A DNA stretch of 64,000 bases from Patescibacteria group bacterium. GTDB lineage: Bacteria; Patescibacteriota; Minisyncoccia; Phycocordibacterales; JAKAEA01. The position numbers and the translations under genes were made by a program. This document shows positions 1-64,000 of the stretch, in pieces; positions within the stretch are counted from its first letter, which is position 1; each line of letters starts with the position of its first letter. Below the pieces are notes generated by a model. That model was not told the origin of the DNA and ran no database searches. It saw nothing but the letters and a program-made list of their open reading frames with translations. The stretch spans positions 632,793 to 696,792 of the forward strand of contig JAZKCY010000001.1 in assembly GCA_040387855.1 (NCBI GenBank), read 5' to 3'.

Positions 1-242
1 CGCGTGGATGGTTCTTCTACTTCCACCTGCATTGGTGCTCATACCCGTTTCTCGGACTATTGCTACTCACGACATTTGTGTTCCGGGGCGTGAGTACTAA
101 AGAGGACGAGGATACCGTTTCATGCATCTGGATTTGGTGGAGGAATATCCTTCACAAATTCAGTGCATACACGACGATCCTTTTCGGCCTCGCAAGCATG
201 GTCACCGGCATCGTTCTTCTTATTCAGCTCAAGCAACCCTAG
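1..242 (+). CDS. 3' end of a membrane-protein gene entering from the left window edge (partial)
   Basis: Frame +3 is open from position 3 to a TAG at 240-242 and ends in a hydrophobic segment (…ILFGLASMVTGIVLLIQLKQP). G+C is visibly higher than downstream. A weak hairpin plus T-run follows at ~225-255. Confidence 0.3.
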   Translation, partial: RGWFFYFHLHWCSYPFLGLLLLTTFVFRGVSTKEDEDTVSCIWIWWRNILHKFSAYTTILFGLASMVTGIVLLIQLKQP

Positions 243-274
243 CGGGTGCTTTTTTATTTATATATACTAGAGTC

Positions 275-598
275 ATGATTTTAATTACTCACATTATTGC
301 ATCTTTCATAGGAATTATTGGAGCATATCTTGAAGGTTATGCATTCTTCAAAAAGCTGCCTGGTGTTCAGGCTATTGCTACAAAAATAGCATGGATAGGC
401 CTTATCATTCTTTTTATCACAGGCATCTTTTTGTTTTTGGGTGATATTCCAAAATATACTCAGTCTGTTAAATTTATTTCAAACATGTCTGTATTGGCAA
501 TTCTTATAGTGAATGCACTACAAAGAAAAAGCACACGAACTGTGTGCATTTCTCTAATCTGTTGGACCTGGATTCTATTTATCGCTGTGTTCGTCTAA
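275..598 (+). CDS. small polytopic membrane protein (hypothetical)
   Basis: AT-rich part of track ORF 122-598. Uses the internal ATG at 275 and has 3-4 hydrophobic helices. No clear SD. Overlaps the convergent RR gene by 24 nt. Confidence 0.35.
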   Translation: MILITHIIASFIGIIGAYLEGYAFFKKLPGVQAIATKIAWIGLIILFITGIFLFLGDIPKYTQSVKFISNMSVLAILIVNALQRKSTRTVCISLICWTWILFIAVFV

Positions 599-973
599 TG
601 CTGTTTTAATATCCTCTATTATCTGATCGAGTCGATAATCTGCTTTTGTATAATAATTATTTACTCCTAATTTCAAGTATGAAGTTACTTTATCTTGGGT
701 TGCTGTATTTGAGACTACAAATATTGGTATATTTTTCCACGCATCATTATTCTTAAGTTTTGCAACTAGATCTAAACCATTTTCTTTACCGAGCAAATAG
801 TGATCAAGCCATATTACAGAAATATTTCCTACATCTGTGAGATACGCAATTGCTTGATCTACAGAACGTGCAGACAATACATCAAAACCTGTAATTTCAA
901 GTTTCTTTTTTATTGCTTCAAGAAGCGGACGCTCATCTTCTAGTACCAATACTGTTTTGCGTGATTCTGCCAT
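575..973 (-). CDS. single-domain response regulator (CheY-like receiver)
   Basis: Receiver hallmarks are VLVLEDE (acidic pair), IWLDHYL (phospho-Asp) and VVSN. No output domain. Confidence 0.85.
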   Translation of the reverse strand: MAESRKTVLVLEDERPLLEAIKKKLEITGFDVLSARSVDQAIAYLTDVGNISVIWLDHYLLGKENGLDLVAKLKNNDAWKNIPIFVVSNTATQDKVTSYLKLGVNNYYTKADYRLDQIIEDIKTALDEHSDK

Positions 974-988
974 AAAGATAATTATTAT

Positions 989-2842
989 TTATGATAATCC
1001 TTTGACTCCTTCTTTCTTTTTCATACCCTTAAGTGGTAATGTAACGGTAAATACTGTTCCTTTATTTTCTTCTGACTTAAAACTAATCTTACCACCTGAT
1101 TGTTCAATAATTGATTTTACTATATAAAGCCCAAGTCCGGTACCATCTGTTTCTTTTTCTCGAACATTATCTGCTCTAAATAGTTTGCTAAAAATCTTCG
1201 ATTGCTGCGCTTTTGGAATACCGTATCCTGTATCAGCTACTTTGATTTGCAAAGAAGATTTATTGTTTGAAATATCAATAGTTACATTACCTTTTGGTGG
1301 CGTATATTTGATTGCATTGGTAAGCAAATTTTGTAGCACAATGCGAATTAACTTTGGATCTAGACTTATCAACGGAATATTCTCTGCGTATTTTTTATCC
1401 ACCATTACTTCCCGTGTTTTTATCATCGGGATAAGCTCAGTAAGAAGACTTTCAGATATTTTTGTAATATCTGTTGGTTCTGGCTCGACAGCAAAAGTCC
1501 CCAAATCAATTCGAGAAACATTGAGTAATGCATTTACTAGTTCAACCATACGTTGGTTACCTGTATATATTTCTTGAATATATTGAGTTTGATCTGGAGT
1601 TAATTTTCCAGCATCTCCCGCAAGAAGCATTTCAGCATACCAATTAATAGTAGAAAGTGGAGTTCGTAATTGATGTGATGCAAGAGATACGAATTCTGTT
1701 TTTGCACGATCGATCTCTCTCTCTTTAGTAATATTCTGGGTAGTTCCTAAAAGCTTGATTGGATTATTATGTTCATCAACCACAACTTTACCCTGTGTTC
1801 GGAGCCAACGTATACTGCCATCTTTTAGATTGATTCGATACACATTGTCATAAGGAGCGTGAGTCTTAATAGCTCTTTCTACATTTTCTTGAGTAACCTT
1901 TCGATCATCTGGGTGAATAAGCTCTGTGAATGTCTCTGGTGTTAATTCTCCCCCCTCAGGTGTACGTTCATGAAGCTCAAACATCATATCCGACCAATCA
2001 AATTTATTTGTCTTAATATCCCATGCATAGTTTCCAATCTGACCAATCTTTTGAGCATCAATGAGTTCTGCATCTTTCACTTTGAGAGATTCATTTATTT
2101 TCTCAATATTAGACTTTGACTCTTCTAAATCCTCCAAAAGATTCATCATAGCTTTCTTAGTCTTCTGTAATGTTGTGTTTTGCTTTACTACCTGATCTTG
2201 ATTTGTTGAAGCTATTCGGGTCTCTTCCTGTAAATACGAATTTAATTCTTTCAGTTCTTTAGTTGTATTAATTATTTTTTTCTCAAAATTTTCCTGAATG
2301 CTTTGATAAAAATAGACAAGCAATGTCACTGCAATTAAACTTGCTACCATCTGTCGGATAACGACAAGTGGATATGCAAGTGTAATAATTTCACTTGCTT
2401 GAGCAAATGAAGCTACTATAGTAATACCTATCAACGCACCAACCCACATAATGCCGTCCTTTGTACCTCGTAGAAAAAATGCTAAAACTGGAAACGTGAA
2501 ATACCAATATATTCCAGTACCCTCAATACCTCCTGAATAAAGTAGTGATATCAAGACAAATATCATAATTCCAAGTGCACGATTTGCTGCTTGTCGAGGT
2601 TTTTTCTGGAAATGAAAAATAATTATATTAGATATTAGAAGCGCGGCAAATACTAACTCTAGTGTACCCATACTTTTTAGAGTATCTATGTGGCTTATAC
2701 CAAATATAGAAAGTGAAAGTATTCCTACAATAGAAAAAGCATTTACAAAGATAGTATGACGCTGTTCGGTGTCACTATATGTTTGTGGCAATCCATTGTG
2801 GATATATTTTTTCCACAAAGATATGAAATTGCTATATATCAT
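989..2842 (-). CDS. sensor histidine kinase (polytopic membrane anchor, coiled coil, PAS, HisKA, HATPase_c)
   Basis: N-terminal ~190 aa has 5-6 hydrophobic helices. H-box is SHQLRTPLSTI. N- and G-boxes are LLTNAIKYT and GTGLGL. Confidence 0.9.
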   Translation of the reverse strand: MIYSNFISLWKKYIHNGLPQTYSDTEQRHTIFVNAFSIVGILSLSIFGISHIDTLKSMGTLELVFAALLISNIIIFHFQKKPRQAANRALGIMIFVLISLLYSGGIEGTGIYWYFTFPVLAFFLRGTKDGIMWVGALIGITIVASFAQASEIITLAYPLVVIRQMVASLIAVTLLVYFYQSIQENFEKKIINTTKELKELNSYLQEETRIASTNQDQVVKQNTTLQKTKKAMMNLLEDLEESKSNIEKINESLKVKDAELIDAQKIGQIGNYAWDIKTNKFDWSDMMFELHERTPEGGELTPETFTELIHPDDRKVTQENVERAIKTHAPYDNVYRINLKDGSIRWLRTQGKVVVDEHNNPIKLLGTTQNITKEREIDRAKTEFVSLASHQLRTPLSTINWYAEMLLAGDAGKLTPDQTQYIQEIYTGNQRMVELVNALLNVSRIDLGTFAVEPEPTDITKISESLLTELIPMIKTREVMVDKKYAENIPLISLDPKLIRIVLQNLLTNAIKYTPPKGNVTIDISNNKSSLQIKVADTGYGIPKAQQSKIFSKLFRADNVREKETDGTGLGLYIVKSIIEQSGGKISFKSEENKGTVFTVTLPLKGMKKKEGVKGLS

Positions 2843-4131
2843 TGCTTTTTATATTTTGCTATTTCCTTCTTCAAATCAGACATTTTTAATTCACGATCGA
2901 GCATAACATTATTCAATAGCTCCAACTCGGCACTTCTATCACGCAACGAAACATTAATCTTTTCTATTTCTTCAGTTCGTTCCTTAACTTTCTTTTCTAG
3001 AGTGATATTTGCAGCATTAATCTTTTCAGACATACTATTAAACACAGCTGCTAACGTACCGATTTCATCATTACCACTAAACGGCACTTTTGCAGATGTA
3101 TCCCCAGCACCCATTTTTTCAAGAGTCTTAGTAACAATCTTTATTGGAATAAATACTTTTCGATCAATAATCCACCACAGAATGATTCCAAACACTCCTA
3201 CGATCATCGTAATATAGAATGTAAGTTGTCGTATAAGCGAATCAATATGAATAGCAGCCAAATCTTCTTTGATTGTTGCGATAGGTACAGATACAGAAAC
3301 ACGCCATTTTCTTTCAGGAGAGAGATTAACTGGCGCAGAGGCTCCCACTTTTTCTTGAGAATCAAAACCAAATCTTGTAACTTTTGATACCCCTGCTTTT
3401 ATATCGGCAATTGTTTTTTCAGGAGGTGTACCATTTGTAACCAAGCTTTGAAATTCTGGAGATGCAATATTTTTTCCAATCAGTTCTGTTTTATAGTTGT
3501 ATAAAATAGAACCATCATCATCATACAAGTTTATAAACCCATCTTTTGCAAATTGAACATTTGAAATATATTGCTGCTGAATGTCATTTAGATAAATAGC
3601 CCCTCCTAGAGTTCCTAGGAATTCTTTTTCGTCACCAAAAACAGGTACATGCACAGCAACGAGAAAGCTTGTTGCTCCAGCTGGTTTTATAGATCGGCTC
3701 ATAACAGGCTCATGAAGAGGATCTTCAAAAATTTTGGTTATGTATGGGCCCAATTTAGAAGCTTCTGTTCCAACAAGTGCTCTGTTTACTGAACACTTAA
3801 AAGTGCCGTCTGCATCCACTCGTCCCAAGTTTCCGAGTTTGGTCTTACCTCCTTCCTTAATTTGATCAAGTTTTGCATTACACTCATCGGTATCTCCATA
3901 TTTAATTTCAGGCAACTCAGAAATAAAATAAAGTTGTTTTTCAAGTGAAAGGATTTCAATTTCAATTGTTTGAGCAACCTGACTTGCAATTAGTTTTTCC
4001 TGTTCACCATAATCAGTAATGAGATTATCAGTAATCTTATTCTTTATATAATTTGATGAAATCATTCCACCAATAATAATAAGGACTATGACACTTACTG
4101 TTATTATAATAAAGAGCGTACGTTTGTTCAT
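2839..4131 (-). CDS. membrane sensor module (TM, periplasmic Cache-like domain, TM, HAMP-like linker, coiled coil) without output domain
   Basis: Hydrophobic helix at the N-terminus and again at ~aa 300 (ITMIVGVFGIILWWII). The ~270-aa extracytoplasmic segment between them is Cache-like. C-terminal is a coiled coil. Its start overlaps the downstream HK gene by 4 nt (ATGA). Confidence 0.7.
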   Translation of the reverse strand: MNKRTLFIIITVSVIVLIIIGGMISSNYIKNKITDNLITDYGEQEKLIASQVAQTIEIEILSLEKQLYFISELPEIKYGDTDECNAKLDQIKEGGKTKLGNLGRVDADGTFKCSVNRALVGTEASKLGPYITKIFEDPLHEPVMSRSIKPAGATSFLVAVHVPVFGDEKEFLGTLGGAIYLNDIQQQYISNVQFAKDGFINLYDDDGSILYNYKTELIGKNIASPEFQSLVTNGTPPEKTIADIKAGVSKVTRFGFDSQEKVGASAPVNLSPERKWRVSVSVPIATIKEDLAAIHIDSLIRQLTFYITMIVGVFGIILWWIIDRKVFIPIKIVTKTLEKMGAGDTSAKVPFSGNDEIGTLAAVFNSMSEKINAANITLEKKVKERTEEIEKINVSLRDRSAELELLNNVMLDRELKMSDLKKEIAKYKKQ

Positions 4132-4133
4132 GA

Positions 4134-5798
4134 TTACAATTCTTGGTTATAAATATTCTCTTTTGCTGGTGCAACTACGCGTAATAGTTCTTCTAAAGTA
4201 GTAATTCCATTTTTAACCTTAATCAATCCGTCATCAAACATTGAATGAGCTCCTTGTGACTTAGCCATTTTCCAGACTTCTTGAGTAGATGGACTCTTTA
4301 AAATAAGACTCTGCAATTCTGGTGTTGTATATACTATTTCAAATACAGCTATTCTTCCCTTAAAGCCTGTTGAATTACACAGTGCACATCCCTTCCCTCT
4401 ATAAAGTGTTACTGATTCATTTGAGAAATATCTTTCTGGATTATCAATAATTTTAGTAAGCTCTTGATGAGTACTTACATAGCTATATCTACATGCATCA
4501 CAAATTTTCCGAACTAATCTTTGTCCAATTACAATTTCAAGTGTTGAAGAAAGTAAGAATGGCTCTATACCCATATCTAAAAGGCGTGGAAAGGCCGTAG
4601 CAGCATCATTTGCATGAAAGGATGACAATACTAAGTGACCAGTAAGTGCTGCGTTTGCAGCTATTTCTGCTGTTTCTTTATCTCTAATTTCTCCCACCAA
4701 AATAATGTTTGGATCTTGTCGAACAATTGATCGCAACCCCTGAGCAAATGTTAGGTGACTATTCTCATTTACCTGAATATGATTTACACCTGGGATTTTA
4801 TATTCAACAGGATCTTCGATAGTTGTAACGTTTACATCAGGTCTATTGAGCATTTTTAAAATACTATAGAGCGTTGTCGTTTTTCCAGATCCAGTGGGAC
4901 CAACTGTCAAAATAAGTCCGAACGGATTTTTTGCAATCTTCATGATGAGCGCCTGATCCTCAGACGAAAGACCCAGTTCTGTAGTTGAAAGATTCTTTAC
5001 ATATTCAGACAACAAACGAATAACTATCTTTTCTCCATCAATAGTTGGCACAATAGAAATACGTAGGTCTACATTCCGATCATTATGCTTTAATCGAATA
5101 GCCCCATCTTGTGATGCAGTATGTTCATCTGTCGATAGATTTGCTCGAAGTTTTACAACACGAAGTACATTTGCATATGCGTCCTTAGGGATCTCAGCTA
5201 CTTGTTCAAGCATTCCATCTATACGGAATCGCACTCGTACAATAGTTTCTCCAGGTTCAAAGTGAATATCTGATACCTGAAATGACATAGCATCGGCTAA
5301 AATTTCTTCTATGATACTTGGAGCAACCGTCTTTTGCTTAAGAATCTCTGCAAATCGTACTTCAAGCTTTTTCTGAGATTTTAAAATAATATTCTCTATG
5401 TTTTCACTAAAAGTGTATGCATATTTTATTTTTGCTCCGGGAAAAATACGGCTAACAACCATAGGATCTAGATCCTTTGGATTATCTGTAGCAATAGTAA
5501 TCTGATTATCCTCTTTTGCGATTACTACAATATGTGAATGTCGAGCAATAGGTTCCGGTATAAGATTTATATACTCTTTAGGAACATTCTGAGGAGTTAT
5601 AGCAACAAATTCAATACCATATGATTCTGCAATGGCTTGTCCGAGCAAATCTCTTGAAAGATATTGTTCACGGATAAGGTAATCTATGAAGGAAATATTT
5701 TCTTTTTTTGCATTTAATTCAGCTTTAGTAGCATCATCAACTGAGATATAGTTTTGCTTTAAAAGAATATACTTTACATTTGCCTCATCTAATCTCAT
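4134..5798 (-). CDS. pilB: type IV pilus assembly / type II secretion ATPase (PilB/GspE family)
   Basis: Walker A is GPTGSGKTTT, with Asp and His boxes. A C-terminal tetracysteine motif (CDAC…CALC) and an N-terminal GSPII_E_N-like domain are present. Confidence 0.9.
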   Translation of the reverse strand: MRLDEANVKYILLKQNYISVDDATKAELNAKKENISFIDYLIREQYLSRDLLGQAIAESYGIEFVAITPQNVPKEYINLIPEPIARHSHIVVIAKEDNQITIATDNPKDLDPMVVSRIFPGAKIKYAYTFSENIENIILKSQKKLEVRFAEILKQKTVAPSIIEEILADAMSFQVSDIHFEPGETIVRVRFRIDGMLEQVAEIPKDAYANVLRVVKLRANLSTDEHTASQDGAIRLKHNDRNVDLRISIVPTIDGEKIVIRLLSEYVKNLSTTELGLSSEDQALIMKIAKNPFGLILTVGPTGSGKTTTLYSILKMLNRPDVNVTTIEDPVEYKIPGVNHIQVNENSHLTFAQGLRSIVRQDPNIILVGEIRDKETAEIAANAALTGHLVLSSFHANDAATAFPRLLDMGIEPFLLSSTLEIVIGQRLVRKICDACRYSYVSTHQELTKIIDNPERYFSNESVTLYRGKGCALCNSTGFKGRIAVFEIVYTTPELQSLILKSPSTQEVWKMAKSQGAHSMFDDGLIKVKNGITTLEELLRVVAPAKENIYNQEL

Positions 5799-5808
5799 GG
5801 TAAATAAA

Positions 5809-6186
5809 TTACACTACATGAAGAAACTCTTTGATTGTTTCTATTATTTTTAATAATGGCGTGTTTGATTTGATAAGATACCCCTGCGCTCCCAATTCTC
5901 TGGCTTTTTTCTCATCTTCCTGCTGACTTAAATTTGAAGTTACAAAAATAGGAGTAGTGTTACCCTTTTCCTTAAGTTCAGCAAGTACTCCAAATCCATC
6001 TTTTTTTGGAATAACAAGATCGAGCAATACAAGATCATATGAATTTGTAAGAATATGCTCTAACGCGGCTTCTCCATCATGGGCAACATCGGCATCAAAT
6101 CCAGAGCTTTTTAATTTTAATTCAAGAGCATGAGCCATTGGCTTCTCATCTTCCACAACAAGTATTTTTTTCTTTAGTTCTGACAT
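5809..6186 (-). CDS. single-domain response regulator (receiver)
   Basis: Begins MSELKKKILVVEDEKP; LVLLDL carries the phospho-Asp. The track ORF extends to 6300, but that extension overlaps a separate zinc-ribbon ORF in another frame, so I use the internal ATG at 6186. Confidence 0.8.
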   Translation of the reverse strand: MSELKKKILVVEDEKPMAHALELKLKSSGFDADVAHDGEAALEHILTNSYDLVLLDLVIPKKDGFGVLAELKEKGNTTPIFVTSNLSQQEDEKKARELGAQGYLIKSNTPLLKIIETIKEFLHVV

Positions 6187-6263
6187 GTATCGAAGTATAC
6201 CATGACGAAAACACAGTCTCGTATGAGACTGTGTATATCGTTGACTTTGATTAAAGAAATATG

Positions 6264-6431
6264 TTACGCGTGAGCTTCTTTGGCCATGCACTTCACACAA
6301 ATCTTTTGTTCAGGTCGTGTCTTAATATATTTGTTTGCACAAGCAGAGCAAACCAAAATTTCAGAACGCGTAGGCTTGTGTACCCACTTTCCATCTCGCT
6401 GAAATGTTTTTGTTGGTTGTAGTTTAAGCAT
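6264..6431 (-). CDS. 55-aa zinc-ribbon protein (CxxC-x14-CxxC)
   Basis: Hand translation gives MLKLQPTKTFQRDGKWVHKPTRSEILVCSACANKYIKTRPEQKICVKCMAKEAHA. It is absent from the ORF track (too short) and sits between the helicase and the RR on the same strand. Confidence 0.5.
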   Translation of the reverse strand: MLKLQPTKTFQRDGKWVHKPTRSEILVCSACANKYIKTRPEQKICVKCMAKEAHA

Positions 6432-6453
6432 AAACGTTATTGTTAATTAATTA

Positions 6454-7824
6454 CTAGTTATCTAAGAATGTAAGTGCAATTCCCTTCTTTCCTCCTCGTC
6501 CTGTTCGTCCAATTCGGTGAACATAATCTTCATAGGTTGCAGGAATATCGAAGTTGATCACATGTGATACACCGTTGATATCAAGACCTCGAGCAGCAAC
6601 ATCAGTTGCAACAAGAGCCTGAACTTTATTTTCTTTAAAGAGAGCAAGGGCTTTCTGTCGTCGAGACTGATTTTTATCTCCGTGAATTGATTCTGCACGA
6701 ATACCTCGTTCTTCAAGTACCTTTGAGAGCTTTTCTACTCCGTGTTTTGTACGGCCGAAAATAAGAACTTTGTTAAATTCTGGTAACTTTAAGAGTGACT
6801 GGAGTACATCGATCTTCATTTCTCCTGGTTTCAATCGAATAACGTCTTGATCAACGTTCTTTGATGTATCCTGAGTTTTAACTGAAATCTTAACAGGCTC
6901 TTTTAAGAAATCCTGGATAAGCTTTTCAATATCAGGTGAAAGTGTAGCTGAGAAGAAGAGTGTATGTCGCTGTTTTGGCATTCCGGCCATGATAAATTTC
7001 ATGTCGTTGATGAATCCCATGTCCAACATTCGATCAGCTTCATCAAGCACAATAGTCTGAAACTTAGATAGATCGATGAATTTTCTTTGGATCAAATCTT
7101 TAAGTCGTCCTGGTGTACCAATAAGGAAGTTGTGACTTCGGCGAAGATCATTGATCTGTCGGCCAATGTGAGCACCTCCCACTGCACATACTGAAAACAT
7201 TTTGAGTCCAAATGAGAACCCTCGAAATTCTTGATCAATTTGCTGAGCAAGCTCTCGTGTGGGAGCAATAATAATTACTTTCTCGTTAGGATTTAAAAGT
7301 ACTTTGTGAATAAGTGGAATAAGAAACGCTGCTGTTTTACCAGTACCAGTGTTTGCAATACCTACGATATCAGCACCTCGAAGAATATGTGGGATTGATC
7401 GGTCCTGAATAGGTGTTGGCTGTACATACCCCTTCTTTGTAATAGAAGTTTTAAGTACATCGTGGATTTTAAAATCCTGGAATGTGTGTTCAGGGACAAA
7501 GTGTTCTACCTGTTCGGTAATTACTGCTTTGTTGATAAATTTATTAGGATCAATATATTGACCCATATTTGGACGGCCACGTCGTTGACCTCCTCCATTA
7601 CCAAATCGCTGTGGGGGTCGAGAAAATCGAGATCCACTTTGTGGTCGTGATGAATAGCCTCCAGTTCGTGGAGCTGATGAATATCCAGAACTTCGCTGTG
7701 AAGATCCAGAATAACCTGGTTTTGAAAAACCTGGCTTTTGGTAACCGCCAATTCGACGGTCACTATAATTTCCTCCTCCTACACTTTTTCGTGGAGAAGA
7801 ACTTTGTGAATTTTTTTGATACAT
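6454..7824 (-). CDS. DEAD-box RNA helicase with ~90-aa N-terminal RGG/SG-rich low-complexity region
   Basis: Q-motif is FQDF…PTPIQ. Motif I is ANTGTGKT, motif II VLDEAD, motif III SAT, motif VI HRIGRTGR. The N-terminus is G/S/R/Y-rich and open in frame for 86 codons. Confidence 0.9.
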   Translation of the reverse strand: MYQKNSQSSSPRKSVGGGNYSDRRIGGYQKPGFSKPGYSGSSQRSSGYSSAPRTGGYSSRPQSGSRFSRPPQRFGNGGGQRRGRPNMGQYIDPNKFINKAVITEQVEHFVPEHTFQDFKIHDVLKTSITKKGYVQPTPIQDRSIPHILRGADIVGIANTGTGKTAAFLIPLIHKVLLNPNEKVIIIAPTRELAQQIDQEFRGFSFGLKMFSVCAVGGAHIGRQINDLRRSHNFLIGTPGRLKDLIQRKFIDLSKFQTIVLDEADRMLDMGFINDMKFIMAGMPKQRHTLFFSATLSPDIEKLIQDFLKEPVKISVKTQDTSKNVDQDVIRLKPGEMKIDVLQSLLKLPEFNKVLIFGRTKHGVEKLSKVLEERGIRAESIHGDKNQSRRQKALALFKENKVQALVATDVAARGLDINGVSHVINFDIPATYEDYVHRIGRTGRGGKKGIALTFLDN

Positions 7825-7917
7825 ATAATTAAATACAAATAGTTACTTACTAATTAAGCATGTGACACCGTAAACTACGGCCATAGTTATGAGAAGTTCG
7901 AGTTTGGCCACAAATCT

Positions 7918-7951
7918 ATAAGATAGAATGGCGAACCCGAGAGGGTTCGCC
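7918..7951 (-). terminator. intrinsic terminator downstream of the RRM gene
   Basis: Perfect 9-bp stem GGCGAACCC/GGGTTCGCC with a 4-nt loop at 7930-7951. A U-rich tract follows on the minus strand. Confidence 0.55.
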
Positions 7952-7981
7952 ACTCCTTCTCATCAACTTATGATGTGCGAT

Positions 7982-8275
7982 TTAGTTTCTCCAACCGCCG
8001 TTTCCACCTCCTCCACCTGTTCGTGGTTCTTGTGGTCGAGCTTCGTTAACAGTAAGAGTTCGTCCTTCGAATTCCTGACCGTTAAACATGTTGATAGCAG
8101 CCTGAGCTTCTTCATCTGTTGAATATTCAACGAATCCGAATCCCTTTGATTTTCCTGACATTTTGTCAATGATAATCTTAGCTGATTTTACTGATCCTGC
8201 CTTTGAAAATTCTTGTTCAAATGCAGCTTCTGTTGTGCCGTATGAAAGGCCTCCAACGTAGAGTCTTGATGCCAT
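7982..8275 (-). CDS. RRM-type RNA-binding protein with glycine-rich C-terminus
   Basis: RNP2 is LYVGGL and RNP1 is KGFGFVEY. The tail is RTGGGGGNGGWRN. Confidence 0.85.
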   Translation of the reverse strand: MASRLYVGGLSYGTTEAAFEQEFSKAGSVKSAKIIIDKMSGKSKGFGFVEYSTDEEAQAAINMFNGQEFEGRTLTVNEARPQEPRTGGGGGNGGWRN

Positions 8276-8412
8276 GTGCTTACAAATCTAGTCTTTATAA
8301 TTAAACGTAAGGTGACTAGCTTCCCTTTAGTTTCCTTTATAGAGACACTAAGAGAGATATACTTACAAAGCCATACTATACCAGAATAGCCTTTTTGTCA
8401 AGGTAAAAAGCC

Positions 8413-9522
8413 TTATTTAAAGGTTATTACTACTATCTCACTCTTTGTGCCCACACGTAATGGTGGTCCCCATGTACCAGCTCCTGAGGTTACGAGCACC
8501 TGAAGGGCTCCTAGAGGCTTAAGACCATAGTCATAGCCCTTATATACGGCTTTTGTAATAAGACTAAGTGGAAAAACCTGTGCTCTATGAGTATGTCCAG
8601 AAACCTGGAGATCTACTCCTGCTTCTTCTGCAGTCTCAAGGTTTAGAGGTACATGTTTAATAAGTAAGCTTGGTTTATCTTCTTCAAGCTTAATATCTTT
8701 AAGTATTCTCTCGAACTCAGCCTGTTTAGTAGTAGTTACATAATCAACTCCTGCAATTTGTAAGCCATCAACTTCTACTTTTTCATTATTAAGCACAGTG
8801 AAGCCAAAGCTTTTTACTGCTGCCATAAATCCTGGAGTGTCACCATATTCTTCATGATTTCCTGCTACATAAAAATGACCAAGAGGTGGCCTTAGTTCTG
8901 AAAAAGGTTTAGCAACAGAAACTGGGTCAACTTTGGGTCCATCATAAAAGTCGCCTGCATTTAAGATCAAATCTGGATTAATTTCCTGAATTTTATTTAC
9001 TACTTTTCGAGAAAATTTTACTCCGTTTACTTGACCCAAGTGCACATCAGAGATAAAGACAGCTTTTCTTCCCTTCCATGAATCTGGAAGATTAGGCAAC
9101 CACATAGTAACTTCAGTAGTTTTGATGTCTCTTGCATTAAGTAGGCCGTAAACGCCTACGAGCACGGCAATCACAATTAATACTCTACCAATGAGCAACG
9201 CTGGGATAGATGGGATTAAATAAAGAGAAACATACACAATAAGTCCATAGATAACTCCCGCTAAAAATAGATACAATAAAAAGCCCAACCACACTACAGA
9301 CATTGTATAAAACAATCGAGTCAAAAATGTATCATAATTTCTAGTGAGAATAGAAGAAACTATAAAACTAAGTGTGAGGAGAATAAATATTACTTTAAGC
9401 CACAATACTAGCTGAACATTTGTGAGCACAAAAATAGAAACGAGCGTTTTGTATGCTACGTAGTGAACCGCAAAGAGTAGTGATAGCAGTGTCGCAAAAA
9501 ACAATATAAATGACGGAATCAT
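8413..9522 (-). CDS. membrane-anchored calcineurin-like metallophosphoesterase
   Basis: N-terminal half is multi-TM. The C-terminal half carries the DVHLG, GDFYD, GNHE and GHTH motifs. Confidence 0.85.
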   Translation of the reverse strand: MIPSFILFFATLLSLLFAVHYVAYKTLVSIFVLTNVQLVLWLKVIFILLTLSFIVSSILTRNYDTFLTRLFYTMSVVWLGFLLYLFLAGVIYGLIVYVSLYLIPSIPALLIGRVLIVIAVLVGVYGLLNARDIKTTEVTMWLPNLPDSWKGRKAVFISDVHLGQVNGVKFSRKVVNKIQEINPDLILNAGDFYDGPKVDPVSVAKPFSELRPPLGHFYVAGNHEEYGDTPGFMAAVKSFGFTVLNNEKVEVDGLQIAGVDYVTTTKQAEFERILKDIKLEEDKPSLLIKHVPLNLETAEEAGVDLQVSGHTHRAQVFPLSLITKAVYKGYDYGLKPLGALQVLVTSGAGTWGPPLRVGTKSEIVVITFK

Positions 9523-9567
9523 TGGAATAGTATACGTAAAAACACATCTTTATGCTAGGATGGCCCC

Positions 9568-10839
9568 ATGGATAAGGATCTCTCAATACTATGGGACGTA
9601 GCCGTAATTGGTGGAGGCCCAGCTGGAATGATGGCAGCAGGACGCGCAGCAGAACGCGGTCTTAAAGTTATTCTTATTGAGAAAAATGATTCTCTCGGAA
9701 AAAAACTTCTTATTACCGGTGGTGGACGCTGCAATGTAACGAACGGGGAATTGGATACCCGCACCCTTCTCTCAAAATTTAAAGACAACGATAAATTTTT
9801 GTTTTCAGCATTTTCTCAATGGAGTGTACAAGAAACGTTAGACTTTTTTCATATACACAATATGGAAACAAAAGAAGAAAAAGAAAAACGAGTCTTCCCT
9901 ATTTCAAATAAATCTCAGTCAGTGTGGAATGTGCTTGTCGAAAATCTCAAAAAGCATAATGTAACTATTCTTTCTAACTCACCCGTGATAGAAATCATTC
10001 GAGATTCTGAAAAGAATACTATTTCTGGAATAAAATTAAAGAATAATAAAACTATTACTGCGCACTCATATATAGTAGCAACTGGAGGAAAATCTCGACC
10101 AGAGACAGGCTCAACAGGAGATGGCTTCGTGTGGCTCAAAAAGCTTGGCCACGATGTCATTGAGCCAGAAGCATCATTAGTGCCTATTGAAGTAGAGGAT
10201 GCGTGGGTGAAGCGTTTGCAGGGTATCTCTATGCCTGAAGTGAAGATTACTCTTTTTCAGAATGAGATAAAACAAGACGTACAAAAAGGCAAAATTCTTT
10301 TTACACACTTTGGAATCTCAGGCCCAACTGTTTTAAATATGAGTAAGGATATTAGTGAGCTTTTAAAATACGGTGAAGTAATAATCTCAGTAGATGCACT
10401 TCCTGTGTATGATCCAGGAACTCTCAATCTTAAACTCCAAGAACTTTTACGTGGCAAAGATATAAACAAGAAACTTAAAAATGTATTAGATGAAATTATA
10501 CCTGCAGCACTTGTCGTACCAGTGCTCGAACTTTCAGCAGTAAACGGCGATACAGCAAGCAATAGTGTAACGCGAGAAGAGCGTCTCCAACTGGTAAAAA
10601 CACTAAAAGACATGCGGATGCGTGCCACAGGATTACTCGGGCTTGATAAAGCGATCATAACTTCAGGGGGAGTTTCTCTTGATGAAGTAGATTTTAAAAC
10701 TATGCGCTCTCGCCTATTCTCGAATTTATACTTAATTGGAGATGTTTTAAATATAGATAGACCATCAGGTGGCTATTCTTTGCAGCTCTGTTGGACCACA
10801 GGATTTGTAGCAGGAAATTCTATTTCTTCTTCTCAATAA
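9568..10839 (+). CDS. HI0933/BaiN-family FAD-dependent flavoprotein (aminoacetone-oxidase-like)
   Basis: Dinucleotide-binding motif VAVIGGGPAGMMAA. GGGRCNVTN is diagnostic of the HI0933-like family. Confidence 0.85.
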   Translation: MDKDLSILWDVAVIGGGPAGMMAAGRAAERGLKVILIEKNDSLGKKLLITGGGRCNVTNGELDTRTLLSKFKDNDKFLFSAFSQWSVQETLDFFHIHNMETKEEKEKRVFPISNKSQSVWNVLVENLKKHNVTILSNSPVIEIIRDSEKNTISGIKLKNNKTITAHSYIVATGGKSRPETGSTGDGFVWLKKLGHDVIEPEASLVPIEVEDAWVKRLQGISMPEVKITLFQNEIKQDVQKGKILFTHFGISGPTVLNMSKDISELLKYGEVIISVDALPVYDPGTLNLKLQELLRGKDINKKLKNVLDEIIPAALVVPVLELSAVNGDTASNSVTREERLQLVKTLKDMRMRATGLLGLDKAIITSGGVSLDEVDFKTMRSRLFSNLYLIGDVLNIDRPSGGYSLQLCWTTGFVAGNSISSSQ

Positions 10840-12481
10840 AGAGTCTTGCAAAACGCACTTCTGGAAAAGACACGGTATTCTTTAATAGAGTACGTACTGA
10901 GCCCAAACTATAATCTCCTGTAGTTTTATAAGACTCATGAAATGCATCAGTAATTTTCTTAAGTAATGCAGGTTTGATATTTGCAGCTTTCAAATACTCT
11001 ATATCTATATCGTGATTATCTTCTTGCAATGTTTCTATATGACTAATGATAGTCTCAACTTTTAGGTTCCGTTCTTTTGCCATTGCCTGAAGTGACATCT
11101 TCTTTTCAAGAAGCGCTTTGGTAATAATGTGAGTTTCAACCTTAATACTTTTCTTAGTGCGCATTACAGCAGCGGCGCGTGCAAGAAATTCATCTTGCTG
11201 TTTTTGTAATTCTTTTTGATCAACTTTTGAAAGTACTTGCTGAAGCTTCTTTGATTGCTCTTGGAGTTCTTCATCAAACATAAGTACATCTTCATCAACC
11301 TCTAAAGCCTGTTCGTTGATACCTAAGAGTTTTAAACCTGATAGAGATTTGAGCCGCGACAACGCCACATATCCCATACCCTTTTCAAATGATTTTGAAA
11401 GATCAATCTCTGCAGCATCGAGAGTCATTCCCTGACTTTTGTGAATAGTAATTGCCCAGGCCAAACGAAGTGGCACTTGTTTTACTTTTGCTTTTACCTT
11501 CCCATCATCTTCAATAGTCCATTCCATGGGTTCTGCTTTAATGATTTTGCCGCTTGCAGTTTTAATTATAGGAGACGTAATTCCACACTCAATAACCGTA
11601 CCCAATGTACCGTTTACATAGCCCACATCGTAATTGTTTTTAACAAACATTACCTGAGCACCCTTTTTGAGAGTTAACACACCCGGAGCAAGACAACTAT
11701 TTTTGATAGCAGCAACCAGTACATCACGACCCTCTTCATTCATAAAATAACTCCGTGCTTCGCCTTCGGTAGCGGCAAGTTCTTGAGCATTAATACCATC
11801 TACGTCTACATTGTGAGTAAAAAGTTTGGTGGGCTTTAGATCACCAATCAGTTCAGAATTAAATCTTTTATCTAAATGTGACCGCAATACATCAGAAACA
11901 GAATTTGTTCTAATTCCATTTAGGACATCCAAGAAGGCAGTATCTGTTTGACGATATGAACCTTCGAGATAACAAATCTTTAAATTCAAATTTTTCCATG
12001 CTTCTGATTTATAAATAAATTCAGCATCTTCTTCATGTGATTTTGAAACTGGTGGCAACTGAAAAAAATCACCACACAAAACCACCTGTAGTCCTCCAAA
12101 TGGCTTATCGTTTCGTTTGAAGAACCGCGCAATCTCATCAACGAGATCTAAGCGAAAATGATGGAGCATTGATACTTCATCAATAATCAGTACTTTTGTA
12201 TTCTTAAATCTTTCCCATAAATATCTTTTTTCTTCCATTGCTTCCAAATCATAAGGAGTCAATGTATTGCGAATTCCAAGTCCAGACCATGAATGAATAG
12301 TCACACCATTCATATGACTGGCAGCAATTCCTGTTGAGGCAGTAACGGCATGAGCAATTTCATGCTTTTTTAAATACTGAATGTATTGATTGAGCACATA
12401 AGTCTTTCCACTACCGGCAGAACCTGTGAGATAGACATTATGTCCAAGTTTTAAAATGTTGAGTGCGTCTGTTTGAGTCAC
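10820..12481 (-). CDS. Pif1/RecD-like SF1 DNA helicase with C-terminal helical/HTH-like tail
   Basis: Walker A is GSAGSGKTY, with DEVSM and IHKSQGMTLD motifs. ~170 extra C-terminal residues. Confidence 0.85.
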   Translation of the reverse strand: MTQTDALNILKLGHNVYLTGSAGSGKTYVLNQYIQYLKKHEIAHAVTASTGIAASHMNGVTIHSWSGLGIRNTLTPYDLEAMEEKRYLWERFKNTKVLIIDEVSMLHHFRLDLVDEIARFFKRNDKPFGGLQVVLCGDFFQLPPVSKSHEEDAEFIYKSEAWKNLNLKICYLEGSYRQTDTAFLDVLNGIRTNSVSDVLRSHLDKRFNSELIGDLKPTKLFTHNVDVDGINAQELAATEGEARSYFMNEEGRDVLVAAIKNSCLAPGVLTLKKGAQVMFVKNNYDVGYVNGTLGTVIECGITSPIIKTASGKIIKAEPMEWTIEDDGKVKAKVKQVPLRLAWAITIHKSQGMTLDAAEIDLSKSFEKGMGYVALSRLKSLSGLKLLGINEQALEVDEDVLMFDEELQEQSKKLQQVLSKVDQKELQKQQDEFLARAAAVMRTKKSIKVETHIITKALLEKKMSLQAMAKERNLKVETIISHIETLQEDNHDIDIEYLKAANIKPALLKKITDAFHESYKTTGDYSLGSVRTLLKNTVSFPEVRFARLFIEKKK

Positions 12482-12538
12482 GGAGCTAGTATACCAGACC
12501 CAGATAAAATAAAAATAAAATCTGCTATAATCTCATGT

Positions 12539-13135
12539 ATGGAGCAGATCATCTCGCTTATCCTAACCTATAAATACGCAATTATGGTCCCGGCCGCCGT
12601 GATTGAGGGGCCAGTTCTCACCATGATATGTGGGTTTCTCTATAAAATGGGATACCTTGCTTTTATACCCACATATCTCCTACTTATGTTTGGCGATATC
12701 CTAGGAGATGTCATCTGGTACGGAATTGGATATTATGGAGGCCGCCCGTTTGTACGCAGATTTGGCAAATATTTTAGTGTTACAGAAGAAAAGATTACAA
12801 CGGTAGAAAAGTTCTTTCATACTCATTCAGATAAGATTTTAATTATTTCAAAAATTACAAACGGCTTCGGCTTTGCACTTGTAACTCTTATGACTGCTGG
12901 AATCGTTAAAATATCTTTTAAGCGCTATATGATTCTCAATACTATTGGCCAGTTTATTTGGACTGGCACACTCCTTGCACTTGGTTATTTCTTTGGTAAT
13001 GTATACGAAACAATGGATGGGATATTTGCAAAGATTTCACTTTTCGCAATGATAGCTATAGCGCTTGCATTATTCTTTGGCATTGGTAAATACATGAAAG
13101 AACGAGTAACAGCCACATCAGAAAAACCTCTATGA
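12539..13135 (+). CDS. DedA/VTT-family membrane protein
   Basis: Starts MEQIISLILTYKYAIMVPAAVIEGPV… with the typical DedA reentrant region. A TATAAT sits 7 nt upstream of this ATG. The track start at 12473 would overlap the helicase start. Confidence 0.7.
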   Translation: MEQIISLILTYKYAIMVPAAVIEGPVLTMICGFLYKMGYLAFIPTYLLLMFGDILGDVIWYGIGYYGGRPFVRRFGKYFSVTEEKITTVEKFFHTHSDKILIISKITNGFGFALVTLMTAGIVKISFKRYMILNTIGQFIWTGTLLALGYFFGNVYETMDGIFAKISLFAMIAIALALFFGIGKYMKERVTATSEKPL

Positions 13136-13845
13136 TTTCTATTATAATTCCTACATATAATGAAGAGAAAGCTATAAGCAAGATGCTCAAACATCTTACA
13201 ACTACACTTACTATTCCCTATGAAATCATAGTTACCGATGATCTTAGTACAGATACAACAGTAGAAATAGCTAAAACATTTCCGGTAAAAGTTGTAGTTA
13301 ATCCCCATAAAAAAAGCATCGGAGCAAATAGAAATTTTGGAGCAACTCATGCTCATAGTGAATATATTGCTTTTCTAGATGCTGGATGCATGATTCACAA
13401 TCCTGATCTTTTTTTCACCAAAGCTTTAGAAGCTATTAGGAATAAGAAGCTTGCAGGCCTTACCTGTTGGATAAAGGTAGCCCCAGATGTAGAAACACTT
13501 CCAGATAAAATTATTATTACACTGCTTAATTATGTTTACAGAATAAGTAATAATATACTTCATACAGGTAATGCGACTGGTAAATTTCAAATGGTTGATA
13601 AACAATCATTTGATACTATAGGAGGATACAATGAAAATCTTATTTCATGTGAAGACTTTGATATGTTTAATAGAATTTCTAAAGTAGGTCCAACATACTT
13701 TCATACAGAGCTAACGGTGTATCATGAAAATAGAAGAGCACATACATTGGGATGGCCACGCCTGCTTTGGATTTGGACAGTAGATAATATTTGGTTTATG
13801 TTATTTAAAAAATCTCATTCTAAAGAATGGAAACCCGTTCGCTAA
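13132..13845 (+). CDS. family 2 glycosyltransferase
   Basis: IIIPTYNEE, DD/DAG and ED motifs (GT-A fold). Confidence 0.8.
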   Translation: MISIIIPTYNEEKAISKMLKHLTTTLTIPYEIIVTDDLSTDTTVEIAKTFPVKVVVNPHKKSIGANRNFGATHAHSEYIAFLDAGCMIHNPDLFFTKALEAIRNKKLAGLTCWIKVAPDVETLPDKIIITLLNYVYRISNNILHTGNATGKFQMVDKQSFDTIGGYNENLISCEDFDMFNRISKVGPTYFHTELTVYHENRRAHTLGWPRLLWIWTVDNIWFMLFKKSHSKEWKPVR

Positions 13846-13853
13846 ATAATTTT

Positions 13854-14567
13854 ATGAAAATCTCACTTATTATTCCAGCATATAATGAAGAAAAATATAT
13901 TGGCCAGTGTCTCGACGCTGTGACAAAAAATGCTTGCGAGAGTCTTGCCGAAATTATTGTTGTAGATAATGCAAGTACTGATAGAACCAGCGAAATTGCA
14001 AAAAGCTTTCCAAATGTACGCGTAGTATATGAAGAGAAAAAAGGTCTTACCAAAGCTCGCCAGTGTGGATACAATCATGCTCAATCACCTATTGTGGCGT
14101 ATATAGATGCAGATACTAAAATGCCTGCTCAGTGGCTGGAACGGATTGCACAAGAGTTTGAGAACAATCAAAAAGTTGCATGTGTGAGTGGCCCATATAT
14201 TTATCATGATATACCAAAGTGGCAGCAATTTTTTGTAAAACTCTATTGGTATCTTTTGGCATATCCTATGTATCTAATAATTGGATATATGGTTGTTGGT
14301 GGAAACTTTGCCATTCGTAAAGACACTCTTATAAAAATGAATGGATTTGATACAACTATCGATTTTTATGGAGAAGATACCAATATAGCAAGAAGAGCAC
14401 ATGCTTTTGGCAAAGTGCTCTTCAAACCAAGTCTTTATATGTTTACTTCAGGGCGACGTTTTTCTGGGCAAGGGTTTATAAGTACTGGTAAAACCTATGT
14501 TATTAATTTTGTTTCTGAAGTAGTTTTAAAGAAACCTCTCACTAAAAGTTATAAAGATATTCGCTAA
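13854..14567 (+). CDS. family 2 glycosyltransferase (paralog of previous)
   Basis: ISLIIPAYNEEKYI and VVDNASTD motifs. Start placed at the internal ATG just after the upstream stop. Confidence 0.8.
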   Translation: MKISLIIPAYNEEKYIGQCLDAVTKNACESLAEIIVVDNASTDRTSEIAKSFPNVRVVYEEKKGLTKARQCGYNHAQSPIVAYIDADTKMPAQWLERIAQEFENNQKVACVSGPYIYHDIPKWQQFFVKLYWYLLAYPMYLIIGYMVVGGNFAIRKDTLIKMNGFDTTIDFYGEDTNIARRAHAFGKVLFKPSLYMFTSGRRFSGQGFISTGKTYVINFVSEVVLKKPLTKSYKDIR

Positions 14568-15625
14568 GCTTTCAACGCTTTTCGTCGCACGAGGAAGTAT
14601 GCAAGACCTCCAGTCCATGCAGCTAATGCAGTCATGAATAGCGCGATGTTTGTTGTTGAAGATCCAGTATAGGGAACCTGATTAAGATACACAGTTGTTG
14701 GTTCTTGTTGTACAGGTACATATATAGGTGTTACTACTGATGCTGTTTGCACACTTACGTTTACGCTTACACATGGATTACTATTATTTGAATTGTATAC
14801 AGATGAACATACCGTGATAACAGCATTACCTGGATTTTGTGCGCGAATGTTTAGCTCATTTCCATTCAACGATGCTGAAGCGACATAACTATTTGATGAA
14901 TTTGAAAGATAGTATGATCCAGATCCATGAAGTGTAACCGTTTGAGATTGACCTGTATTAAGACTGATATTAGTTTGACTTACATTTACCCAAGAGTTGT
15001 TGTACGGATGAGAACTTTGTACATCAACATAGATAGTTGCACATGGAGTATTGTTGTTTGAACTACATACCGTTACAGTTGCTGAACCTTGCTGTGAATA
15101 ATTTGGAGCACTAAGAGTTACTACACTACCGTTTGCATACGCATTAACTATATTAGTATTTGTATTTGAAGAAATATAAAGAGAACCTCGTGTTGAAGTA
15201 ACTGTTACTGTCTGACCTTGAGAAAGCTGCACATTATTTCTTGAGAGATTAAGTGCAGTGCTGTTGTTGTAATTATTTGTGTAATAAGGCCAGTTTACAT
15301 ACGATGATTGCTGATTGTTTACCATCGCATATACATTTGTTCCTGCAGGAATATTGTAACCATTACTACTTAATGTAGTTGAGAAATAACCATTCGCATC
15401 AGTAGTACCAATTGAATTTGTACTTGTCCATGATCCAGAGCCTGATGGCATATAATACAGATACACAGGTGCATATGAATCAGCCTGAACTGTTACTCTC
15501 ACCCAATCATTATTAATTGTGTGTACCGAAAGAGACGGGGTAATTGCACTAGCAAAATTTACAACAAATACTGACACCATCACCACAACTGCCATAATAA
15601 CCGACAATTTCTGTAATGTTTTCAT
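14564..15625 (-). CDS. secreted S/T/N-rich surface protein with two Ig-like repeats and C-terminal sorting-signal-like tail
   Basis: Signal peptide. Two ~75-aa repeats each end in TVCSS…PC…V.VQ. The C-terminus is VPYTG followed by a hydrophobic helix and RRKALKA. Confidence 0.7.
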   Translation of the reverse strand: MKTLQKLSVIMAVVVMVSVFVVNFASAITPSLSVHTINNDWVRVTVQADSYAPVYLYYMPSGSGSWTSTNSIGTTDANGYFSTTLSSNGYNIPAGTNVYAMVNNQQSSYVNWPYYTNNYNNSTALNLSRNNVQLSQGQTVTVTSTRGSLYISSNTNTNIVNAYANGSVVTLSAPNYSQQGSATVTVCSSNNNTPCATIYVDVQSSHPYNNSWVNVSQTNISLNTGQSQTVTLHGSGSYYLSNSSNSYVASASLNGNELNIRAQNPGNAVITVCSSVYNSNNSNPCVSVNVSVQTASVVTPIYVPVQQEPTTVYLNQVPYTGSSTTNIALFMTALAAWTGGLAYFLVRRKALKA

Positions 15626-15682
15626 AATGAATAATTATACACCAATCATCATTTGACATCATCTCAAAAACAGCTTGTTATG

Positions 15683-17974
15683 TTAATCCTTCTTTTTTAG
15701 AGGTAGTGTAAAACAAAATATAGAACCTTTACCCACTTCACTTTTTACCGTTAAAGTACCCTTGTGACGTTTAATAATTTGGGCACTAATATTTAATCCC
15801 AAACCAAAGCCGGAAATATTTTTTTGCTTCGAATATTCTGTTCTAAAAAATCTATCAAATACTTTTTGCTGTTCTTCTTTTGGAATCCCCTGACCAAAGT
15901 CTTCAACTTCTACAAGTATATTACCCTTGTTTTCTTTAACGCGAACTATAATCCGATCTGCCTTTGGAGAATACTTAATAGCATTAGCTAAAAGATTTGT
16001 AAGCACTTGTTCTATTCGATCTTTATCAGCACTCACCTTATGTTTTGCTAGGAGTTTATACTCAATAAGATGCGACGTTGTTGTGAGCTGAAGTGATTTT
16101 ATAATATCTCGAGCAACTTCATTCATATCAAATTGCTGATATTTAAGATCAAGCTTACCAGCATGAACCATACTCATATCAAGAAGATCATGAATGAGAT
16201 GTGAAATTCTTTCTGCTTGAGAATGAACCATACCTGCAATTTCAATGAGCTTTGGTTGATCTGAGTTCTTCGCCTGAATATTTAAAATATCAGCAAATAA
16301 TTTTAAACTAGTTATTGGGGTTTTTAATTCATGACTTGCTATACCTAAGAACAAATCTTTTTGCTGTTCTAGATTTTTACGTAATGAAATATCAATAAAT
16401 GAAGACACCATTGCATATGGTTCAGTATTGCCTTGTTCATACAATAATGTGCAGTTCACAAGAACCCATACAAGTGTTCCATCAGGCCGATATACACCCA
16501 TAACAGAATTACTCTGTGGTTGGCGAGTTCTGAGTGTTACTAGAGAAGGGCGTTCTTCTGCAGGAAATGGAGATCCATCTTCTTTAATAACTTTCCACAT
16601 AGGATCAGTGGGCAACTTACCAACAATCTGGTCATAACTTAAACCAAGTATTTCTAACGCAGCTTTATTTGCGGTTTGGACAACACCACCCATATCACTC
16701 AAAGTAATACCTTCTCCAAGCGTTGACACTACACGAGCATGATGACGTTCACTTTCTCTCAAACGTTCTTCAGTAAACTTCTTTTCAGTAATATCTATAT
16801 TAACTCCCACAACTCGCTCAGCTTTTCCTTTTTTATTGAAGAACACATCACCTTTAGCCATCAACCAACGTGTTGTTTGATTGGGTAAAATAATTCTAAA
16901 CTCAACATCATACTTGCTCTTATTTTTTAAAGCATGAGCTAGATTGTCATCAACTTTTTTTACATCCTCAGGATGAATCATTGAAACCCAATGATCATAT
17001 GATTTCTGAAATTCTCCTGGAAGCAAACCATACAATGCCTCCAACTCTGGAGTCCAAATAAGTTTATTATCTTTTATTCGCCATTCAAAAGTCCCTATCT
17101 TCCCAGCCTTTTGTGCAAGATCGAGTCGTTCCTGACTATACTGATATTCTTTGCGAGCTTGAACTTGTTCTGTAACTTCAAGACCCAAAATGATTATTGA
17201 GTCTACCTTCCCTTTTTCATCGCGCAGGGGTTGATATACAAAGTTGAAATAGGCATCTTCGAACACTCCAGTCCCGTGTCGATCAATAGATGCATAAATT
17301 TCATTTCCATATACAACTTCGCCTTCATCGTATACCCGCTCAATAAATTTAAAATATCCCTGCTTATTTAATTCAGGTACTGCGTCTCGCATTGGTTTAC
17401 CTAAAATATCTCGTTTACCCCACAACTTTTCAAACATGGGATTAAAAAGCTCTACAATGCCTTTACGTCCACGCAAAATTGCAATTAGTGCTGGTGCTTG
17501 AGTAAACACAGAATATAAACTCTGGCGAACCTCTTCTGATTTAGCTAATGCTTCACGCTCAAGGGCACGTATATGATTGTGTTCATCTACAGCTTTTTGC
17601 CGTTCTGTTCTATCACGAATTATTTCACTAAAACCAATAACCTTTCCGTGAGTATCTCTCATTGGATACAAAAACCCCTTTGCCCAAAACTTTTTTCCTC
17701 CTTTTTTAAAGTACCAGCCTTCCAGCTCTACTACTTTTTCTTTAAGGGCTTGTTTTGAGAGCTTACTAAATCCATCTTTTTGTTTATATTCTTGAGAACG
17801 CAGTGTAGATACATGCTTTCCAATAATTTCTTTTCGTTTATAAGAAAAGACTTCCTGAGCACCATCATTCCATGTCAAAATAATCCCTTCCTTTGAAACA
17901 GCAAAAACTGCATAGTTGTCGAGACTATCTACAATATCTTTATATATATTAGGCAATGCTGTAGGATCATCCAT
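15683..17974 (-). CDS. cytoplasmic multi-PAS sensor histidine kinase
   Basis: No TM segment. At least 3 PAS/PAC modules. H-box ASHELKTPITSL; N-box LANAIKYS; G-box GFGLGL. Confidence 0.9.
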   Translation of the reverse strand: MDDPTALPNIYKDIVDSLDNYAVFAVSKEGIILTWNDGAQEVFSYKRKEIIGKHVSTLRSQEYKQKDGFSKLSKQALKEKVVELEGWYFKKGGKKFWAKGFLYPMRDTHGKVIGFSEIIRDRTERQKAVDEHNHIRALEREALAKSEEVRQSLYSVFTQAPALIAILRGRKGIVELFNPMFEKLWGKRDILGKPMRDAVPELNKQGYFKFIERVYDEGEVVYGNEIYASIDRHGTGVFEDAYFNFVYQPLRDEKGKVDSIIILGLEVTEQVQARKEYQYSQERLDLAQKAGKIGTFEWRIKDNKLIWTPELEALYGLLPGEFQKSYDHWVSMIHPEDVKKVDDNLAHALKNKSKYDVEFRIILPNQTTRWLMAKGDVFFNKKGKAERVVGVNIDITEKKFTEERLRESERHHARVVSTLGEGITLSDMGGVVQTANKAALEILGLSYDQIVGKLPTDPMWKVIKEDGSPFPAEERPSLVTLRTRQPQSNSVMGVYRPDGTLVWVLVNCTLLYEQGNTEPYAMVSSFIDISLRKNLEQQKDLFLGIASHELKTPITSLKLFADILNIQAKNSDQPKLIEIAGMVHSQAERISHLIHDLLDMSMVHAGKLDLKYQQFDMNEVARDIIKSLQLTTTSHLIEYKLLAKHKVSADKDRIEQVLTNLLANAIKYSPKADRIIVRVKENKGNILVEVEDFGQGIPKEEQQKVFDRFFRTEYSKQKNISGFGLGLNISAQIIKRHKGTLTVKSEVGKGSIFCFTLPLKKKD

Positions 17975-18021
17975 AAGTTAATAGATTCTATGCCTATTTT
18001 ATGAATAAGTAAACGCTCCTT

Positions 18022-18771
18022 TTATAGCTCGATTTTGTTGAATTGGTATATACCAATGAGTACGGTAACCACTGAAACTCCAAGAAGAACTGAAATACTT
18101 ACAACTGGTGAAAAAGCACTAGCACCGCTAAATGCATATCTCATACTATCTACGCCGTATGTGAGTGGATTTACTTTCGTGATATATGAAAGTACAGCAG
18201 GTAAATTATCAACTGGGAAGAGCGCCCCTGAAAGATAGAATAATGGCTGAATAATAAAATTGAAAATTAATGGGAAACCCTGCATATCTTCAAGCCGTGC
18301 AGCAATTGCGGCTCCCAATGCTGAAAACAGAAATGAAACAAGCAACATTATCAATAGACCCACAGGAAGCATTGCCAAACTATGTGGTCGAAATCCAGCA
18401 ATAAGTGTTACAAGAAATACTAATAATCCTTGAATTGCAGCGACACTCATACCACCCAATGTTTTTCCCATAAAGATTTGAAAGCGAGATACAGGAGCAA
18501 CAAACGTTTCTTTGAGGAACCCAAATTGCTTATCCCAAATAATTTCCATTCCCGTAAAAATAGAACTAAAGAGCACCGTCATGGCAATAATACCTGGAGC
18601 GATAAACTGTATATAATCCCCTCCACCTGTGGCAGATGAATACATAGGACTTAATCCAAAACCGAAAGCAAAAAGGAAAATAACAGGCTGGCCTAGGGCG
18701 CCAATCACACTCGCCTTCTTACGAATAAATCGCTTTAACTGTCGAATCCACAAAATATATATAGCATTCAT
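18022..18771 (-). CDS. ABC-2 family transporter permease
   Basis: Six hydrophobic helices in ABC-2 layout. A 3-nt gap separates it from the upstream ATPase gene. Confidence 0.8.
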   Translation of the reverse strand: MNAIYILWIRQLKRFIRKKASVIGALGQPVIFLFAFGFGLSPMYSSATGGGDYIQFIAPGIIAMTVLFSSIFTGMEIIWDKQFGFLKETFVAPVSRFQIFMGKTLGGMSVAAIQGLLVFLVTLIAGFRPHSLAMLPVGLLIMLLVSFLFSALGAAIAARLEDMQGFPLIFNFIIQPLFYLSGALFPVDNLPAVLSYITKVNPLTYGVDSMRYAFSGASAFSPVVSISVLLGVSVVTVLIGIYQFNKIEL

Positions 18772-18776
18772 AATTT

Positions 18777-19556
18777 TTACATTTTTGAAACTCCACGTAA
18801 TGTGCCCTTACTAAAGTTTGAAGCTTCTTCTCGAATCTGATTTCCTGTTAATGCAATAAATGCATCCTCCAAATTATCTTTCCCTGCTTTCTTTCGAATT
18901 TCCTCTGGACTACCTTGAGTAATTATTTTTCCATGATCGATAATAGCAATCTTTGTTGCCATTCGTTCTACTTCTTCCATATGGTGAGTCGTAAAGAAAA
19001 TTGTAACGTTTTCTTCTTTATTTAGATTATGAATGTAATTCCAAATATGATTTCGAGTTTGAGGATCAAGACCAATTGTTGGTTCATCTAAAAAGAGCAC
19101 TTTTGGATGATGAAGCAAACCTCGAGCAATTTCCAATCGTCGCTTCATACCTCCTGAAAATGTCTTAATGAAATTATCTTTCTTATCAGTAAGCTCTACT
19201 AGTTGAAGGAGCTTTTTTATTCTATCTGTATATTGCTCTTTTGTGAGACCATACAAAATCGCATGAAATTGCATGTTTTCATAGGCAGTAAGTTCATTAT
19301 CAAGACTAGGGTCTTGAAAAACAATTCCAAATGACTTTCGAGTCATACTTGGATTTTCAGTCACATTATGACCATCAAGAAAAATCTGACCTTGTGTTGG
19401 ATGAAGCAAAGTCGTTAACATCTTAATTGTTGTAGACTTACCTGCGCCGTTTGGGCCTAAGAATGCAAAAACCTCTCCTTTTTTTACTGTAAATGACACA
19501 TCATCTACAGCAGTAAAATTACCGAACTTTTTTGTTACGTTTTTTACTTCTATCAT
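18777..19556 (-). CDS. ABC transporter ATP-binding protein
   Basis: Walker A GPNGAGKST, signature SGGMKRR, Walker B LFLDEPT. Confidence 0.9.
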   Translation of the reverse strand: MIEVKNVTKKFGNFTAVDDVSFTVKKGEVFAFLGPNGAGKSTTIKMLTTLLHPTQGQIFLDGHNVTENPSMTRKSFGIVFQDPSLDNELTAYENMQFHAILYGLTKEQYTDRIKKLLQLVELTDKKDNFIKTFSGGMKRRLEIARGLLHHPKVLFLDEPTIGLDPQTRNHIWNYIHNLNKEENVTIFFTTHHMEEVERMATKIAIIDHGKIITQGSPEEIRKKAGKDNLEDAFIALTGNQIREEASNFSKGTLRGVSKM

Positions 19557-19593
19557 AATACCTAAGAATATAACACACTCCTACAAAAAAAGG

Positions 19594-19893
19594 CTAGAAA
19601 GCCTTTAATTTTGTAACTACATCATCAACAATAGTTTTAACCTGTTCATCGTATGTAGGAATTTTTTCTTTTAAAAATGCTACAAGCCCAGAGATATCCT
19701 CATCTTCACTTATATTCTCAAGAGTATCTTTATCTTTATCTGAAAGGTTATCTAAAGCAAATTCAAAGATTTTTTCACTGACTAATTCATTCAAATGTTG
19801 AATAATCTGATCCTGTTCTTCAGTAGTAAATGAATTGATATTGAGAAGCTCAACAAGTTGGCCTCGAATTTCTGGGTTTTCGGTAGTAAGCAT
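19594..19893 (-). CDS. hypothetical acidic protein
   Basis: 99-aa ORF, E/D-rich. No motif recognised. Confidence 0.45.
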   Translation of the reverse strand: MLTTENPEIRGQLVELLNINSFTTEEQDQIIQHLNELVSEKIFEFALDNLSDKDKDTLENISEDEDISGLVAFLKEKIPTYDEQVKTIVDDVVTKLKAF

Positions 19894-19950
19894 GAGTTAT
19901 ACCCTATTTGATCATATTTGAGTTTAATGTCAAGGATTTCTTTGCTAATA

Positions 19951-20274
19951 TCATTTTTGCTCTATTTGTTTTGTTCTTTTTTCGAATTCATCAGTTTGTC
20001 TTTTTGTATCTTCTGTTTCTGCATTTAAATTTACTGCTTCTGTTGCAAAATGAGCAGTCACACCAACACCAGCTACAATTGCAGCAGCCCCCACAGCGAG
20101 AATTCGCTTATAGAATTTATAAGACTTATTCATTCTTTCAATCTTTTTAATATCAAGCTTTACTTGTTCATCATCCTTTAGTCGCGCTTCAGCTGTAGTA
20201 CGCATCTTATACTGAAGGTACGACTCTTCTTGAGGAGCTTCATTACCAAATGGATTTTCCATATTATTTACCAT
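19951..20274 (-). CDS. hypothetical single-pass membrane protein
   Basis: 107 aa with a central hydrophobic helix (ILAVGAAAIVAGVGV) and charged flanks. Confidence 0.4.
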   Translation of the reverse strand: MVNNMENPFGNEAPQEESYLQYKMRTTAEARLKDDEQVKLDIKKIERMNKSYKFYKRILAVGAAAIVAGVGVTAHFATEAVNLNAETEDTKRQTDEFEKRTKQIEQK

Positions 20275-20379
20275 GTGATGATTATATCAAGAAGTGATAT
20301 GGGTACACCAGTAGTAACCTAGGGTTTCAACACAACTTTGACACGTTTGTCTCCTGTGTCTCTAAATATTTTTGAAGCT

Positions 20380-21756
20380 TTACTTTTTTGTTCCAGCTAC
20401 AATTGTTTCTAACTCTTTAATTTTATCTTTAAGTTCACGTTCTTGGTGAAGAACAGATTGAGACTTGGTCTCTATTTCTGTAACAGAAGCATTGAATGCC
20501 TGTAATTCTTCTTGCACGGCTCCCTCTTCTACCTCTATAGCTCGAAGTTCTTTATCTTTCTGCCATCGTTGTTCTTCAACTATATGCAGATCTGATGGAT
20601 CTTTTGCTGAATGTTCTTTAAGCTCAATAGAATCAATTTCGGTTTGCATTACCTTTTCTTGTTTGTGTATTGCAGCCTCTTTATCAAGAACAACTTTCTT
20701 TTTATCCATTATATCCTTCCAATCCACTTCAAGTTTTTGACGATCAGCAAGAATTACTTTGAGTTTATCCGCCATAACTTTCAACTCTATTTCCGCCTGC
20801 AAAACCCGCTCATTCTTTTTAACTTCATCTATTGCATGTTCTACTTCCGTCTCTTGAAGCATGAGTTTAGCCTGCTCTGAATGAATATCTTGAACTTGCT
20901 TTGTAAGTGTGAGAATTGATTGGTCTATATCCCAACGTTCTTTTTCAATTCGTTGTCGTTCATCTTCCAAACTCCAGCGTTGTTGCTTTAGAGCCTTTTT
21001 TTCTTCAATAGTATCTACCTCGCTTTCTTTTAGACGTATTGCACGCACCTGCTTTTCTATATCATCTTCCTGAGCCTTCAAGGGCTGACGTTTAGCATCA
21101 ATCTCATGAAGTGATGATTCTAAAGTTGCCTGATCTGTTTCAAGTTTTTTCTGTTGATCCATGAGTGAAGTAACTTCATCTTGCAAAGAAATTTCCTTCT
21201 TTTGAAGTTTCTCCAATGGTGAAAGTTCTTTAACGGGTTCAGGTTTAGGTTCCGGTGCAACAACTTTAGGTTCAGGCTTAATTTCTTGGACAGGAGGTTC
21301 CACTTCTGTAATTGGCTCTGCTATTGGGGCCTGTTGCACTACTGGCTCAGGTGCGGCTTGTGTGGGCTGCTGTGGCTTTGCTTTATCTTTTAGACTTAAA
21401 ACAAAGTCAGCGACGCCAGATTCTCCAGTAGTGTCATCAAGATCGACAACATTATCTTTAAACTCTTGCTGTTCTGGCTTTTTATCTTTAGGATCAACTG
21501 CTTTTGGTTGCTTCATCTCTTCTCGAACAATTTGATCTCGAGGATCAATCGTTACTCCATCGGTAGTCGTATCAAAGTTACCAAAATTATTTAGATTCCT
21601 TCTATTCTGAGCCTGCTTAATAACTTCAGGATCAATTTTTGCTAATTGTTCTGGAGTCAATTGATTGTTGCGAATCAATTCTGCTATATCATCAGTGTAG
21701 GTACGCAGCTGATGAATCTCTGAAGCTGGATCTTTTTTATTATTAGATGTCGGCAT
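20380..21756 (-). CDS. proline-rich / long coiled-coil protein (hypothetical)
   Basis: 458 aa. PEPK/PEPV-rich linker at aa 130-180, then ~270 aa of heptad-like E/K/Q-rich sequence with recurring QRW/ERW motifs. Confidence 0.6.
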   Translation of the reverse strand: MPTSNNKKDPASEIHQLRTYTDDIAELIRNNQLTPEQLAKIDPEVIKQAQNRRNLNNFGNFDTTTDGVTIDPRDQIVREEMKQPKAVDPKDKKPEQQEFKDNVVDLDDTTGESGVADFVLSLKDKAKPQQPTQAAPEPVVQQAPIAEPITEVEPPVQEIKPEPKVVAPEPKPEPVKELSPLEKLQKKEISLQDEVTSLMDQQKKLETDQATLESSLHEIDAKRQPLKAQEDDIEKQVRAIRLKESEVDTIEEKKALKQQRWSLEDERQRIEKERWDIDQSILTLTKQVQDIHSEQAKLMLQETEVEHAIDEVKKNERVLQAEIELKVMADKLKVILADRQKLEVDWKDIMDKKKVVLDKEAAIHKQEKVMQTEIDSIELKEHSAKDPSDLHIVEEQRWQKDKELRAIEVEEGAVQEELQAFNASVTEIETKSQSVLHQERELKDKIKELETIVAGTKK

Positions 21757-21786
21757 ACCTAGAGTATAATCTATTTTTAGTTACAC

Positions 21787-21824
21787 AAAAAGCCCCCAAG
21801 CTTACTGTGGGGGCTTTTTATTCT
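21787..21824. terminator. bidirectional intrinsic terminator
   Basis: AAAAAGCCCCCA-agcttac-TGGGGGCTTTTT: 8-bp GC stem flanked by A/T runs. Downstream of the SPFH gene (minus strand). Confidence 0.7.
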
Positions 21825-22058
21825 TTTTACTTCTATAATCTTTACTACAATCTGGCTCTATGCATTTTCTGTTTTGGTGTGTAGCCTTTTCATTATGGGG
21901 AGATTCGCCCTTATATAGTGGATCTTGCAATTCATCCAAATTCATAGAAAGTATCTTCCGGTAATCACGTGTCATATCTACTACGACGAAGATATACCTA
22001 GTTATTACAGATACTTACATTAGAACCTATGAATGCTTTCAAAATCAACGTCAGCTAT

Positions 22059-22823
22059 TTACTCTGATTTTTTCACAATAACATCCTTAAAACCTTCAAA
22101 TGATCGGAGGATTTCAAGTGGCACCGTAAATACGACAGTGTTAGATTGATCTGATGAAATGTCATTAATGGATTGCAAAGTTCGGAGATGGAGAGCACCA
22201 GGCACAGATCCAAGTACTCTTGCTGCTTCTGCCATATTCTGAGAAGCTGCAAGTTCTCCTTCAGAATTAATAATTACCGCTCGCTTCTCTCGTTCTGCTT
22301 CTGCTTGTTTTGCAATTGTTCGTTCCATATCTGCTGGGAGACTCACATCTTTCAGTTCTACATTATTTACTTTAAGTCCCCACGCATCTGTTTCAGTATC
22401 AACAATTTCTTTAATTCGATCTGCCAATTTATCTCGGTTTGCTAAAAGCTCATCTAGGGTTACTTCACCTACGATGTTTCGCATTGTTGTTTGCGCATAC
22501 TGAGAAATTGCATAGCGAAAATCTTCTACTTCAAGAATAGCTTTCTCAGCCGACTGAACTTTATAATAAATCACTGCATTAACAGTTACAGACACGTTAT
22601 CACGAGTAATGGCTTTCTGATCAGGCACATCCACAGCTTTCACTCGCATATCTACTTTGCTATAACTCTGAAAAATAGGAATGATAATTCTCCACCCCGG
22701 CTCAAGAATTGAGGTAAATCTACCCATGGTAAATTTGAGGCCTCGCTCATACTGGTTGATCTGTCGAAGACTAATTAGAATGACTCCGACAACCACAATC
22801 AAAACGATTACTATTGGTGCCAT
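22059..22823 (-). CDS. SPFH/band-7 (stomatin/prohibitin-like) membrane protein
   Basis: N-terminal TM then an SPFH domain; the coiled-coil tail carries EAEREKRA. Confidence 0.85.
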   Translation of the reverse strand: MAPIVIVLIVVVGVILISLRQINQYERGLKFTMGRFTSILEPGWRIIIPIFQSYSKVDMRVKAVDVPDQKAITRDNVSVTVNAVIYYKVQSAEKAILEVEDFRYAISQYAQTTMRNIVGEVTLDELLANRDKLADRIKEIVDTETDAWGLKVNNVELKDVSLPADMERTIAKQAEAEREKRAVIINSEGELAASQNMAEAARVLGSVPGALHLRTLQSINDISSDQSNTVVFTVPLEILRSFEGFKDVIVKKSE

Positions 22824-22877
22824 AAATTTTTATTAATTACTTGGCCCAAGTATACCTAAATTTGATGGAAATGCACG

Positions 22878-23873
22878 CTATGCTTGTGCTTGATATGACC
22901 GAGCTGGGGTTCGTCGATAACTTGATAGTCCATGACTAACAATGAGTCCACCTCCTAGAATTCCCAATGCAGCAGCAAATGAAATGAGTGATGTACTTAC
23001 ACCCTTACTCAAGTTGTCATTAACGTTGTAGTAATCACTTGGTGCAAAATAATTCATTACTTTTTGAAGAGGAGTAAATGCAAATGCAGCAGATACTTCA
23101 GATGGAATATTTAACATTAAAGTACTATTTGAAGATTGAGGTTTTTGTGGCTCGTTTATGTTTCCAATTACTGGAGTTGTAGAACTAATTTCAGAAGTAG
23201 TTTGTGTTGTTGTTGCTAGATTTGTATACACATCAGTCGTTGTTGCTGAAGTGATTGTTGCAGCCTGTCTTTCAATTTGTACTAATGGCGCAAAAAATGT
23301 TGCAATAGGATTCTGGCGAATTATTGTTTGAATTGGAGACGGCGTTGGATTTGTAGGTGCTGGTGGTTGAACAGGAGGAACAACTACTGGTGGAGCAACA
23401 ATTACAGGATCTTCATTTTCTTCTTGTTCATCTTCCTCTTCATCCTCACTTACATTTTCTTCGTCATCAGTATCTTCAGGTACAGTTGGTTCTTCTGGTG
23501 CAGGTGGATTAGGATTTAGCACAGGCGGTATCACAACAGGGGGAATAACTACAGGAGGAATAACAATCACAGGATCTTCATTCTCCTCTTCTGGTTCTGC
23601 TGGGGGTGGTACTGGTGTTTCAGGAGTTGGTTCTGGTTCAGGTTGTGATTCAGGAATAGAGGTTTCAGTAGGAGTCTCTTGTTTATTTACTTCTTGCTTT
23701 TCTTCCTTTTTTTCTTGTTTAGCTTCTTTCTTTTCTTCCTGAGGAGTAACTGTTTCAACAGCCTCTCCATCATCTTCGTTGGCAAATACTGCAGATCCAT
23801 TTGGTACAGCGAGCACAGCAAGGAGCACAAAGCTCATAATCAGACTACCTGTTTTTTTGTTAAGCAATTTCAT
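22878..23873 (-). CDS. secreted Pro/Glu-rich protein with C-terminal membrane anchor
   Basis: Signal peptide, EK-rich, PPVVIPPVVIPPV repeats, acidic stretches. C-terminal hydrophobic segment plus RR. Confidence 0.6.
   Translation of the reverse strand: MKLLNKKTGSLIMSFVLLAVLAVPNGSAVFANEDDGEAVETVTPQEEKKEAKQEKKEEKQEVNKQETPTETSIPESQPEPEPTPETPVPPPAEPEEENEDPVIVIPPVVIPPVVIPPVLNPNPPAPEEPTVPEDTDDEENVSEDEEEDEQEENEDPVIVAPPVVVPPVQPPAPTNPTPSPIQTIIRQNPIATFFAPLVQIERQAATITSATTTDVYTNLATTTQTTSEISSTTPVIGNINEPQKPQSSNSTLMLNIPSEVSAAFAFTPLQKVMNYFAPSDYYNVNDNLSKGVSTSLISFAAALGILGGGLIVSHGLSSYRRTPARSYQAQA
23330..23600 (-). repeat. internal tandem duplication inside the Pro-rich gene
   Basis: EEENEDPVIV(I/A)PPVV(I/V)PPV occurs twice ~56 aa apart, with matching nucleotide strings (…gaggaataac…acaggatcttcattttc…). 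Confidence 0.5.
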
Positions 23874-24014
23874 CTAGTCACTGACGTAAAATTGCCATGT
23901 GAGTTACACAATTTCTACTTACATAATGAATTTTGGATTATGAAAAGCAACTCATTTGACTAATATTATTTCATATTGCATTATTTACAGCGTACTCGTA
24001 CAAAGGAGCCTTAT

Positions 24015-24512
24015 ATGTGGCGATGGATTCGTAGGGTTGTATATGTCTTCCTCTTACCCATAGGAATCGTTTTCCTCGGTTGGGAGACTAAGGACCTCAT
24101 TCGGGGTCTTAGTCGAAATCCACTTTCATGGGTCATCGTACCCTTGGCGTGGATTGGGATTGGTTTATTGGTCTACAACACCGCCAAAGTAAAGCGGAGG
24201 GTTTACTTCAAACGCAGCAAGAGCAGCGATCCCCTCAAGCATGGGTATTTCGTTAACAGGAAAAAGTCTCATCTGATCATTTTCCCGTTTTACTCCGACG
24301 AAACGGCAATCGCAGCGCTTGACCAACTGATAGCACAGGGGTTGGTGCCAGCACAAGAACGACCGTGGCTTCTTGAAGAAATTCAGAGGCTCAAGCTTCC
24401 AGAAAAGACGTGGCCAGCTGAACGTGCAAGGATTCAAGCTATGCAACACGCACTAGCCATACGTTGGCTAATAGTTGTTGGAGTTGTGAATCTGCACCAT
24501 CAAAATAACTAA
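24015..24512 (+). CDS. hypothetical membrane protein, compositionally atypical (G+C elevated)
   Basis: Strong SD AAGGAG 8 nt before the ATG at 24015. Two N-terminal TM helices. G+C is visibly higher than its neighbours. A terminator follows. Confidence 0.5.
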   Translation: MWRWIRRVVYVFLLPIGIVFLGWETKDLIRGLSRNPLSWVIVPLAWIGIGLLVYNTAKVKRRVYFKRSKSSDPLKHGYFVNRKKSHLIIFPFYSDETAIAALDQLIAQGLVPAQERPWLLEEIQRLKLPEKTWPAERARIQAMQHALAIRWLIVVGVVNLHHQNN

Positions 24513-24513
24513 A

Positions 24514-24546
24514 GCGAGACACCACCTGGTGCCTCGCATTTTTATA
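24514..24546 (+). terminator. intrinsic terminator
   Basis: GCGAGACACCACCTGGTGCCTCGC hairpin followed by ATTTTTA. Confidence 0.55.
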
Positions 24547-24569
24547 TCTTTTTATTCTAAATTTTAAAA

Positions 24570-25247
24570 TTACTTGAGAGTAATATTTTTTATTACAACA
24601 GGTTCTAATGGACGATCATTCTGATTTGTCTCTACTGCTTCTATTGCTTTTACTACATCCATTCCCTGAGTCACTTTACCAAACACTGTATGTTTACCAT
24701 CTAAAAAATTGTTATTTTTAAGATTAATAAAAAACTGACTGCCGTTTGTATTTGCTCCAGAGTTTGCCATAGCAATAGTTCCTTCATCGTTTTTATTTGT
24801 AGAGGTGATTTCATCAGCAAATTTATATCCTGGTCCCCCAGTTCCCCACATTGCCTGTTTTGAATCATCTTTTGAAAGTGGATCTCCACCTTGAATCATA
24901 AAATCTTGAATCACTCGATGAAACTTAACACCGTCATAAAAACCTGTAGATGCTAGCTTTGTAAAGTTTTCAACAGTTTGTGGAGCTTGTGAAGCAAAGA
25001 ATTCTAACGTTATATCTCCTTTATTTGTGTGTAATGTTGCATTCATAAATTTTTGTTGATTAGTTGATGATGATACTGAACTTCCAGGATTTTGCAAAGG
25101 AGTAGATGTACCATATGGCAATACTACTTCTGAGGTGTTTATACCTTGAAGTGCACTATTTTGTGGACTTTTATTTCCATATATCAACCAGATAACAACA
25201 GCACTAATAAGAAAAAGCAAAACCACAGAAAGGATCCTTTTAAACAT
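24570..25247 (-). CDS. cyclophilin-type peptidyl-prolyl cis-trans isomerase, N-terminally anchored
   Basis: FHRVIQDFMIQGGDP and GTIAMANSG…NGSQFFI motifs, with an N-terminal TM/signal. Confidence 0.9.
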   Translation of the reverse strand: MFKRILSVVLLFLISAVVIWLIYGNKSPQNSALQGINTSEVVLPYGTSTPLQNPGSSVSSSTNQQKFMNATLHTNKGDITLEFFASQAPQTVENFTKLASTGFYDGVKFHRVIQDFMIQGGDPLSKDDSKQAMWGTGGPGYKFADEITSTNKNDEGTIAMANSGANTNGSQFFINLKNNNFLDGKHTVFGKVTQGMDVVKAIEAVETNQNDRPLEPVVIKNITLK

Positions 25248-25274
25248 ATTTATTTTAAGCTAACACTATTTAAT

Positions 25275-26051
25275 TTAATCCTCTTCAGGTGGAGGTGCTT
25301 CTGCAGTTACGTGTCCCGCAAACGAAGTGTTGTAAATTTTAACATTATCAATTAATCCTGTAAAAAAATATACTGTTGGATGATCACTGTATCCTATTCG
25401 AATCGAATCTTGCCAATCAAAATTAGACATTGTATTGAGACCTTGCCCTACTTTATCACCATCAATATATAATTGATGAGGTCCTAAATTTCCTCCAAAA
25501 CTAAAGAAAGCATAGTGCCAGTTGTTGTCATTGTATGTTTTGGGTGAACAAATTGTTTCATCTGTAGCATCTCCCCAAACACGTGAACATACTGCTCCAT
25601 TTTGCATTCTAAGATTTCGATCATTACCTCCTCCATCTACTTCAAATAATCCTCCATTTAAAGCACTAGTTTTAAACCATAATCCAACACTAAACTCTGT
25701 TTCTGAAACATTCATTGGCACAGAAATAAAATTATCACTTCCATCGAGCGAAAGTGATTTACCAGCTAGGCTTGAAGTAGGAACATCTGATGAATAAACA
25801 GCTGATGTAATAGTTCCGGTGTAGACACCAGTTGTATCAACTACCGAATCATCAAAATTAAACTGTGCAAGAAGTTCATCACCACGTGCATTAAATACAG
25901 ATCGCTCAAACTGCTGAGCAGCAGCAACACGAGCTTTAATACGAGCATTATTTAGTACAACAACTACTATGCTTGATAGAACACCAATAATAGCAATGAC
26001 CACTAAAAGTTCGATGAGTGTAAATCCTCTTTTGTGTTTATTTAAAACCAT
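25275..26051 (-). CDS. type IV pilin-like protein with C-terminal LamG/ConA-like lectin domain
   Basis: N-terminus is KRGFTLIELLVVIAIIGVL (prepilin-peptidase site plus E5 helix). The C-terminal ~160 aa looks LamG-like (LSLDGSDNFISV…WHY…GLIDNVKIYN). Confidence 0.8.
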   Translation of the reverse strand: MVLNKHKRGFTLIELLVVIAIIGVLSSIVVVVLNNARIKARVAAAQQFERSVFNARGDELLAQFNFDDSVVDTTGVYTGTITSAVYSSDVPTSSLAGKSLSLDGSDNFISVPMNVSETEFSVGLWFKTSALNGGLFEVDGGGNDRNLRMQNGAVCSRVWGDATDETICSPKTYNDNNWHYAFFSFGGNLGPHQLYIDGDKVGQGLNTMSNFDWQDSIRIGYSDHPTVYFFTGLIDNVKIYNTSFAGHVTAEAPPPEED

Positions 26052-26127
26052 GTGATCTTACAATAAGATATTCTAATTATAGCAGAGCTTACTATTTAAT
26101 ACAGGTTTATACACTGGATAACTAAAA

Positions 26128-27972
26128 TTATGTACTTATAGGAATTTTAAAACAGAATGTAGTTCCCTTCTTTGAGGATGACTCCACCCAAATTTCACCC
26201 TTGTGACGAGTAATAATTTCTTTTGAAATAAAGAGTCCCAACCCTAATCCCGGAAATGTAGTTTTTGATGATAGACTACTGCGATAAAATTGATCAAATA
26301 TTCGTGGTAGATCTTGTTTTGAAATTCCAATACCAAAATCTTGAACCATACAAGTAAGATACCCAGACTTGCAAGATGTCTTAATTACTATTTTTTGAGC
26401 ATTAGGTGAATACTTTATTGCATTAGTAATAAAATTTGTTATTACCTGACCGATTCTGTCTCTATCACCCTTAACATTTTCAGATTTTGCCAACTGTAAA
26501 ACAATTTTATGATTTTCAGACATATGCTGAAGTTCATCTACTGTCTCAATAAGAAGCTCGTTGAAATCAAAAAATCCAGAATTAAACTGCATTCTTCCTG
26601 ATTGAATTTTTGTAACATCAAGCAAATCAGTAATTAGTAATGAAAGCTTATTTACCTGAAGATCCATTTTATCCATAAGCTCTGCAGCTTTCACATCACC
26701 TTTATTTAAAAACATTTTACTTAAAACCTGCCCATACATTTTGATGCTTGTTACAGGAGTTTTAAGTTCATGACTTGCGATACCAAGAAAGTCATCTTTT
26801 TGACGTTCAAATTCTTTGCTTGCAGTAATATCTTCGTGGACAAGTACAACTTCTCGGATCCTCCCTTCATCATCTTTTACAGGATATATATATGCTTGCA
26901 CCCATTTTGTTACGCTTGAAGTAACATTTTTTATTGTCTTTTCTGTTTCATATTTAATAGCAGGAATCATTGTGGCTTCACCAGAAAAGCCTTTTTGTAT
27001 ATATGGCATGACTCCAGTTTCAACCAATTGCTTATCATTGAGCATATTGTATCCTTTTAGCATATCTAGATTGAGCCCCCACAAACGCTCCCATGCTTTA
27101 TTAACCTGCAAAGTGTATCCATCAGGTGACAATATTTGTGTGCTCAGCAATGATTGCTCAATCATCATTCTATATTTACGCTCACTATCTTTAAGCATTT
27201 CTTCGGTTTTCTTTCGTTCAGAAACATCTGATGTAATTGCAACGATAGAAACTACTTTTTTATTTTCATCAAAAAGCGGCGATGCTGAAACGTTTACATG
27301 AATTTCTGATCCATCTTTCTTATATCTCACTAAGTCTTTTGAGAATGGCTTTCCCTGTAATAAACCCAGCATTAAATCCTTAAATTCCGCAGCTTTTTTC
27401 TTTTGAGGCAGTGGGAGTAATTTTCCCAGAACTTCTTCTTGAGTCCATCCAAAGATTTTTTCACATACTGGATTCCAAAGTAACACACGACCATTCACAT
27501 CGACTACATATATAGCCAGTGGTGAAGAATTAATAATTGTTTCAAGCGTACTATTTGATTGTAATAATTTCCTTTCAAATTCTTTCTGAGTAGTAATATC
27601 ACGAATTGTACTTTGTACAGCTCTCTCTCCGTTGTATTCCAAGCTTATAGATGCAAGTTCAACATCACGAATATTTCTTTTAAGCGTTACAAATTTTTCT
27701 TGAACAATATTTGATTCTGTTTTCTTACCCGCCATAAGAGCACCCATCCGCTGTTTAACAAGCTCATGGTAATCAGGATGAATAAACTTTAATACATGTT
27801 TACCCAATACTTCCTTTTGGCTCTTTGCTTGAATAAGCTGAAGCGCGGCTTGATTTGCATAGACAATAAGCCCTTTCACATGAATTGCAATAGGAAAAGG
27901 TGAGATATTTAGAAGTTCTGTATATCGCTTATCAGTTACCGGAATTTTTTGAGTACGAATCTTTTTATTCAT
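26128..27972 (-). CDS. cytoplasmic multi-PAS sensor histidine kinase
   Basis: Three PAS modules. H-box ASHELKTPVTSI; N-box ITNAIKYS; G-box GLGLGL. Confidence 0.9.
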   Translation of the reverse strand: MNKKIRTQKIPVTDKRYTELLNISPFPIAIHVKGLIVYANQAALQLIQAKSQKEVLGKHVLKFIHPDYHELVKQRMGALMAGKKTESNIVQEKFVTLKRNIRDVELASISLEYNGERAVQSTIRDITTQKEFERKLLQSNSTLETIINSSPLAIYVVDVNGRVLLWNPVCEKIFGWTQEEVLGKLLPLPQKKKAAEFKDLMLGLLQGKPFSKDLVRYKKDGSEIHVNVSASPLFDENKKVVSIVAITSDVSERKKTEEMLKDSERKYRMMIEQSLLSTQILSPDGYTLQVNKAWERLWGLNLDMLKGYNMLNDKQLVETGVMPYIQKGFSGEATMIPAIKYETEKTIKNVTSSVTKWVQAYIYPVKDDEGRIREVVLVHEDITASKEFERQKDDFLGIASHELKTPVTSIKMYGQVLSKMFLNKGDVKAAELMDKMDLQVNKLSLLITDLLDVTKIQSGRMQFNSGFFDFNELLIETVDELQHMSENHKIVLQLAKSENVKGDRDRIGQVITNFITNAIKYSPNAQKIVIKTSCKSGYLTCMVQDFGIGISKQDLPRIFDQFYRSSLSSKTTFPGLGLGLFISKEIITRHKGEIWVESSSKKGTTFCFKIPIST

Positions 27973-28034
27973 AGCAAGGATGTATGAATAATACTCGTAA
28001 TTACAAAATATTCAATGAAGTTCAGACCTCAAGC

Positions 28035-28565
28035 TTATTTCTTCTTTTTTGTAGCTTTCTTAGGTTTGATTGCTTTCTCTACAATCATTTTGAGTGTAGA
28101 TGGTGCTTGTTGAATTTCTTTAACAGATTCAGATGGTTTAGATACATCTTGTGATTTAAAGAATTTTTCAGCAAATCCAACAAGTTTATCTAGCTTTGCA
28201 TTTACAGATTCAAGCTGTCGTTTAAGCTCTAGAGTGCTTTCTGCAGGACGCTCAACACGTGTTTCCACATGAGGTGCTCGAGGTGCTTCTGATCGGTCTC
28301 GAAAATCTTTGAAATCTTTTCGTGGAGCAAAATCTCGTCGTTCGTTTCGGTCGCCGCCTCGGTCATTTCGATCATTACCTTCTCCTCCTCCCATTGTCTT
28401 AAAACAATCACGGCAGTACACAGGCTTACCATTGGTAGGCTTAAAAGGTACTTCTGTTGGTCTTCCACAATTACTACAGGTTGCCTTATGCATAGTAATT
28501 TCTGGTCGTCTGTTGTTTCCACCTTGAAAACGATTCCCTCCTCGGTCTCTGTTAAAATTTTTCAT
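28035..28565 (-). CDS. CxxC-x17-CxxC zinc-ribbon protein with R/G/D-rich low-complexity region and Lys-rich tail
   Basis: The spacing is C30-x2-C33-x17-C51-x2-C54 (CSNCGRPTEVPFKPTNGKPVYCRDC). RGG/DRN repeats follow. The C-terminus is KPKKATKKKK. Confidence 0.6.
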   Translation of the reverse strand: MKNFNRDRGGNRFQGGNNRRPEITMHKATCSNCGRPTEVPFKPTNGKPVYCRDCFKTMGGGEGNDRNDRGGDRNERRDFAPRKDFKDFRDRSEAPRAPHVETRVERPAESTLELKRQLESVNAKLDKLVGFAEKFFKSQDVSKPSESVKEIQQAPSTLKMIVEKAIKPKKATKKKK

Positions 28566-28583
28566 ATCAATATAATTAGAAGC

Positions 28584-28703
28584 TTATCTTGCTTTTTTAG
28601 CAGCCTTAGCCTGATTGCGGGCGTGCTTTATTGCGAGACGCTTTGCAGTTTTTCGAGAACGTGATGCTTTGTTCTTTGTATTTACTGAAGATCGTTTTGC
28701 CAT
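28584..28703 (-). CDS. 39-aa highly basic peptide (ribosomal-protein-like?)
   Basis: Hand translation gives MAKRSSVNTKNKASRSRKTAKRLAIKHARNQAKAAKKAR. Below the track's length threshold. No family assigned. Confidence 0.3.
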   Translation of the reverse strand: MAKRSSVNTKNKASRSRKTAKRLAIKHARNQAKAAKKAR

Positions 28704-28756
28704 AGTGTCCTACTATACCTTATTAATGAGTAAATGTATACCTTTATTGATACTAC

Positions 28757-29455
28757 CTACAAACTCAATCCAGCTTTCTGCAATTCTTCTTTTTTTACAA
28801 ACACAGGAAAGAGATCCATATTTGTTTCTCGCGTTCCATTCTTGTCATACGCAATCTGCCCCATTCGCTTACTTTCCCATCGCAATTTATTTTCAAAATC
28901 TTGCCGAGTAAAATTTCCCAAATAAGCTTCATCAGCTTGTGATTCTGGATGCTTCCAAGATGTATTTAATGTATTTGTAGAACCCAATCCTGTCTCGCGG
29001 GTAATGTGCTGACTTTTTCCAAAGGCAAGAATTGGTAGGAAAATAAAAGGTAAAAAGAGAAGTCCAAGCATAAAACCAATTCCCTTTCCAAAAGATTTAG
29101 TAAGTCCATAAATAAGTGCAATTCCAGCAAAGATACTTACAAACGGAATAAACATAAGTAATACAATCCAAATTGGTAGGCCCGAAATTCGTGACATCAC
29201 AATGAGGTTATAGATAGGAACAATACTTGCCCACCCAGGTTCTCCAGCTTTTTGAAATATTTTCCAAGTAGATACAATCATTACGATAAACACGGCAAGC
29301 ATAAATACAACCATACCAATGCTTGCTCCACCCAACCATTCTGGACACGGAACTATCTCACCATTTACACGGCATACAGTATCAGCAAGACTAACTAATG
29401 GAATAATAAAACTAGCGACAAAAACAAGTGATAATAAAAATTTCTTCATGATCAA
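28757..29455 (-). CDS. polytopic membrane protein (hypothetical)
   Basis: Signal-like N-terminus, then 4-5 TM helices, then a soluble C-terminal ~60 aa. Confidence 0.55.
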   Translation of the reverse strand: MIMKKFLLSLVFVASFIIPLVSLADTVCRVNGEIVPCPEWLGGASIGMVVFMLAVFIVMIVSTWKIFQKAGEPGWASIVPIYNLIVMSRISGLPIWIVLLMFIPFVSIFAGIALIYGLTKSFGKGIGFMLGLLFLPFIFLPILAFGKSQHITRETGLGSTNTLNTSWKHPESQADEAYLGNFTRQDFENKLRWESKRMGQIAYDKNGTRETNMDLFPVFVKKEELQKAGLSL

Positions 29456-29535
29456 ACTATTATCACACTAATTGAGTTGCTCAGCAATACGCAAATTATC
29501 TTTACAATCTTCATACAATTCCCTACACTTTACCA

Positions 29536-30531
29536 ATGATTGTGAAACGCCTCCTTGGCATTTATAAAGAACCCCAGCTATTAGTCTATAGAAGCTTTGC
29601 GAATGCTGATTTTGTATACATAACTGGACGAGTTATAGAGCAAACAAAAAAGTCATCAGCATCTTCTTCGTTGCGAAATATAGTAGCACTCGCTCGAGCA
29701 TATCTTGCACGACCGTTTAAGAATTTTGAAGTGCAGATTATTTCTGATACAGATACTCGCATTGTAAAAACAAATAAGAATGGCATCTTTGAAATTAAGC
29801 ATCCATATAAAACAGGAGAATTACTTCAAGCAAAAATCAATAATCAGATAGTCCCTATTGAAATTGCTGCTTCTATAGAAAAAGCATCGTATGGAATAAT
29901 CTCTGATGTTGATGACACTATTCTTATTTCAAATGTGACACGTGTTTTTGTTCTGCTTTATTTAGTATTTACAAAAAATGCCCACTCACGCAAACCCTTC
30001 CCTGGAGTTGCCGAGTTTTATCAAGCACTCGTACATCCTCACAATCCCATTTTTTATGTTTCCTCAACAACATGGAACCTCTACGGCATGCTTATAGAAT
30101 TTATGAGTATCAATTCTATTCCCACCGGTCCATTACTACTCAAAGAAGTTTCGAGTATTAAGGCTGTGTACACAACTTCGGGCAATCACAATCACAAACA
30201 AGAAAAAATAGAAATGATTTTGGATGTGTATCCAACCCTTCAATTCATTTTACTCGGAGACAGTGGCCAGCAAGATGTAGAGATTTATAGTGCTATCGTA
30301 AAAAAATATCCCGACAGAATTAAAGTTATTTACATTAGAGATATCAGCGTTAAAAAACATGACATCATTAAAGAAACCATACAGACAGTTGATGGCAAAG
30401 TAGATGTAGTGTTTGTGAAAACATCTGCTGAAGCTGCAGCACATGCGTTGAAACATGGCTTTATCGCATCTAAAGATGAAAAAGAAATTAAAGAAGGAGT
30501 AGCTCAAGAGGCTAACTTTTTGGGACAATAA
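29536..30531 (+). CDS. App1-like (DUF2183) phosphatase, putative phosphatidate phosphatase
   Basis: DxDxT motif in ISDVDDTILISN, followed by the GDSGQQD motif typical of App1-family lipid phosphatases. Confidence 0.7.
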   Translation: MIVKRLLGIYKEPQLLVYRSFANADFVYITGRVIEQTKKSSASSSLRNIVALARAYLARPFKNFEVQIISDTDTRIVKTNKNGIFEIKHPYKTGELLQAKINNQIVPIEIAASIEKASYGIISDVDDTILISNVTRVFVLLYLVFTKNAHSRKPFPGVAEFYQALVHPHNPIFYVSSTTWNLYGMLIEFMSINSIPTGPLLLKEVSSIKAVYTTSGNHNHKQEKIEMILDVYPTLQFILLGDSGQQDVEIYSAIVKKYPDRIKVIYIRDISVKKHDIIKETIQTVDGKVDVVFVKTSAEAAAHALKHGFIASKDEKEIKEGVAQEANFLGQ

Positions 30532-31405
30532 CCCGAAGAGATTTCGGACAGATTTTATATACAAGTGGAGCTTTCATCTTTTCTATTTCTCCATCGAGTG
30601 ATACCCACAACTTAGATCGTTTTGTTTTTATTTCTAGAGTATCCAAAGCTATTGTTGTAAATCCTGCTTTGTTTTTGATATCAGAAAACAGAGATCGAAA
30701 TCCAAGCCACAGCATTTTAAATCTTCCAATATCTTTAGCAATTGAGATATGAAGCTTCCCGGACATAAAATCTTGTCGGCCGGCTAATATATCTGTACTA
30801 CCAAAATCAAAAATATTATTCCCAATAAAAATTAGTGGGGTTTTTATTGATACTTGCTTATCATTCTTTTTTATTTCTAATTCAAGTGATGAGTAGCTTA
30901 CAAAACTTTCATAAATAGCAATAATAAACGCAGTCCACTTTTTCCAGGACAACTTTTGATATCCCACTCTTCGTTTTATGAGCTGTGTATAAAACCCCAC
31001 GCTAGAAAAGTTTACAAACTCTTTGCCATTAACTTCTGCAACATCAATATTGATAGTTTCACCAGTAATTACGGTAATAAATGCATCATTAATTGCTGTG
31101 CCAATGCCTATATGCTTGGCAAAATGATTAAACGTGCCTGCTGGAATTACAGCCAGTCGAATAGGAGTATAAATAAGATACTGAGTTAAAAGATTTACTG
31201 TTCCATCACCCCCACAAGCTATTACAGTTGTAGGTTTAAACTCCTCAAGCTTCTTTCTAAAATTTGCTCGAGTAAGCACATCCTGAATAAATGCGGTATG
31301 CACGGTAAAACCTTTTTCTTGAAGCATTTCTATTCCAGCTTCTATTTCCTGCTCACGAGCAACAAGGCCAGATTTTGAATTACGTATAAGGAGAATGGGT
31401 TCCAT
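30512..31405 (-). CDS. DAGK_cat-family lipid kinase (YegS/BmrU-like)
   Basis: Motif VIACGGDGTVN with the diacylglycerol-kinase catalytic-domain layout. Confidence 0.85.
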   Translation of the reverse strand: MEPILLIRNSKSGLVAREQEIEAGIEMLQEKGFTVHTAFIQDVLTRANFRKKLEEFKPTTVIACGGDGTVNLLTQYLIYTPIRLAVIPAGTFNHFAKHIGIGTAINDAFITVITGETINIDVAEVNGKEFVNFSSVGFYTQLIKRRVGYQKLSWKKWTAFIIAIYESFVSYSSLELEIKKNDKQVSIKTPLIFIGNNIFDFGSTDILAGRQDFMSGKLHISIAKDIGRFKMLWLGFRSLFSDIKNKAGFTTIALDTLEIKTKRSKLWVSLDGEIEKMKAPLVYKICPKSLRVIVPKS

Positions 31406-31408
31406 AGG

Positions 31409-31807
31409 TTAAGTATATGTCTTTTCTATAACCTTACCAATTATCTCTGATTTAAAATAATCTTTGAGTTCGTTGCCACTAATCCATTTATATTTACTTA
31501 ATTCCCAACTCAATTGTAATTCGAAGTCTTTAACTGTTACTAAAAATATATCTAGCTGATGTGGGATAAGCATTACGCTTTCTTTTGCTTTGTGTAAAAA
31601 TGTTACAGAAATAATATTCTCTTGCGTAATAGCAAGTTCTTCATGAAGCTCACGTACCAAAGCATGTTCAGCTGATTCTCCTTTATCAATGCCTCCTCCA
31701 GGTAGATGAAAATTAAACGGCGGCAAAGCACCTTTCACGATAAGAAAAAGCTTTGTTTCAGGATTGTAGATAAAACCACGCGCTACTTTGCGTCTTACTG
31801 AAATCAT
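31409..31807 (-). CDS. NUDIX hydrolase
   Basis: Canonical Nudix box GGGIDKGESAEHALVRELHEELAI. Confidence 0.85.
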   Translation of the reverse strand: MISVRRKVARGFIYNPETKLFLIVKGALPPFNFHLPGGGIDKGESAEHALVRELHEELAITQENIISVTFLHKAKESVMLIPHQLDIFLVTVKDFELQLSWELSKYKWISGNELKDYFKSEIIGKVIEKTYT

Positions 31808-31870
31808 AGAGTGAGTGTAAGGCTGTTTAGGTAATAAAACAACTTAAAGTATGTTTAACGCTTAAGACTA

Positions 31871-31899
31871 TTGACACAACTCATAAAATATATCAATAT
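31871..31899 (+). promoter_or_regulatory. candidate sigma70-like promoter upstream of the high-GC gene
   Basis: TTGACA at 31871-31876, a 17-nt spacer, then CAATAT; a TATACT lies just after. ~65 nt upstream of the ATG at 31966, in AT-rich host-like sequence. Confidence 0.3.
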
Positions 31900-31965
31900 A
31901 CTCTCTGGAAAGATCTGACATCGGAGCGTTTTCGATGATCAGAAAGATACGTAAGGGACGATACC

Positions 31966-32739
31966 ATGACCAAAGCCACGGCTTCAGCGTCGATTCCCAC
32001 CACCACCACTCTCAACCTCCGTGACTTCGAGGTCCCCCACCCGACCAGCCGCGACAACTTCGTCGTCAGCGTCGGCATCGGGACCAAGAGCCTCGACGAC
32101 AACGGCTTCGTGACCGACAACATGCCGTTCATCGAGCAGGTCCAGCGGCGGGCACGTCGCCACACCTCCGAGGGAGTGGCGCACGCTATCGGAGACATGA
32201 CCATCAGCTACCTCGACCGCCGCATCCGTCAGGTCGTGATCGAGGTCAAGAACACTGCCAGCCGCTTCACCCTGAAGCAGCCGAAAGTGCTCGAGCTCGA
32301 CCCACAGCCCAGCCTGCCGCAAGGGTTCGACACGTTCCGGATCGATGGCCTCTCTGTGGAGGCAGAGCTGAGCGACAACCACGTGTGCGGTGGGTACGAC
32401 GGCCAGTTCCGCTGCGACCTGAGGTATACTGCCGCCGACGGGAAGAACCGCTCCACCGCGATCACCGACGTGATCCGACGCGCCTTCCAGAGCAAGACCT
32501 ACACGGCGAGCTGCGAGCAGCTCACCCAGGGCATCGTCTACCAGGCATGCCAGGTCTTGGGCAGCCAGGGGCTCCACGTCATCGGTCGGGTCTACAACCT
32601 GACCGGCTACGCCGAGACCCACTGGAACTCCAGGCTCGTGGTACCGGAGATGCCGCGAGAGTCAACCTGTGGCGAGGTGCGCGAGTCCAAGCCGTCCAGG
32701 TCCTCGAGCTCCAGCGAACGCAGCATGAGCTGGTGCTGA
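31966..32739 (+). CDS. hypothetical protein encoded in a high-GC island (foreign composition)
   Basis: I counted 40/60 G+C at 32041-32100, against 16/60 at 601-660. SD TAAGGGA before the ATG; a host-like terminator follows. The protein is not Lys/Ile/Asn-biased like the neighbours. No motif recognised. Confidence 0.6.
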   Translation: MTKATASASIPTTTTLNLRDFEVPHPTSRDNFVVSVGIGTKSLDDNGFVTDNMPFIEQVQRRARRHTSEGVAHAIGDMTISYLDRRIRQVVIEVKNTASRFTLKQPKVLELDPQPSLPQGFDTFRIDGLSVEAELSDNHVCGGYDGQFRCDLRYTAADGKNRSTAITDVIRRAFQSKTYTASCEQLTQGIVYQACQVLGSQGLHVIGRVYNLTGYAETHWNSRLVVPEMPRESTCGEVRESKPSRSSSSSERSMSWC

Positions 32740-32777
32740 TCAGGCTCTAACGTGGACTCTTCGTTCTTCAACCCAGT

Positions 32778-32808
32778 GCGTAAGCTCCCATAGCTTATGC
32801 ATTTTTTA
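32778..32808. terminator. bidirectional intrinsic terminator
   Basis: GCGTAAGCT-cccat-AGCTTATGC 9-bp stem followed by ATTTTTTATTT. Lies between the convergent genes. Confidence 0.65.
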
Positions 32809-32809
32809 T

Positions 32810-33145
32810 TTAAAATAATTTACCACCTACTAACGCAGTATTTTTATCTGGCACACTTAATGTGACCTTCCCATTTACATCAGGAGTTCCTAGAGTAAGC
32901 ACTTCAGATTCAAATGGACCAATCTTACGTGGTGGAAAATTAACTACTCCCAACACAAGTTTCCCTATTAGCTCTTCTTTTGAATAAGTACTTACAATCT
33001 GGACAGAAGAATTTTTGATTCCTATCTCAGAGCCAAAATCTATTTTTAATTTATATGCAGGCTTCTTTGCTTCTGGGAAATCATTAACTTCTAAGATCTT
33101 TCCCACACGAATATCTAGTTTCAAAAAATCATCAATTGTTGCCAT
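32810..33145 (-). CDS. tRNA-binding domain protein (CsaA/Trbp111-like, OB fold)
   Basis: MATIDDFLKLDIRVGKILEV…KPAYKLKIDFG is typical of CsaA/EMAP-II-like tRNA-binding domains. Start moved to the internal ATG to avoid overlapping the upstream stop. Confidence 0.8.
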   Translation of the reverse strand: MATIDDFLKLDIRVGKILEVNDFPEAKKPAYKLKIDFGSEIGIKNSSVQIVSTYSKEELIGKLVLGVVNFPPRKIGPFESEVLTLGTPDVNGKVTLSVPDKNTALVGGKLF

Positions 33146-33156
33146 AAATAAGTTTG

Positions 33157-33603
33157 CTAGTTGGTATTTTTGATCTCTTGGCGTATTTCTTCCCACATTC
33201 GCCCCATATGATTTTCTCCCTTGCCATCAATTCCATCATCCCAAAATCCATCGCCAGGAGGAGGTGTAACTATATGTTTTACTATTTTCAGATCTCCTGA
33301 ATCAATAAGTGCTTGGCGTACATCCTGATGCTGATCCACTTTAAGTTTCATGATTTTTTTCATGACACCCAGTTTAAATTCAGCTTGTTTAAATTCTGGA
33401 ATTTGAAATTCTTTATATTTTGAAGAAACAGTCCAAGCTTTCACAGGGCTCTGTGCAGCTCTTATTTCATCTTTAATCTTTTGATCGGTATAACGCTCAC
33501 ATTGATATACATGTTCTACTGTGGGATATACGACAGCATCAAGTTCGATAACATGAGCTGTATATGGTGAAAAGTAAATATAAAAAATTTCTAATGGGAG
33601 CAT
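33157..33603 (-). CDS. NADAR-domain protein (YbiA-like N-glycosidase)
   Basis: YPTVEHVYQCERY and GDGFWDDGIDGKGENHMGRMW match NADAR signatures. Start moved to the second Met, leaving a 4-nt gap to the upstream CYTH stop. Confidence 0.7.
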   Translation of the reverse strand: MLPLEIFYIYFSPYTAHVIELDAVVYPTVEHVYQCERYTDQKIKDEIRAAQSPVKAWTVSSKYKEFQIPEFKQAEFKLGVMKKIMKLKVDQHQDVRQALIDSGDLKIVKHIVTPPPGDGFWDDGIDGKGENHMGRMWEEIRQEIKNTN

Positions 33604-33607
33604 AAAG

Positions 33608-34156
33608 TTACGGTAGTTTATGATCAAGATTATTTTTCAACCATACCAACGTATCATATCCATTCAATACCCGATCTTCTTTTTTTACTCCCATAGTTTG
33701 TAGGAATTCAAATAACTCATCTTGCACTTTATTAGAATCCTCATCAGTAATCTTTTCTACTTCAACAAACGAGCCCAATCCTTCTACCTCATCAAGACAA
33801 ATTTCGTAATCCAAATAATTGGTTTTCTGACGAGTCTTTTTTACCTGCACTTCCGGACGGAATCCTAGGAATGTAATAATATCCTGAAGCTGTGATGCAT
33901 CATTTACTATAATTTCTCGTTCTATAGAACTAAGCTCTTCGCCTTTTTTATAGGTAAAGATAATCTGTCCTTTTGCTTTTCGAATGCGCAGAAAAGAATC
34001 TCCTGGACTAAATTGAATAAATGGTCGATCATAATTTATAAAAATAGTATCCTCTTGAGTAACAGGTTCTGAAAGAGTGCAGCCCAAAGCAATAAGGCCT
34101 TCTTTAAGTCTTTCAAAATCTCCCACCTTTGCCTTTACTTCGATCTCTTTTTTCAT
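33608..34156 (-). CDS. CYTH-domain protein (class IV adenylyl cyclase / triphosphate tunnel metalloenzyme family)
   Basis: N-terminal ExExK (EIEVKAKV), then R.R.K.G further on, and an acidic EVEGLGSFVEVEK near the C-terminus. Confidence 0.75.
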   Translation of the reverse strand: MKKEIEVKAKVGDFERLKEGLIALGCTLSEPVTQEDTIFINYDRPFIQFSPGDSFLRIRKAKGQIIFTYKKGEELSSIEREIIVNDASQLQDIITFLGFRPEVQVKKTRQKTNYLDYEICLDEVEGLGSFVEVEKITDEDSNKVQDELFEFLQTMGVKKEDRVLNGYDTLVWLKNNLDHKLP

Positions 34157-34229
34157 GGAAGTAGTATAGCAAAATAATTCAGGTATAAAAAAAGCACAGA
34201 ATTACCCGTGCCAACAACCAACAAGAACA

Positions 34230-34925
34230 CTACAGCACGATCACCACGATGGGCACCGTCTTCTGCCACCCGATGACCAGCTTCCACCCCTTGCGGAAGC
34301 ACACCTTCGACCACGGCCCGGCCGCTCGGAGCAAGCCGTTGACAGTCGGGAACTCGTGAGCGATCGACTGCATCAGCAGCTCGTGGAGGAAAGGCTCCTC
34401 CTCGACCAGCTGGTGCATCAGATCCATCTTGCGGGATCCCAGGTGACCACGGCTGTCCAACTGCTCGTTGAGGGTGTTGAGCCGGTTGCACACCCCTCGA
34501 TAGACGCGGTAGAGCCGGCGGAGGTTCGGCGACATGACGCCGACTTCCACTTCCATGCCCATCATCTCGCGCTTAGGCCCGATGTTGATGTCGGCACCGT
34601 GCATGCGCTCGGCGACATTCTGGACCTTGTGGATCTGCGAGAGGGTGAGTTTGATGCACGTCTCCAGCGTCGCGATCTGCTCGCTGACGACCAGCGCGGT
34701 GTCGACGGATACCTGCTCGAATGGATAGCCGACGAAGTAGTTGTCGTTGGGGATGATCGTAAGGTCGACCATCCGAAACAACAACAAGGTCCGCTGTTGC
34801 CACGTGAGATTCTCCCGAAGACGCAGCAGAAGCTGATCCATCGCCTGGGTCATCACCCGCTTCCTCGGCATGAACCAGTGGGGCCTCCGTCGAGATCGGG
34901 TCTGTCTTCGCGTTTGAGTCTGCAT
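34230..34925 (-). CDS. hypothetical protein with Arg-rich N-terminus, encoded in a high-GC island
   Basis: I counted 36/60 G+C at 34561-34620. GGAGG SD 8 nt before the ATG at 34925 (MQTQTRRQTRSRRRP…). The track ORF extends to 34961 with no SD. The antisense ORF 34356-34973 has a GC-shadow composition. Confidence 0.5.
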   Translation of the reverse strand: MQTQTRRQTRSRRRPHWFMPRKRVMTQAMDQLLLRLRENLTWQQRTLLLFRMVDLTIIPNDNYFVGYPFEQVSVDTALVVSEQIATLETCIKLTLSQIHKVQNVAERMHGADINIGPKREMMGMEVEVGVMSPNLRRLYRVYRGVCNRLNTLNEQLDSRGHLGSRKMDLMHQLVEEEPFLHELLMQSIAHEFPTVNGLLRAAGPWSKVCFRKGWKLVIGWQKTVPIVVIVL

Positions 34926-35056
34926 TGCGATTCCTCCGGTTGCAGGGTTAGATTGGAACATGAGCTACGTTAGCTCAGCGGTTGAGTACGATACCATATA
35001 TATCCAACATGTCAACATGGATATATTATTGTGTCAAATTGCGATAAAATACCAAC

Positions 35057-37657
35057 ATGAATCAAGACAAGCAATCCAACACACCGTGGGCACAGGAACC
35101 ACAAGAAGTTTTCACATATTTACAAACATCAAACGAAGGAATTAGTAGTGCAGAAGCAGACAAACGAATAGAAAAGTTTGGAACCAATATTTTTCATAGC
35201 AAGGAAAAAATCAAAGTTGTTTCTATTTTTCTAAAGCAGTTTGCAAGTCCCCTCATCTTCCTGCTCTTGGGAGCTGCTGTACTTACTGCAGTACTTGGAA
35301 AGACTATTGATATGTTTGTGATTATCTTTGCAGTGTTATTCAACGCGATACTTGGATTTTATCGTGAATATCATGCTGAAAATACGCTTGATAAACTCGT
35401 TACCTATATTAAAGATCGAGCACGAGTGATACGTGACGGAAAAGAACTTGAGATTGATTCAGTGCAATTGGTGCCTGGAGATATTGTGAAGCTTTCCTAT
35501 GGAACCCGAGTCCCAGCAGATGCTCGCATTATAAGCACGAGTAATTTTCGCGTGGATGAAGCAGTGCTTACTGGTGAATCTATTCCTGTAGAAAAAGAAA
35601 CAGGAGTTGTATCTATTACTAGTGGCATTGCCGATAGAAAAAACATTGCACATGCCGGAACATTGGTCGTAGAAGGATATGCTACAGCTATTGTGTATGC
35701 AACTGGAAGTGCCACTGAGATTGGAAAAATTGCAAACATTGTTGCAAATACAGAGCGAGCTGAAACACCAATTCAAAAAGGTGTAGCAAAGCTTGGATGG
35801 TTGCTCTTTTTTGTAACGATAATTATCGTTGCTGGAATCTTTTCATTAGGGACCCTCAGAGGAGAGCCAATTCTTGAAATGCTAACCCTCTCTGCTGCGG
35901 TAGCGGTGGGTGCCGTGCCAGAAGCATTGCCAATTGCCCTTACCGTAATTCTTGCTATTGGTGCAGAACGAATTGCATCTCGAAAAGGAATTGTTCGGAA
36001 ACTTGCAGCTGCTGAAACACTAGGATCAACCACTCTTATTATGACTGATAAGACTGGAACACTCACAATGGCAGATATGCAGTTGGTTGGTATTTATACT
36101 CAGAGTCACATTCTAGAAAATACTGAAGCGCTAGAATCAAAACACTTTTCTACTGATCAAAAGAAAATTTTATCTTTAGCATTAGAAAATATTGATGTCA
36201 CTATTGAGAATCATGAAGATGCTCCATCCGAATGGAAATTCCACGGACGACCGTTTGAAATTAATATCGCTAAAGCTAGTATCGAACACAATGTGGGCCT
36301 CGAACAGCTCAAAAAGGATGTCCGTCTTGTAATTCCCTTCAACTCAACCCACAAATTCTCAGTGGCAGAAACAGATACCCAGTATATTGTTATGGGAGCT
36401 CCTGATATCCTCCTCAGACGTTCAAAAATGACTAAGGATGCATATCTCACAACAGAAACCTGGATTGATAAAGTTAGTTCAGAAGGAAAGCGTCTCATAG
36501 GTATAGCTACACTTGATAAAAAGAATTTTTCAAAGAAGATATCTACAGATGACATAGAGAATATTCATTTTATGGGAGTTATGGCTTTGTTTGATCCAAT
36601 TCGTCCTGACGTACCAGCTGCTATTAAAAAAATCCAGAGCTATGGAATCAAAATGGTAATGATTACGGGAGATCTTAAAGGAACAGCACTTGCAATCACT
36701 CGAGATTTGAAATGGAATGTTACTGAAGAGGAAGTGCTAACAGGTAGTCAGCTTCATGAAATGACTGATGAAGAACTACTTACAATAATTCCTTCGATAA
36801 AAATATTTGCTCGTGTAACTCCTGAAGATAAACTACGCATTGGTCAGCTTTATCAACGGCTTGGTGAAGTTGTTGCCATGACAGGTGACGGAGTAAATGA
36901 TGCACCCGCACTTAAAGCCATGGATATTGGTATTTCATTGGGCTCTGGAAGTGATGTGGCAAAGAGTGCTGCAGATATGGTATTGCTCGATGACAACTTT
37001 AAAACAATTAGTCTCTCAGTTGAAGAAGGACGGAAGATTCTTTCAAATATACGAAAAACATTTGTGTATCTCATGTCGAATTCACTGGATGCAATTTTTG
37101 TGATTGGAGGAAGTCTAATTATTGGATTGCCAATGCCACTAACTGCGCTTCAAATTATTTGGGTCAACTTTTTCACGGGAAGTCTTCCAGTACTCGCCTT
37201 TGCCTTTGATGAAGATCTTGATAAAAAACACACAGCAAAAACAACAGGATCAAAATTAATATTTACCAATGAAGTAACATTCATTACCTTCGGTATTGGT
37301 GTTATGAGTTCCCTGTTTTTATTCTTTATCTATTACGGTCTATTAAGATTTGGAGTAGATCTGGCACTCACTAAATCATTATTCTTTGTATGTTTCGCTT
37401 CATATATTCTTGTTGTTGCATACTCATTTAGAAGTCTCTACAATCCATTATTCTCATATCCTGTTTTCTCAAACGCTAAATTAAATATCAGCATTCTTTT
37501 TGCAGCACTATTACTTATCGGAACAGTAACAATCCCTGCGGCACGAGAAATATTTGGACTTGTAGCAATCCCACTAGTGTGGATATGGTTTATTGCAGCA
37601 TGGCTCATCCTCAATGTTCTACTTGTTGAAGGAGCAAAATACTTTATTAGAAAGTAA
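35057..37657 (+). CDS. P-type cation-transporting ATPase (P2-type, Ca2+/Mg2+-like)
   Basis: DKTGTLT phosphorylation site, TGES, MITGD and TGDGVNDAPAL motifs, 10 TM helices. Confidence 0.9.
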   Translation: MNQDKQSNTPWAQEPQEVFTYLQTSNEGISSAEADKRIEKFGTNIFHSKEKIKVVSIFLKQFASPLIFLLLGAAVLTAVLGKTIDMFVIIFAVLFNAILGFYREYHAENTLDKLVTYIKDRARVIRDGKELEIDSVQLVPGDIVKLSYGTRVPADARIISTSNFRVDEAVLTGESIPVEKETGVVSITSGIADRKNIAHAGTLVVEGYATAIVYATGSATEIGKIANIVANTERAETPIQKGVAKLGWLLFFVTIIIVAGIFSLGTLRGEPILEMLTLSAAVAVGAVPEALPIALTVILAIGAERIASRKGIVRKLAAAETLGSTTLIMTDKTGTLTMADMQLVGIYTQSHILENTEALESKHFSTDQKKILSLALENIDVTIENHEDAPSEWKFHGRPFEINIAKASIEHNVGLEQLKKDVRLVIPFNSTHKFSVAETDTQYIVMGAPDILLRRSKMTKDAYLTTETWIDKVSSEGKRLIGIATLDKKNFSKKISTDDIENIHFMGVMALFDPIRPDVPAAIKKIQSYGIKMVMITGDLKGTALAITRDLKWNVTEEEVLTGSQLHEMTDEELLTIIPSIKIFARVTPEDKLRIGQLYQRLGEVVAMTGDGVNDAPALKAMDIGISLGSGSDVAKSAADMVLLDDNFKTISLSVEEGRKILSNIRKTFVYLMSNSLDAIFVIGGSLIIGLPMPLTALQIIWVNFFTGSLPVLAFAFDEDLDKKHTAKTTGSKLIFTNEVTFITFGIGVMSSLFLFFIYYGLLRFGVDLALTKSLFFVCFASYILVVAYSFRSLYNPLFSYPVFSNAKLNISILFAALLLIGTVTIPAAREIFGLVAIPLVWIWFIAAWLILNVLLVEGAKYFIRK

Positions 37658-37665
37658 CTTAAAAC

Positions 37666-38772
37666 TTACTGTCTTCGTAGCTTAATAGAAATAAATGAGT
37701 CATCAAACACACCTTGTGATCTCACTGTTCCTGAATGATCAAAATATTGTACCTGCACAGCTATTGATGTTTCCCTGTCTTTAAATGGGTTGGGACCAAT
37801 TAATAACTTTTTTGTATAAGGACCTGTTCCTAAGGTTATTTTCTCATCGCAATTTTTTCCATCTATTGATGCGCTTTGAGATGATCCATTAATACACATA
37901 AGACTCACTTCTCGTTTACTGTATTTTGCTGGTAAGGGTCCAAATGATAGCGTTATTGATCCACCGCTTTTTTCTAGTACATAATTGTTAGCTTTCAAAA
38001 GTTCAGGGTGTGTGGGACTGGCTAGTATTTCGATCTGTTGCTGATCTTGAGCAGGAGCATCAAAGCTTTGTCCACCATAGGTGATTTTATTTTTAACGAT
38101 ATTACCCTGACTATCAAGTGCCTTTACATGCAATATCTCACCTTGATATGAGTTTTCACTTGAGTACATAGAATCTGTTTTAGGAACAATAATAGTATGA
38201 ATTGTGTTTGTTGTCGTTTCTTTTAAAAGTGTTGTTACATTTTCTGGATCGATGAGAAGTCGATTTTTATCAACCCATGAAGGTTTTGTAATACTTATTT
38301 CATATTTTACAGCGCCTTTAATAGGAGAAAACACAACAATGAATGGTTTGCCTGGTTCTAAAACCTGATCGTAATTTGGCATCGCAATTATGAGATTGAT
38401 ACTTGGATCCATGCCTTGGGCCTTTAGAGCCGCATATGCTTTTTCTAGTTCTGCTTGTGCAGAAGTTAATTCCCATGCATTTTGAGCACCTGATGAAGAA
38501 GGAGTACCAGTTGTTTTTACTTCTGTTTTAATAGATGTCGTAGTTTCTTTTTGTGAAGCTGATGTTTTTGTTGAAGTAGGAGTTGTATTTGGTGTTGTAG
38601 TAGCATTTGCCCGATCACGTAATTGAACATGCTCGGTATCAGTAGTAACTATAGGATCAACAACGGGAACATTTGTATTCTGTTTTTTTGATACATAATA
38701 TGCACCCCCACCTACAGCTATTCCGATAATAATAATTATGAGTAGTGGAGCAAATCCTTTTTGGTTTTTCAT
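37666..38772 (-). CDS. N-terminally anchored secreted protein with Thr-rich linker (hypothetical)
   Basis: TM at aa 8-28 and a T/S-rich linker, then a ~250-aa globular region. Next to a pilin-LamG gene. Confidence 0.5.
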   Translation of the reverse strand: MKNQKGFAPLLIIIIIGIAVGGGAYYVSKKQNTNVPVVDPIVTTDTEHVQLRDRANATTTPNTTPTSTKTSASQKETTTSIKTEVKTTGTPSSSGAQNAWELTSAQAELEKAYAALKAQGMDPSINLIIAMPNYDQVLEPGKPFIVVFSPIKGAVKYEISITKPSWVDKNRLLIDPENVTTLLKETTTNTIHTIIVPKTDSMYSSENSYQGEILHVKALDSQGNIVKNKITYGGQSFDAPAQDQQQIEILASPTHPELLKANNYVLEKSGGSITLSFGPLPAKYSKREVSLMCINGSSQSASIDGKNCDEKITLGTGPYTKKLLIGPNPFKDRETSIAVQVQYFDHSGTVRSQGVFDDSFISIKLRRQ

Positions 38773-38835
38773 GATAGGGATATTATCCCACTAAAAAGTA
38801 AACTCAACTATTAAGATATGCACACAATAAAAAAA

Positions 38836-39630
38836 CTAATCGTTTTGATGACCCAACGCATACAGTTTTTCTATCTCTGCAGAGTTTAAAGATCGGCTAT
38901 ATATTCTAAAACTATCAATAAGACCGTTGAAGGTTTGTCCAGAAGCATGCACTGATGAACCAATACGAAGTACTTGTGAGGGTGCAATATTTGATGTCTC
39001 AGCTTGATTGGCGCCCAATCGAGCTCCGTCAACATACAATTTCATCACTCCATTTTCGCGTGTTAATGCAAGGTTGTACCATTTCCCTGCTTCAGGACTA
39101 AAGCTGTATGAATATGCGTATTGAGTATTGATATATACCATAACAACATTTGCATTTTCTTGTCTAAAAAGAAGAGTATTTCCTCCCCATGATCCATTCT
39201 CAAAATAGGTATTCAATGAAGTGACAGAACTAAACTTAACCCAAAAATTATATGCATAATCTCCAGTACCAAAATTATAATTTGGACTATTGGGAACCTC
39301 TACATAATTTGAACCATTGAGACTTAGTGAAGATCCAGAGTTATTTGGAGTATCGCTCGAAAGACTAGCACTATATGCGACACCATTATTATTTAAACCA
39401 GAATTGTCTAAAACGCTAGATCCATCTAAGGCATCAAAATTCCATTCTCCCACAGCGTCCGCTCCTAAAGCTCTATGTAAACTCGTACTAAAAATAAGTC
39501 CTGCAGCAACTCGAGCTCTGTTTCGAGCAATATTTACTGAAGCTAAAACTATAGTAGATAAAAGACTTATTATAGAAATAACTACTAAAAGTTCTATTAG
39601 TGTAAATCCTTGTGTGCTTTTATTCTTCAT
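38836..39630 (-). CDS. type IV pilin-like protein with C-terminal LamG/ConA-like lectin domain (paralog of 25275-26051)
   Basis: N-terminus QGFTLIELLVVISIISLLSTIVLA. C-terminal has SLSLNGSNYVEVP… and FNGLIDSFRIYSRSLNSAEIEKLY. Confidence 0.8.
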   Translation of the reverse strand: MKNKSTQGFTLIELLVVISIISLLSTIVLASVNIARNRARVAAGLIFSTSLHRALGADAVGEWNFDALDGSSVLDNSGLNNNGVAYSASLSSDTPNNSGSSLSLNGSNYVEVPNSPNYNFGTGDYAYNFWVKFSSVTSLNTYFENGSWGGNTLLFRQENANVVMVYINTQYAYSYSFSPEAGKWYNLALTRENGVMKLYVDGARLGANQAETSNIAPSQVLRIGSSVHASGQTFNGLIDSFRIYSRSLNSAEIEKLYALGHQND

Positions 39631-39635
39631 ACTAT

Positions 39636-39926
39636 TTATGGCCTATAGTCTGGAACCTTAATACTTTCGACTGAACTGGTGGCAGGATCAATCATTATTG
39701 GAGAATTATTTGAGCGACTCGGAAATACATATACATACAAAACTACGAGTGCAGCTATAAAGAAAGATACAGAAATGCTGAGTAGCATAAAATAGGCATG
39801 TTTTTGATGCTTTACTATTCCTTTCTTTGTAAGCCAGTGCACCATTTGTGGAGTTTGAGGTGCGCCCAATATTGTTCGAGATTGAAACCGTGTTACATCT
39901 TCTGGTTCATCAAATTCTACACTCAT
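39636..39926 (-). CDS. small membrane protein (hypothetical)
   Basis: 96 aa with one hydrophobic helix (LLSISVSFFIAALVVLYVYVF). The gene sits 10 bp downstream of the pilin gene on the same strand. Confidence 0.4.
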   Translation of the reverse strand: MSVEFDEPEDVTRFQSRTILGAPQTPQMVHWLTKKGIVKHQKHAYFMLLSISVSFFIAALVVLYVYVFPSRSNNSPIMIDPATSSVESIKVPDYRP

Positions 39927-39945
39927 AAAATCAGTATACTATATG

Positions 39946-40302
39946 CTATGTGTTTTTTGCTATAAGTGCATCAAGTTTTATGAGATCGAATGGCTTTGGC
40001 AAGTATGCACTTGCTCCATACTTATCAGCGATAGCTTTTCCATCTTTACTAGCTGTTACTACTATTACAGGAATATCTTTTGTTTCATCTGAAGCTTTTA
40101 ATTTTTGTAATACTTGTTCACCGTTTAAGATAGGCATCCATAAATCAAGTAAAACTATATCGGGTTTTTCCTCCTTAATTTTTGCGAATATTTCTAGGCT
40201 GTGAAGTACTGGTATCACTTTATAACCATGTAGGTCTAATACAATAGAAATTGAGTCAAGGATTCCCTCATCATCATCACAGACCATGACACATTTTTTC
40301 AT
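39946..40302 (-). CDS. single-domain response regulator (receiver)
   Basis: VMVCDDDEG acidic pocket and IVLLDLWMP phospho-Asp. It starts right at the HK stop. Confidence 0.85.
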   Translation of the reverse strand: MKKCVMVCDDDEGILDSISIVLDLHGYKVIPVLHSLEIFAKIKEEKPDIVLLDLWMPILNGEQVLQKLKASDETKDIPVIVVTASKDGKAIADKYGASAYLPKPFDLIKLDALIAKNT

Positions 40303-41844
40303 TTAATTATTGTTTAACGGAATAGTAAAGCTAAATGTAGATCCTTTGCCTGGCTCGCTATCAACCCATAGATGTCCTCCATGTCTCACTACGATTTGCT
40401 CACTTATATACAATCCAATGCCCATACCAGCAAACTGTTTTTGAGCATCCTCAACTCTGAAAAATCGCTCAAACAATTTCTGCTGATCTTTTTTATTAAT
40501 ACCAATTCCCTGATCAGTGACCATTATTTTTAGGTAATCACTCACACGTGATGCATGAACCACCACATCCTTTCCATTGGGAGAATACTTGATTGCATTA
40601 TTTAATAAATTGTTGAGCACCATTTCCAATCTTTCTTTATCTCCATTAACTTTCAAATTGAGATCACCTGAATACTTGATTGTATGGTGCTTTGCTGCTG
40701 ACTGAACAAGATCAATGGATTCTTTAATCATCTGGTTAACATCAAATTCAGCATATTTGTATTCTATTTTACCCGCCTGAATCTTAGACACATCTAGTAA
40801 ATCGCTGATAAGACTTTCAAGCTTTTTTAATGAAACATTCGTTTTCTCAATAATCTCTAAGTTTTTCTCTGTAGTACTCTTCTTACTTTTAATAAGAATT
40901 TCTAATACTTGCAGATACGCTTTAATACTTGTTACTGGTGTCTTGAGTTCATGACTTGCAATACTGAGAAAATCATCTTTTCTAATTTGAACTTCTCGCA
41001 ATTCTGTAATGTCCTCAATAGCTAACAAGATTATCTCTTCTGCATTCTCCAATGCCTCAATTTGTCGGGCATTCAAAAGCATCACTTTCTTTCCAATCTG
41101 AGGGAAATTGTGTTCTACCTCAAAATTCTCAAACGGATTCTGCTCAGGTAGGATCTTTTCAAACAGATCTCTCAAGGCTTTTATATCCCACTGTCCGTTA
41201 CCAAGTTTAAATATATTTACACCGACAGTTTCTTCCTTTGAAACCTTAAATGTACTGTAAAAGTACTTATTTGCTGAGATTACGTTTAGTGATTTATCCA
41301 GCACGAGCAAGCTCTCACGCATTGTTTCAAAAATACCTGTGAGAAATGCTTCACTTTCTTTCAAGTTTTGAGTTCCGTCAGCTACTCTTTTCTCTAAAGA
41401 TTCACGTTCATTTTTTAATGCTGCCTCAGCTTTTTTCCGACGAGTAATATCATTTTGAACCCCAATAAAGTGGGTAATATCGCCTTTTTTATTTCGGACT
41501 GGAGACATCATAAGCTCATTCCAAAATAATGAGCCATCCTTTTTATAGTTTCTTAATTCCACTTTGCAATCAATACCTTTTTCAATTGATTCTCGCAAAA
41601 TTCTTCGAGCTTCTTGATCTCGATCATCTCCTTGAAGGAATCTACAATTCCTTCCTATTATTTCGTCACGTGTATATCCACTAATAAATTCAAAGGCTCG
41701 ATTACAGAAAATAATTGGATTGTCTGGCTGAAGGCAATCTGTAATTACAATTCCGTTTGTAGTTGCATCTACTGCATTAATGAGTAAATTAAGATTTGAA
41801 GTAACATCAATTTTATGAATTGAAGCCTGTTTAATATTTTTCAT
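40303..41844 (-). CDS. cytoplasmic PAS sensor histidine kinase
   Basis: Two PAS modules. H-box ASHELKTPVTSI; N-box LNNAIKYS; G-box GMGIGL. Confidence 0.9.
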   Translation of the reverse strand: MKNIKQASIHKIDVTSNLNLLINAVDATTNGIVITDCLQPDNPIIFCNRAFEFISGYTRDEIIGRNCRFLQGDDRDQEARRILRESIEKGIDCKVELRNYKKDGSLFWNELMMSPVRNKKGDITHFIGVQNDITRRKKAEAALKNERESLEKRVADGTQNLKESEAFLTGIFETMRESLLVLDKSLNVISANKYFYSTFKVSKEETVGVNIFKLGNGQWDIKALRDLFEKILPEQNPFENFEVEHNFPQIGKKVMLLNARQIEALENAEEIILLAIEDITELREVQIRKDDFLSIASHELKTPVTSIKAYLQVLEILIKSKKSTTEKNLEIIEKTNVSLKKLESLISDLLDVSKIQAGKIEYKYAEFDVNQMIKESIDLVQSAAKHHTIKYSGDLNLKVNGDKERLEMVLNNLLNNAIKYSPNGKDVVVHASRVSDYLKIMVTDQGIGINKKDQQKLFERFFRVEDAQKQFAGMGIGLYISEQIVVRHGGHLWVDSEPGKGSTFSFTIPLNNN

Positions 41845-41958
41845 AGGTAGAATTCTTAAGGATTAAATCAACTCTGTATAAGAATACATAGGTTACTTAA
41901 GTAAGCTATCTAAATATTGACGATGACTCTTCTATTCTCTTTCATGTATAGCTATCTA

Positions 41959-43764
41959 CTATTTTTGAAACCATGAATACTTGGGCCTGTCAAAACTTTG
42001 AGCAAATTCTTCTTCTGTTTTAACAAATGCTTTTTCTAATTCTTCATTTCCATCAATAAAATACACAAAATCCAATTCTCTATTTTCAGTACCTCTTTCA
42101 GCGCTATATTTCTTTACCATATCTGTAGGTGAGATAATCTTTCTTCCAGATGTCATTCTTAATTCAAAGTGCAACCCTTTTTTTGTTCCTATAGGTTGAT
42201 ACGCATCATACACAAGCTCAGAGCATACCAATTCGTCTCGTGTTTCAAAATCAAAATTATAATCATAGGGCTTTCCGTAGTTTTCAAATGCTCTCATAAC
42301 AGAATCAAATGTATCTTTCTTACTAAGCCGAGGTCTTAGTACACCCAAATAATCAGCACGAGCTGATTGTTCTAAGGACTGAAGAATAATACCTGGGGAT
42401 TTACCCTCTATAACTGAATACTTGAAATTATCTTTATCTACTTCTTTTAATTGCTTGAGTAGTTTTGGATGTTCTTGTGCTAAAAGTTGTTCTACATTTT
42501 GGTATTCACCCATTGGAAAAAGATCAGCAAAGTGAGCATTCATATCCTCGAGAGTTCCCACATACAAAGCTGCATGTGCCCAGAAGCCAGGAATCCCCAC
42601 ATTACTTGCATACCAATTTCGTCGTTGGACCATAATATCCCCTGGCTGCATTTCTTTTTTAAGTTCAGCAATCTGTTCTAGGGTAATAAATTTTTCATGT
42701 CGAGAAGATAGATATGAATCCCCCATCATATTTGCAACATTTTTCTGAACTGGAAACCATAGGTTTGATAACTCTTTTTCCAAACTATACCGCTGTTCTT
42801 TTGCTGCTTTAACGGTTGTATTAAAAATATTACTCAAGAGATATGCATAGCTCTTTTCAGCTTCCTCAGTAAGCACTATATATCCTTCGTTTAAGTTCTT
42901 TTCAGAAAGAGTGAGATTTAAAAGAGAAATATAGAATCTCCCCATATTTCTTCTTACAAAACTATCGGAACTAAAAAATCTATCGAGAACGTCATCATAT
43001 GAATCTTTAGCTCCAAATACTGGAGAATACTCATTTAGTTGTTTTATCACAACATTATTATCATCAACTGTATCTATAAGTTTATGAAAAATCTCAAACT
43101 TTTTTATATACAACGAGTATGCAATTCCAAAAGACTGCGCGTGATCTTTGGGATGACTAAAAACACTTATGCGATTAAAATATTTGTGAATATCAGTATT
43201 TTTTTCTGATTCCATTGCTACAGATAAGAACAAATTCCACTTATTTTGAAGCTGAATTCTATCATCTGCTGTTAAAACTGATTTCTTTAGAATGGGATCC
43301 TGAATCAAATCATCTGCAGCCAATTCTAAGTTGTCGAGAAGCACCGTAGCTATTTCCACATCGTTTTCTATGAGTTCGTGTCGTTCTTCTACACTTAATG
43401 CTTCAAACGGATTGCCAGAATATGGAATAACCGTCCATGCGATATATACGCAAAAAAGTACAACCAAAACTATAGCTATAACTAACTTATACTGGAATAT
43501 AATATTTTTTGTTTTTCTAAATATTTTAGATTTAGAAACTTTTTGTCGATCAAATAAAAATGCTTTTATGAGATAGCGAAGTGCTATAAGCAAAAATACT
43601 ACAGATACGATAAAGTGAAATGGATATAAGAGCTTGAGCCCAGCACAAGCAGCAGCCAATCCAAATGAGATAGCAGCAATGGTCAACGATAAAAGCACTT
43701 TCTTTTTGTGTTTCAGAAAGTGATTTTTGAGTGTAACTATTTCTTGCTGCGAATGCTTTGCCAC
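41959..43764 (-). CDS. membrane protein with C-terminal YiiX-like permuted papain-fold (NlpC/P60 superfamily) domain
   Basis: N-terminal 3-4 TM helices. C-terminal has GDIMVQRRNW…HAALYVG and CSELVYDAY (Cys in a YiiX-like context). Confidence 0.6.
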   Translation of the reverse strand: MAKHSQQEIVTLKNHFLKHKKKVLLSLTIAAISFGLAAACAGLKLLYPFHFIVSVVFLLIALRYLIKAFLFDRQKVSKSKIFRKTKNIIFQYKLVIAIVLVVLFCVYIAWTVIPYSGNPFEALSVEERHELIENDVEIATVLLDNLELAADDLIQDPILKKSVLTADDRIQLQNKWNLFLSVAMESEKNTDIHKYFNRISVFSHPKDHAQSFGIAYSLYIKKFEIFHKLIDTVDDNNVVIKQLNEYSPVFGAKDSYDDVLDRFFSSDSFVRRNMGRFYISLLNLTLSEKNLNEGYIVLTEEAEKSYAYLLSNIFNTTVKAAKEQRYSLEKELSNLWFPVQKNVANMMGDSYLSSRHEKFITLEQIAELKKEMQPGDIMVQRRNWYASNVGIPGFWAHAALYVGTLEDMNAHFADLFPMGEYQNVEQLLAQEHPKLLKQLKEVDKDNFKYSVIEGKSPGIILQSLEQSARADYLGVLRPRLSKKDTFDSVMRAFENYGKPYDYNFDFETRDELVCSELVYDAYQPIGTKKGLHFELRMTSGRKIISPTDMVKKYSAERGTENRELDFVYFIDGNEELEKAFVKTEEEFAQSFDRPKYSWFQK

Positions 43765-43768
43765 ACTA

Positions 43769-44179
43769 TTAATTGCCCTCTACGTATTTTTTAAAATTAT
43801 CTAAGAATCCTTGCCATCCTGATCTTTGGAGTTCCTCAGTATTTTCATTTTCCATTTCAAATTCCTGTACTATTTTTACAGAATCACCTACTTGTTCAAA
43901 ATCAACGGTGACTGTTCTTCCGTCATCAATTGTATAATCAAGCTTAGTTGGTGCAATTACTTTTGTATAAACACCAGAGAAATCAAACCCTGGAGATCCA
44001 TCTCTTGGGGCCATATATGTTAAAAATCTTCCTCCCTCTTTCAAATCATTTGTTTTAGATGTTGCACCCCAATCATCAGAAGCAAATGCCCAATGTGGAA
44101 TATGTTCTGCCCCATTCCAATATTCCCAGACTTTTTCTGGACTAGCATGTACTGTCGTTTCTATTTTTATTTTTTGCAT
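43769..44179 (-). CDS. SRPBCC/AHSA1-domain protein (activator-of-Hsp90-ATPase-like)
   Basis: VHASPEKVWEYWNGAEHIPHWAF matches the AHSA1/START-like fold signature. Confidence 0.75.
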   Translation of the reverse strand: MQKIKIETTVHASPEKVWEYWNGAEHIPHWAFASDDWGATSKTNDLKEGGRFLTYMAPRDGSPGFDFSGVYTKVIAPTKLDYTIDDGRTVTVDFEQVGDSVKIVQEFEMENENTEELQRSGWQGFLDNFKKYVEGN

Positions 44180-44209
44180 AGTGAAATAATTATATCAAAT
44201 GTATTTATT

Positions 44210-44764
44210 CTATCTCTTTTCAAACGCCATCATAAACATTCCAGGTGATTCAACTATTTCAGTTTTCTTTAGCACATCTTTAAGAAATAATTCTATAATT
44301 TCTTTTGCCTTAGATACTTCAGTTCTATCTTCCACATCTATTTCAGCCTCAGTAAAAAATCGCATACTAGGAGAGTGATCAAACTTTACACTATCTATAG
44401 TTAGGCTTATGGGAGTGCTTTGGTATTCTCCAGCAAACCATTCTCTATCTTTTATTATTTTTATAGCATCAGGATATTGTGCTATCACAGATTTAAATTC
44501 TGGTTCTGTAACTTCATGTTCATTCTCTCTTCGAGCCGGTTGATCATCTACAATTTCCCAAATCTTTTCTGTATAAATATATTTCCCTGCTTCCTCTCGG
44601 TAGCGCTTTAAATCATATCCCTTATATTGAGACTTTTTAGCTTCAATATAATAGTCATTTTGTGGAGTCATACCCTTAGCAACAAAACCTCGCGCTTTAA
44701 ATTCAGCAATGAGATTTTCTTTGTCTTCTGCAGTAAGCTCTACTTTTAGTTCAACTTCGTACAT
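44210..44764 (-). CDS. CYTH-domain protein (second paralog)
   Basis: Begins MYEVELKVELT (ExExK) and has an acidic EAEIDVED near the C-terminus. The track ORF runs to 44851, but that extension lies in the foreign high-GC segment and overlaps the ABC gene. Confidence 0.65.
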   Translation of the reverse strand: MYEVELKVELTAEDKENLIAEFKARGFVAKGMTPQNDYYIEAKKSQYKGYDLKRYREEAGKYIYTEKIWEIVDDQPARRENEHEVTEPEFKSVIAQYPDAIKIIKDREWFAGEYQSTPISLTIDSVKFDHSPSMRFFTEAEIDVEDRTEVSKAKEIIELFLKDVLKKTEIVESPGMFMMAFEKR

Positions 44765-44808
44765 ATATAAATCATAGCATAAAAAAAGAGCATCACGAGG
44801 ATGCTCTG

Positions 44809-46602
44809 TTACCCTACCACTTCCGTGGGTTGGGTGTTGTACTGCTGCCACAACACTAAGAATTCAGGACACGTACGGATGAGCTGTGCCAACGTGCCGG
44901 TAGCGACCAATTGCCCCTCATGAAAGAAGTGAATCACATCAAACATGTGGAGTAGGTGCAGCCGATGAATTGACGAGATCACCGTCTTATCCAAGAACGC
45001 GTTGAAGATGTTGGTGTACACCTTCTTCTCTGTAGCCGTATCCAAGCTCGATGTGGGTTCATCGAGTAGCACGACCTCCTTGTCGTGACAGGCCAGGAGC
45101 CCGCGTGCAAGCGCCAGGCGCTGCTTTTGGCCACCTGAGAGATTGACTCCGCGCTCCTTGAGGGACGAATCTAGTCCTTTCGGCAACAAAGCGGCAACAT
45201 CGGTGAAGCACGCCATGTCGGTGTAACGACGGACCAAGTCCGAATCGTACTCCGCACCGAGGGTGATGTTTTCAATCACCGTCGTCCCAAAGATGTCGGG
45301 ATCCTGCGGCAAAAGTCCAATTGCTCGGCAAATGCCATCAAACCCGTCTTCGATTTCGTGATCATCCACAAAGAGTTTCAAGCTCTGCGGACGATGGAGA
45401 CCTCGTACGACTTTGAGCAATGTCGACTTGCCGCTTCCACTTGCTCCCACAAGTGCAACGCGCGACCCACGTGTGATGTCGAACGCTACATTTGCCAAGT
45501 GTAGTCCCGTACCATTATCTGCGTACGAGAAGTTGAGATCCCTCACTTCCATGCGTTGCCAATCCTTTCGCAACACATGGTTAGCAAGGTTATCTTCTTT
45601 GAAGTCGTCAGCCACTTCCTCGGCATTCGCGATGCGTGATGTTCCCACCACGACATCTTTGTACATGCCGGTGAAGCGAAAGAAAACTTCGCTCATTTCA
45701 TCCAAGTACTTGATGAGGATGTAGACCGTGCCCACGAGCACTGCCTTCGGTGTTTCCATATGCTGCCAAACGTACAGCCCCAAGACAAGCATTGTCATGG
45801 CGGCGGTACAGAAGGTAGTAAGGAACCACTTTATCTCGTTAAGCGTTGTGTTCCGCTTAAAGAGATCATACGGCTTGTCGACCCTGTGACAGATCGCCTC
45901 GAACACCAGTCGCTCAACGCGCAGAATGATCACGGTTGCAATGTTTGAGATTGTGTCAAAAACATTCTCCGAAATCTCGTTCTCTGCTTTGTTGAGTTTC
46001 CGATATTGAGGGATCATCACTCGATCGAACTTGATCGTGAAGAATATGGACAGACACATCATTCCGACGACGATTGGAATCGACATCGGAAAAAAGTATC
46101 CGAGCATAATGAAACTCCCCACGAGCTGTATGAAGGCATAGACGATCTGGAACGACATCGACGAAAACTGATAGAGTGCCGAAGCACCTTTTTCAATCTT
46201 GTCGATGGTGTCGCCAGAGTGATGCTCCACATGCCATTCCAATGGCAGGGTCATCGTGCCTTTGAGCAAGTACTTCCGGTAGTTCGCACGGGACTTAAAC
46301 GCATTCAGGGTTTCCCAAACGCGCGCAGGACCGTGAAAAGCCCAGAAGACCATCTTGGTCACAAACATCCACACCAACAACTTGATGAGTGTGGGCATGC
46401 TGTCGACGGTGATTCCCTCAGCCTGGATCTCATTCATGATCTTCGCCCCCAACAGAGGCAAGAAAAAGAGCATGATCGAGATCGCAATGATGAAGAAGCC
46501 CCAGTACAGGGCCACACTCTTGCGGTTGCCCGCTGAGTAGTGCCACGTCTTCCAGAACAGGTACACGAACGGATTTCCGTTCCTGTGAGGCTTCTTGAAC
46601 AT
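44809..46602 (-). CDS. fused TMD-NBD ABC exporter, high-GC (foreign composition)
   Basis: Six N-terminal TM helices. Walker A GASGSGKST, signature LSGGQKQRLALARGL, Walker B VVLLDEPTSSLD. I counted 40/60 G+C at 45061-45120. AAAGGA SD upstream of the ATG. Confidence 0.85.
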   Translation of the reverse strand: MFKKPHRNGNPFVYLFWKTWHYSAGNRKSVALYWGFFIIAISIMLFFLPLLGAKIMNEIQAEGITVDSMPTLIKLLVWMFVTKMVFWAFHGPARVWETLNAFKSRANYRKYLLKGTMTLPLEWHVEHHSGDTIDKIEKGASALYQFSSMSFQIVYAFIQLVGSFIMLGYFFPMSIPIVVGMMCLSIFFTIKFDRVMIPQYRKLNKAENEISENVFDTISNIATVIILRVERLVFEAICHRVDKPYDLFKRNTTLNEIKWFLTTFCTAAMTMLVLGLYVWQHMETPKAVLVGTVYILIKYLDEMSEVFFRFTGMYKDVVVGTSRIANAEEVADDFKEDNLANHVLRKDWQRMEVRDLNFSYADNGTGLHLANVAFDITRGSRVALVGASGSGKSTLLKVVRGLHRPQSLKLFVDDHEIEDGFDGICRAIGLLPQDPDIFGTTVIENITLGAEYDSDLVRRYTDMACFTDVAALLPKGLDSSLKERGVNLSGGQKQRLALARGLLACHDKEVVLLDEPTSSLDTATEKKVYTNIFNAFLDKTVISSIHRLHLLHMFDVIHFFHEGQLVATGTLAQLIRTCPEFLVLWQQYNTQPTEVVG

Positions 46603-46648
46603 TCGAGATTCCTTTCGAGATGCGTGTTATATGGCTATGGTAAAGAAC

Positions 46649-46678
46649 AAAACATCATGCCGGGTGGCATGATGTTTT
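46649..46678. repeat. perfect 13-bp inverted repeat in the 254-bp spacer upstream of the ABC exporter
   Basis: AAAACATCATGCC-gggt-GGCATGATGTTTT. A half-site-like copy TAAAACATCATACC lies ~65 nt downstream. A second 8-bp inverted repeat ATTTGATT…AATCAAAT lies in between. Confidence 0.6.
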
Positions 46679-46856
46679 AAAAATTTGATTTAATGGGAGA
46701 AATCAAATACTTAAAACATCATACCTGTTTAAAAGAAAGAGCGCATAAATACCACCCACGGCCTTTCGTGGATTGGTAGAACTATTTCGATTAAACATGT
46801 TTGATGTCATGATATTGAAACAATACCACACATTAGTACAACATGCAAGCACCAAA

Positions 46857-47249
46857 TTAAAGATATGTCCACTCCCCGTCCAAATAGTTTGCTATATGAT
46901 TTCCCGTGGTTGGCATTCCATCAACATCATATTCAACCGTGTGAATTGAGGCAGCAAAACGGCATCCTGGTGCCACCTTCGCATTAGGATCTTTATAATC
47001 ATTTTTTGCCTTTTGATAACTATATTCAGTCTTGCTACCATCCTCGTTTATTACTTCTACTTCATAAAAGCTCAAACCAGCATCGTCAGTTTTTGTTCGC
47101 AGTTCAGTATATTTCTTACCCTGCAAAAGAGTACCAAATACACTTCTTATTTCTTCAATACTGGGAAACTTTTCTGCATTTTCTTCAACTCGATTCCAGT
47201 TAGTTTCAAAATTATCAGTCATGAATTTTAATATTATTATATTCCACAC
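46857..47249 (-). CDS. hypothetical protein
   Basis: 130-aa ORF that overlaps the upstream gene's stop by 13 nt. No motif. Confidence 0.4.
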   Translation of the reverse strand: MWNIIILKFMTDNFETNWNRVEENAEKFPSIEEIRSVFGTLLQGKKYTELRTKTDDAGLSFYEVEVINEDGSKTEYSYQKAKNDYKDPNAKVAPGCRFAASIHTVEYDVDGMPTTGNHIANYLDGEWTYL

Positions 47250-47677
47250 TTAGCATTCACTGTCACATCCCCCACATTTGAAGCTGTAATAGTATAACCA
47301 AAACAAGTAGTTGGTATATAGGTCAGAGAGTAAAATGTCTTACCATCTTTAATTTCTGTTTTTACCTCTTCCAAAACCCTATGCCAATTCACTTTAGAAT
47401 TTTGATCTTTAAAATTATCTAATCTCAAAACATTATTTTCATTGTTATCTTTAAGTAAGAATTCTCTTTCTTTCAAGAATGTAACAAAATGCTCTTTAGA
47501 TTTTATATTGATGCTAATTTTGTAAGTAAAGACAGAAGCATTCTGTGATGTCTCAACAGACCGTGGGGTGTTCTCAATAAATGTCTCTTGATATGTGATA
47601 TAAATACCCACACTTACAGCTAGCACTGCACATAAAGATAAGATAATAGGAGCAAAACGATGTTGAAGTAATTTCAT
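47237..47677 (-). CDS. hypothetical secreted/anchored protein
   Basis: N-terminal hydrophobic helix; 146 aa. Confidence 0.45.
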   Translation of the reverse strand: MKLLQHRFAPIILSLCAVLAVSVGIYITYQETFIENTPRSVETSQNASVFTYKISINIKSKEHFVTFLKEREFLLKDNNENNVLRLDNFKDQNSKVNWHRVLEEVKTEIKDGKTFYSLTYIPTTCFGYTITASNVGDVTVNAKCGI

Positions 47678-47682
47678 AGATT

Positions 47683-48147
47683 CTAATTATACCCAAAAAT
47701 CGCCCCTTTTATTCTTTTTAGTAAATGATCAACATCTCTTTTAGTCTTAAGTGTAATTCCAAATCGTGTTGAAGTATTTTCAAGCAACGTCTGCATGCCC
47801 TCTTTTCCGAGCACTGCAGAATTTGAGGCAGCATTGCCCGTAAAGACAAGCTTAAAGTTCTTCATAGAATACTCCCCCTGAGCAGTAGTAACATTTGTAA
47901 AATCGATTGCAATAAGATTTGGATATACTTTCATGAGTGCAAACCCATCAACTCCCCCATCTAAACCCAATTTTTCGTAGTCTTTGAGCGAAGATTTCAC
48001 TCCTGCTGTTATTGATTCAACAAAGTATGCATGCAAAGATTCAGGACTTTCTGTAACTTGCGGCGCATCTGGTTGGTTGAGCAGTAGTGTTGCGCCCACA
48101 CAAAAAACAGCAACGACTAAAACTATACCAATCCAAAGTTTCTTCAT
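47683..48147 (-). CDS. hypothetical secreted protein
   Basis: Signal peptide MKKLWIGIVLVVAVFCVGA; 154 aa. Confidence 0.45.
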   Translation of the reverse strand: MKKLWIGIVLVVAVFCVGATLLLNQPDAPQVTESPESLHAYFVESITAGVKSSLKDYEKLGLDGGVDGFALMKVYPNLIAIDFTNVTTAQGEYSMKNFKLVFTGNAASNSAVLGKEGMQTLLENTSTRFGITLKTKRDVDHLLKRIKGAIFGYN

Positions 48148-48165
48148 CCTAGGATTGTATCACCT

Positions 48166-49041
48166 TTAGGCAATTCCATCGCCACCAGTTACTCCATATA
48201 TTTCTCCTGTAATATAGCTCGCTTCATCTGATGCCAAAAGCACATACACAGGTGCTAGTTCGACTGGTTGACCAGGTCGACCAAATGCAGACTTTTCTCC
48301 AAATTGTTTTAATTTTTCCGGAGGTGAGGCATGAGTATTGAGTGGTGACCAAATAGGTCCTGGGGCCACAGCATTTACGCGAATACCTTTTTCTATCAAC
48401 TGTTCTGCAAGACCTTTTGTGAGAGCTACAAATCCCCCCTTACTTGCAGCATACGGCAGCAAAATAAAAGATGGGTCATATGCCTGAATAGAAACTGTAT
48501 TTATAATTGATCCACCAGGTTTCATATACTTTAAAGCAGCCTGAGATAGCAAAAATGGTGCAATAACATTTATACGATATATTTCTGCAAAGTCATTTCC
48601 TGTAAGTACATCAATACTTTTAAAATATTTTTGTAAAGCAGCATTGTTTACTAAAACATCTAATTTTCTTAATTCTTCATGTGTATGCTCAACAAGCTTT
48701 TTACAAAAAGATTCATCTGCTAAATCACCAGGAATTCCAATAGCTTTATGTCCTAATGCTTTTAGCACATCCAATGTTTCTTGTGCATCAACTTCTTCTT
48801 CTGGTACATACGAAATCACCACATCAGCTCCCTCTTTTGCAAAAGCCACAGCTACAGCACGACCAATACCAGAGTCTCCTCCAGTAATGAGCGCCGCTTT
48901 CCCCGCCAATCGTCCTGAGCCTTTATATGAATCTTTTCCATAGTCAGGCTTAGTTACCATATCTGATTCTAAACCCGGATAATTTTGCGGTTTTTCATTT
49001 TTGCCTGGCTTTGGGAATTTTTCTTTTGGATCAGTTTGCAT
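48166..49041 (-). CDS. SDR-family oxidoreductase
   Basis: TGGDSGIGRA (TGxxxGxG), NNAA, and YAASKGG (YxxxK). Confidence 0.9.
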   Translation of the reverse strand: MQTDPKEKFPKPGKNEKPQNYPGLESDMVTKPDYGKDSYKGSGRLAGKAALITGGDSGIGRAVAVAFAKEGADVVISYVPEEEVDAQETLDVLKALGHKAIGIPGDLADESFCKKLVEHTHEELRKLDVLVNNAALQKYFKSIDVLTGNDFAEIYRINVIAPFLLSQAALKYMKPGGSIINTVSIQAYDPSFILLPYAASKGGFVALTKGLAEQLIEKGIRVNAVAPGPIWSPLNTHASPPEKLKQFGEKSAFGRPGQPVELAPVYVLLASDEASYITGEIYGVTGGDGIA

Positions 49042-49107
49042 AAATAAAAGTGTATCTAAATGAATACACTTTTATCGACGAATAGTATGAAATTAAATTA
49101 CAAATAA

Positions 49108-50010
49108 TTATGAGTTGTATGCTTTCTCTAGTGTAGCAATATCAAACTTTTTCATTTTAAGAAATGCTTGAGTTACTCTATCTATTTGTTCTTGTGTACC
49201 TTGTGTCATCATAGTGTCTAATGCTGTTGAGGTTACCTGCCATGAAAGTCCAAATTTATCTTTAAGCCAGCCACACTGCTCAGCTTCTGGAACAGCAGAT
49301 AGTTTCTGCCAATAATAATCTATCTCTTCTTGTGTATCACATGGAATCATAAGTGAAACACCTTCATTAAATATAAATTCATGAGATCGAGCACTATCCA
49401 TAGCAGCGAGCCATGTATTCATAATAAAAAAGTCTGCGTACATGAGTGTCCCTTCTTTATCAGGCTCCATACCTGCAGGATAACGCGCGGTAGTTCCTCG
49501 TTTTCCATCTTTAAATACTGAAGTATAAAAATCAATTGCCTCTTCAGCTTTTCCAGCCACTGTATTTGCATACATGATAGAAGGAGTTACAAACGGTCGT
49601 TTTTCTCCATCTGGATTTGTTAGCATCAATTGCCATGAGACTCCATACTTGTCTTGTACCCAACCATACCATTTGCTATGAGGATATTCTTGGAGTGGCA
49701 TAAGTGCGTTTCCTCCATCAATTAAGTGCGCCCACAAAGTATTCAATCGTTCTTCAGCATCTGGCCAAACTGATGGATCAAAATTGAGGAGAAACGAAAC
49801 AGAAGGATTAATTTTAAAATATGGTCCAGCACTGATACTCATAAATGGCTGACCTTCTATTTCAAATGACACGATATCGCAATCTCCTGAAGGAGTATTC
49901 CGCAGTTGCGAAACTGTATTGATCTTTGAATTTGGAAAAATAGATATATAAAACTCTGCAGCTTCTTTAGCTTGAGTATCAAACCAAAGGTGTGGGGTTA
50001 TCTTTTGCAT
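49108..50010 (-). CDS. two-domain VOC/PhnB-like (3-demethylubiquinone-9 3-methyltransferase-domain) protein
   Basis: ITPHLWFDTQAKEAAEFYISIF is typical of the PhnB/VOC N-terminus. The domain is repeated, giving ~300 aa. Confidence 0.8.
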   Translation of the reverse strand: MQKITPHLWFDTQAKEAAEFYISIFPNSKINTVSQLRNTPSGDCDIVSFEIEGQPFMSISAGPYFKINPSVSFLLNFDPSVWPDAEERLNTLWAHLIDGGNALMPLQEYPHSKWYGWVQDKYGVSWQLMLTNPDGEKRPFVTPSIMYANTVAGKAEEAIDFYTSVFKDGKRGTTARYPAGMEPDKEGTLMYADFFIMNTWLAAMDSARSHEFIFNEGVSLMIPCDTQEEIDYYWQKLSAVPEAEQCGWLKDKFGLSWQVTSTALDTMMTQGTQEQIDRVTQAFLKMKKFDIATLEKAYNS

Positions 50011-50025
50011 AAAAATTATTTATTA

Positions 50026-50568
50026 TTACTCTGCACAAAATACACGGACAATATCATCACTATCATAGGCATTGATTGCACTTTTATTTGGTCCTGCAGA
50101 ATGCACGACACTCACAATCTGCCCACTATATGCTTCACAGCCAGCTTGGGTAGAACATGTATAATCTGAATCAAATATATACGAGCTACCCCATGGGTCA
50201 AGCGGTATCCTCGATATATAAGGCCCATTCCAATTTGGAAAGTTGCCATCTGTTTCATCAACTCCTGCTGCCGCTAAATCAACATAAAGTTCATTGCCGT
50301 TACCGTTGCATGCGCCGTTACATACACATTCTGTTTCCTGTAATTTTGTTGAACCAACCGTAGGTATGAACCCAGTATCAAGGGCTAATGTTTTTATCGC
50401 ATTACTTATCTGAAAGAGTTCAGCTTTTACTTTTGTTACTCTTGCTTTTTGCCGAGCACTATTCAAACTCCCCAACACAACAGCACTAAGTGTGCCGATA
50501 ATAGCAATCACGACTAAGAGTTCGATTAAAGTAAAACCTGAACTTTTTTTGTGAAGACTCATGTACAA
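50026..50568 (-). CDS. type IV pilin-like protein (Cys-rich C-terminal domain)
   Basis: N-terminus SSGFTLIELLVVIAIIGTLSAVVLG. C-terminal carries CVCNGACNGNGN and two more Cys. Confidence 0.75.
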   Translation of the reverse strand: MYMSLHKKSSGFTLIELLVVIAIIGTLSAVVLGSLNSARQKARVTKVKAELFQISNAIKTLALDTGFIPTVGSTKLQETECVCNGACNGNGNELYVDLAAAGVDETDGNFPNWNGPYISRIPLDPWGSSYIFDSDYTCSTQAGCEAYSGQIVSVVHSAGPNKSAINAYDSDDIVRVFCAE

Positions 50569-50601
50569 CTAATCATATCAGATGATTAATTAAATACACT
50601 G

Positions 50602-51165
50602 TTAATAAAACTTTTTTCCTTCTTTCAACATTTCTAAAATAGCAGCCATTCTTTTTGCTCGAGTCTCAGGCTTTTTTGCAGTACTCAATCGAAAAGCTAT
50701 CGCATATGTATTTGTTTTGTTAAGCGTTAAAAAAAACTCATATGTTTTTGCATCTTTTTTTATCTCGTTCAAAAAGTCTTCAGGCAATACAGTATTCTTT
50801 GGCGAATCATATGCAGCATCCCATCGTCCATCTTTCTGTGCTGCTTCCACCTGTGCTAGTCCTTCAGGTTTCATCCTGTTTTCTTTAATGAGCCGTGCAA
50901 TATGTTCACGATTTACCTTAGACCATAATCCCTTAGCTCGTCGAGGTCCAAATCGTTGGAGATATGATTCGGCATCATAGCTTTTCTTAACACTATCAAT
51001 CCATCCATAGCACAGACACACATCAAGTGCTTCAGCATAGGTGATAGTCTTTTTCCCTGATGCTTTTTTAAATATGCGAATAAACAGAGCCGGTGCTTTA
51101 GTGTGATTTTTATCAAGCCACGTTTCAAATGCTTTTTGCGTTGTAAAAGATTTAATATCTTCCAT
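50602..51165 (-). CDS. YdeI/OmpD-associated family protein
   Basis: LCYGWIDSVKKSYDAESYLQRFGPRRAKGLWS matches the YdeI-family core. Confidence 0.7.
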   Translation of the reverse strand: MEDIKSFTTQKAFETWLDKNHTKAPALFIRIFKKASGKKTITYAEALDVCLCYGWIDSVKKSYDAESYLQRFGPRRAKGLWSKVNREHIARLIKENRMKPEGLAQVEAAQKDGRWDAAYDSPKNTVLPEDFLNEIKKDAKTYEFFLTLNKTNTYAIAFRLSTAKKPETRAKRMAAILEMLKEGKKFY

Positions 51166-51168
51166 TGT

Positions 51169-51558
51169 TTACTTCAGCCGTTCTAGCTTCCCTTTTCGTT
51201 TTACAATATTTTTATAATCCCACTGGATATCTTCAGCTTTCTTGAGCCATCGTTTCAAATCTTTTTTATTGATCTGATCTAGAGATGTATACCGTGCATC
51301 AGCAGCTTTAAAGCTTCCTTCATCATTCAAACCTTCTTCTTCAAAACTTTGCCCACTCCAAAATAGTAGCCGCACTGAATCCTTCAATTTGCTATAGCCT
51401 ACAACAGGATTGCCATCCAAAAACCATACAGGATGACCATGCCACACTTTATTTTCAGCTTGAGGAAGCGCGCTTAATATTTCTTGTGCAAGTGTTTCGC
51501 AAATATCTTTATCTTCTTTTAATAGAGCCTTGTTATAAATTTGAATATCTTTATGCAT
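51169..51558 (-). CDS. DUF1801 (YdhG-like) domain protein
   Basis: Begins MHKDIQIYNKALLKEDKDICETL…; pairing with YdeI is common. The track's extension to 51663 overlaps the upstream gene. Confidence 0.6.
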   Translation of the reverse strand: MHKDIQIYNKALLKEDKDICETLAQEILSALPQAENKVWHGHPVWFLDGNPVVGYSKLKDSVRLLFWSGQSFEEEGLNDEGSFKAADARYTSLDQINKKDLKRWLKKAEDIQWDYKNIVKRKGKLERLK

Positions 51559-51569
51559 ATATTGGTATA

Positions 51570-52457
51570 TTACGACTGTACTATAACAGGCATTCCAATA
51601 TCTGCCCAACGATAGAGTCTTTCTGCAACTTCTGGTGGAAGGTTCACACAACCATGTGACCATTGTTCACCAAATTTATTATGCCAATAGGCACCATGAA
51701 TGACAGCTCCATCAGTTGTAAAATAAAGATCCCATGGCACTCCAGGGAGATCATAATACTGACTACTAATATCGGGAATAGGACCTTGCATATATCTACT
51801 AGGTGTCTTTCTAAAGACAAAAAATGTACCCCGCGGTGTGAGCATTGTCTCTAAACCTGATGAAACAGGTTCCTCCATAAATAATTCAGCACCATCGTAG
51901 GCATAGAGCTTTTGTTCTGAAAGATCAACGACAATGCGTTTGGTTGTTGTGGTACTTACTGTTGCTGTATTTAAATCTCCTACATCAGTAAATACCTGCA
52001 CAGAATCAGATTCAGCAACATATAGATCACCTTCCATTCGTTCTGGATAGCGAATCCATGTAGATTTGAAATCGATTTTATACCAAGTAAGACCATCTGA
52101 AACAACACTATCGGCAACTCTAAGCACCATTCCATCTCGCAGCTTCAATACAGATGGAAATTCAGTACCTGGTCCCGATCGCATATTTACGCAGGATCCT
52201 TCACTCTTCCAATCACACCCATTATGTATCTTTATATAGGTAAATACTGGTGGTGGAGGTACTACTGGAGCTGGTGGCTCAGGCGGAGTAACTTCAATAG
52301 GTACAGAGATATCAGCTGCTATTGCATGCTGTGTCTGAGTCTGTTTCGTTAGATCTGATATTTTACCGTATGTATTATGATGCAAAATGATTCCACTCAC
52401 AGTAAGTATCGTTAATACTACTGAACAGATAAAACCATATTTTGACCACGTATCCAT
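51570..52457 (-). CDS. L,D-transpeptidase (YkuD) with N-terminal anchor and SH3b-like domain
   Basis: Catalytic motif HGAYWHN…WSHGCVNLP. TM at the N-terminus. Confidence 0.8.
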   Translation of the reverse strand: MDTWSKYGFICSVVLTILTVSGIILHHNTYGKISDLTKQTQTQHAIAADISVPIEVTPPEPPAPVVPPPPVFTYIKIHNGCDWKSEGSCVNMRSGPGTEFPSVLKLRDGMVLRVADSVVSDGLTWYKIDFKSTWIRYPERMEGDLYVAESDSVQVFTDVGDLNTATVSTTTTKRIVVDLSEQKLYAYDGAELFMEEPVSSGLETMLTPRGTFFVFRKTPSRYMQGPIPDISSQYYDLPGVPWDLYFTTDGAVIHGAYWHNKFGEQWSHGCVNLPPEVAERLYRWADIGMPVIVQS

Positions 52458-52530
52458 AATTGATAATAAAAAGATTGTTTAAGATTTAAGATAAGTATGC
52501 CAAATTTATTTTAATATGTATACTTTAGCT

Positions 52531-53067
52531 ATGAAATACGTTGCCCTACTCCGCGGGATTAATGTCGGTGGAAACAACAAAGTTGAGATGTCACGGCTTA
52601 AAAAGCTGTTTGAAAGCATGGGTTATACCAATGTCCTTACGTACATTAATTCCGGTAATATTATCTTTGAAACAAAAGGCACTACTGAAGCTCTAGCTAA
52701 GACTATTGATGCTGCAATAGAAAAAGAATTCAAAATCCCAGTAACTGTCGTCGTGCGTACCCAAAAAGAAATAGAAAAGCTTGATGATGCAGTACCGGCA
52801 ACTTGGGTCAATGATGAGAGTATGAAAACAGATATTATGTTTTTATGGAAAGAATTTGATTCTAAAGATGTAGTAAAGCAGCTTACTATTAAGCCGGATA
52901 TAGATGATGTGAAATACCTTCCTGGCGCAATAGTATGGCGAGTAGATAAAAATAAAGTTACCAAAAGCGGACTTATGAAAATAGTTGGCACAGAACTCTA
53001 TAAAAAGATGACAATACGCAATGTGAATACATTGCATAAGTTGAAAATGTTGATGGAGGATAAATAG
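52531..53067 (+). CDS. DUF1697 domain protein
   Basis: Begins MKYVALLRGINVGGNNKVEM, the DUF1697 N-terminal signature. Confidence 0.75.
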   Translation: MKYVALLRGINVGGNNKVEMSRLKKLFESMGYTNVLTYINSGNIIFETKGTTEALAKTIDAAIEKEFKIPVTVVVRTQKEIEKLDDAVPATWVNDESMKTDIMFLWKEFDSKDVVKQLTIKPDIDDVKYLPGAIVWRVDKNKVTKSGLMKIVGTELYKKMTIRNVNTLHKLKMLMEDK

Positions 53068-53078
53068 TAAAAATTCTA

Positions 53079-53519
53079 TTACGAATTTCTAATTTCTAAA
53101 TATTCCTGTACACCCTTTAGCCATCCCCCTTTAAAATATTCTTCTGGCTTAAATGTTTTTATATCAGCCCAGAGCATTTCAACATGTCGTTCCGAAAGTT
53201 GTACGTCGCCACTTTTCCATGTGGCAGGATAACCAATGGCAAATATTCTTACTGTTGGATTTCCTTCAGTTGCTTCTACTCGTTCATGTCTTAGAAACAC
53301 TAAGGGTTTTTCTAATTCATATGCAAGATTACTGCCCACTTCCTGAGACATCTTTCTTGCAATAATGCTTTCGAAAGGAGCATCAAATTCATCTTTCTTA
53401 ATTCTTCCCCCAGGCAAATCCCAATCACCAAAATTATCTTTCATGACCAAAAACTTTCCATCCTTTTCTAGGAAAACCTTTACTGCTACAAAATATGTAT
53501 CTTTTTCTTGAATGCTCAT
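53079..53519 (-). CDS. NUDIX-like hydrolase (divergent Nudix box)
   Basis: DLPGGRIKKDEFDAPFESIIARKMSQEVG approximates GX5EX7REUXEEXGU. Confidence 0.55.
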   Translation of the reverse strand: MSIQEKDTYFVAVKVFLEKDGKFLVMKDNFGDWDLPGGRIKKDEFDAPFESIIARKMSQEVGSNLAYELEKPLVFLRHERVEATEGNPTVRIFAIGYPATWKSGDVQLSERHVEMLWADIKTFKPEEYFKGGWLKGVQEYLEIRNS

Positions 53520-53558
53520 ATATAGTATTAAGACTATTTTTAGTCTATTATAGCTTAC

Positions 53559-54020
53559 ATGATATACAATGTCCCTGGTATTGGCGAGATGGAATTAAAG
53601 ACGCTCATTCTTGATTTGAATGGGACTCTTACTGTAAAAGGAATAATTCCTGAAGGCGTTAAAGTACGGCTCACGACTCTCAAATCACAAGGATATCGAA
53701 TTCTATTTTTCACTGGAAATACACGTAACAATGCAGATGAGATTGCTACATCTCTTGGTATTGAATGGATTCTTGCCGAGAGCGGTGTAGCAAAACGTGA
53801 TGAAGCATTGAAAATAGATCCTAAAACTTGTGTTTCTATTGGCAATGGGCAGATCGATCTTGAACTTATGAAAGTTGTTAAACTCCGCATAGTTACCCTC
53901 CAATCCGAAGGAGTGCATGTGCAGACTCTTTTAAACTCCGACATTGTTATTCCTTCCATCACTGATGCACTTGATCTTCTCATTGATCCAGCAACATTAA
54001 TCGCGACAATGAGAAAGTAA
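53559..54020 (+). CDS. HAD-superfamily hydrolase-like protein
   Basis: LILDLNGTLT (DxDxT-like) and a later GNGQID. Confidence 0.5.
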   Translation: MIYNVPGIGEMELKTLILDLNGTLTVKGIIPEGVKVRLTTLKSQGYRILFFTGNTRNNADEIATSLGIEWILAESGVAKRDEALKIDPKTCVSIGNGQIDLELMKVVKLRIVTLQSEGVHVQTLLNSDIVIPSITDALDLLIDPATLIATMRK

Positions 54021-54027
54021 TTTAAAC

Positions 54028-54062
54028 AAAAACCTCGCCATAACTATGCCGAGGTTTTTGTT
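54028..54062. terminator. bidirectional intrinsic terminator
   Basis: AAAACCTCG…CGAGGTTTT stem with a 12-nt loop, followed by TGTTT. Lies between convergent genes. Confidence 0.6.
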
Positions 54063-54081
54063 TGTATCTAAAGTAAATAAA

Positions 54082-54426
54082 TTATTTACTTACTGTTGAT
54101 GTAGCGGTTGTTGTTGCAACTGCTGAAGTAGATGTTGCCATCATGCTTGTACTTGTTGCAGTCATCATAGTTGATGTTGCTGCTTGCCCTGAGCCTGTCG
54201 AAAGGGTGCTTGTCGCTACATTTGGAAGTGTTGTTCCTGCATTTAATAATACAACTCCACTGTTTGCATGAATATCTACAGGAAGACGTAGAGCTTCTGC
54301 GGCGGTATTTGCAGTTACGGTTGCGAAGTTTCCTGAGGTATTGATATAACCGTAAGTTGCTGCAAATGAATATGCAGGAAGTGCAAACACTGCTGCCACT
54401 ACTATTGCGATCATTAATTTCTTCAT
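54082..54426 (-). CDS. secreted Thr/Ala/Ser-rich protein
   Basis: Signal peptide MKKLMIAIVVAAVFALPAYSFA, followed by a TST/ATS-rich low-complexity tail. Confidence 0.5.
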   Translation of the reverse strand: MKKLMIAIVVAAVFALPAYSFAATYGYINTSGNFATVTANTAAEALRLPVDIHANSGVVLLNAGTTLPNVATSTLSTGSGQAATSTMMTATSTSMMATSTSAVATTTATSTVSK

Positions 54427-54495
54427 GTGTATTCTAATTATGTGTAATGCTTTACTCTACTATACTAGCACTATGACGAACTACAAAATTGTTAC

Positions 54496-55152
54496 TTACA
54501 AATTACGTACCTCTACCAATTCTTTATCCTTCAACTGAAATTTTTTGATCTGTCGTAAAAGTTTTTCTGCACTTTTCCAATCACCAGAACTATAAAAAGA
54601 ACTTGAAGTGATATATACAAATCCTTTTTCAATTACAACTTTTTCTAAAACTGTAGCATTACCTCCAGACCATCCAGAAATAGTATCTGGAGTTCTAAAA
54701 TTCTCAACTGATTCCCCTGTTTTGTCTTGATTGTTGAGTACAAGTCGCAAACCATAAGCACAATCACCCTTAGTACATGAGCTCACCCACACAAGAGCAT
54801 CAGCATACTTATCATTATTTAAATCACCTTTATAGATAGCATCGATTTTATTGAATCCATTATCAACAGCTACTCCATATATAGTATTCCCCTGTGCATC
54901 TTGTTGAGTAAGATACTGATACTTTGCTCTGTTTTGAGAAATGAGCCCAATGTTTAAAGCATCTACAATCTGTTGATCTGTGAGATCGGTCATGTCAGTA
55001 ATTTCTATCGAACTAAGAACTCCTTCTGTATCGGAGGTTGAAGAATTTACAGAATTTATTTTTGTAGAAAGATACACACTCGCAGATATTGCAACAATAG
55101 TTATTACGATAATACTTACTACTCGTATAAAACCTTTTTCATACTTTCTCAT
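54496..55152 (-). CDS. N-terminally anchored hypothetical protein
   Basis: TM helix at aa 10-30 (VVSIIVITIVAISASVYL) then a ~180-aa domain with CTKGDC. Confidence 0.45.
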   Translation of the reverse strand: MRKYEKGFIRVVSIIVITIVAISASVYLSTKINSVNSSTSDTEGVLSSIEITDMTDLTDQQIVDALNIGLISQNRAKYQYLTQQDAQGNTIYGVAVDNGFNKIDAIYKGDLNNDKYADALVWVSSCTKGDCAYGLRLVLNNQDKTGESVENFRTPDTISGWSGGNATVLEKVVIEKGFVYITSSSFYSSGDWKSAEKLLRQIKKFQLKDKELVEVRNL

Positions 55153-55257
55153 GATTCTTTTAGTATCTCATTAAAAATAAAACACGGCTATACGTATGTG
55201 CACATAGTATGGGAATAAAAATCCCCGGGTCTTGGTAGGCTCGGAGGGTACATATTG

Positions 55258-55986
55258 CTACACAGTCACGAGATCACTCCCCACAAGCTCGGTAGCTTCG
55301 TCGGCTAGCACACTCACGGCGCTTGCCGGTGCGTACCGAATGAGGATGAGCTCGTATGCGCAGCCGGATGTCACGAAGGCATCGTCCACGGGCATCACGG
55401 CTTCGACGTCTTGGTACCTTTCGTGATTGCGAGGAAGCGGCGGCTTCTGGGCTTTGCGAGCCCACTCGTCGATTGTCTCGCGGAACACGGCGATGACGAT
55501 GGTGCCCACAGCAGTCGTCTCACGAAACATCCTTGCAACGTGTGACTGCTGATTGCCCTTGGCGACAAACGGTATGAGCGTGCGTTTTTTGCGCCAGCCC
55601 TTCACCGTCCCGCCGTTTTCTTCGCCAACGTTGAAGATGTAGTTGGCTGTGTCGTCCCAGCAGACCGCTGAGTCAACATCTTCATACACGGGCACGATCT
55701 CGCTGTCGCTCACCGACAAGCCGTCGACGCCCATCGAGCACTGGTGGCTCGCAACAGGATCGATGACGCCGATCACAATCTCAAACTGCTCGCCCTGCTC
55801 GAGAGGGATGTAGCGGAAGTACCTATCCGCATCTCGGGGCCCGATTCCCACCACATCAGCGAGAGCCTTTGGTTGGAAAAATCTCACCTTGCGTACAGGA
55901 TCGCCACGCGCAGTGACAACGTTGATTCCCACGGTGATGAGATCACCGCGAAATACATCGGTGCCATTGGGGTTGCTTGTGTTCAC
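55258..55986 (-). CDS. hypothetical protein encoded in a high-GC island (GTG start)
   Basis: I counted 37/60 G+C at 55441-55500. GTG start is preceded by an AGGAG SD 7 nt upstream. No motif recognised. Confidence 0.5.
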   Translation of the reverse strand: MNTSNPNGTDVFRGDLITVGINVVTARGDPVRKVRFFQPKALADVVGIGPRDADRYFRYIPLEQGEQFEIVIGVIDPVASHQCSMGVDGLSVSDSEIVPVYEDVDSAVCWDDTANYIFNVGEENGGTVKGWRKKRTLIPFVAKGNQQSHVARMFRETTAVGTIVIAVFRETIDEWARKAQKPPLPRNHERYQDVEAVMPVDDAFVTSGCAYELILIRYAPASAVSVLADEATELVGSDLVTV

Positions 55987-56090
55987 GAAGCACTCCTGCC
56001 CGGTAGGGCTGTAAGAGATATAAGAGGCAACAATGGATGAACAAACTCACTACCATAAGTATGACAAATATGGTTGAGCGGCACAATCAT

Positions 56091-56537
56091 TTACTCACAT
56101 CCCCATCCATCATTGTCTCGGTCAAGATCAAATTCATCATAGCCGAGTACCTGTACTTTCCCAGTATAATTTGGTCCATTGCCTGATCCGCTTCTACAAT
56201 CATAATCCCCGGCGCCAATTTTCAAACATCCAGAATAATTTGTATTACATACAGGTTCTGATTTCGGTTCAGGTGGAGGAACTGGTTTTGGAGTCGGTGC
56301 AGGAGTTGGAGTAGGTACTGGTGTAGATTCAGGTTTTGCTACGGATTGAGCAACAGGTTTAACTTCTGGTGGTATTGCTGGCTCCTTTTTTACTTCAGGT
56401 GTTTTTTCTGCAGCCTGATTCTGAAAAGGCATCACTACAGCTGCTGGCTGAGGTGATTGGACTGCTGAGGTATCTGACATTCCAGCCATTACAACAAACG
56501 CACCAATGATTCCTGCTCCAATAAGTAGTTTTTTCAT
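56091..56537 (-). CDS. secreted Pro-rich protein with C-terminal Excalibur calcium-binding domain
   Basis: Signal peptide, PTPTPAPTPKPVPPP linker, then CNTNYSGC…DYDC…DRDNDGWGCE (the Excalibur DxDxDGxxCE loop). Confidence 0.7.
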   Translation of the reverse strand: MKKLLIGAGIIGAFVVMAGMSDTSAVQSPQPAAVVMPFQNQAAEKTPEVKKEPAIPPEVKPVAQSVAKPESTPVPTPTPAPTPKPVPPPEPKSEPVCNTNYSGCLKIGAGDYDCRSGSGNGPNYTGKVQVLGYDEFDLDRDNDGWGCE

Positions 56538-56546
56538 ACAAAGACT

Positions 56547-58109
56547 TTATCTCGAATTTAAATTTCTTTTAAAATATTCTCTAAGATCAGGATCAACTAT
56601 ATATACATATGTACCTAGAATACCTCGAGTTAATAATGTCTTATAAATATTAATCACATATCTTTTTAACTCTTCAGGATCATTTACCCCTCTATGTCCA
56701 TTTGTATCGTGATATTTATTTTTATTAACAGATATTTCTTTTCTTACTGAGTCATAATATATTTCTGGACCAATAATCACACCTGTGTAATTTAAATCAT
56801 ACCCTTGAATTGTATGAATACATCCCACCTCATTAATTGAGTTCTTTGAATTAACCCAATCATGAATTTGAGAATTCCAAAATAGTTTAGTGTTCTCAAT
56901 TACAATATCAGGAATACCTTTATTAGTTTTTGAAATCCACCTCCAGGCATACCCTGCAACTAATCTACTTATCTGATGCTCTTTATCTTTCTCTTTAATA
57001 TCCTCAACCATCTTATCTAGATCATCATATATCTTGAAATCATAATCTGAAAAATTAGCTTTTACATCTACTTTTGCTTCTAATAATTTATCAATGAAGT
57101 CTATGTACTCTTGTCCCCCTTTTACTCTCATCTGTGTCTTCAATTCAAAGCTGATTGGATTTGTTTTAAGCACTTTTGTCATTGAGACATCTGAAGGACG
57201 TACTGATTGCCGCTCATCATAAAAAAGCACAACATGTTTTGCTGATTGGACTATCCAATCGAGTTCTGTGCCTTCATTGTCCAATCCCAACTTTCTATTT
57301 GTGGCGTCAAAGCTTCCATAATTTGGAATGTTTTTTCTCTGACGTAACCGGTGGGTTTCATCTACAACTACTATGTCATATTGCTTTTGAGTTATTTCAT
57401 TAGGGCCTATCACCATTGATGAATCGAGACCAGGAATACTTCTAAACACTTTTTTGAGTGTTTGTCTTAATGAGGTCATTGCAATCACTATAGCAACATT
57501 TGTATTTCCAAGTTCAACAAGTCTTTTTATAAGAAAAGTAGCTAGAATTGTTTTACCTGTACCTGGTCCGCCATGAATAATATAAGTTTGCTTTTTATCT
57601 TCCTTGAAATACTCAAGGAGCTTCATCGCTATTAAATACTGATCATCGGTAAGTGTTTTATATGGTGAGTATTTAAAAATATCGCTATTTCTAATTTGAA
57701 GAAGATCGTTTTTTGCTAGCTTTTTTTCCTGAAGTGTCTTCCACAAAAGTTCAAATTTGGTTTTATATCTTTCTCTATCAAAATAATCATGATTCTGAAG
57801 ACCTGCATTTCCATTTTGTAGAATGTACTGTCCATCAGCAACCATATATTCAATGAGAGAAGATTCAGTATCTAGAGTTGCAGACTTGTTAAACTCATCA
57901 TCAGATATGATATGAATTTTATTTAATTGTTTTCTACTTTGATTATCTAAATGTTGTTTAGTACGACTATATACGCGAACGGTCTCACCGACATAGAGTT
58001 CTTTTCCATTTTCTATAAGATACACTACAGGCCAGCCACTTCCATACTTGGAGGTGCGTATTGTTTCAACTCCAGCTTGATCAAAAGGAAATGTCTTTAT
58101 GTCAGACAT
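56547..58109 (-). CDS. GIY-YIG nuclease domain fused to DUF2075 / Schlafen-like P-loop ATPase
   Basis: The N-terminus VVYLIENGKELYVGETVRVYSRTKQH is a GIY-YIG core. The central region has GGPGTGKT (Walker A) and VVVDETHRL (DExH-like Walker B), in the DUF2075 arrangement. Confidence 0.8.
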   Translation of the reverse strand: MSDIKTFPFDQAGVETIRTSKYGSGWPVVYLIENGKELYVGETVRVYSRTKQHLDNQSRKQLNKIHIISDDEFNKSATLDTESSLIEYMVADGQYILQNGNAGLQNHDYFDRERYKTKFELLWKTLQEKKLAKNDLLQIRNSDIFKYSPYKTLTDDQYLIAMKLLEYFKEDKKQTYIIHGGPGTGKTILATFLIKRLVELGNTNVAIVIAMTSLRQTLKKVFRSIPGLDSSMVIGPNEITQKQYDIVVVDETHRLRQRKNIPNYGSFDATNRKLGLDNEGTELDWIVQSAKHVVLFYDERQSVRPSDVSMTKVLKTNPISFELKTQMRVKGGQEYIDFIDKLLEAKVDVKANFSDYDFKIYDDLDKMVEDIKEKDKEHQISRLVAGYAWRWISKTNKGIPDIVIENTKLFWNSQIHDWVNSKNSINEVGCIHTIQGYDLNYTGVIIGPEIYYDSVRKEISVNKNKYHDTNGHRGVNDPEELKRYVINIYKTLLTRGILGTYVYIVDPDLREYFKRNLNSR

Positions 58110-58112
58110 ATA

Positions 58113-58460
58113 TTAAAGCTTAGTATACTTATCGGATTTTCCTTTTGCTTTTTCTACAGAATACTTTGCTTCATTCTGCTTCATTTTTTCCTCAAACAGT
58201 TTTTTAATATCTAAACCTAGATCATGTGACATTAGAAGCACCCAATACAATACATCAGCAAGCTCTTCACCGACTTTATCTTTATTCTCCACAAGATAAT
58301 TTTCAATATCACCTTCTTTTTTCCATTGGAAATGTTCTAGTACTTCTGTTGCTTCCAGAACAAGTGAGAGCGCCATGTCTTTTGCATTATGAAATTGCTT
58401 CCAGTCTCTTTTGTCTCTAAAGTCAACTATTCTTTTTGTTAAATCCTTAATTTCAGACAT
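58113..58460 (-). CDS. MazG-like all-alpha NTP pyrophosphohydrolase
   Basis: ALSLVLEATEVLEHFQW and ELADVLYWVLLMSHDLGLD match the small MazG/NTP-PPase family. Its stop lies 3 nt before the downstream start. Confidence 0.75.
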   Translation of the reverse strand: MSEIKDLTKRIVDFRDKRDWKQFHNAKDMALSLVLEATEVLEHFQWKKEGDIENYLVENKDKVGEELADVLYWVLLMSHDLGLDIKKLFEEKMKQNEAKYSVEKAKGKSDKYTKL

Positions 58461-58549
58461 ATTTATATAAACTTATCTATAAGCCTATACCTTCTAAAGA
58501 AAAAATCAATTATTTCTAAAGTCTTCGCGAAGTCACAAGGTACCTGTCC

Positions 58550-59233
58550 CTATTTTCCAACTTCAAATACATTTGGCCATTGTCTAAGTTCGCTTGTTGT
58601 TTCACCATAAAAAATATTAAATTTTTCAATAATTTCTCGTACATGAACATGTAGGAATTGCGGCTGATTTTTAAGACTGTTTCTAGGTAATGTTAAAGCA
58701 AATACTTGGGGCTCGCTAAGACTTGTGACATTCATATCACTATTAACAAAAGAATGTTTGTGAGCATTTGCTATATCATTTAATATCTCCAAAAATGAAA
58801 TGTGCCCGGAATATTTTGATTTTATATTCCTCGCTAATTGAGAGGGCTCATTAATTAGTGCTCCTATGCAATCAACCTTCAGGATGTCAGGAAATTCTTC
58901 ATTAGCAATATAAAAGTCTTTTATATAAAGCAGTGATATGAGTTCATCTGTTGTTCTCTTTAGCCAAAAAGTAATTTCATCACTAAGAGAGTGATCGTTT
59001 ATCGGATTATATGATATAAAATCACTTGATGTTAATTCAATCAGATTTCTCTCATGCCATTCATTCAAAACTGTTATTTTTATATTAATAAGATCTAGCC
59101 TCTGTAAAATTTTAGAGACTTTTAATGTTAAATTTCCATAGGGTGTATTTGGAGGAAGATAAAATAAATGACTATTACTTATGGTTGGCTGATCATATGG
59201 ACGTTTGCCGTTATTTATAAAAGGTATTGGCAT
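58550..59233 (-). CDS. hypothetical protein
   Basis: 227 aa, no TM, no motif. Same strand and tightly spaced within the block. Confidence 0.45.
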   Translation of the reverse strand: MPIPFINNGKRPYDQPTISNSHLFYLPPNTPYGNLTLKVSKILQRLDLINIKITVLNEWHERNLIELTSSDFISYNPINDHSLSDEITFWLKRTTDELISLLYIKDFYIANEEFPDILKVDCIGALINEPSQLARNIKSKYSGHISFLEILNDIANAHKHSFVNSDMNVTSLSEPQVFALTLPRNSLKNQPQFLHVHVREIIEKFNIFYGETTSELRQWPNVFEVGK

Positions 59234-59246
59234 TTTAAGTTATATT

Positions 59247-59573
59247 TTATGATATTGGAAAGTCCAACTGTTCCTCAGGTATACCTATTGATTTACCGTA
59301 CTCCACAGCATCACTCCATGTAGACTTATCTGAATACTTTATCCAGAATATTTTGTTCTTATAGATAACGCAGACATCATCTTTTCCCTCTTCCCATGCG
59401 TGAACATACCATGGACCTTCAACAAGACTTTTTGAGATTAGTTCTATCTGTTCTTTTTCAATAAGAACATCATGTAATATCCATGAACCGGCTCTTCGAG
59501 TATTCAGAATGTTTACGGAGTCTAAAAAAGATTTATCAGTCAAACTGCTTTCTATGATTGAGGATTTAAACAT
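59247..59573 (-). CDS. hypothetical protein
   Basis: 108 aa, Trp-rich (GPWYVHAWEEG…IFWIKY…STWSDAVEYG). No family assigned. Confidence 0.45.
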   Translation of the reverse strand: MFKSSIIESSLTDKSFLDSVNILNTRRAGSWILHDVLIEKEQIELISKSLVEGPWYVHAWEEGKDDVCVIYKNKIFWIKYSDKSTWSDAVEYGKSIGIPEEQLDFPIS

Positions 59574-59586
59574 ATTTGGATTTTAT

Positions 59587-60648
59587 CTAACCTAAAAACT
59601 CAACTTCAAAAACATGATGACTATAAGGGTAACCTGAGTCATTTTTTATGAATCCTGTATTTACAACACTAATCTTTGCTTTCATGTAACTCAATGCTTT
59701 TCTTACAATATACAGACCAATACCTGATCCATTTTTACTTATTTCGCTTTTAATACCATTTTTTATATTTCTTCCTTGTCTATTTTCTAGAAATATAATT
59801 TCTTCTTCATCTTTTTCAATTGAGACACTGTCCATTGAAATTGATATTTTCTTTTGTTTCAATGCTAAATCTCCAGAAATATCTATTGTAGTATCATTTA
59901 ACACATACTTACATGCATTATCGAGGATCTGCCAAATCGCAGCATTAAACAAACTATGAACAATATTTATTTTATTTCGATCGCTGTTTTGAAGATTTAT
60001 TCTAATATCAACATTCTTTTTTTTAAGTTCATCAATAAAAGGATTGGTTAAACGATACAATGCTCTTTCGATATTTGTAGGCAATAATGTGCCAGTATTA
60101 TCAGCATATCCTCCAATGATTCTAAGTGTTTCAATTTGTGCATCTAAATCAATTGCTCTATGTGACATCTGGCATACATCATCTGCAGCTGCACTTGTAT
60201 TTTCCTCGATTCTTCGTTTAACTTCTCTAGTAAATTCAGCATAGGGTCTAGCTCTTGCCTTATCAGAAATTAAACGTACAAAATTATTTTTGAATCTATT
60301 TTGAAACTTTATTAAATTATGTGAAAATCTCCTAATAATTGCGTCAAATGATTGTCTTTGACCAACTTCAATTTCCTTAAATTTTGGAATTAAACTTAAA
60401 TAAATACTACAAGCTCTTTGGATTGCTTTACTGCCTTGAAATAAGTCAGCATTCTCATCAACTATTAGCTGAATTGAACCATTTGCATTTTCTCTAAAAG
60501 CATTTTTTAAACCTTTCTGAGAAAAATTTTCTCGATTGTTTTTACTAAAAATATCAGGCAAAAGATCTAACTGACCGTGTCTTGCCACAATATTTCCTTT
60601 AAAATTTCGTAACTCATAAAAAATAATTCCTTCACTATTTTGATTCAT
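59587..60648 (-). CDS. histidine-kinase-like ATPase with novel N-terminal region (atypical HK)
   Basis: The C-terminal has an N-box-like HSLFNAAIWQILDNACKY and a G-box GSGIGLYIVRKAL. A possible HisKA_2-like H-box is SHRAIDLDAQ. The N-terminal 200 aa is unassigned; no TM. Confidence 0.6.
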   Translation of the reverse strand: MNQNSEGIIFYELRNFKGNIVARHGQLDLLPDIFSKNNRENFSQKGLKNAFRENANGSIQLIVDENADLFQGSKAIQRACSIYLSLIPKFKEIEVGQRQSFDAIIRRFSHNLIKFQNRFKNNFVRLISDKARARPYAEFTREVKRRIEENTSAAADDVCQMSHRAIDLDAQIETLRIIGGYADNTGTLLPTNIERALYRLTNPFIDELKKKNVDIRINLQNSDRNKINIVHSLFNAAIWQILDNACKYVLNDTTIDISGDLALKQKKISISMDSVSIEKDEEEIIFLENRQGRNIKNGIKSEISKNGSGIGLYIVRKALSYMKAKISVVNTGFIKNDSGYPYSHHVFEVEFLG

Positions 60649-61141
60649 ATTTTTTTATAGCTGCTACCTCAATTTGGTCAATATAAACATACGGATCTGA
60701 ATGTTTGTCAATCCATGCATTCGCGAATGAATGAAATTCATGTCCTGGAATATAACCAGCATGCCCAGAATAAAATATGAGAAATTTTTCTGGATATCTG
60801 CTCTTTATTTTTTTTAGCAAACCGATTCCCTCTTCTGATGGGGTTAGGATTTTACCCACTCCGATGTAATCCATAAATATGATGTCAGCATTTTTTATAT
60901 CTTCTGAATCAAAATTAGTCACATCTTTTATTTGCTGAACATTCCATCCTGCACCTCTAATAATATTCAATCTCGTAGAAAAATCTTCATCATCAACAAA
61001 TAATACCTTTGTTGAACGTTTGATTTCTTCAATTGATGGTATCTTTTTTTTAGTTAAAACTTTTTTTAACCAATTTCCAGTTTTGTCCATTCCTACACCA
61101 ATAAATACTCCCGCCAGCTTTGTAGCTGCAATTTCCCACAT
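60635..61141 (-). CDS. receiver-like (REC-fold) protein with ~45-aa N-terminal extension
   Basis: KVLFVDDED (acidic pair), IIFMDY (candidate phospho-Asp), LIFYSGHA, WIDK. It overlaps the HK-like gene by 14 nt. Confidence 0.5.
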   Translation of the reverse strand: MWEIAATKLAGVFIGVGMDKTGNWLKKVLTKKKIPSIEEIKRSTKVLFVDDEDFSTRLNIIRGAGWNVQQIKDVTNFDSEDIKNADIIFMDYIGVGKILTPSEEGIGLLKKIKSRYPEKFLIFYSGHAGYIPGHEFHSFANAWIDKHSDPYVYIDQIEVAAIKKYESK

Positions 61142-61171
61142 GGTGATTTATATTATTCTATTCTTACTATG

Positions 61172-61242
61172 CTGCGGGACTAGGACTCGAACCTAGATAC
61201 TCAGGACCAAAACCTGATGTCCTACCATTAGACGATCCCGCA
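61172..61242 (-). tRNA. tRNA-Gln: tRNA-Gln (anticodon UUG)
   Basis: Hand-folded cloverleaf. Acceptor TGCGGGA/TCCCGCA with U1:A72 and G73 discriminator; D-stem GTCT/GGAC; anticodon stem TCAGG/CCTGA with loop TTTTGGT; T-stem CTAGG/CCTAG with loop TTCGAGT. No encoded CCA. Confidence 0.85.
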
Positions 61243-61377
61243 ATCTTGTCCCGCAAAGTCCTGCACCATAGGTGTAGGACGAAGTGGGATGTGTTCCAAA
61301 GATACTACAGTTTATGCCTTATTTCAATAGACAAACTGTGCTATTGTAATATTACGAAGAATCTAGCGTATATATCA

Positions 61378-61941
61378 ATGGAATTCCTATATACCAACAA
61401 AAAGATCAACAGCCTTGCTGCAGCCTTCAAAGATGGTGACCAACGAGCTGCTGAGAAGCTTTTCAACTATTTCTACCCCGCTATCTTTAGATACATCCGC
61501 TCCCGCCTTACCGACAAGGAAGCAACAGCAGATGTAGCTCAAGATGTCTTTCTGAAACTGGCAAAATCGATTGTTCTCTATGACGCAGCTAAAGGAAATT
61601 TTAGTACATGGTTTTGGCAAATTGCCCGCAACACCTTTACCGATCATTTGAGATCATTGCAGCGAGATCATTCACAGAGTGAGACTCAGCTTGATATTGC
61701 TCTCGATAGTATGGAAGCAAGTTTGGACAATACCGAAAGTGTGAGAGAACGAATGACCGAAGTAAAAGAAATCATTCAAGAGTTTTCGGAAGAAGATCAA
61801 GAACTATTTAGACTTCGGTATATCGCCGAATTATCGTTTGAAGAAATTGCTGAGCTCACTGATAGGACCGAGAATGCACTGAGAGTTTCACTCCATCGAA
61901 TCCGCGAAAAAATCAAAAAAGAATATGATAAAAAAGATTAA
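61378..61941 (+). CDS. ECF-type sigma-70 family RNA polymerase sigma factor
   Basis: Region 2 is LFNYFYPAIFRYIRSRL…DVAQDVFLKL. Region 4 is ELFRLRYIAELSFEEIAELTDRTENALRVSLHR. Start taken at MEFLYTN. Confidence 0.8.
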   Translation: MEFLYTNKKINSLAAAFKDGDQRAAEKLFNYFYPAIFRYIRSRLTDKEATADVAQDVFLKLAKSIVLYDAAKGNFSTWFWQIARNTFTDHLRSLQRDHSQSETQLDIALDSMEASLDNTESVRERMTEVKEIIQEFSEEDQELFRLRYIAELSFEEIAELTDRTENALRVSLHRIREKIKKEYDKKD

Positions 61942-62803
61942 CAACTACATACAGGATCGAAAGATCACCCGCCGCGCAAAGCGAGATTTAAACCCTTCGA
62001 AAGAGGCGATGAATCATGCGCGATTGGCGTTTATGGGCGAAGTTACCGAGCGCTTCCCTTTTGCTATGAAGTCTACACCTAAAGCGACACATCACTATGC
62101 CCGCTTTGCTATTGCTGGAGTTGTTGCAATTCTTCTCATAAACAGTGGAGCTGTGATGTATGCTGATACTACTAATGTAGATGCAGAACATCCGCTCTAC
62201 TCATTTAAGCTTGTTGCTGAGAAAGTGCAGGTTCTTGCTTCATCTGAAGAAAAACGTGCAGAGCTTGAATTGAAATTTGCTGAGCGACGAATGGTTGAAA
62301 TTGAAGTTGAAGAACAATATACCGAAATGCCACAAGAGGCACGAGAGAAAAAGAAGATAATGCTTCAGGCACAGCTTGAAAAGCATATGGTAAATGCCGA
62401 GCGATTTATTGCTATGAAGCAAGCAAAGCGAGGTAATGTTGGAATTGCAGCTACTTCTACTATTTCAGTTACTGCTACATCTACCCATTCGACTTCCTCG
62501 ACTGCGCTCGCAACAAGCACCTCAGGGCAAGCTGCAACTTCTACTTTAAAGTCAGAGATTAAAACTCTTATTAAAGAAATAAAAGAAACTTCTAAAGAAC
62601 AAAAAGAAGATATTAAAGAAAAGCGAGAAGCAGCTAAAGATGCTTTGAAAGCAAGTACGTCTACATCAATTACTGCTGAAGTAAAAACATCTGAGTGTAA
62701 AAAGTTTGAAGATGTGGAAAAGCAAATTAATAAGCTTTCTACTCGAAAAAGCCTTCAGATCAATACAAAACTCGACAATATTATCAAATACTGTCAAGAC
62801 TAA
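61925..62803 (+). CDS. anti-sigma-factor-like single-pass membrane protein with coiled-coil/low-complexity C-terminal region
   Basis: Overlaps the sigma gene by 17 nt. Short cytoplasmic N-terminus, then a TM (FAIAGVVAILLINSGAVMYA), then a long EK-rich and ST-rich region. Confidence 0.5.
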   Translation: MIKKINNYIQDRKITRRAKRDLNPSKEAMNHARLAFMGEVTERFPFAMKSTPKATHHYARFAIAGVVAILLINSGAVMYADTTNVDAEHPLYSFKLVAEKVQVLASSEEKRAELELKFAERRMVEIEVEEQYTEMPQEAREKKKIMLQAQLEKHMVNAERFIAMKQAKRGNVGIAATSTISVTATSTHSTSSTALATSTSGQAATSTLKSEIKTLIKEIKETSKEQKEDIKEKREAAKDALKASTSTSITAEVKTSECKKFEDVEKQINKLSTRKSLQINTKLDNIIKYCQD

Positions 62804-62888
62804 TACTCCCTGAGTCTGCTACGTATATATAAGCAGAGATCACATGGTCTCTTCACATCAGTCACGATTATCTTTAACTTATATACGT

Positions 62889-63581
62889 ATGAAAAATTCA
62901 GCTAAAATTGGTTCAGTACTCGCGCTTACCGTTGTTCTTCTTACAGGAAGTTCAGCATATGCACACACAGGAACTACAACTCCAAAAACAGGGACTGCGA
63001 AGTTCTTCTCAAAGTTACATATCAACGGTCTTGGTAAAACAAACATCGTTGGATCGGTAACTGCCGTATCTGCAACTGGATTTACTGTAGCTTCACAAGG
63101 AGGCTCATGGACTATTAAGACTGATTCTAATACTCACTTCACTGTAAAGAATGGAGCAAACCAAGTGAAAGTTGGTGATACCGTGATGGTATATGGAACT
63201 GTTTCAACAACAGAGACTATGACTATCGTTGCTTCAAAAATTGAAAACAAGACACTCAAGACAACGATGAAACTCGAAAAGAAAGCTGCCCACGAAAACA
63301 AAAAAGAAATTAAGCAGAGTCTTAAAGAATTGAAAAAGCATATGTTATCACTATTTAGCTTCGGTACGGTGCAAAGTGTCGGAACTAATTCCCTCACCCT
63401 CAAGTCTCAGAATGGTGCAACATATGATATAAAAACTTCATCAACAACAGAGACATATAAAAAAGATTGGACTGCAACTTCAACCTCAGCAATCAAAGCA
63501 AATCATCAGATTCACGTGTACGGAACAAAGACAGGAACGACAACAATCGATGCGTCTATCATTCACGACTTATCTCTCTAA
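62889..63581 (+). CDS. secreted protein with two DUF5666-like beta-rich repeats
   Basis: Signal peptide MKNSAKIGSVLALTVVLLTGSSAYA. Two ~65-aa repeats (GSVTAVSATGFTVAS…VYGTVS and GTVQSVGTNSLTLKS…VYGTKT). Confidence 0.55.
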   Translation: MKNSAKIGSVLALTVVLLTGSSAYAHTGTTTPKTGTAKFFSKLHINGLGKTNIVGSVTAVSATGFTVASQGGSWTIKTDSNTHFTVKNGANQVKVGDTVMVYGTVSTTETMTIVASKIENKTLKTTMKLEKKAAHENKKEIKQSLKELKKHMLSLFSFGTVQSVGTNSLTLKSQNGATYDIKTSSTTETYKKDWTATSTSAIKANHQIHVYGTKTGTTTIDASIIHDLSL

Positions 63582-63603
63582 GTATCTCTCATACGTAAAA
63601 TAC

Positions 63604-63635
63604 AAAAAGCCCTGAGTTAAATCAGGGCTTTTTGT
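63604..63635. terminator. bidirectional intrinsic terminator
   Basis: AAAAAGCCCTGA-gttaaa-TCAGGGCTTTTT, between convergent genes. Confidence 0.7.
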
Positions 63636-63654
63636 ATGGCTTATATATAAGATG

Positions 63655-64000
63655 TTATGCCGTGCTTAGTGAAATGAGAGCAAGTTCAAATGGCAATTCA
63701 CTTATTGGAGAGAACCGAGCAAGATCCTGAGCTTTCAAAAATTCTAATACTGCTTTTGAGGTAATGCCTGTATCTTTCTTTGCAGCGAGGACTTTCATCC
63801 AACTAAAATCTTCTCCTGAAAATTCATCTTCTATCATTTTGTCCATGTCTGGACTGTACTTGAGCAATAAAATAGATCGGAGTTTGTGGAGCACAAGCTT
63901 TGAGAAAATAGCCATGTCTACATTTTGATCCACTGCAGATCTCAAAGCTTTCAATCCAGATGAAGCATCTTTTGTATCTATAGCTGCTACCACATCATTA
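63655..64000 (-). CDS. 3' portion of a gene continuing beyond the right edge (possibly DNA polymerase III clamp-loader subunit C-terminal domain)
   Basis: Open to the window edge. The helical C-terminal …SSGLKALRSAVDQNVDMAIFSKLVLHKLRSILLLK… resembles delta/tau C-domains only weakly. Confidence 0.3.
   Translation of the reverse strand, partial: NDVVAAIDTKDASSGLKALRSAVDQNVDMAIFSKLVLHKLRSILLLKYSPDMDKMIEDEFSGEDFSWMKVLAAKKDTGITSKAVLEFLKAQDLARFSPISELPFELALISLSTA

Follow-up and report, generated by a model that had tools for sequence, protein, structure and literature searches.

A covarying RNA element with a short leader gene upstream of a Patescibacteria ABC exporter, a probable ribosome-mediated transcription attenuator

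Introduction

In a 64-kb stretch of Patescibacteria DNA (the window), a GC-rich gene for an ABC exporter is preceded by a spacer that carries a perfect palindrome, and the question raised by this locus is what the palindrome does. The original prediction offered two answers, an operator for a dimeric regulator or a bidirectional terminator that separates the exporter from three small genes upstream. Patescibacteria have tiny genomes with few recognisable transcription factors, and to our knowledge almost nothing is known about gene regulation in this group. Here, we describe the anatomy of the spacer, its conservation in related loci and the alternative explanations for it.

Results

Layout of the spacer and its cassette

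The spacer covers 254 bp (46603-46856) and is bounded by the stop codon of an ORF at 46857-47249 on the minus strand and by the ATG of the ABC gene at 46602. Within it, the two 13-nt arms of the palindrome, AAAACATCATGCC (46649-46661) and GGCATGATGTTTT (46666-46678), are 100% complementary and are separated by GGGT. The size and position of the spacer and the coordinates and perfection of the palindrome were thus as originally described, and the second inverted repeat that had been noticed was found as a hairpin inside the leader ORF (Table 1). A half-site-like repeat had also been noted, and a third copy of the palindrome arm is indeed present (AAAACATCATACC, 46713-46725, one mismatch, start-to-start spacing of 64); the sequence is real, but it forms the 5′ arm of a competing antiterminator helix. 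A single 13-mer with up to two mismatches is not rare (four were found against 3.0 expected), whereas three copies within 77 nt give rise to two helices that exclude each other. Folding of the 281-nt minus-strand RNA gave z = -6.2, with 0 of 200 shuffles folding as well. The palindrome is flanked by an A-run and a T-run and therefore looks like a terminator on both strands.

The spacer is best explained as the 5′ leader of a self-contained expression cassette, made up of promoter, leader, ABC gene and terminator, that runs from 46848 to 44787 on the minus strand (Table 1). A sigma-70-type promoter is predicted at its start, and orthologous leaders have an equivalent -35 box, TTGACA or TTGC.., at the matching position. 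Downstream of it, segment 0, which spans leader codons 1-4, is able to base-pair with segment 1 over the 5′ half of the latter. Segment 1 contains the final seven sense codons of the leader ORF together with its stop codon. Segments 1 and 2 form a 26-bp antiterminator (46725-46700 with 46691-46666) that shares one arm with an intrinsic terminator lying between the promoter and the ABC gene (46678-46639, minus strand), the latter consisting of a 13-14 bp stem and a 4-nt loop followed by UUUUGUUCUUU. Most likely, the palindrome serves as the terminator hairpin in a conserved RNA switch whose very small leader gene is translated. The 35-codon leader ORF is overlooked by gene callers, both in the window and at most of those related loci with gene calls to inspect.

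Table 1 Features of the predicted cassette (positions are those of the window)
Feature	Position	Strand	Basis and remarks
-35 box, TTGCAT	46843..46848	-	Sequence; 17 nt upstream of the -10 box; predicted promoter
Extended -10 box, TGgTATTGT	46820..46828	-	Last base 9 nt before the leader ATG
Leader ORF, 35 codons + TGA, MTSNMFNRNSSTNPRKAVGGIYALFLLNRYDVLSI	46703..46810	-	Conserved across 18 leaders
Segment 0 (GACAUCA.AC), 5′ arm, probable anti-antiterminator	46799..46808	-	MFE of the predicted-start transcript; duplex energies
Hairpin in the leader ORF, candidate pause hairpin	46754..46773	-	Fold; orthologs have a hairpin of differing sequence at the equivalent place
Segment 1, antiterminator 5′ arm	46700..46725	-	26 nt, 88% complementary to segment 2; covariation
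Segment 2, antiterminator 3′ arm	46666..46691	-	Last 13 nt (46678-46666) double as the terminator 5′ arm
Segment 3, terminator 3′ arm ending UUUU	46649..46661	-	Terminator-like site: 14 pairs, 4-nt loop
GTTCTTT motif directly 3′ of the terminator	46642..46648	-	18/18 leaders
Shine-Dalgarno region of the ABC gene, GAAAGGAA	46609..46616	-	Ends 6 nt before the ATG; core GGA 7 nt before
ABC exporter gene, 597 aa	44809..46602	-	Fused transmembrane and ATPase domains; GC3 0.667
Terminator-like hairpin + T7, cassette 3′ end	44787..44807	-	Directly after the ABC stop codon

All 18 leaders have GTTCTTT or GCTCTTT directly after the terminator, a heptamer whose background frequency is 0.19 per kb per strand. 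GTTCTTT matches the TTNTTT consensus for NusG-dependent pausing (PMC9226507) and may serve as a pause signal. A role as an anti-Shine-Dalgarno sequence was considered and is unsupported, because by inspection several orthologs have CUGGAGG-type sites that cannot pair with the motif.

Conservation and covariation of the two competing helices

A matching layout was found upstream of ABC orthologs at more than 20 other Patescibacteria loci, with stem sequences that differ from those in the window. In the antiterminator, 85.4% of cells were paired, with compensatory changes at 16 of the 26 pairs (slid-register controls, 31-46%), and in the terminator, 94.4% of cells were paired, with compensatory changes at 6 of the 11 pairs (slid controls, 33-59%). 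RNAalifold, unaided, predicted the antiterminator, and 12 of the 21 pairs in its prediction were compensatory. A covariance model scored 72.8 bits at the element, the next best site in the window reaching 13 bits with filters off. Across 927 kb, the model returned 19 matches of 60-82 bits, all of them directly upstream of an ABC gene or a GNAT-ABC operon, and an additional match of 37.8 bits that precedes an ABC gene of only 38% identity. Loci that fell outside the Patescibacteria-type set, among them the ones labelled archaeal or Bacteroidota, gave no match. The palindrome itself is unique in the window, and the element recognised by the covariance model was found upstream of ABC orthologs in other loci.

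At gathering scores, Rfam 15 reported a single tRNA and nothing else in the whole window, and the literature that we searched held no description of the switch element in Patescibacteria or the Candidate Phyla Radiation. As a strongly covarying element that is absent from Rfam, it is a candidate for a new RNA family.

The pairing of segments 0 and 1 and the hairpin inside the ORF were assessed by duplex energies and shuffles in place of column-wise pair counts, because MAFFT registers differ among the sequences. The 5′ regions of the leaders gave more stable duplexes with segment 1 from the matching clade (-10.1 versus -4.9 kcal/mol); the segment 0 signal was modest with simple shuffles (mean z -1.25), and the pairing was weak or absent in about 4 of 17 leaders. 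Segment 0 is a probable anti-antiterminator arm, with weaker support than that for the other helices. The body of the leader ORF was more structured than shuffles (mean z -2.2), with 12 of 17 leaders below -1.5.

A proposed attenuation mechanism

From these features and by analogy with BmrB-bmrCD, trp and erm, we propose that the spacer probably functions as a ribosome-mediated transcription attenuator. Transcription would begin 1-3 nt before the 35-codon leader ORF, after which segment 1 could pair with segment 2 to form the antiterminator, or the 3′ half of segment 2 could pair with segment 3 to form the intrinsic terminator. A ribosome reaching the leader stop codon would cover segment 1, so that the terminator would form and the ABC gene would not be transcribed. 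With no ribosome on the leader, segment 0 would sequester segment 1 and the terminator would again form. A ribosome stalled early, for which the frequently conserved leader codons 7-9 are a candidate site, would cover segment 0, leaving segments 1 and 2 to pair and allowing read-through into the ABC gene. These codons read Asn-Arg-Asn in the window and Gln-x-Asn in many orthologs, and Asn accounts for 15% of the first 15 residues of the leaders compared to 4.6% in native proteins. The leader ORFs have neither a run of regulatory codons nor any drug-arrest motif that could be recognised. The exporter would therefore be induced when translation is slowed, most likely by ribosome-targeting compounds and less likely by a shortage of charged tRNA.

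Folds of the window transcript from its predicted start contained the segment 0:1 pairing and the terminator in the free RNA, and the antiterminator with no terminator when nt 1-38 were masked. Masking the stop-codon region gave the terminator in the window fold and in 18 of 18 family members. In equilibrium folds of the relatives, masking the early ORF removed the terminator in only 9 of 18, with one more keeping a single pair, and thus the model needs kinetic, co-transcriptional folding. The free RNA already favoured the antiterminator in 5 of the 18 relatives.

The leader ORF and what sets the switch

An alternative to the attenuator is that a factor other than the ribosome sets the switch, either a ligand, as in a riboswitch, or an RNA-binding protein acting on UAAGUAUUUAA, with the ORF being incidental. 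We consider this unlikely. Each of the 18 leaders examined contains an ORF of 26-46 codons that starts at a promoter-proximal ATG, and the stop codons all fall in a stretch of 10 nt where segment 1 has its 3′ end; in the 625 codons concerned, 53 and 34 stops interrupt the other two frames. An open frame with a common endpoint, despite varied length and frame, would not be expected of an incidental ORF, nor would a start codon held 8-10 nt from the -10 box, as it is in 17 of 17 leaders examined. This spacing leaves no room for a Shine-Dalgarno sequence, from which we infer that the leader mRNA is probably leaderless or near-leaderless. A factor other than the ribosome is favoured by the two competing helices, which are well supported independently of the ORF, by a leader that folds far better than shuffles, and by the loop-proximal UAAGUAUUUAA, which is more conserved than pairing demands; this conservation can, however, be explained by the stop codons that it holds in two frames together with its pairing with segment 2. 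The conserved loop sequence could alternatively be a protein or ligand site. For a riboswitch in particular, no conserved multi-helix aptamer, junction or pocket was found upstream of segment 1, where the region from segment 0 to segment 1 varies in sequence and length and consists of a variable ORF with lineage-specific hairpins, and a search of the spacer against Rfam 15 at E up to 10 gave only spurious miRNA and sRNA matches far below cut-offs. For an RNA-binding protein, no regulator gene is conserved nearby.

Translation of the leader could also matter through its product, if the small ORF encoded a secreted or signalling peptide exported by the ABC pump and the terminator were simply leaky, as in the many bacteriocin operons where a leaky terminator sets a high ratio of peptide to pump mRNA. 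The ORF lies directly upstream of an ABC exporter gene, its length is fairly constant (26-46 aa), and its product has a hydrophobic middle segment and recurrent residues at two positions: 15 of 20 leaders have Asn at codon 9, and 11 of 20 have Gln at codon 7. Even so, an exported peptide is quite improbable. Alignment of the leader peptides gave a mean column identity of just 31%, and three of the ORFs finish in a different frame, which changes the C-terminus. The three codon positions carry similar numbers of substitutions (144/148/166), with no bias to the third, which suggests that the act of translation, rather than the peptide, matters. The exporter has no C39 peptidase domain and falls below every bacteriocin-exporter cut-off, and the stop codon lies within the helix that competes with the terminator, where a simple leaky terminator would need none.

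Terminator and operator readings

An ordinary, possibly bidirectional, intrinsic terminator for the upstream small-protein genes (46857-48147) is very improbable. The hairpin, with its perfect stem, its A-run and T-run and its single occurrence in the window, has the form of such a terminator on either strand, and to this extent the bidirectional terminator originally proposed was correct in kind; between the hairpin and the three upstream genes, however, lies a predicted promoter, so that the hairpin is not what divides those genes from the ABC gene. The hairpin lies 178 nt downstream of the upstream stop codon, with both the predicted promoter and a conserved ORF in the interval, and it accompanies the ABC gene into genomes where the genes upstream bear no relation to those in the window or are encoded on the other strand. 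The competing helix covaries, and the covariance model scored 72.8 bits on the minus strand against 34 bits on the plus strand. The plain-terminator reading was rejected on the basis of the position of the hairpin and its co-conservation with the ABC gene.

We give almost no credence to the palindrome and third copy as DNA operator sites for a dimeric repressor, a reading that has in its favour the perfect dyad symmetry and a further half-site 64 nt away, because the palindrome changes in sequence across orthologs while its pairing is kept (the arms CATCATGCC, CAGCGTGCC, CGCCGCGC and CACCGCG differ yet pair), and because many of the pairs are G-U pairs, present only in minus-strand RNA and equivalent to mismatched half-sites in DNA, a pattern that fits RNA; in addition, the site would lie about 130-160 nt downstream of the promoter, with no conserved regulator gene nearby.

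The exporter and its origin

The preferred reading, a ribosome-mediated attenuator, concerns a gene that had been described as a fused TMD-NBD exporter of foreign composition. Pfam places both ABC_membrane (PF00664, residues 33-277) and ABC_tran (PF00005, residues 369-518) in one 597-aa protein, in agreement with that description, and the ABC motifs are intact (Walker A GASGSGKST, signature LSGGQKQR, Walker B VVLLDEPTSS and H-loop SSIHRL). The closest solved relatives are ABCB proteins. Assignment by HMM, also suggested earlier, led to a type IV, ABCB-like half-transporter architecture but to no named subfamily. The order of ABC_membrane followed by ABC_tran is shared with MsbA, CydDC, NdvA and LssB, which are ABCB-type proteins of the type IV fold; unlike these, the window exporter lies below every named NCBIfam subfamily cut-off. 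It scored 130-190 bits where those cut-offs are 330-1000, and all 25 of the 25 named subfamilies listed fell short, the best with 188.8 bits against 693 (LssB). The subfamilies covered were MsbA, CydC/D, NdvA/ChvA, HepA, LssB/HlyB, bacteriocin or NHLP exporters and SmdAB. The exporter belongs to an uncharacterised clade, most of whose members come from contigs labelled Patescibacteria; contigs labelled DPANN archaea also carry relatives. An exact-protein look-up found no record of the sequence, and a metagenome scan with the single ABC protein yielded only 5 extra loci. The uncharacterised ABC exporter that the switch accompanies is common in Patescibacteria.

The ABC gene has a GC content of 0.51 and a GC3 of 0.667, compared to a GC3 of 0.16-0.31 in 36 native ORFs (window ORFs of at least 200 aa starting with ATG). 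The neighbouring ABC-2 pair (18022-19556; Pfam ABC2_membrane and ABC_tran), against which the exporter had been called GC-rich, is among these ORFs and has GC3 values of 0.30 and 0.23, and the contrast is therefore real. At each end of the ABC ORF, the GC content steps within 60 nt. Foreign composition is thus supported by GC3, while homology marks the exporter as typical of Patescibacteria, its relatives at 55-66% identity numbering in the hundreds, so that the donor from which it was probably acquired horizontally was probably another, higher-GC Patescibacterium. No target-site duplications or flanking direct repeats were found at the cassette borders, and the neighbouring CYTH gene has its closest relatives, at 69-70% identity, in unrelated contexts, leaving no empty site to compare. 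Gene-versus-flank GC offsets in several genomes suggest that the exporter moves between them.

In the window, the ABC gene stands alone with its own terminator after it; only 3 of 10 orthologous loci have a neighbouring second ABC gene, which in 2 of these 3 lies on the opposite strand. At one locus (L037), a GNAT gene shares the leader with the ABC gene and gave only generic sub-threshold matches. Cell-wall genes flank the exporter in some genomes, with no obvious fit with a drug pump. Three other GC-rich ORFs of the window had no matches in Pfam, NCBIfam, PHROGs or PADLOC, and the three small upstream proteins had none in PHROGs.

Discussion

A conserved attenuator that reads the progress of the ribosome would place at least one Patescibacteria gene family under RNA-level control. 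The agent that stalls the ribosome on the leader would likely be linked to the export substrate of the pump. It is possible, though we regard it as rather doubtful, that the cassette is a mobile, self-regulated antibiotic-efflux module among Patescibacteria, in which the leaderless leader peptide, with its frequently conserved Gln7-x-Asn9, acts as a programmed-arrest sensor for a specific ribosome-targeting natural product that would come from hosts or neighbours. If this is true, both an inducible resistance circuit and a lineage-specific cis-regulatory RNA family would be described in the Candidate Phyla Radiation for the first time, and if the signal is an antibiotic, the cassettes would constitute an overlooked, mobile and inducible reservoir of resistance in uncultured bacteria.

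Comparison with known systems

In attenuators of the trp and ermC types, a ribosome stalled on the first segment redirects folding, and a ribosome that reaches the stop codon leaves the RNA in its 'off' fold. The window family resembles the E. coli trp and ermC types in its four successive segments, which can pair as 0:1, 1:2 or 2:3, although segment 0 is not clear in every member. It differs from trp in having no tandem regulatory codons and from ermC, where the output is release of the ribosome-binding site, in that its predicted output is transcription termination.

A leaderless short first ORF is also a feature of the mycobacterial polycysteine ORFs, which, as first cistrons, detect paused ribosomes and regulate the genes that follow them (10.1101/834739). 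Those ORFs act through sequestration of a ribosome-binding site and sense cysteine by runs of Cys codons, whereas the leaders described here have an intrinsic terminator and no codon run.

The vmlR leader of B. subtilis combines an anti-antiterminator, an antiterminator and a terminator with a short uORF, as the window leader appears to do, and requires a TTNTTT NusG pause motif, the consensus that GTTCTTT fits, for tight control (PMC9226507). NusG-dependent pausing at vmlR is known in B. subtilis, while in Patescibacteria it is only predicted from GTTCTTT. The vmlR uORF has 3 codons and its own Shine-Dalgarno sequence, and the gene it regulates encodes an ABC-F ribosome-protection factor, not a membrane pump (PMC9226507).

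In B. subtilis, the BmrB leader of bmrBCD controls a multidrug ABC exporter by ribosome-mediated transcription attenuation (PMC4191407). The BmrB ORF is 53 codons long, follows a 5′ UTR of about 70 nt and contains the terminator (PMC4191407), unlike the ORFs of the window family, which have 26-46 codons, are probably leaderless and end before the terminator. BmrCD is a two-gene heterodimer, in contrast to the single-gene pump described here, presumably a homodimer, and the two leaders have no detectable sequence relation. The likeness lies in the arrangement, a short leader ORF before ABC_membrane plus ABC_tran exporter genes with an intrinsic terminator set against an antiterminator, and in the logic, modelled for BmrB (PMC4191407) and proposed here from the sequence, by which efficient translation of the leader would lead to termination and slowed translation to read-through.

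Anatomy and covariation of the leader RNA

The spacer between the stop codon of ORF 46857-47249(-) and the ATG (46602) of the ABC gene is 254 bp long and contains all of the features listed in the original prediction, namely a perfect palindrome, AAAACATCATGCC-GGGT-GGCATGATGTTTT, a half-site-like repeat, which is a further copy of the 13-mer with one mismatch, and a second inverted repeat, which is a hairpin located inside a leader ORF. On the minus strand, which is sense for the ABC gene, the 13-mer occurs three times in the order A, A', A. Segments 1 and 2 of the leader form a 26-nt helix with 88% complementarity, and the palindrome hairpin is followed by UUUUGUUCUUU, thus resembling an intrinsic terminator. 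The helices formed by segments 1:2 and 2:3 are mutually exclusive, a classic terminator/antiterminator design, and the 281-nt minus-strand RNA folds with a z score of -6.2 relative to shuffled sequences.

Features of the exporter cassette and other loci in the window
Feature	Coordinates	Strand	Remarks
ABC gene	44809-46602	-	597 aa, ABC_membrane and ABC_tran domains
Predicted promoter, -35 TTGCAT	46848-46843	-	read from sequence
Predicted promoter, -10 TGgTATTGT	46828-46820	-	read from sequence
Leader ORF	46810-46703	-	encodes MTSNMFNRNSSTNPRKAVGGIYALFLLNRYDVLSI
Segment 0	46808-46799	-	leader codons 1-4
Hairpin (second inverted repeat)	46754-46773		inside leader ORF
Segment 1	46725-46700	-	antiterminator 5' partner
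13-mer, further copy	46713-46725		one mismatch
Segment 2	46691-46666	-	antiterminator 3' partner; last 13 nt also pair with segment 3
Segment 3	46661-46649	-	pairs with last 13 nt of segment 2 (palindrome)
Palindrome	46649-46678		perfect
GTTCTTT	46642-46648	-	directly after terminator; equivalents in 17 other leaders
CYTH-domain gene	44210-44764	-	Pfam PF01928
ORF similar by eye to CYTH-domain gene	33608-34156	-	
GC-rich island 1	31966-32739	+	GC 0.64, GC3 0.88
GC-rich island 2	34230-34961	-	GC 0.60, GC3 0.83
GC-rich island 3	55258-55986	-	GC 0.58, GC3 0.69

Hundreds of relatives of the ABC protein were found at 55-66% identity, the few with a named source belonging to Patescibacteria, Zambryskibacteria or Paceibacterota, and 95 loci were gathered around them. 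The closest relatives, L081 and L082 (66% and 65% identity), carry the same element in upstream spacers of ~330-350 nt, with compensated stem differences (CATCATGCC/GGCATGATG in the window, CATCGTGC/GCACGATG in the relatives). More remote orthologs have CAGCGTGCC, CGCCGCGC, CACCGCG or GTGCCGCG stems, and both partner arms are changed to match each. In an 18-sequence alignment of the element core, 85.4% of antiterminator cells were paired (31-46% in slid-register controls), with compensatory changes in 16 of 26 pairs; for the terminator, the corresponding values were 94.4% (controls 33-59%) and 6 of 11. The antiterminator was also predicted by RNAalifold unaided, 12 of its 21 pairs being compensatory, and the mean stability of the antiterminator was -20.6 kcal/mol and that of the terminator -15.9 kcal/mol. 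The palindrome had been proposed to be either an operator for a dimeric regulator or a terminator; the numerous G-U pairs, possible in the minus-strand transcript only, fix the strand and speak against a DNA site.

A short ORF is embedded in the leader

All 18 leaders have a good -10 hexamer followed after 8-10 nt by an ATG, and a -35 box 16-18 nt upstream of the hexamer; the ATG is too close for a Shine-Dalgarno site to fit, so the mRNA is probably leaderless. Downstream of the cassette, the likely start codon of the CYTH-domain gene is the ATG at 44764, not the listed GTG at 44851; this ATG is preceded by a -10-like TATGAT, which ends 8 nt upstream, and by no Shine-Dalgarno site (44764-44800(-)), and leaderless mRNAs may thus be common in the source organism.

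The leader ORF is 26-46 codons long, and in each of the 18 leaders its stop codon falls within the 3' end of segment 1, 15 in an "...S-I-stop" frame and three in another frame, 8-9 nt earlier. The two alternative frames are interrupted by 53 and 34 stops over 625 codons from 17 leaders, and in L089 the ORF was independently called by one gene caller. The leader peptide is poorly conserved (mean column identity 31%), with the exception of Asn at codon 9 (15/20) and Gln at codon 7 (11/20), and substitutions among 35-codon leaders are evenly spread over the codon positions (144, 148 and 166), suggesting that translation itself matters more than its product.

Predicted folding states

When the window transcript was folded in growing lengths from its predicted start, segment 0 paired with the 5' half of segment 1 once the latter was present, and the free full-leader RNA adopted the 0:1 helix together with the terminator. 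Masking nt 1-38, as a mimic of an early-stalled ribosome, gave the antiterminator and zero terminator pairs, and masking the stop-codon region restored the terminator. Across the family, masking the stop codon left the terminator in all 18 members, while masking the early ORF abolished it completely at equilibrium in nine and left a single pair in a tenth; control in the others would have to be kinetic and co-transcriptional. Complementarity between segments 0 and 1 is clade-specific (-10.1 vs. -4.9 kcal/mol for clade A) and weak in ~4 of 17 leaders. The body of the ORF holds lineage-specific hairpins (mean z -2.2), of which the second inverted repeat is the window copy, and these could be pause hairpins.

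Each of the 18 leaders has GTTCTTT or GCTCTTT between its terminator and the ABC start, against a background of 0.19 per kb per strand, the final copy usually lying 29-63 nt upstream of the ABC ATG. In L007 and L008, an extra hairpin is inserted after the terminator and the motif keeps its place near the ABC start. The motif fits TTNTTT, the NusG-dependent pausing consensus; such pausing plays a part in regulating the vmlR attenuator (PMC9226507), and by this analogy a link to it may be envisaged.

Specificity of the element

A covariance model built from the core alignment was run over the window and 90 loci (927 kb in total), giving 19 matches at 60-82 bits, all directly upstream of the ABC gene or, in L037, of a two-gene operon in which the ABC exporter gene comes second, after a GNAT-family acetyltransferase gene (L037:4140-4990; 62.6 bits, outside the seed). 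The same GNAT-ABC pair is present in L015, on a contig that ends before the leader position. A weaker match (37.8 bits, L041) precedes an ABC protein just 38% identical to the query. With filters off, the window itself contained one site at 72.8 bits, the runner-up scoring 13 bits. Among the loci scanned, those outside the Patescibacteria type, including ones labelled archaeal, Bacteroidota or Melainabacteria, gave no match, and Rfam contained nothing comparable. Model scores were weak or nil for diverged leaders in L001, L090/L091, L002 and L092/L093, whose sequences are too different. By inspection, these leaders follow the same logic, with a promoter, then an ORF of 38-46 codons that stops at the antiterminator arm, then a terminator, indicating that the family extends beyond the 19 strong matches.

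The exporter and its probable transfer

The ATPase motifs of the ABC protein are intact and its nearest solved relatives are generic ABCB proteins. Subfamily identification by HMM, as advised in the original prediction, yielded no name, the protein scoring under the curated cut-offs of all named NCBIfam exporter subfamilies. The foreign composition noted there was borne out, with a GC of 0.51 and a GC3 of 0.667 compared to 0.16-0.31 in 36 native ORFs (at least 200 aa, ATG start), including the ABC-2 pair at 18022-19556, and the GC shift at either end of the ORF is confined to one 60-nt window. Neither flanking repeats at the cassette nor an empty site was found, so it is composition that argues for acquisition. 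Neighboring genes vary from locus to locus, indicating that promoter, leader, gene and terminator act as an independent cassette, and gene-versus-flank GC offsets in other genomes (L001, +0.135; L029, +0.088; L012, +0.081; L026, -0.093) are consistent with repeated transfer within the phylum. Contigs labelled Woesearchaeota, Nanohaloarchaea or "archaeon" (L016, L019, L020, L034, L035, L038 and others) hold relatives at 41-48% identity and lack the bacterial leader, and the relatives at 47-48% are in contigs labelled DPANN archaea, suggesting, if the bin labels are right, that episymbiotic bacteria and archaea exchange the exporter.

Cell-wall genes adjoin or lie near several copies: the exporter of L094:1-5772, a copy with no leader, is flanked by mraY and ftsW and close to an S11 carboxypeptidase, D-Ala-D-Ala ligase adjoins the exporter in L014, and M23 peptidases do so in L008 and L029. 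These neighbors may hint at an envelope-related substrate. In three of ten loci (L003, L009, L010), a second gene for a ~600-aa ABC protein adjoins the leader-controlled one, with opposite orientation in two cases; ABC_membrane and ABC_tran were detected in L003 and L010, and only ABC_tran in L009. L003, L010 and L094 have a class-II aminoacyl-tRNA synthetase (Asp/Lys/Asn type) as an immediate or close neighbor.

The window, at 37.5% GC, has three more single-ORF GC-rich islands, none matching Pfam, NCBIfam, PHROGs or PADLOC, and neither island 1 nor island 2 showed similarity to island 3 in pairwise comparison. Among 5.8 billion proteins, a single homolog of island 1 was found (36% identity), and island 3 has just 21 representatives among 1.84 billion. 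The CYTH-domain gene and the ORF resembling it each directly adjoin a GC-rich island, which may be coincidence.

Proposed mechanism and comparison with known attenuators

We propose that an early ribosome stall in the leader would allow transcription of the ABC gene. Antibiotic-type stalling is a candidate signal, in keeping with the precedents, with a cassette that seems mobile and with the GNAT-ABC operon of L037; tRNA limitation, a second candidate, would fit the Asn enrichment. The leader offers a first point of entry to the regulation of an uncharacterised exporter widespread among Patescibacteria.

Leader-peptide attenuators are already known, some of them ahead of ABC exporters, as are attenuators using leaderless short ORFs (10.1101/834739). 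A search of Rfam 15 and of a limited set of papers did not find this leader family in its host phylum and with its combination of a putatively leaderless ORF, a stop codon in the antiterminator arm, the GTTCTTT motif and a link to one ABC clade. The leader matches the four-segment logic of the trp and erm attenuators, its output being a terminator. Its nearest likeness is the BmrB leader, through which B. subtilis regulates its bmrCD ABC exporter; there, termination is favored by efficient leader translation and read-through by ribosome-targeting antibiotics (PMC4191407).

Follow-up and report, generated by a model that had tools for sequence, protein, structure and literature searches.

The phage-defence candidates (PDCs) of PADLOC number 145 and are predictions only, made through 'guilt by embedding' in BREX, DISARM and type I RM systems (Payne et al. 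bioRxiv 10.1101/2024.01.29.577857). Detocs consists of the histidine kinase DtcA, the buffer receiver DtcB and the receiver-effector DtcC. Nhi of Staphylococcus and lactococcal AbiO are validated defence proteins in which a nuclease and a DUF2075-type SF1 helicase share a single polypeptide; the Nhi nuclease is of the PD-(D/E)XK type, and its SF1B/Dda-like helicase overlaps with DUF2075. In CMoRE, a lone GIY-YIG protein carries out type IV restriction of 5hmC DNA (PMC12923530). DCTPP1 and RS21-C6 are house-cleaning enzymes.

We compared these systems with a block of six genes (g1 to g6) beside a tRNA-Gln in the small, compact genome of a Patescibacteria group bacterium. The window, that is, the whole stretch of DNA analysed, spans 64,000 nt (GCA_040387855.1 JAZKCY010000001.1:632793-696792). 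The block has the following features:

61171-61242, minus strand: tRNA-Gln(ttg), anticodon UUG (ARAGORN; Rfam RF00005, 61.2 bits)
60635-61141, minus strand: g1, predicted REC protein, 168 aa (ORF call; PADLOC PDC-M43A; PDB receivers)
59587-60648, minus strand: g2, predicted histidine-kinase-like ATPase, 353 aa (ORF call; HATPase_c; PADLOC PDC-M43B)
59247-59573, minus strand: g3, predicted small alpha/beta domain protein, 108 aa (ORF call)
58550-59233, minus strand: g4, predicted rare helical protein, 227 aa (ORF call)
58461-58549, minus strand: g4-g5 spacer, 89 nt (ORF spacing)
58113-58460, minus strand: g5, predicted MazG-like NTP pyrophosphohydrolase, 115 aa (ORF call; PF12643)
56547-58109, minus strand: g6, predicted GIY-YIG nuclease and SF1 helicase, 520 aa (ORF call; PF09848, weak GIY-YIG)

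The block is probably a mosaic accessory island, in which four independently inherited modules (g1-g2, g3, g4 and g5-g6) lie head to tail behind tRNA-Gln, and not one system. The functions of all modules are predictions from sequence. The initial annotation had proposed the six genes as a candidate defence or stress module. As a single system, this would mean that the REC/kinase pair controls the MazG-like and GIY-YIG/DUF2075 proteins as effectors, with g3 and g4 as novel adaptors. The layout it described beside tRNA-Gln is real: the six genes are co-directional and tightly spaced, 29 nt separate tRNA-Gln from g1, and its spacings between g1 and g6 were reproduced (-14, 13, 13, 89 and 3 nt). 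The arrangement is identical in an independent assembly (L001, a contig of Logan SRR26324620). This spacing, with its single 89-nt gap, would suit one system, as would domains that fit known defence-system themes. However, only 9 nt separate g6 from the next gene, which encodes an unrelated secreted protein, and the minus strand carries an unbroken run of 10 protein genes (54082-61141) as well as the tRNA. Co-orientation and close packing are therefore not specific to the six-gene block. Furthermore, the modules occur apart elsewhere, with no other module at any of 10 g1-g2 loci, 80 g5-g6 loci or 5 g4 loci. Considering also that g1 carries no effector domain, that the block holds no REC-effector protein and that g5-g6 is autonomous from Patescibacteria to Bacillus, we regard a single six-gene system as very improbable.

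Some observations on the block point away from a mosaic. No minus-strand terminator-like site was found from the tRNA to g6, so co-transcription of the block is possible, as a six-gene system would lead one to expect. Local cross-talk in a single genome is compatible with zero co-occurrence elsewhere, and the samples are small for g4 (n=5 loci) and g1-g2 (n=10 loci). Beyond the block, the Excalibur neighbour that had been reported does have a match (56091-56537), but a weak one (E 0.003, 12 residues).

The REC/kinase pair had been presented as undescribed, but it matches a PADLOC candidate nearly full length. Residues 29-163 of g1 align with positions 65-200 of the 203 in PDC-M43A (PDLC04646, 2.9e-32), and residues 40-351 of g2 with positions 39-341 of the 347 in PDC-M43B (PDLC04647, 4.2e-31). 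The two genes are adjacent and co-oriented, A before B, with a 14-nt overlap. By these matches, g1-g2 is a predicted member of the candidate family PDC-M43, i.e. already catalogued. In contrast to the contexts on which PDCs are based, the pair in the window is not embedded in a BREX, DISARM or type I RM system and stands directly after tRNA-Gln.

The reading of g1 as a REC-like protein with an N-terminal extension holds. The protein combines a hydrophobic/basic N-terminal extension of ~40 aa with a receiver domain. Its family profile matches the response-regulator receivers 3cu5 (E 2e-4), 6swb and CheY in the PDB, and its receiver residues D50, D51, D91, S125 and K146 are invariant among homologues; Pfam Response_reg gave no match on g1 at E<=0.1. 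Neither a DNA-binding nor an enzymatic output domain was present on g1 in the Pfam scan and the alignment. We predict that g1 is a stand-alone REC protein with an acidic pocket, a phospho-acceptor Asp, and the Ser and Lys. The kinase-like assignment of g2 was likewise borne out by a match to HATPase_c (Pfam, 1.4e-7). Its profile matches the catalytic domains of SrrB, VicK, PhoR and BceS in the PDB, and its N and G boxes (N244, G309-I-G311) are invariant. The sole invariant histidine, H110, lies in the motif RRFxHNLxKFQ, 134 residues ahead of the N box, and no HisKA-type Pfam match was found on g2. The protein is predicted to be cytoplasmic, with a ~100-aa N-domain of no assigned type, a DHp-like region containing H110, and a GHKL catalytic domain. 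In this first module, g2 would sense through its N-domain, autophosphorylate on H110 and hand the phosphate on to D91 of g1, a receiver lacking an output domain. That would leave the conserved N-terminal extension of g1 as the sole available output.

A kinase-to-receiver phosphorelay, a stand-alone receiver and a defence-type neighbourhood would all be shared with Detocs, whose logic had been invoked for the block. Unlike Detocs, the block lacks a further receiver as well as any fusion of a receiver to an effector (e.g. PNP), and the putative effectors g5 and g6 never accompany g1-g2 elsewhere, which argues against Detocs-type logic. No Detocs model was among the PADLOC matches at E<=0.1, from a library that may not include such models.

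A g1 homologue lies directly upstream of every g2 homologue examined, and the direct succession of g1 and g2 recurs in all 10 distinct other loci (from Minisyncoccia, Nomurabacteria, Auribacterota, a Bdellovibrionaceae-labelled MAG and metagenomes). No homologues of g3, g4, g5 or g6 were found within ~8 kb of these 10 pairs, which consist of two genes only and are sporadically distributed. As in PDC-M43, homologous pairs occur in defence-island or mobile-element contexts. At locus L097, the surroundings include two ThsB-TIR genes, a caspase, ArdC, an intact large serine recombinase and TrwB, and at L098 a cNMP-TIR with Mrr/NA-iREase. One further pair, with dprA on one side and topA on the other, is a bare insertion. 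This last position would fit a housekeeping explanation, in which g1-g2 is an ordinary two-component system, g5-g6 serves nucleotide-pool sanitising and DNA repair within the DNA-damage response of Patescibacteria, and the block is ordinary genome content beside a tRNA. Against it stand the sporadic distribution of g1-g2, its TIR, Mrr and recombinase surroundings and the lack of a DNA-binding output.

The tRNA-Gln belongs to the host and recurs as a landmark ahead of g1-g2 in other genomes, in agreement with the association first noted in the window. It lies upstream of g1-g2, in the same orientation, in loci L006, L007, L009 and L012; from locus to locus, the tRNAs share only 73-81% sequence identity. 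The synteny of dnaX and tRNA-Gln is common to the window, L006 and L007. The initial annotation had proposed looking for relatives with an intact tRNA-Gln and no block. L006 and L007 fit this in part: they keep dnaX and tRNA-Gln and are missing g3-g6, but g1-g2 is present in both, as in the window. In L007, a serine recombinase of 492 aa and the tRNA-Gln 3' end overlap, with g1-g2 lying 4.5 kb downstream, and remnants of recombinases lie beyond g2 in L006 and L009. With L097, these loci resemble tRNA-adjacent islands mobilised by large serine recombinases, and in such relatives g1-g2 is cargo near the recombinase, downstream of tRNA-Gln.

The window differs from such islands. Searched by tblastn with the recombinases of L007 and L097, it gave no match, and Pfam scans of the examined ORFs in 53079-61941 revealed neither an integrase nor a recombinase; for ORF 53559-54020, the precomputed annotation of L001 has only a faint Hydrolase_3 match. 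The best direct repeats of the tRNA 3' end in the window (13/20 and 18/30) are at chance level, and L006, L007, L009 and L012 contain no such repeat. Serine recombinases need just a short core. Since the window has neither a recombinase remnant nor an att-like repeat, we infer its island history from the relatives. A classical tRNA-integrated island is not supported in the window. Island borders are undefinable, and the GC content is just slightly lower (29-35% vs 37.5%). The broader notion of an accessory, conflict-flavoured neighbourhood is supported.

Both g3 and g4 are unknowns, as first described, with no match in Pfam, PADLOC, NCBIfam or PHROGs searches. Elsewhere, the g3 domain is promiscuous and occurs in fusions with many different, unrelated enzymes. 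The second module, g3, is predicted to be independent, a free-standing copy of a widespread and uncharacterised family of small accessory domains. The third module would be g4, a rare stand-alone helical protein from conflict-type neighbourhoods, whose homologues occur alone in five unrelated contexts with long flanking gaps. It is possibly HEPN-like. Its invariant residues are N152, N156, K159, H160 and S161, in the motif LNxIANAxKHSF. If g4 were a HEPN-like RNase toxin and g3 its neutraliser, the two could form a toxin-antitoxin-like pair wedged between the other modules, which we consider improbable. In contrast to HEPN toxins and Abi-type HEPN proteins, g4 lacks the Rx4-6H motif, with no conserved Arg ahead of H160, and has no Pfam HEPN match, no Foldseek support and no antitoxin partner. 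A g3 homologue is found at none of the five other g4 loci, and the promiscuity of g3 also argues against a dedicated antitoxin.

The MazG-like and DUF2075 assignments of the last two genes were confirmed. The g5 protein matches MazG-like PF12643 (1.5e-17; 64.1 bits, cut-off 27) and, in the PDB, the archaeal pyrophosphatase 4qgp (8.6e-16) and dCTP pyrophosphatase 1 (3.8e-14), with both of which the whole of g5 aligns. It is a predicted all-alpha MazG-like NTP pyrophosphohydrolase of the DCTPP1/RS21-C6 kind. For g6, the match to SLFN-g3_helicase/DUF2075 (PF09848) is strong (3.6e-68). The GIY-YIG domain that had been assigned to it falls below the Pfam cut-off (E 0.0015, 19.2 vs 22.6 bits), yet 26 homologues show no variation at its motif residues Y30, Y39-V-G41, R49, H53, E82 and N99, nor in the Walker A motif GPGTGKT and the DE box. 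We therefore retain g6 as a predicted fusion of a GIY-YIG nuclease with an SF1 helicase of the DUF2075/Schlafen-group-3 type.

The claimed coupling of these genes also stood. Of 80 g6 loci, 74 have a g5 homologue, which in 71 of them is the co-oriented gene immediately upstream, and homologues of g1-g4 were found at none of the 80. The flanks are otherwise unrelated (the next commonest flanking family occurs in just 7/80 loci); RhuM, HTH-Fic, zeta-toxin and HNH genes are among them, as well as tandem DUF2075 paralogues. The pair is also found on the B. thuringiensis plasmid pIS56-233. We regard g5-g6 as an autonomous and widely conserved operon, which is very common in Patescibacteria and extends to Bacillus. 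A LexA-like S24 domain is fused to the C-terminus of g6 in 38 of the 80 loci; the g6 of the window is the short form without it.

The g6 protein has more than 7,700 homologues, and its best 120 database matches share 56-77% full-length identity. An alignment of 26 sequences has 57% mean column identity and ~110 invariant columns, a conservation atypical of fast-evolving defence genes and a point that weighs against the mosaic reading. Housekeeping would be consistent with this abundance and conservation, with the link of the S24 fusion to RecA and DNA damage, with house-cleaning dCTP pyrophosphatases as the nearest solved relatives of g5 and with the rarity of g6 in phages (6 records). However, conservation around g5-g6 is almost absent and the flanks contain conflict-type genes, paralogues occur in tandem, the pair is carried on Bacillus megaplasmids, no conserved LexA-type operator was found upstream of g5, and the helicase core of g6 is nearest to Nhi and AbiO. 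We consider housekeeping unlikely for the block. In its translational coupling to a nuclease-helicase in 71/74 loci, g5 differs from DCTPP1/RS21-C6.

Within the favoured mosaic, g6 would most likely translocate along DNA and cut it in the manner of Nhi and AbiO, and g5 would hydrolyse a canonical or modified dNTP beside it. The similarity of g6 to the PADLOC models of Nhi (2.8e-14, residues 145-377 only) and AbiO (1.7e-13, helicase region only) is partial and confined to the helicase core, and like Nhi, g6 is also related to Dda (T4 Dda, 3.9e-4). It differs in its nuclease type, in its obligate MazG-like partner gene and in the S24 domain of half its family, which may confer control through RecA-ssDNA-stimulated self-cleavage. 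CMoRE resembles g6 by analogy alone, as an anti-phage GIY-YIG protein whose modified-cytosine theme would parallel the dCTP-pyrophosphatase-like g5; it has neither a helicase nor a MazG partner. Tentatively, and at less than even chances, g5-g6 could be an uncatalogued two-gene defence, a nuclease-helicase triggered by RecA/ssDNA and possibly directed against modified-cytosine DNA or dNTPs, with PDC-M43 separately being cargo of serine-recombinase islands that target tRNA-Gln.

The g4-g5 spacer contains a weak sigma-70-like match (58538-58509), and promoter-like matches in the region show no excess over shuffles. As the sole sizeable gap of the block, this spacer is the likely location of a promoter of g5-g6's own.

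Six minus-strand ORFs, g1 to g6, were found exactly where the initial annotation had placed them when it proposed a single defence or stress module at tRNA-Gln:

61171-61242, minus strand: tRNA-Gln(UUG), same strand as g1 to g6
60635-61141, minus strand: g1, REC receiver
59587-60648, minus strand: g2, HATPase_c (HK-like ATPase)
59247-59573, minus strand: g3, no database match
58550-59233, minus strand: g4, no database match
58113-58460, minus strand: g5, MazG-like (1.5e-17)
56547-58109, minus strand: g6, DUF2075/SLFN-g3 helicase (3.6e-68), with GIY-YIG below the Pfam threshold

Pfam searches upheld the domain calls in g2 (HATPase_c), g5 (MazG-like) and g6 (DUF2075/SLFN-g3 helicase). The g1 start codon lies 29 nt from the tRNA-Gln 3' end, and the spacings from g1 to g6 are, in order, -14, 13, 13, 89 and 3 nt. 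Gene order is identical in Logan contig L001, an independent public assembly; the source is a Patescibacteria MAG. Promoter and terminator scans of the block region gave results no better than those for shuffles.

The reading of these six genes as one system was not borne out. The next gene downstream of g6, encoding a weakly Excalibur-like secreted protein, follows after a gap of only 9 nt, and ten consecutive protein genes (54082-61141) all lie on one strand. Close co-directional packing is therefore a trait of the genome rather than of g1 to g6. Elsewhere, homologs of g3, g4, g5 or g6 were found within ~8 kb of g1-g2 in none of 10 loci, and g1, g2, g3 and g4 were absent from all 80 of the best g6 loci. 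The six genes make up a mosaic accessory island of four separately inherited modules (g1 with g2, g3, g4, and g5 with g6) and do not amount to one system. Among them are a member of PDC-M43, a catalogued defence candidate, one abundant uncatalogued operon of defence-type domains, and two orphan genes. In compact Patescibacteria genomes, systems are to be defined by comparative co-occurrence and not by shared strand and tight spacing, which corrects a tempting over-reading.

The REC/HK pair is already catalogued in PADLOC-DB, where g1 matches PDC-M43A (2.9e-32) and g2 matches PDC-M43B (4.2e-31), both nearly full length. The PDC label covers 145 candidate phage-defence systems, proposed because their relatives are embedded in loci for BREX, DISARM or type I RM, and their authors call them untested. 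In the literature searched we found no specific description of PDC-M43 and no mention of the name. A member of this candidate defence family can now be placed in Patescibacteria.

No Pfam family matched g1. It is nevertheless a genuine receiver: its family profile reaches response-regulator receivers in the PDB, and D50, D51, D91, S125 and K146 are invariant in the family. The alignment of g2 with its homologs (n = 53, 45-68% identity) contains a single invariant histidine, H110 (RRFxHNLxKFQ), an N box at N244 and a G box at G309-I-G311, and the family profile matches histidine-kinase catalytic domains of known structure. The fold of g2 residues 1 to ~100 was not recognised. This N-terminal domain would sense a signal, upon which H110 would be autophosphorylated and the phosphate passed to D91 of g1. 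A conserved hydrophobic/basic N-terminal segment is the sole candidate for the g1 output. Such signalling had been likened to Detocs; since Detocs has a receiver-effector protein and the block lacks one, the likeness does not hold.

Across 10 distinct loci, drawn from other genomes and from metagenomes, a g1 homolog always lay directly 5' of g2, usually overlapping it. The small ORFs that follow g2 elsewhere were compared with g3 and rejected as its homologs. Neighbourhoods of the pair vary and are frequently conflict- or mobility-flavoured. Its neighbours at locus L097 are a caspase, ArdC and a pair of ThsB-type TIR genes, together with a large serine recombinase and a TrwB-like gene. At L098 they are a TIR protein that binds cNMP and a restriction enzyme of the Mrr/NA-iREase type, and at L015 g1-g2 alone is inserted between dprA and topA. 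No copy of the pair turned up among IMG/VR viral contigs, and searches for g2 and g3 on plasmids returned nothing useful. Small stand-alone GIY-YIG ORFs, 81-141 aa long, are found repeatedly just upstream of g1 or beside tRNA-Gln in several g1-g2 loci (L012 5714-6416; L101 7157-7402 and 2322-2582; L103 85-369).

We found tRNA-Gln upstream of and co-oriented with g1-g2 in five of the 10 loci that have enough upstream sequence, the window counted. The distance is 29 nt in the window, 73 nt in the Minisyncoccia locus L006, ~208 nt in L009, 1.8 kb in L012 and 4.5 kb in the Nomurabacteria locus L007. At a sixth locus, L101, tRNA-Gln lies 5.2 kb from the pair on the opposite strand. The idea that tRNA-Gln travels as part of the cassette was rejected, since the tRNAs are just 73-81% identical between loci and appear to be host-specific genes rather than cargo.

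Whether the block is an island inserted at tRNA-Gln, as had been proposed, depends on the relatives. A gene for a large serine recombinase of 492 aa overlaps the tRNA-Gln 3' end at L007, and a series of small ORFs leads from there to g1-g2. L097 carries an intact recombinase immediately 3' of g2, and recombinase remnants lie downstream of g2 in L006 and L009. These loci make an island origin at the window's tRNA-Gln plausible, but it cannot be demonstrated in the window, which contains no recombinase remnant. Looking for an att site in the form of a directly repeated tRNA 3' end yielded nothing beyond chance level, either in the window or at four related loci, which is what the action of a short-core serine recombinase would lead one to expect. 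The association of the PDC-M43 pair with tRNA-Gln and large serine recombinases provides a handle for finding further cargo.

Several smaller features occur around this junction. Between tRNA-Gln and g1, the distant loci L006 (7435-7475, ACGAGTCAGAACGGTATCGTGCATGACCGAATAGCCTA) and L009 (673-712, a close variant) share a conserved element of ~40 nt that the 29-nt spacer of the window lacks; candidate roles are those of a processing signal, a regulatory RNA or an att remnant. The same two loci encode a 232-aa HTH protein (L006 6679-7377 and L009 2-589, ~54% identical), not present in the window, whose gene ends at or overlaps the tRNA-Gln start just upstream of g1-g2. L009, a contig from a MAG labelled Bdellovibrionaceae, has a masked run of N between tRNA-Gln and g1 (713-839). 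Its taxonomic label may be unreliable, because the contig's gene content resembles that of L006. At L097, the final 37 codons of the large serine recombinase gene are duplicated (9280-9390, 57% identity); the duplicate is placed between g2 and that gene and may be an attachment-site trace.

The proposed pairing of MazG with GIY-YIG/DUF2075 was confirmed, its membership of a six-gene unit was not. More than 7,700 g6 homologs were scored, the best 120 of which share 56-77% identity over the full length, and a metagenome scan yielded 559 relatives. A g5 homolog was present in 74 of the 80 best g6 loci and stood directly upstream on the same strand in 71, with a spacing of -3 to +20 nt after allowing for over-long ORF calls. 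Just two of the 80 had adequate upstream sequence and no g5. The flanks of the pair differ from locus to locus, the next commonest family occurring in 7/80; recurrent neighbours include RhuM, HTH-Fic, NUDIX and TspO. Tandem DUF2075 paralogues occur at some ten loci. The pair extends to the Bacillus cereus group, with a g6 homolog (~34% identity) on 70 Bacillus plasmid records. On pIS56-233, a "nucleotide pyrophosphohydrolase" directly precedes a "DUF2075 domain-containing protein", with HNH and zeta-toxin genes near. The MazG-like and GIY-YIG/DUF2075 pair is thus an autonomous and very common operon. Upstream of g5 in 68 loci we found AT-rich sequence only, with no conserved operator or LexA box.

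The Pfam match of the g6 GIY-YIG domain is below threshold, yet its catalytic residues are invariant in 26 homologs. In about half of the g6 family (66 of the 120 top database matches, 38 of 80 loci) the protein ends in a LexA/UmuD-type S24 domain that has the Ser-nucleophile motif (SGDSM), with a Cys-Gly site just before the domain in the six long forms aligned. The window's g6 is a short form without S24. Short and long forms are interspersed among the nearest relatives (75-77% identity), which implies that S24 was gained or lost repeatedly.

Partial PADLOC matches link the g6 helicase core to Nhi and AbiO, the GIY-YIG region to PDC-S14 and the C-terminal part to PDC-S41, and Bacillus and long-form homologs are likewise matched only partially. 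Because the family gives partial matches only, the g5-g6 operon is uncatalogued in PADLOC. With or without S24, it did not turn up in PADLOC-DB v2 or in the literature open to searching, where we also found no specific description linking DUF2075 with MazG or with S24/LexA. DUF2075 has been described in fusions to GIY-YIG and other nucleases, with a possible abortive-infection role, and the helicase of Nhi, a validated nuclease-helicase, overlaps DUF2075. Nhi and AbiO are the closest to the operon in logic. In its N-terminal part, the helicase core of g6 resembles T4 Dda. Among solved structures, g5 is nearest to a pyrophosphatase from an archaeon (8.6e-16) and to mammalian dCTP pyrophosphatase 1 (3.8e-14).

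An ATP-driven SF1 helicase in g6 would carry the GIY-YIG nuclease along DNA, and g5, as a DCTPP1-like enzyme, would remove a canonical or modified dNTP. A role of the operon in defence is possible but short of probable, and one in repair or sanitation is somewhat less likely. In long forms, S24 self-cleavage stimulated by RecA-ssDNA would be the likely switch. The fusions yield a concrete, testable prediction, activation by RecA-ssDNA. As a conserved, abundant unit, the operon is a lead worth following.

Neither g3 nor g4 matched anything in Pfam, PADLOC, NCBIfam or PHROGs, or in sequence-profile searches of the PDB. The g3 family is large (340 cluster representatives at E<=1e-3), and its domain occurs alone or at the C-terminus of larger fusion proteins. 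The N-terminal partners are GNAT, ASCH, NYN, DUF2806, GrpB, CutA1, TehB, NUDIX, SnoaL, glyoxalase, methyltransferase, DUF559 and, once, a MazG-like domain. Rather than the novel component of the block it had been taken for, g3 is a generic accessory domain. Its predicted model is very confident (pLDDT 97) and has no convincing neighbour among solved structures; a Foldseek search of the PDB with the g4 model found nothing. We rejected g4 as an N-terminal partner of g3 fusions, to which it has no similarity. Its only viral match (L109, IMG/VR UViG 3300050333_000121, 6001-6636) belongs to the accessory end of a Mu-like prophage, where it comes after the genes for baseplate, tail fibre and a D12-class Dam methyltransferase.

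Synteny of dnaX and tRNA-Gln is common to the window, L006 and L007. In the latter two, dnaX adjoins or is near tRNA-Gln, while in the window an ECF-sigma operon is inserted. In this region (61246-63581, plus strand, and 63655-63993, minus strand), an ECF sigma factor, a 292-aa protein, possibly an anti-sigma, and a DUF5666 protein separate tRNA-Gln from the C-terminus of dnaX. The TTG start listed for the sigma factor (61246) nearly abuts tRNA-Gln and is probably too far upstream.

The window, with a GC content of 37.5%, also contains three gene-sized high-GC islets with sharp boundaries:

31966-32739, plus strand: islet 1, GC 64%, GC3 88%
34230-34961, minus strand: islet 2, GC 60%, GC3 83%
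55258-55986, minus strand: islet 3, GC 58%, GC3 69%

Each contains a single ORF of 242-257 aa, and the three ORFs are mutually unrelated. None has a Pfam match, and islet 3 also has none in PADLOC, NCBIfam or PHROG. Islet 3 recurs in an independent assembly, and an ABC exporter (44809-46602) is partly GC-rich as well.

Follow-up and report, generated by a model that had tools for sequence, protein, structure and literature searches.

The window analysed here, a stretch of 64,000 nucleotides from a Patescibacteria genome, carries two overlapping genes, hereafter A and B, that on profile matches are a new patescibacterial member of PDC-M43, a catalogued family of candidate phage defence systems. 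A codes for a receiver domain preceded by a short helix, and B for a soluble protein resembling histidine kinases. The folds and catalytic residues, the strict pairing of the two genes, their co-divergence and the mobile or defence-type contexts of the family are matters of observation. The explanation that we prefer, and to which we give about an even chance of being right, is that the locus forms a two-gene phosphorelay, self-contained and horizontally mobile, in which the membrane-tethered receiver would itself be the output, with an abortive-infection-type or addiction-like function.

The assignment to the family comes from PADLOC. Protein A matches the PDC-M43A model PDLC04646 (E 2.9e-32, residues 29-163) and two more PDC-M43A models, and protein B matches the PDC-M43B model PDLC04647 (E 4.2e-31, residues 40-351) and three more PDC-M43B models; neither protein matched any other model of the library. 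PDC-M43 is one of the 145 PDC systems, or phage defence candidates, of PADLOC-DB v2, where it is listed as cassette CAS_00151 (FAM_00604>>FAM_02649, supplementary file 8) and was defined in RefSeq genomes by genes that lie inside BREX, DISARM or type I RM systems (10.1101/2024.01.29.577857). The literature search found it in no main text, and it is known just as a listed candidate; where the DefensePredictor and BREX-landscape papers speak of HATPase or REC, the context is a different one.

Both reading frames lie co-directionally on the minus strand, exactly as the initial annotation had them, and the positions of their features are given in Table 1. The overlap is a putative case of translational coupling, and overlaps of 8-20 nt between A and B are found again in nearly all related loci. 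The tRNA-Gln gene just upstream of A is flanking context and not part of the conserved module, likely as an island insertion site or on a shared transcript; five other loci have a tRNA-Gln upstream of A at a distance of no more than 6 kb. No direct repeat of its 3′ end that could delimit an island was found within the window, and scans for promoters and terminators gave no more sites than shuffled sequence. The neighbours of the pair in the window include a MazG-like gene and a GIY-YIG-Schlafen-type helicase with Nhi/AbiO-like matches. Two downstream ORFs of 108 and 227 aa were considered as third and fourth components and rejected, as BLASTP against the neighbours in three other loci found nothing; they have no match in Pfam, PADLOC, NCBIfam or PHROG.

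Table 1. Positions of the gene pair and its features in the window
Feature	Position	Strand	Description
Gene A	60635..61141	minus	ORF, 168 aa; N-terminal helix and single receiver (REC) domain; PDC-M43A
A residues 1-35	61037..61141	minus	cationic N-terminal helix of moderate hydrophobicity, MWEIAATKLAGVFIGVGMDKTGNWLKKVLTKKKIP; putative anchor in the membrane or effector segment
A residues 37-168	60638..61033	minus	receiver domain; AF2 fold, invariant residues
A D50/D51	60989-60994	minus	acidic pair; codon positions checked
A D91	60869-60871	minus	phospho-acceptor; codon position checked
A S125	60767-60769	minus	codon position checked
A K146	60704-60706	minus	codon position checked
Gene B	59587..60648	minus	ORF, 353 aa; soluble histidine-kinase-like protein; PDC-M43B
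B residues 1-86	60391..60648	minus	small alpha/beta N-terminal domain, five strands and two helices; presumed sensor
B residues 87-180	60109..60390	minus	DHp helical hairpin, helices 87-126 and 136-179
B H110	60319-60321	minus	phospho-acceptor, in RRFSHNLIKFQ; invariant across the family
B residues 189-353	59590..60084	minus	CA (Bergerat-fold) domain; N box D243-N244-x-x-K247-Y248, G2 box G309-I-G311, non-canonical G1 box M272-x-S274
A stop/B start overlap	60635..60648	minus	14 nt, ATGAATCAAAATAG; sequence read directly
tRNA-Gln(UUG)	61171..61242	minus	ARAGORN; ends 29 nt upstream of gene A

Protein A has the canonical receiver fold with a complete catalytic quintet. Its AF2 model (pLDDT 82; 85-97 on average in most 10-residue blocks of REC) shows a (beta-alpha)5 fold over residues 37-167, and the best Foldseek matches in the PDB are CheY-like receivers (3crn, E 1.8e-8), with further matches to the receivers of NtrX, PorX, PmrA and RR468. 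D50, D51, D91, S125 and K146 are invariant both in an alignment of 32 sequences (A2) and in one of 20 (A6) that includes four proteobacterial plasmid copies. This bears out the acidic pocket and the candidate phospho-acceptor in IIFMDY that had been read from the sequence, D50, D51 and D91 being invariant in the 32 homologues. The unusual context of beta3 was likewise rightly noticed: the beta3-alpha3 loop (D91-Y-x-G-V95-G96...L99-T-P101) is conserved and about six residues longer than the CheY-type D-x-x-M-P. Pfam returns no family at E <= 1 for A, hence no Response_reg (PF00072), and no close A-family match carries a precomputed Pfam domain. A lacks an enzymatic or DNA-binding output domain, and the architecture of helix plus REC is constant in the family, another output domain being found in 0 of 97 members.

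The N-terminal extension that the initial annotation saw on the receiver is a helix of about 35 aa before the REC domain. Such a segment is present in all homologues with a net charge of +2 to +7, and it varies in sequence (28% mean identity versus 63% for REC); AF2 places a helix at residues 3-29 with low confidence. Hydrophobicity differs between clades. A TM-grade segment is found in 71% of the proteobacterial members (median KD19 1.83) versus 12% of the window-like homologues (median 1.13), and the window copy has a KD19 of 1.03. The helix is thus clearly predicted to be transmembrane in most proteobacterial relatives; since it is weakly hydrophobic in the clade of the window copy, insertion of this copy into the membrane is uncertain. 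Lysine and arginine are concentrated after the hydrophobic stretch (3.4 versus 0.2), which would place the REC domain in the cytoplasm. A holin-like reading of the N-terminus was set aside, TIGR01594 giving only a sub-threshold match (E 0.055).

Protein B combines a DHp helical hairpin with a Bergerat-fold CA domain. Sequence profiles do not recognise its HisKA region, as had been remarked: Pfam does not match HisKA (PF00512) and, at E <= 1, gives only a weak HATPase_c hit (32 bits). The N-terminal stretch without assignment is shorter than the 200 aa first proposed. It covers about 85 aa, residues 87-180 being the two DHp helices, and it forms a small domain predicted with high confidence (mean pLDDT 90-95 for the blocks of residues 11-70). 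Searches of Pfam and of PDB sequences gave nothing significant for this domain, the search with a family profile included, and B is nowhere less conserved than here (mean pairwise identity of 39%, versus 68% for DHp, among close homologues). The weak H-box in SHRAID proposed as the phosphorylation site does not hold, because five of 30 close homologues have L, N or Q in place of H163 (60160-60162). The invariant histidine is H110, conserved in 166 of 166 sequences within a HisKA-like F-[SA]-H-N-L motif and aligned with the H-box histidine of WalK, in a local alignment that is not significant on its own.

The ATP pocket was described in the initial annotation as having clear N and G boxes. This is true of the N and G2 boxes, where N244, at the Mg-ATP ligand position, and K247, Y248, G309 and G311 are each conserved in 166/166 sequences, and the F-box Phe is present in 140/166; it is not true of the G1 box, whose DxGxG, with the Asp that binds adenine, is replaced by M272-x-S274. 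M272 is found in 160 of 166 sequences, otherwise being Thr or Ser and never Asp, and S274 in 165. Profile-to-PDB alignments place M272 opposite the G1 Asp of SrrB, HK853 and WalK, and S274 opposite the first Gly. The residue following H110 is Asn in 138 sequences, Thr in 18, Ser in 6, Ile in 2 and Ala in 1, so that the five commonest residues, covering 165/166, include neither Asp nor Glu. As judged from these alignments, B is non-canonical in two ways, by the replacement of the G1 Asp by Met and by the lack of an acidic residue after the phospho-His, and these family-wide losses are the truly odd features of the protein, missed at first reading. The near-invariance of M272 and S274 speaks for contact with a specific ligand and not for decay. 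Because the nucleotide pocket is non-canonical in G1 and after the histidine, the phosphodonor or the kinetics of B may differ from those of ordinary kinases.

The pair stands apart from the ordinary two-component genes of the window, as had been claimed; these score 50-107 bits on the HATPase_c, HisKA and Response_reg models, the kinases among them reaching 57-62 bits on HisKA. The ordinary regulator-kinase pattern was said to occur four times in the window: three canonical receivers and two kinases are confirmed, an exhaustive set of four pairs is not. Of the two things that the initial annotation would have weighed against its own reading, standard profile hits are absent, which favours it, and the partnership is strongly conserved in relatives, which does not. 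The link to phage sensing at which it hinted would be compatible with the match to PDC-M43.

A lies directly before B in 18 of 18 further loci, the genes overlapping or abutting, and the divergences of the two proteins are correlated (r = 0.83 for 24 contig-matched pairs). The distribution is patchy, with copies in Patescibacteria, Auribacterota, a Bdellovibrionaceae bin, Vibrio, E. coli, Kosakonia, Shewanella and Burkholderia. Four proteobacterial plasmids carry the pair; one carrier, a Rop-type plasmid of 6.2 kb, has few other genes, and on IncF and other plasmids the pair lies close to HigBA. An E. coli copy is on pZ1322MEC0001-2 (NZ_CP148569, 52495-54157), and Kosakonia copies are on pa82 unnamed2 and in NZ_CP069322. 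The flanks are unrelated between loci, and no conserved target gene accompanies the pair among the loci compared. Defence or mobility genes are often adjacent: ThsB-TIR, a caspase, ArdC and a serine recombinase at one locus; at others cNMP-TIR, Mrr and DUF3800; NACHT, DUF3800, IS3 and Tn3; DUF262 and HigA; a methylase, an integrase and IS91; or a recombinase with Rep at a tRNA-Glu. Some flanks are purely housekeeping (DprA/TopA, V-ATPase/purine genes, tctCBA/amiA), defence neighbours are absent at the V. cholerae locus, the tctA-amiA site, and at loci L006 and L017, and many copies on chromosomes stand without mobile-element genes near them. A tblastn search of a phage collection with B gave no match, nor did the IncF plasmid copy against complete E. 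coli genomes in near or distant mode, and the BFVD viral fold search returned only generic histidine kinases of giant viruses and phages.

Which way the phosphoryl group moves, what triggers the relay, and whether it acts at the membrane and against phages we infer as follows. B would be a soluble sensor kinase whose small, fast-evolving N-terminal domain takes in an intracellular cue. H110 in its DHp domain would be phosphorylated and the phosphoryl group passed to D91 of A. Phosphorylated receivers would then dimerise or oligomerise, clustering their N-terminal helices and disturbing membrane integrity or a membrane partner, and the infected cell would arrest its growth, in abortive-infection-type defence or an addiction-like function. 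An output at the membrane is most likely because the only non-receiver feature of A is its hydrophobic, cationic helix, transmembrane in most proteobacterial relatives by prediction. The pair has no recognised toxic effector domain, which counts against this model. Single-domain receivers with ordinary regulatory roles, such as CheY and DivK, are common, and the pair could be of this sort, the soluble kinase controlling a receiver that regulates a membrane protein or process of the host through contact between proteins. All the phosphotransfer residues are intact, single-domain receivers are the rule among the ordinary two-component genes of the window (132, 163 and 118 aa), and the V. cholerae, L006 and L017 copies sit amid housekeeping genes, all of which would fit. 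However, one would not expect of such a pair a sporadic distribution across phyla, plasmid copies down to that on the 6.2-kb plasmid, ever-changing flanks often adjoined by recombinases, IS elements and defence genes, or the lack of a conserved target gene alongside, and we regard an ordinary role as unlikely.

The missing G1 Asp and acidic residue after H110 make autophosphorylation of B with ATP doubtful, and B might instead be a phosphatase, phosphotransferase or scaffold, with A phosphorylated by donors like acetyl phosphate or by another kinase and the module reading metabolic state. This too seems improbable, given that the invariant N-box Asn, Lys and Tyr and G2 glycines, with the largely conserved F-box Phe, indicate purifying selection of a working nucleotide pocket, a pattern not known from pseudo-CA domains of the Spo0B/ChpT type, and given the almost invariant M272 and S274. 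A plasmid or island addiction system of toxin-antitoxin type, in which B activity would keep a membrane-active A in check and A would turn toxic once the element was lost or B shut off, would suit the small Rop-type plasmid and the IncF and other plasmids near HigBA, as well as the tight overlap of the genes and the small hydrophobic peptide with which A starts. Differential stability of A and B is not in evidence, though, and many chromosomal copies lack nearby mobile-element genes, so that we consider it very unlikely; it overlaps the abortive-infection reading rather than excluding it. A bolder version of the phosphorelay that we prefer, and quite an unlikely one, is that the pair would be a two-component module of immune or abortive type, the smallest that is self-sufficient, with a single membrane helix as its sole output, disruptive once phosphorylated receivers oligomerise, and that its Met/Ser pocket would be adapted to a non-ATP phosphodonor or to sensing an infection-associated nucleotide. 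The catalytic domain of B would then itself be part of the sensor.

Should PDC-M43 prove to work in defence or addiction, two-component phosphotransfer could drive cell fate without an enzymatic effector, the principle of Detocs would extend to a two-gene minimum, and such a system would be placed in Patescibacteria, a group with few known defence systems. The Bergerat-fold Asp is replaced throughout the family while the rest of the nucleotide pocket stays invariant, a clean natural test of the role of that residue in histidine kinases. Easily clonable family members in E. coli, Kosakonia and Vibrio cholerae make these questions directly testable.

Compared with class I HisKA kinases (CusS, HprS, HK853, WalK), B differs in having no Pfam HisKA match, Asn instead of Glu or Asp after the histidine, an MxS G1 box, neither transmembrane segments nor HAMP, and a unique sensor domain of 85 aa. 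A resembles single-domain response regulators (CheY, DivK, Spo0F) in its fold, its full quintet and the lack of a C-terminal output domain; it differs from them by its N-terminal hydrophobic or transmembrane helix, its extended beta3-alpha3 loop with the conserved G-V-G, and a divergence too great for PF00072. The closest precedent for an immune function is Detocs, a phosphorelay of histidine kinase and receivers whose phospho-His and phospho-Asp are required for defence; its three genes code for the kinase DtcA with an N-terminal TPR sensor, the buffer receiver DtcB and the receiver-effector DtcC, in which the receiver is joined to an enzyme domain, PNP in 80% of cases, and transmembrane effectors are a minority (10.1101/2023.01.24.525353). 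The window pair is likewise a phosphorelay of kinase and receiver, its immune use being our proposal, but it has only two genes, with neither buffer receiver nor enzymatic effector domain, and the N-terminal domain of its kinase is a five-stranded alpha/beta unit instead of TPR. Relative to the PDC-M43 systems as catalogued, the window copy is found in a Patescibacteria MAG and not embedded in BREX, DISARM or type I RM, and its clade is divergent (16-30% identity to proteobacterial members), with a shorter and less hydrophobic N-terminus of A. It shares with them two adjacent genes on the same strand in the order A>>B, and the Kosakonia plasmid copies match the same models as the window copy, more strongly than it does.

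The receiver-type gene A and the histidine-kinase-like gene B have 14 nt in common between the stop of A and the start of B (ATGAATCAAAATAG), and both products are 100% identical to deposited proteins of a Patescibacteria-group MAG. In PADLOC, A matches PDC-M43A (E = 2.9e-32) and B matches PDC-M43B (E = 4.2e-31), and neither matches any other model. HMM matches and gene order place the pair in PDC-M43, and hence make it a new, divergent representative, from a Patescibacteria clade, of a catalogued, uncharacterised candidate family. PDC-M43 corresponds to cassette CAS_00151 (FAM_00604>>FAM_02649), one of 145 "phage defence candidates" put forward on the ground that their members occur within BREX, DISARM or type I RM loci (10.1101/2024.01.29.577857). 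It is not named in the text of any paper in the literature searched. The Pfam search gives no match for A and only a weak HATPase_c for B (32 bits, residues 236-328), and NCBIfam gives B sub-threshold kinase matches only, mainly over the catalytic domain. Because the ordinary two-component proteins of the window score far higher in Pfam, the contrast drawn in the initial annotation between them and the pair is real. The initial annotation holds up in part, and so does its interpretation. The pair is neither an artefact nor an ordinary two-component pair, and its family is already catalogued as a defence candidate. The three canonical receivers of the window are also short and single-domain (132, 163, and 118 aa), without DNA-binding output, and two of them adjoin PAS-HisKA kinases.

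Features of the window, of protein B, and of other loci carrying the pair
Feature	Position	Strand	Remarks
A	60635-61141	-	ORF, 168 aa
B	59587-60648	-	ORF, 353 aa
B, N-domain	residues 1-86		small α/β, five strands and two helices (AF2); 10-residue blocks over 11-70 average pLDDT 90-95
B, DHp helices	residues 87-126 and 136-179		two long helices (AF2)
B, C-terminal α/β domain	residues 189-351		AF2
Orphan ORF, 108 aa	59247-59573	-	downstream of B
Orphan ORF, 227 aa	58550-59233	-	downstream of B
MazG-like pyrophosphatase	58113-58460	-	directly upstream of 520-aa protein
520-aa protein	56547-58109	-	N-terminal GIY-YIG nuclease motif, Schlafen-group-3/DUF2075 helicase domain
148-aa protein	56091-56537	-	N-terminal hydrophobic segment, Pro/Lys/Glu-rich repeat, C-terminal sub-threshold Excalibur-type calcium-binding motif
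Ordinary receivers	575-973, 5809-6300, 39946-40302	-	Response_reg 50-78 bits
Ordinary kinases	989-2842, 40303-41844		HisKA 57-62 bits, HATPase_c 103-107 bits
tRNA-Gln, window	61171-61242	-	29 nt from A
tRNA-Gln, L001	5363-5434		73 nt from A
tRNA-Gln, L010	600-672		209 nt from A
tRNA-Gln, other loci	L003 3603-3676; L008 917-988; L023 2232-2306		1.8-5.2 kb from A; one on opposite strand
Similar sequence after tRNA-Gln	L001 5435-5480; L010 673-715; L003 3677-3713		...GTATCG.G..TGACCG.A.AGCCTA...
GIY-YIG proteins	L003 3714-4416; L016 85-369; L023 7157-7402; L026 4948-5202

A is a bona fide receiver by predicted fold and catalytic residues, though the Pfam profile failed to recognise it. Its AF2 model (pLDDT 82) has the canonical (βα)5 fold over residues 37-167, and its best Foldseek matches in the PDB are CheY-like receivers, NtrX, PorX, PmrA, and RR468 (E from 1e-8 to 1e-6). 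A has 54 close homologues, a set that a profile search enlarged to 97. The complete catalytic quintet (D50, D51, D91, S125, and K146) is invariant in the alignments (32 and 20 sequences), the four proteobacterial plasmid copies included. The unusual β3 context (D91-Y-I-G-V-G...T-P101), already remarked upon in the initial annotation, is borne out as a conserved β3-α3 loop about 6 residues over the usual length, in which V95, G96, and L99 are invariant. Residues 1-35 are predicted by AF2, at low confidence, as a helix. An equivalent segment is found in every homologue, variable in sequence (28% identity versus 63% for the receiver) and cationic (net charge +2 to +7), its basic residues clustering just after the hydrophobic stretch (3.4 versus 0.2 before it). 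In proteobacteria this segment is, by the hydrophobicity score KD19, a clear predicted transmembrane helix with a polar linker behind it (the four plasmid copies score 1.84-2.13, and 71% of the clade at least 1.6); it is weaker in the clade of the window (median 1.13, window copy 1.03). No other domain is found in any of the 97 homologues.

B is a HisKA-type kinase by its modelled structure, a three-part AF2 model (pLDDT 84), and fails three sequence-level features of this type: the HisKA profile, the acidic H+1 residue, and the G1 Asp. H110, within R-R-F-[SA]-H-N-L-I-K-F-Q on the first helix of the DHp hairpin, is invariant in 166 full-length family members and aligns with the H-box histidine of WalK. 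The H-box originally put forward, SHRAID (H163), sits on the second DHp helix, and 5 of 30 close homologues have Leu, Asn, or Gln in place of its histidine; H163 was rejected as phospho-acceptor, being unconserved whereas H110 is invariant. Since the conserved histidine lies on helix 1, the unassigned N-terminus comprises about 85 residues instead of the 200 first supposed.

Residue counts for B refer to an alignment of 166 full-length relatives. These were drawn from an exhaustive profile search in which 454 representative clusters, almost all of 320-355 aa, had E < 1e-10. In HisKA kinases an acidic H+1 residue assists autophosphorylation. In B this position holds Asn (138), Thr (18), or Ser (6), with no Asp or Glu among the five commonest residues, which cover 165 of the 166 sequences. 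In the Bergerat fold, common to GyrB, Hsp90, MutL, and histidine kinases, the G1 Asp hydrogen-bonds adenine N6. The G1 box of B is not DxGxG: M272, aligned with the G1 Asp of SrrB, HK853, and WalK, occurs in 160 sequences (Thr or Ser in the others), and S274, aligned with the first glycine of the box, in 165. The pocket is otherwise kept (N244, K247, Y248, G309, and G311 in all 166, G292 in 163, F286 in 140), and PhoQ has the identical N box, LDNACKY. The N and G boxes had been described as clear, which holds for the N box and G309/G311 but not for the G1 box, which is non-canonical (MxS). The putative nucleotide pocket looks like a selected alteration rather than decay. B thus has a kinase fold, an invariant histidine, and a mostly intact pocket, and A an intact phospho-acceptor site.

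The N-domain is the most variable part of B: among close homologues its mean pairwise identity is 39%, where the DHp reaches 68%, and over the wider family none of its alignment columns is invariant. Its family profile has no significant match in PDB or Pfam. Its modelled strand-strand-helix-strand-strand-strand-helix order, leading into the DHp helix, gives the impression of a cut-down PAS-like sensor. Some distant members have Cys-rich motifs (CxxC...C...C) in this sensor domain, which suggests metal binding in some clades; B of the window lacks them.

All 18 further loci checked have a B homologue with an A homologue directly before it, and the two usually overlap by 8-20 nt. These loci lie on metagenomic contigs, of Patescibacteria among others, on E. 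coli (IncF), Shewanella, Burkholderia, and Kosakonia plasmids, and on the V. cholerae chromosome. The identities of A and B to the window proteins are correlated (r = 0.83, 24 contig-matched pairs). The pairing is strict, with translational coupling and co-divergence, and frequently stands in mobile or defence contexts. Flanks are unrelated between loci: tctCBA and amiA-like genes in V. cholerae; NACHT, DUF3800, IS3, and Tn3 on the IncF plasmid; and, in one locus each, DprA and topoisomerase I; a V-ATPase operon and purine genes; ThsB-TIR, caspase, ArdC, a large serine recombinase, and TrwB; cNMP-TIR, Mrr, and DUF3800; DNA methylase, integrase, and IS91; a serine recombinase and Rep abutting tRNA-Glu; DUF262 and HigA; and HigBA with diadenylate cyclase. 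The Kosakonia plasmid, of just 6.2 kb, has little beyond the pair except Rop, an HTH protein, and a few small ORFs. In the circular K. cowanii record (NZ_CP069322), B spans the origin (about 489..1 and 6175..5569), and the PLSDB gene table lacks it; once the two ends are joined, an intact 360-aa PDC-M43B results (E = 3.2e-64). In the Bdellovibrionaceae bin (L010), the B homologue at 1375-2406 could not be recovered as one ORF, the only one being of 183 aa at 1855-2406, and masked Ns lie upstream of A; either a pseudogene or a faulty assembly may account for this. Another recurring feature, seen in several Patescibacteria-type contigs, is small stand-alone GIY-YIG proteins (81-141 aa) encoded just upstream of the pair or in its vicinity; in L003 they come directly after the tRNA-Gln.

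Of about 16 independent chromosomal loci, 6 have a tRNA-Gln upstream of A. Because the tRNA sequences differ between hosts, this looks more like repeated insertion at such a site than like a tRNA carried along with the pair. A search of the window for a direct repeat of the tRNA-Gln 3′ end found none. The sequence following the tRNA is alike in a Minisyncoccia locus and the Bdellovibrionaceae bin, and partly in L003; this motif, absent from the window, may be a shared element border, or the Bdellovibrionaceae contig may be misbinned.

Downstream of the pair, the window has two orphan ORFs, the MazG-like gene, and the GIY-YIG/Schlafen-type helicase gene. The orphans, which follow B at gaps of 13 nt, probably share its transcript. 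Neither matches anything in Pfam, NCBIfam, PADLOC, or PHROG, and neither has a counterpart beside the pair in the three loci compared; therefore, the conserved unit is of two genes. The 520-aa protein matches Nhi, AbiO, PDC-S41, and PDC-S14 in PADLOC, and together with the MazG-like gene (56547-58460) it appears to make up a second unit of defence type within this small island. At its far side, the orphan-rich stretch ends with the 148-aa protein.

We propose that the variable N-domain of B would sense some cue and that B would control whether D91 of A is phosphorylated. The helix-tethered receiver would then act at the membrane, most simply if phosphorylation-dependent oligomerisation of receivers clustered the A helices, and would serve in defence of the abortive-infection type or in element addiction. 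This composite model has, in our estimation, an even chance of being right, its cognate phosphorelay being much more secure than its defence and membrane-effector parts. The loci and homologues examined have no third conserved gene and no output domain besides the N-terminal helix of A. Among the rival readings, an ordinary regulatory pair is unlikely. B might instead be a non-kinase acting as phosphatase or scaffold, which we find similarly improbable. A pure addiction module is more doubtful still.

The features deserving attention are the invariant Met/Ser G1 pocket and non-acidic H+1 of B, and the helix-only receiver A. The pair is not a Detocs member: Detocs has three genes and the pair two, and the TPR sensor, the buffer receiver, and the enzymatic effector, all features of Detocs, are absent from the pair. 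The likeness would lie in the kinase-to-receiver phosphorelay, which is an immune switch in Detocs and is proposed here for the pair.
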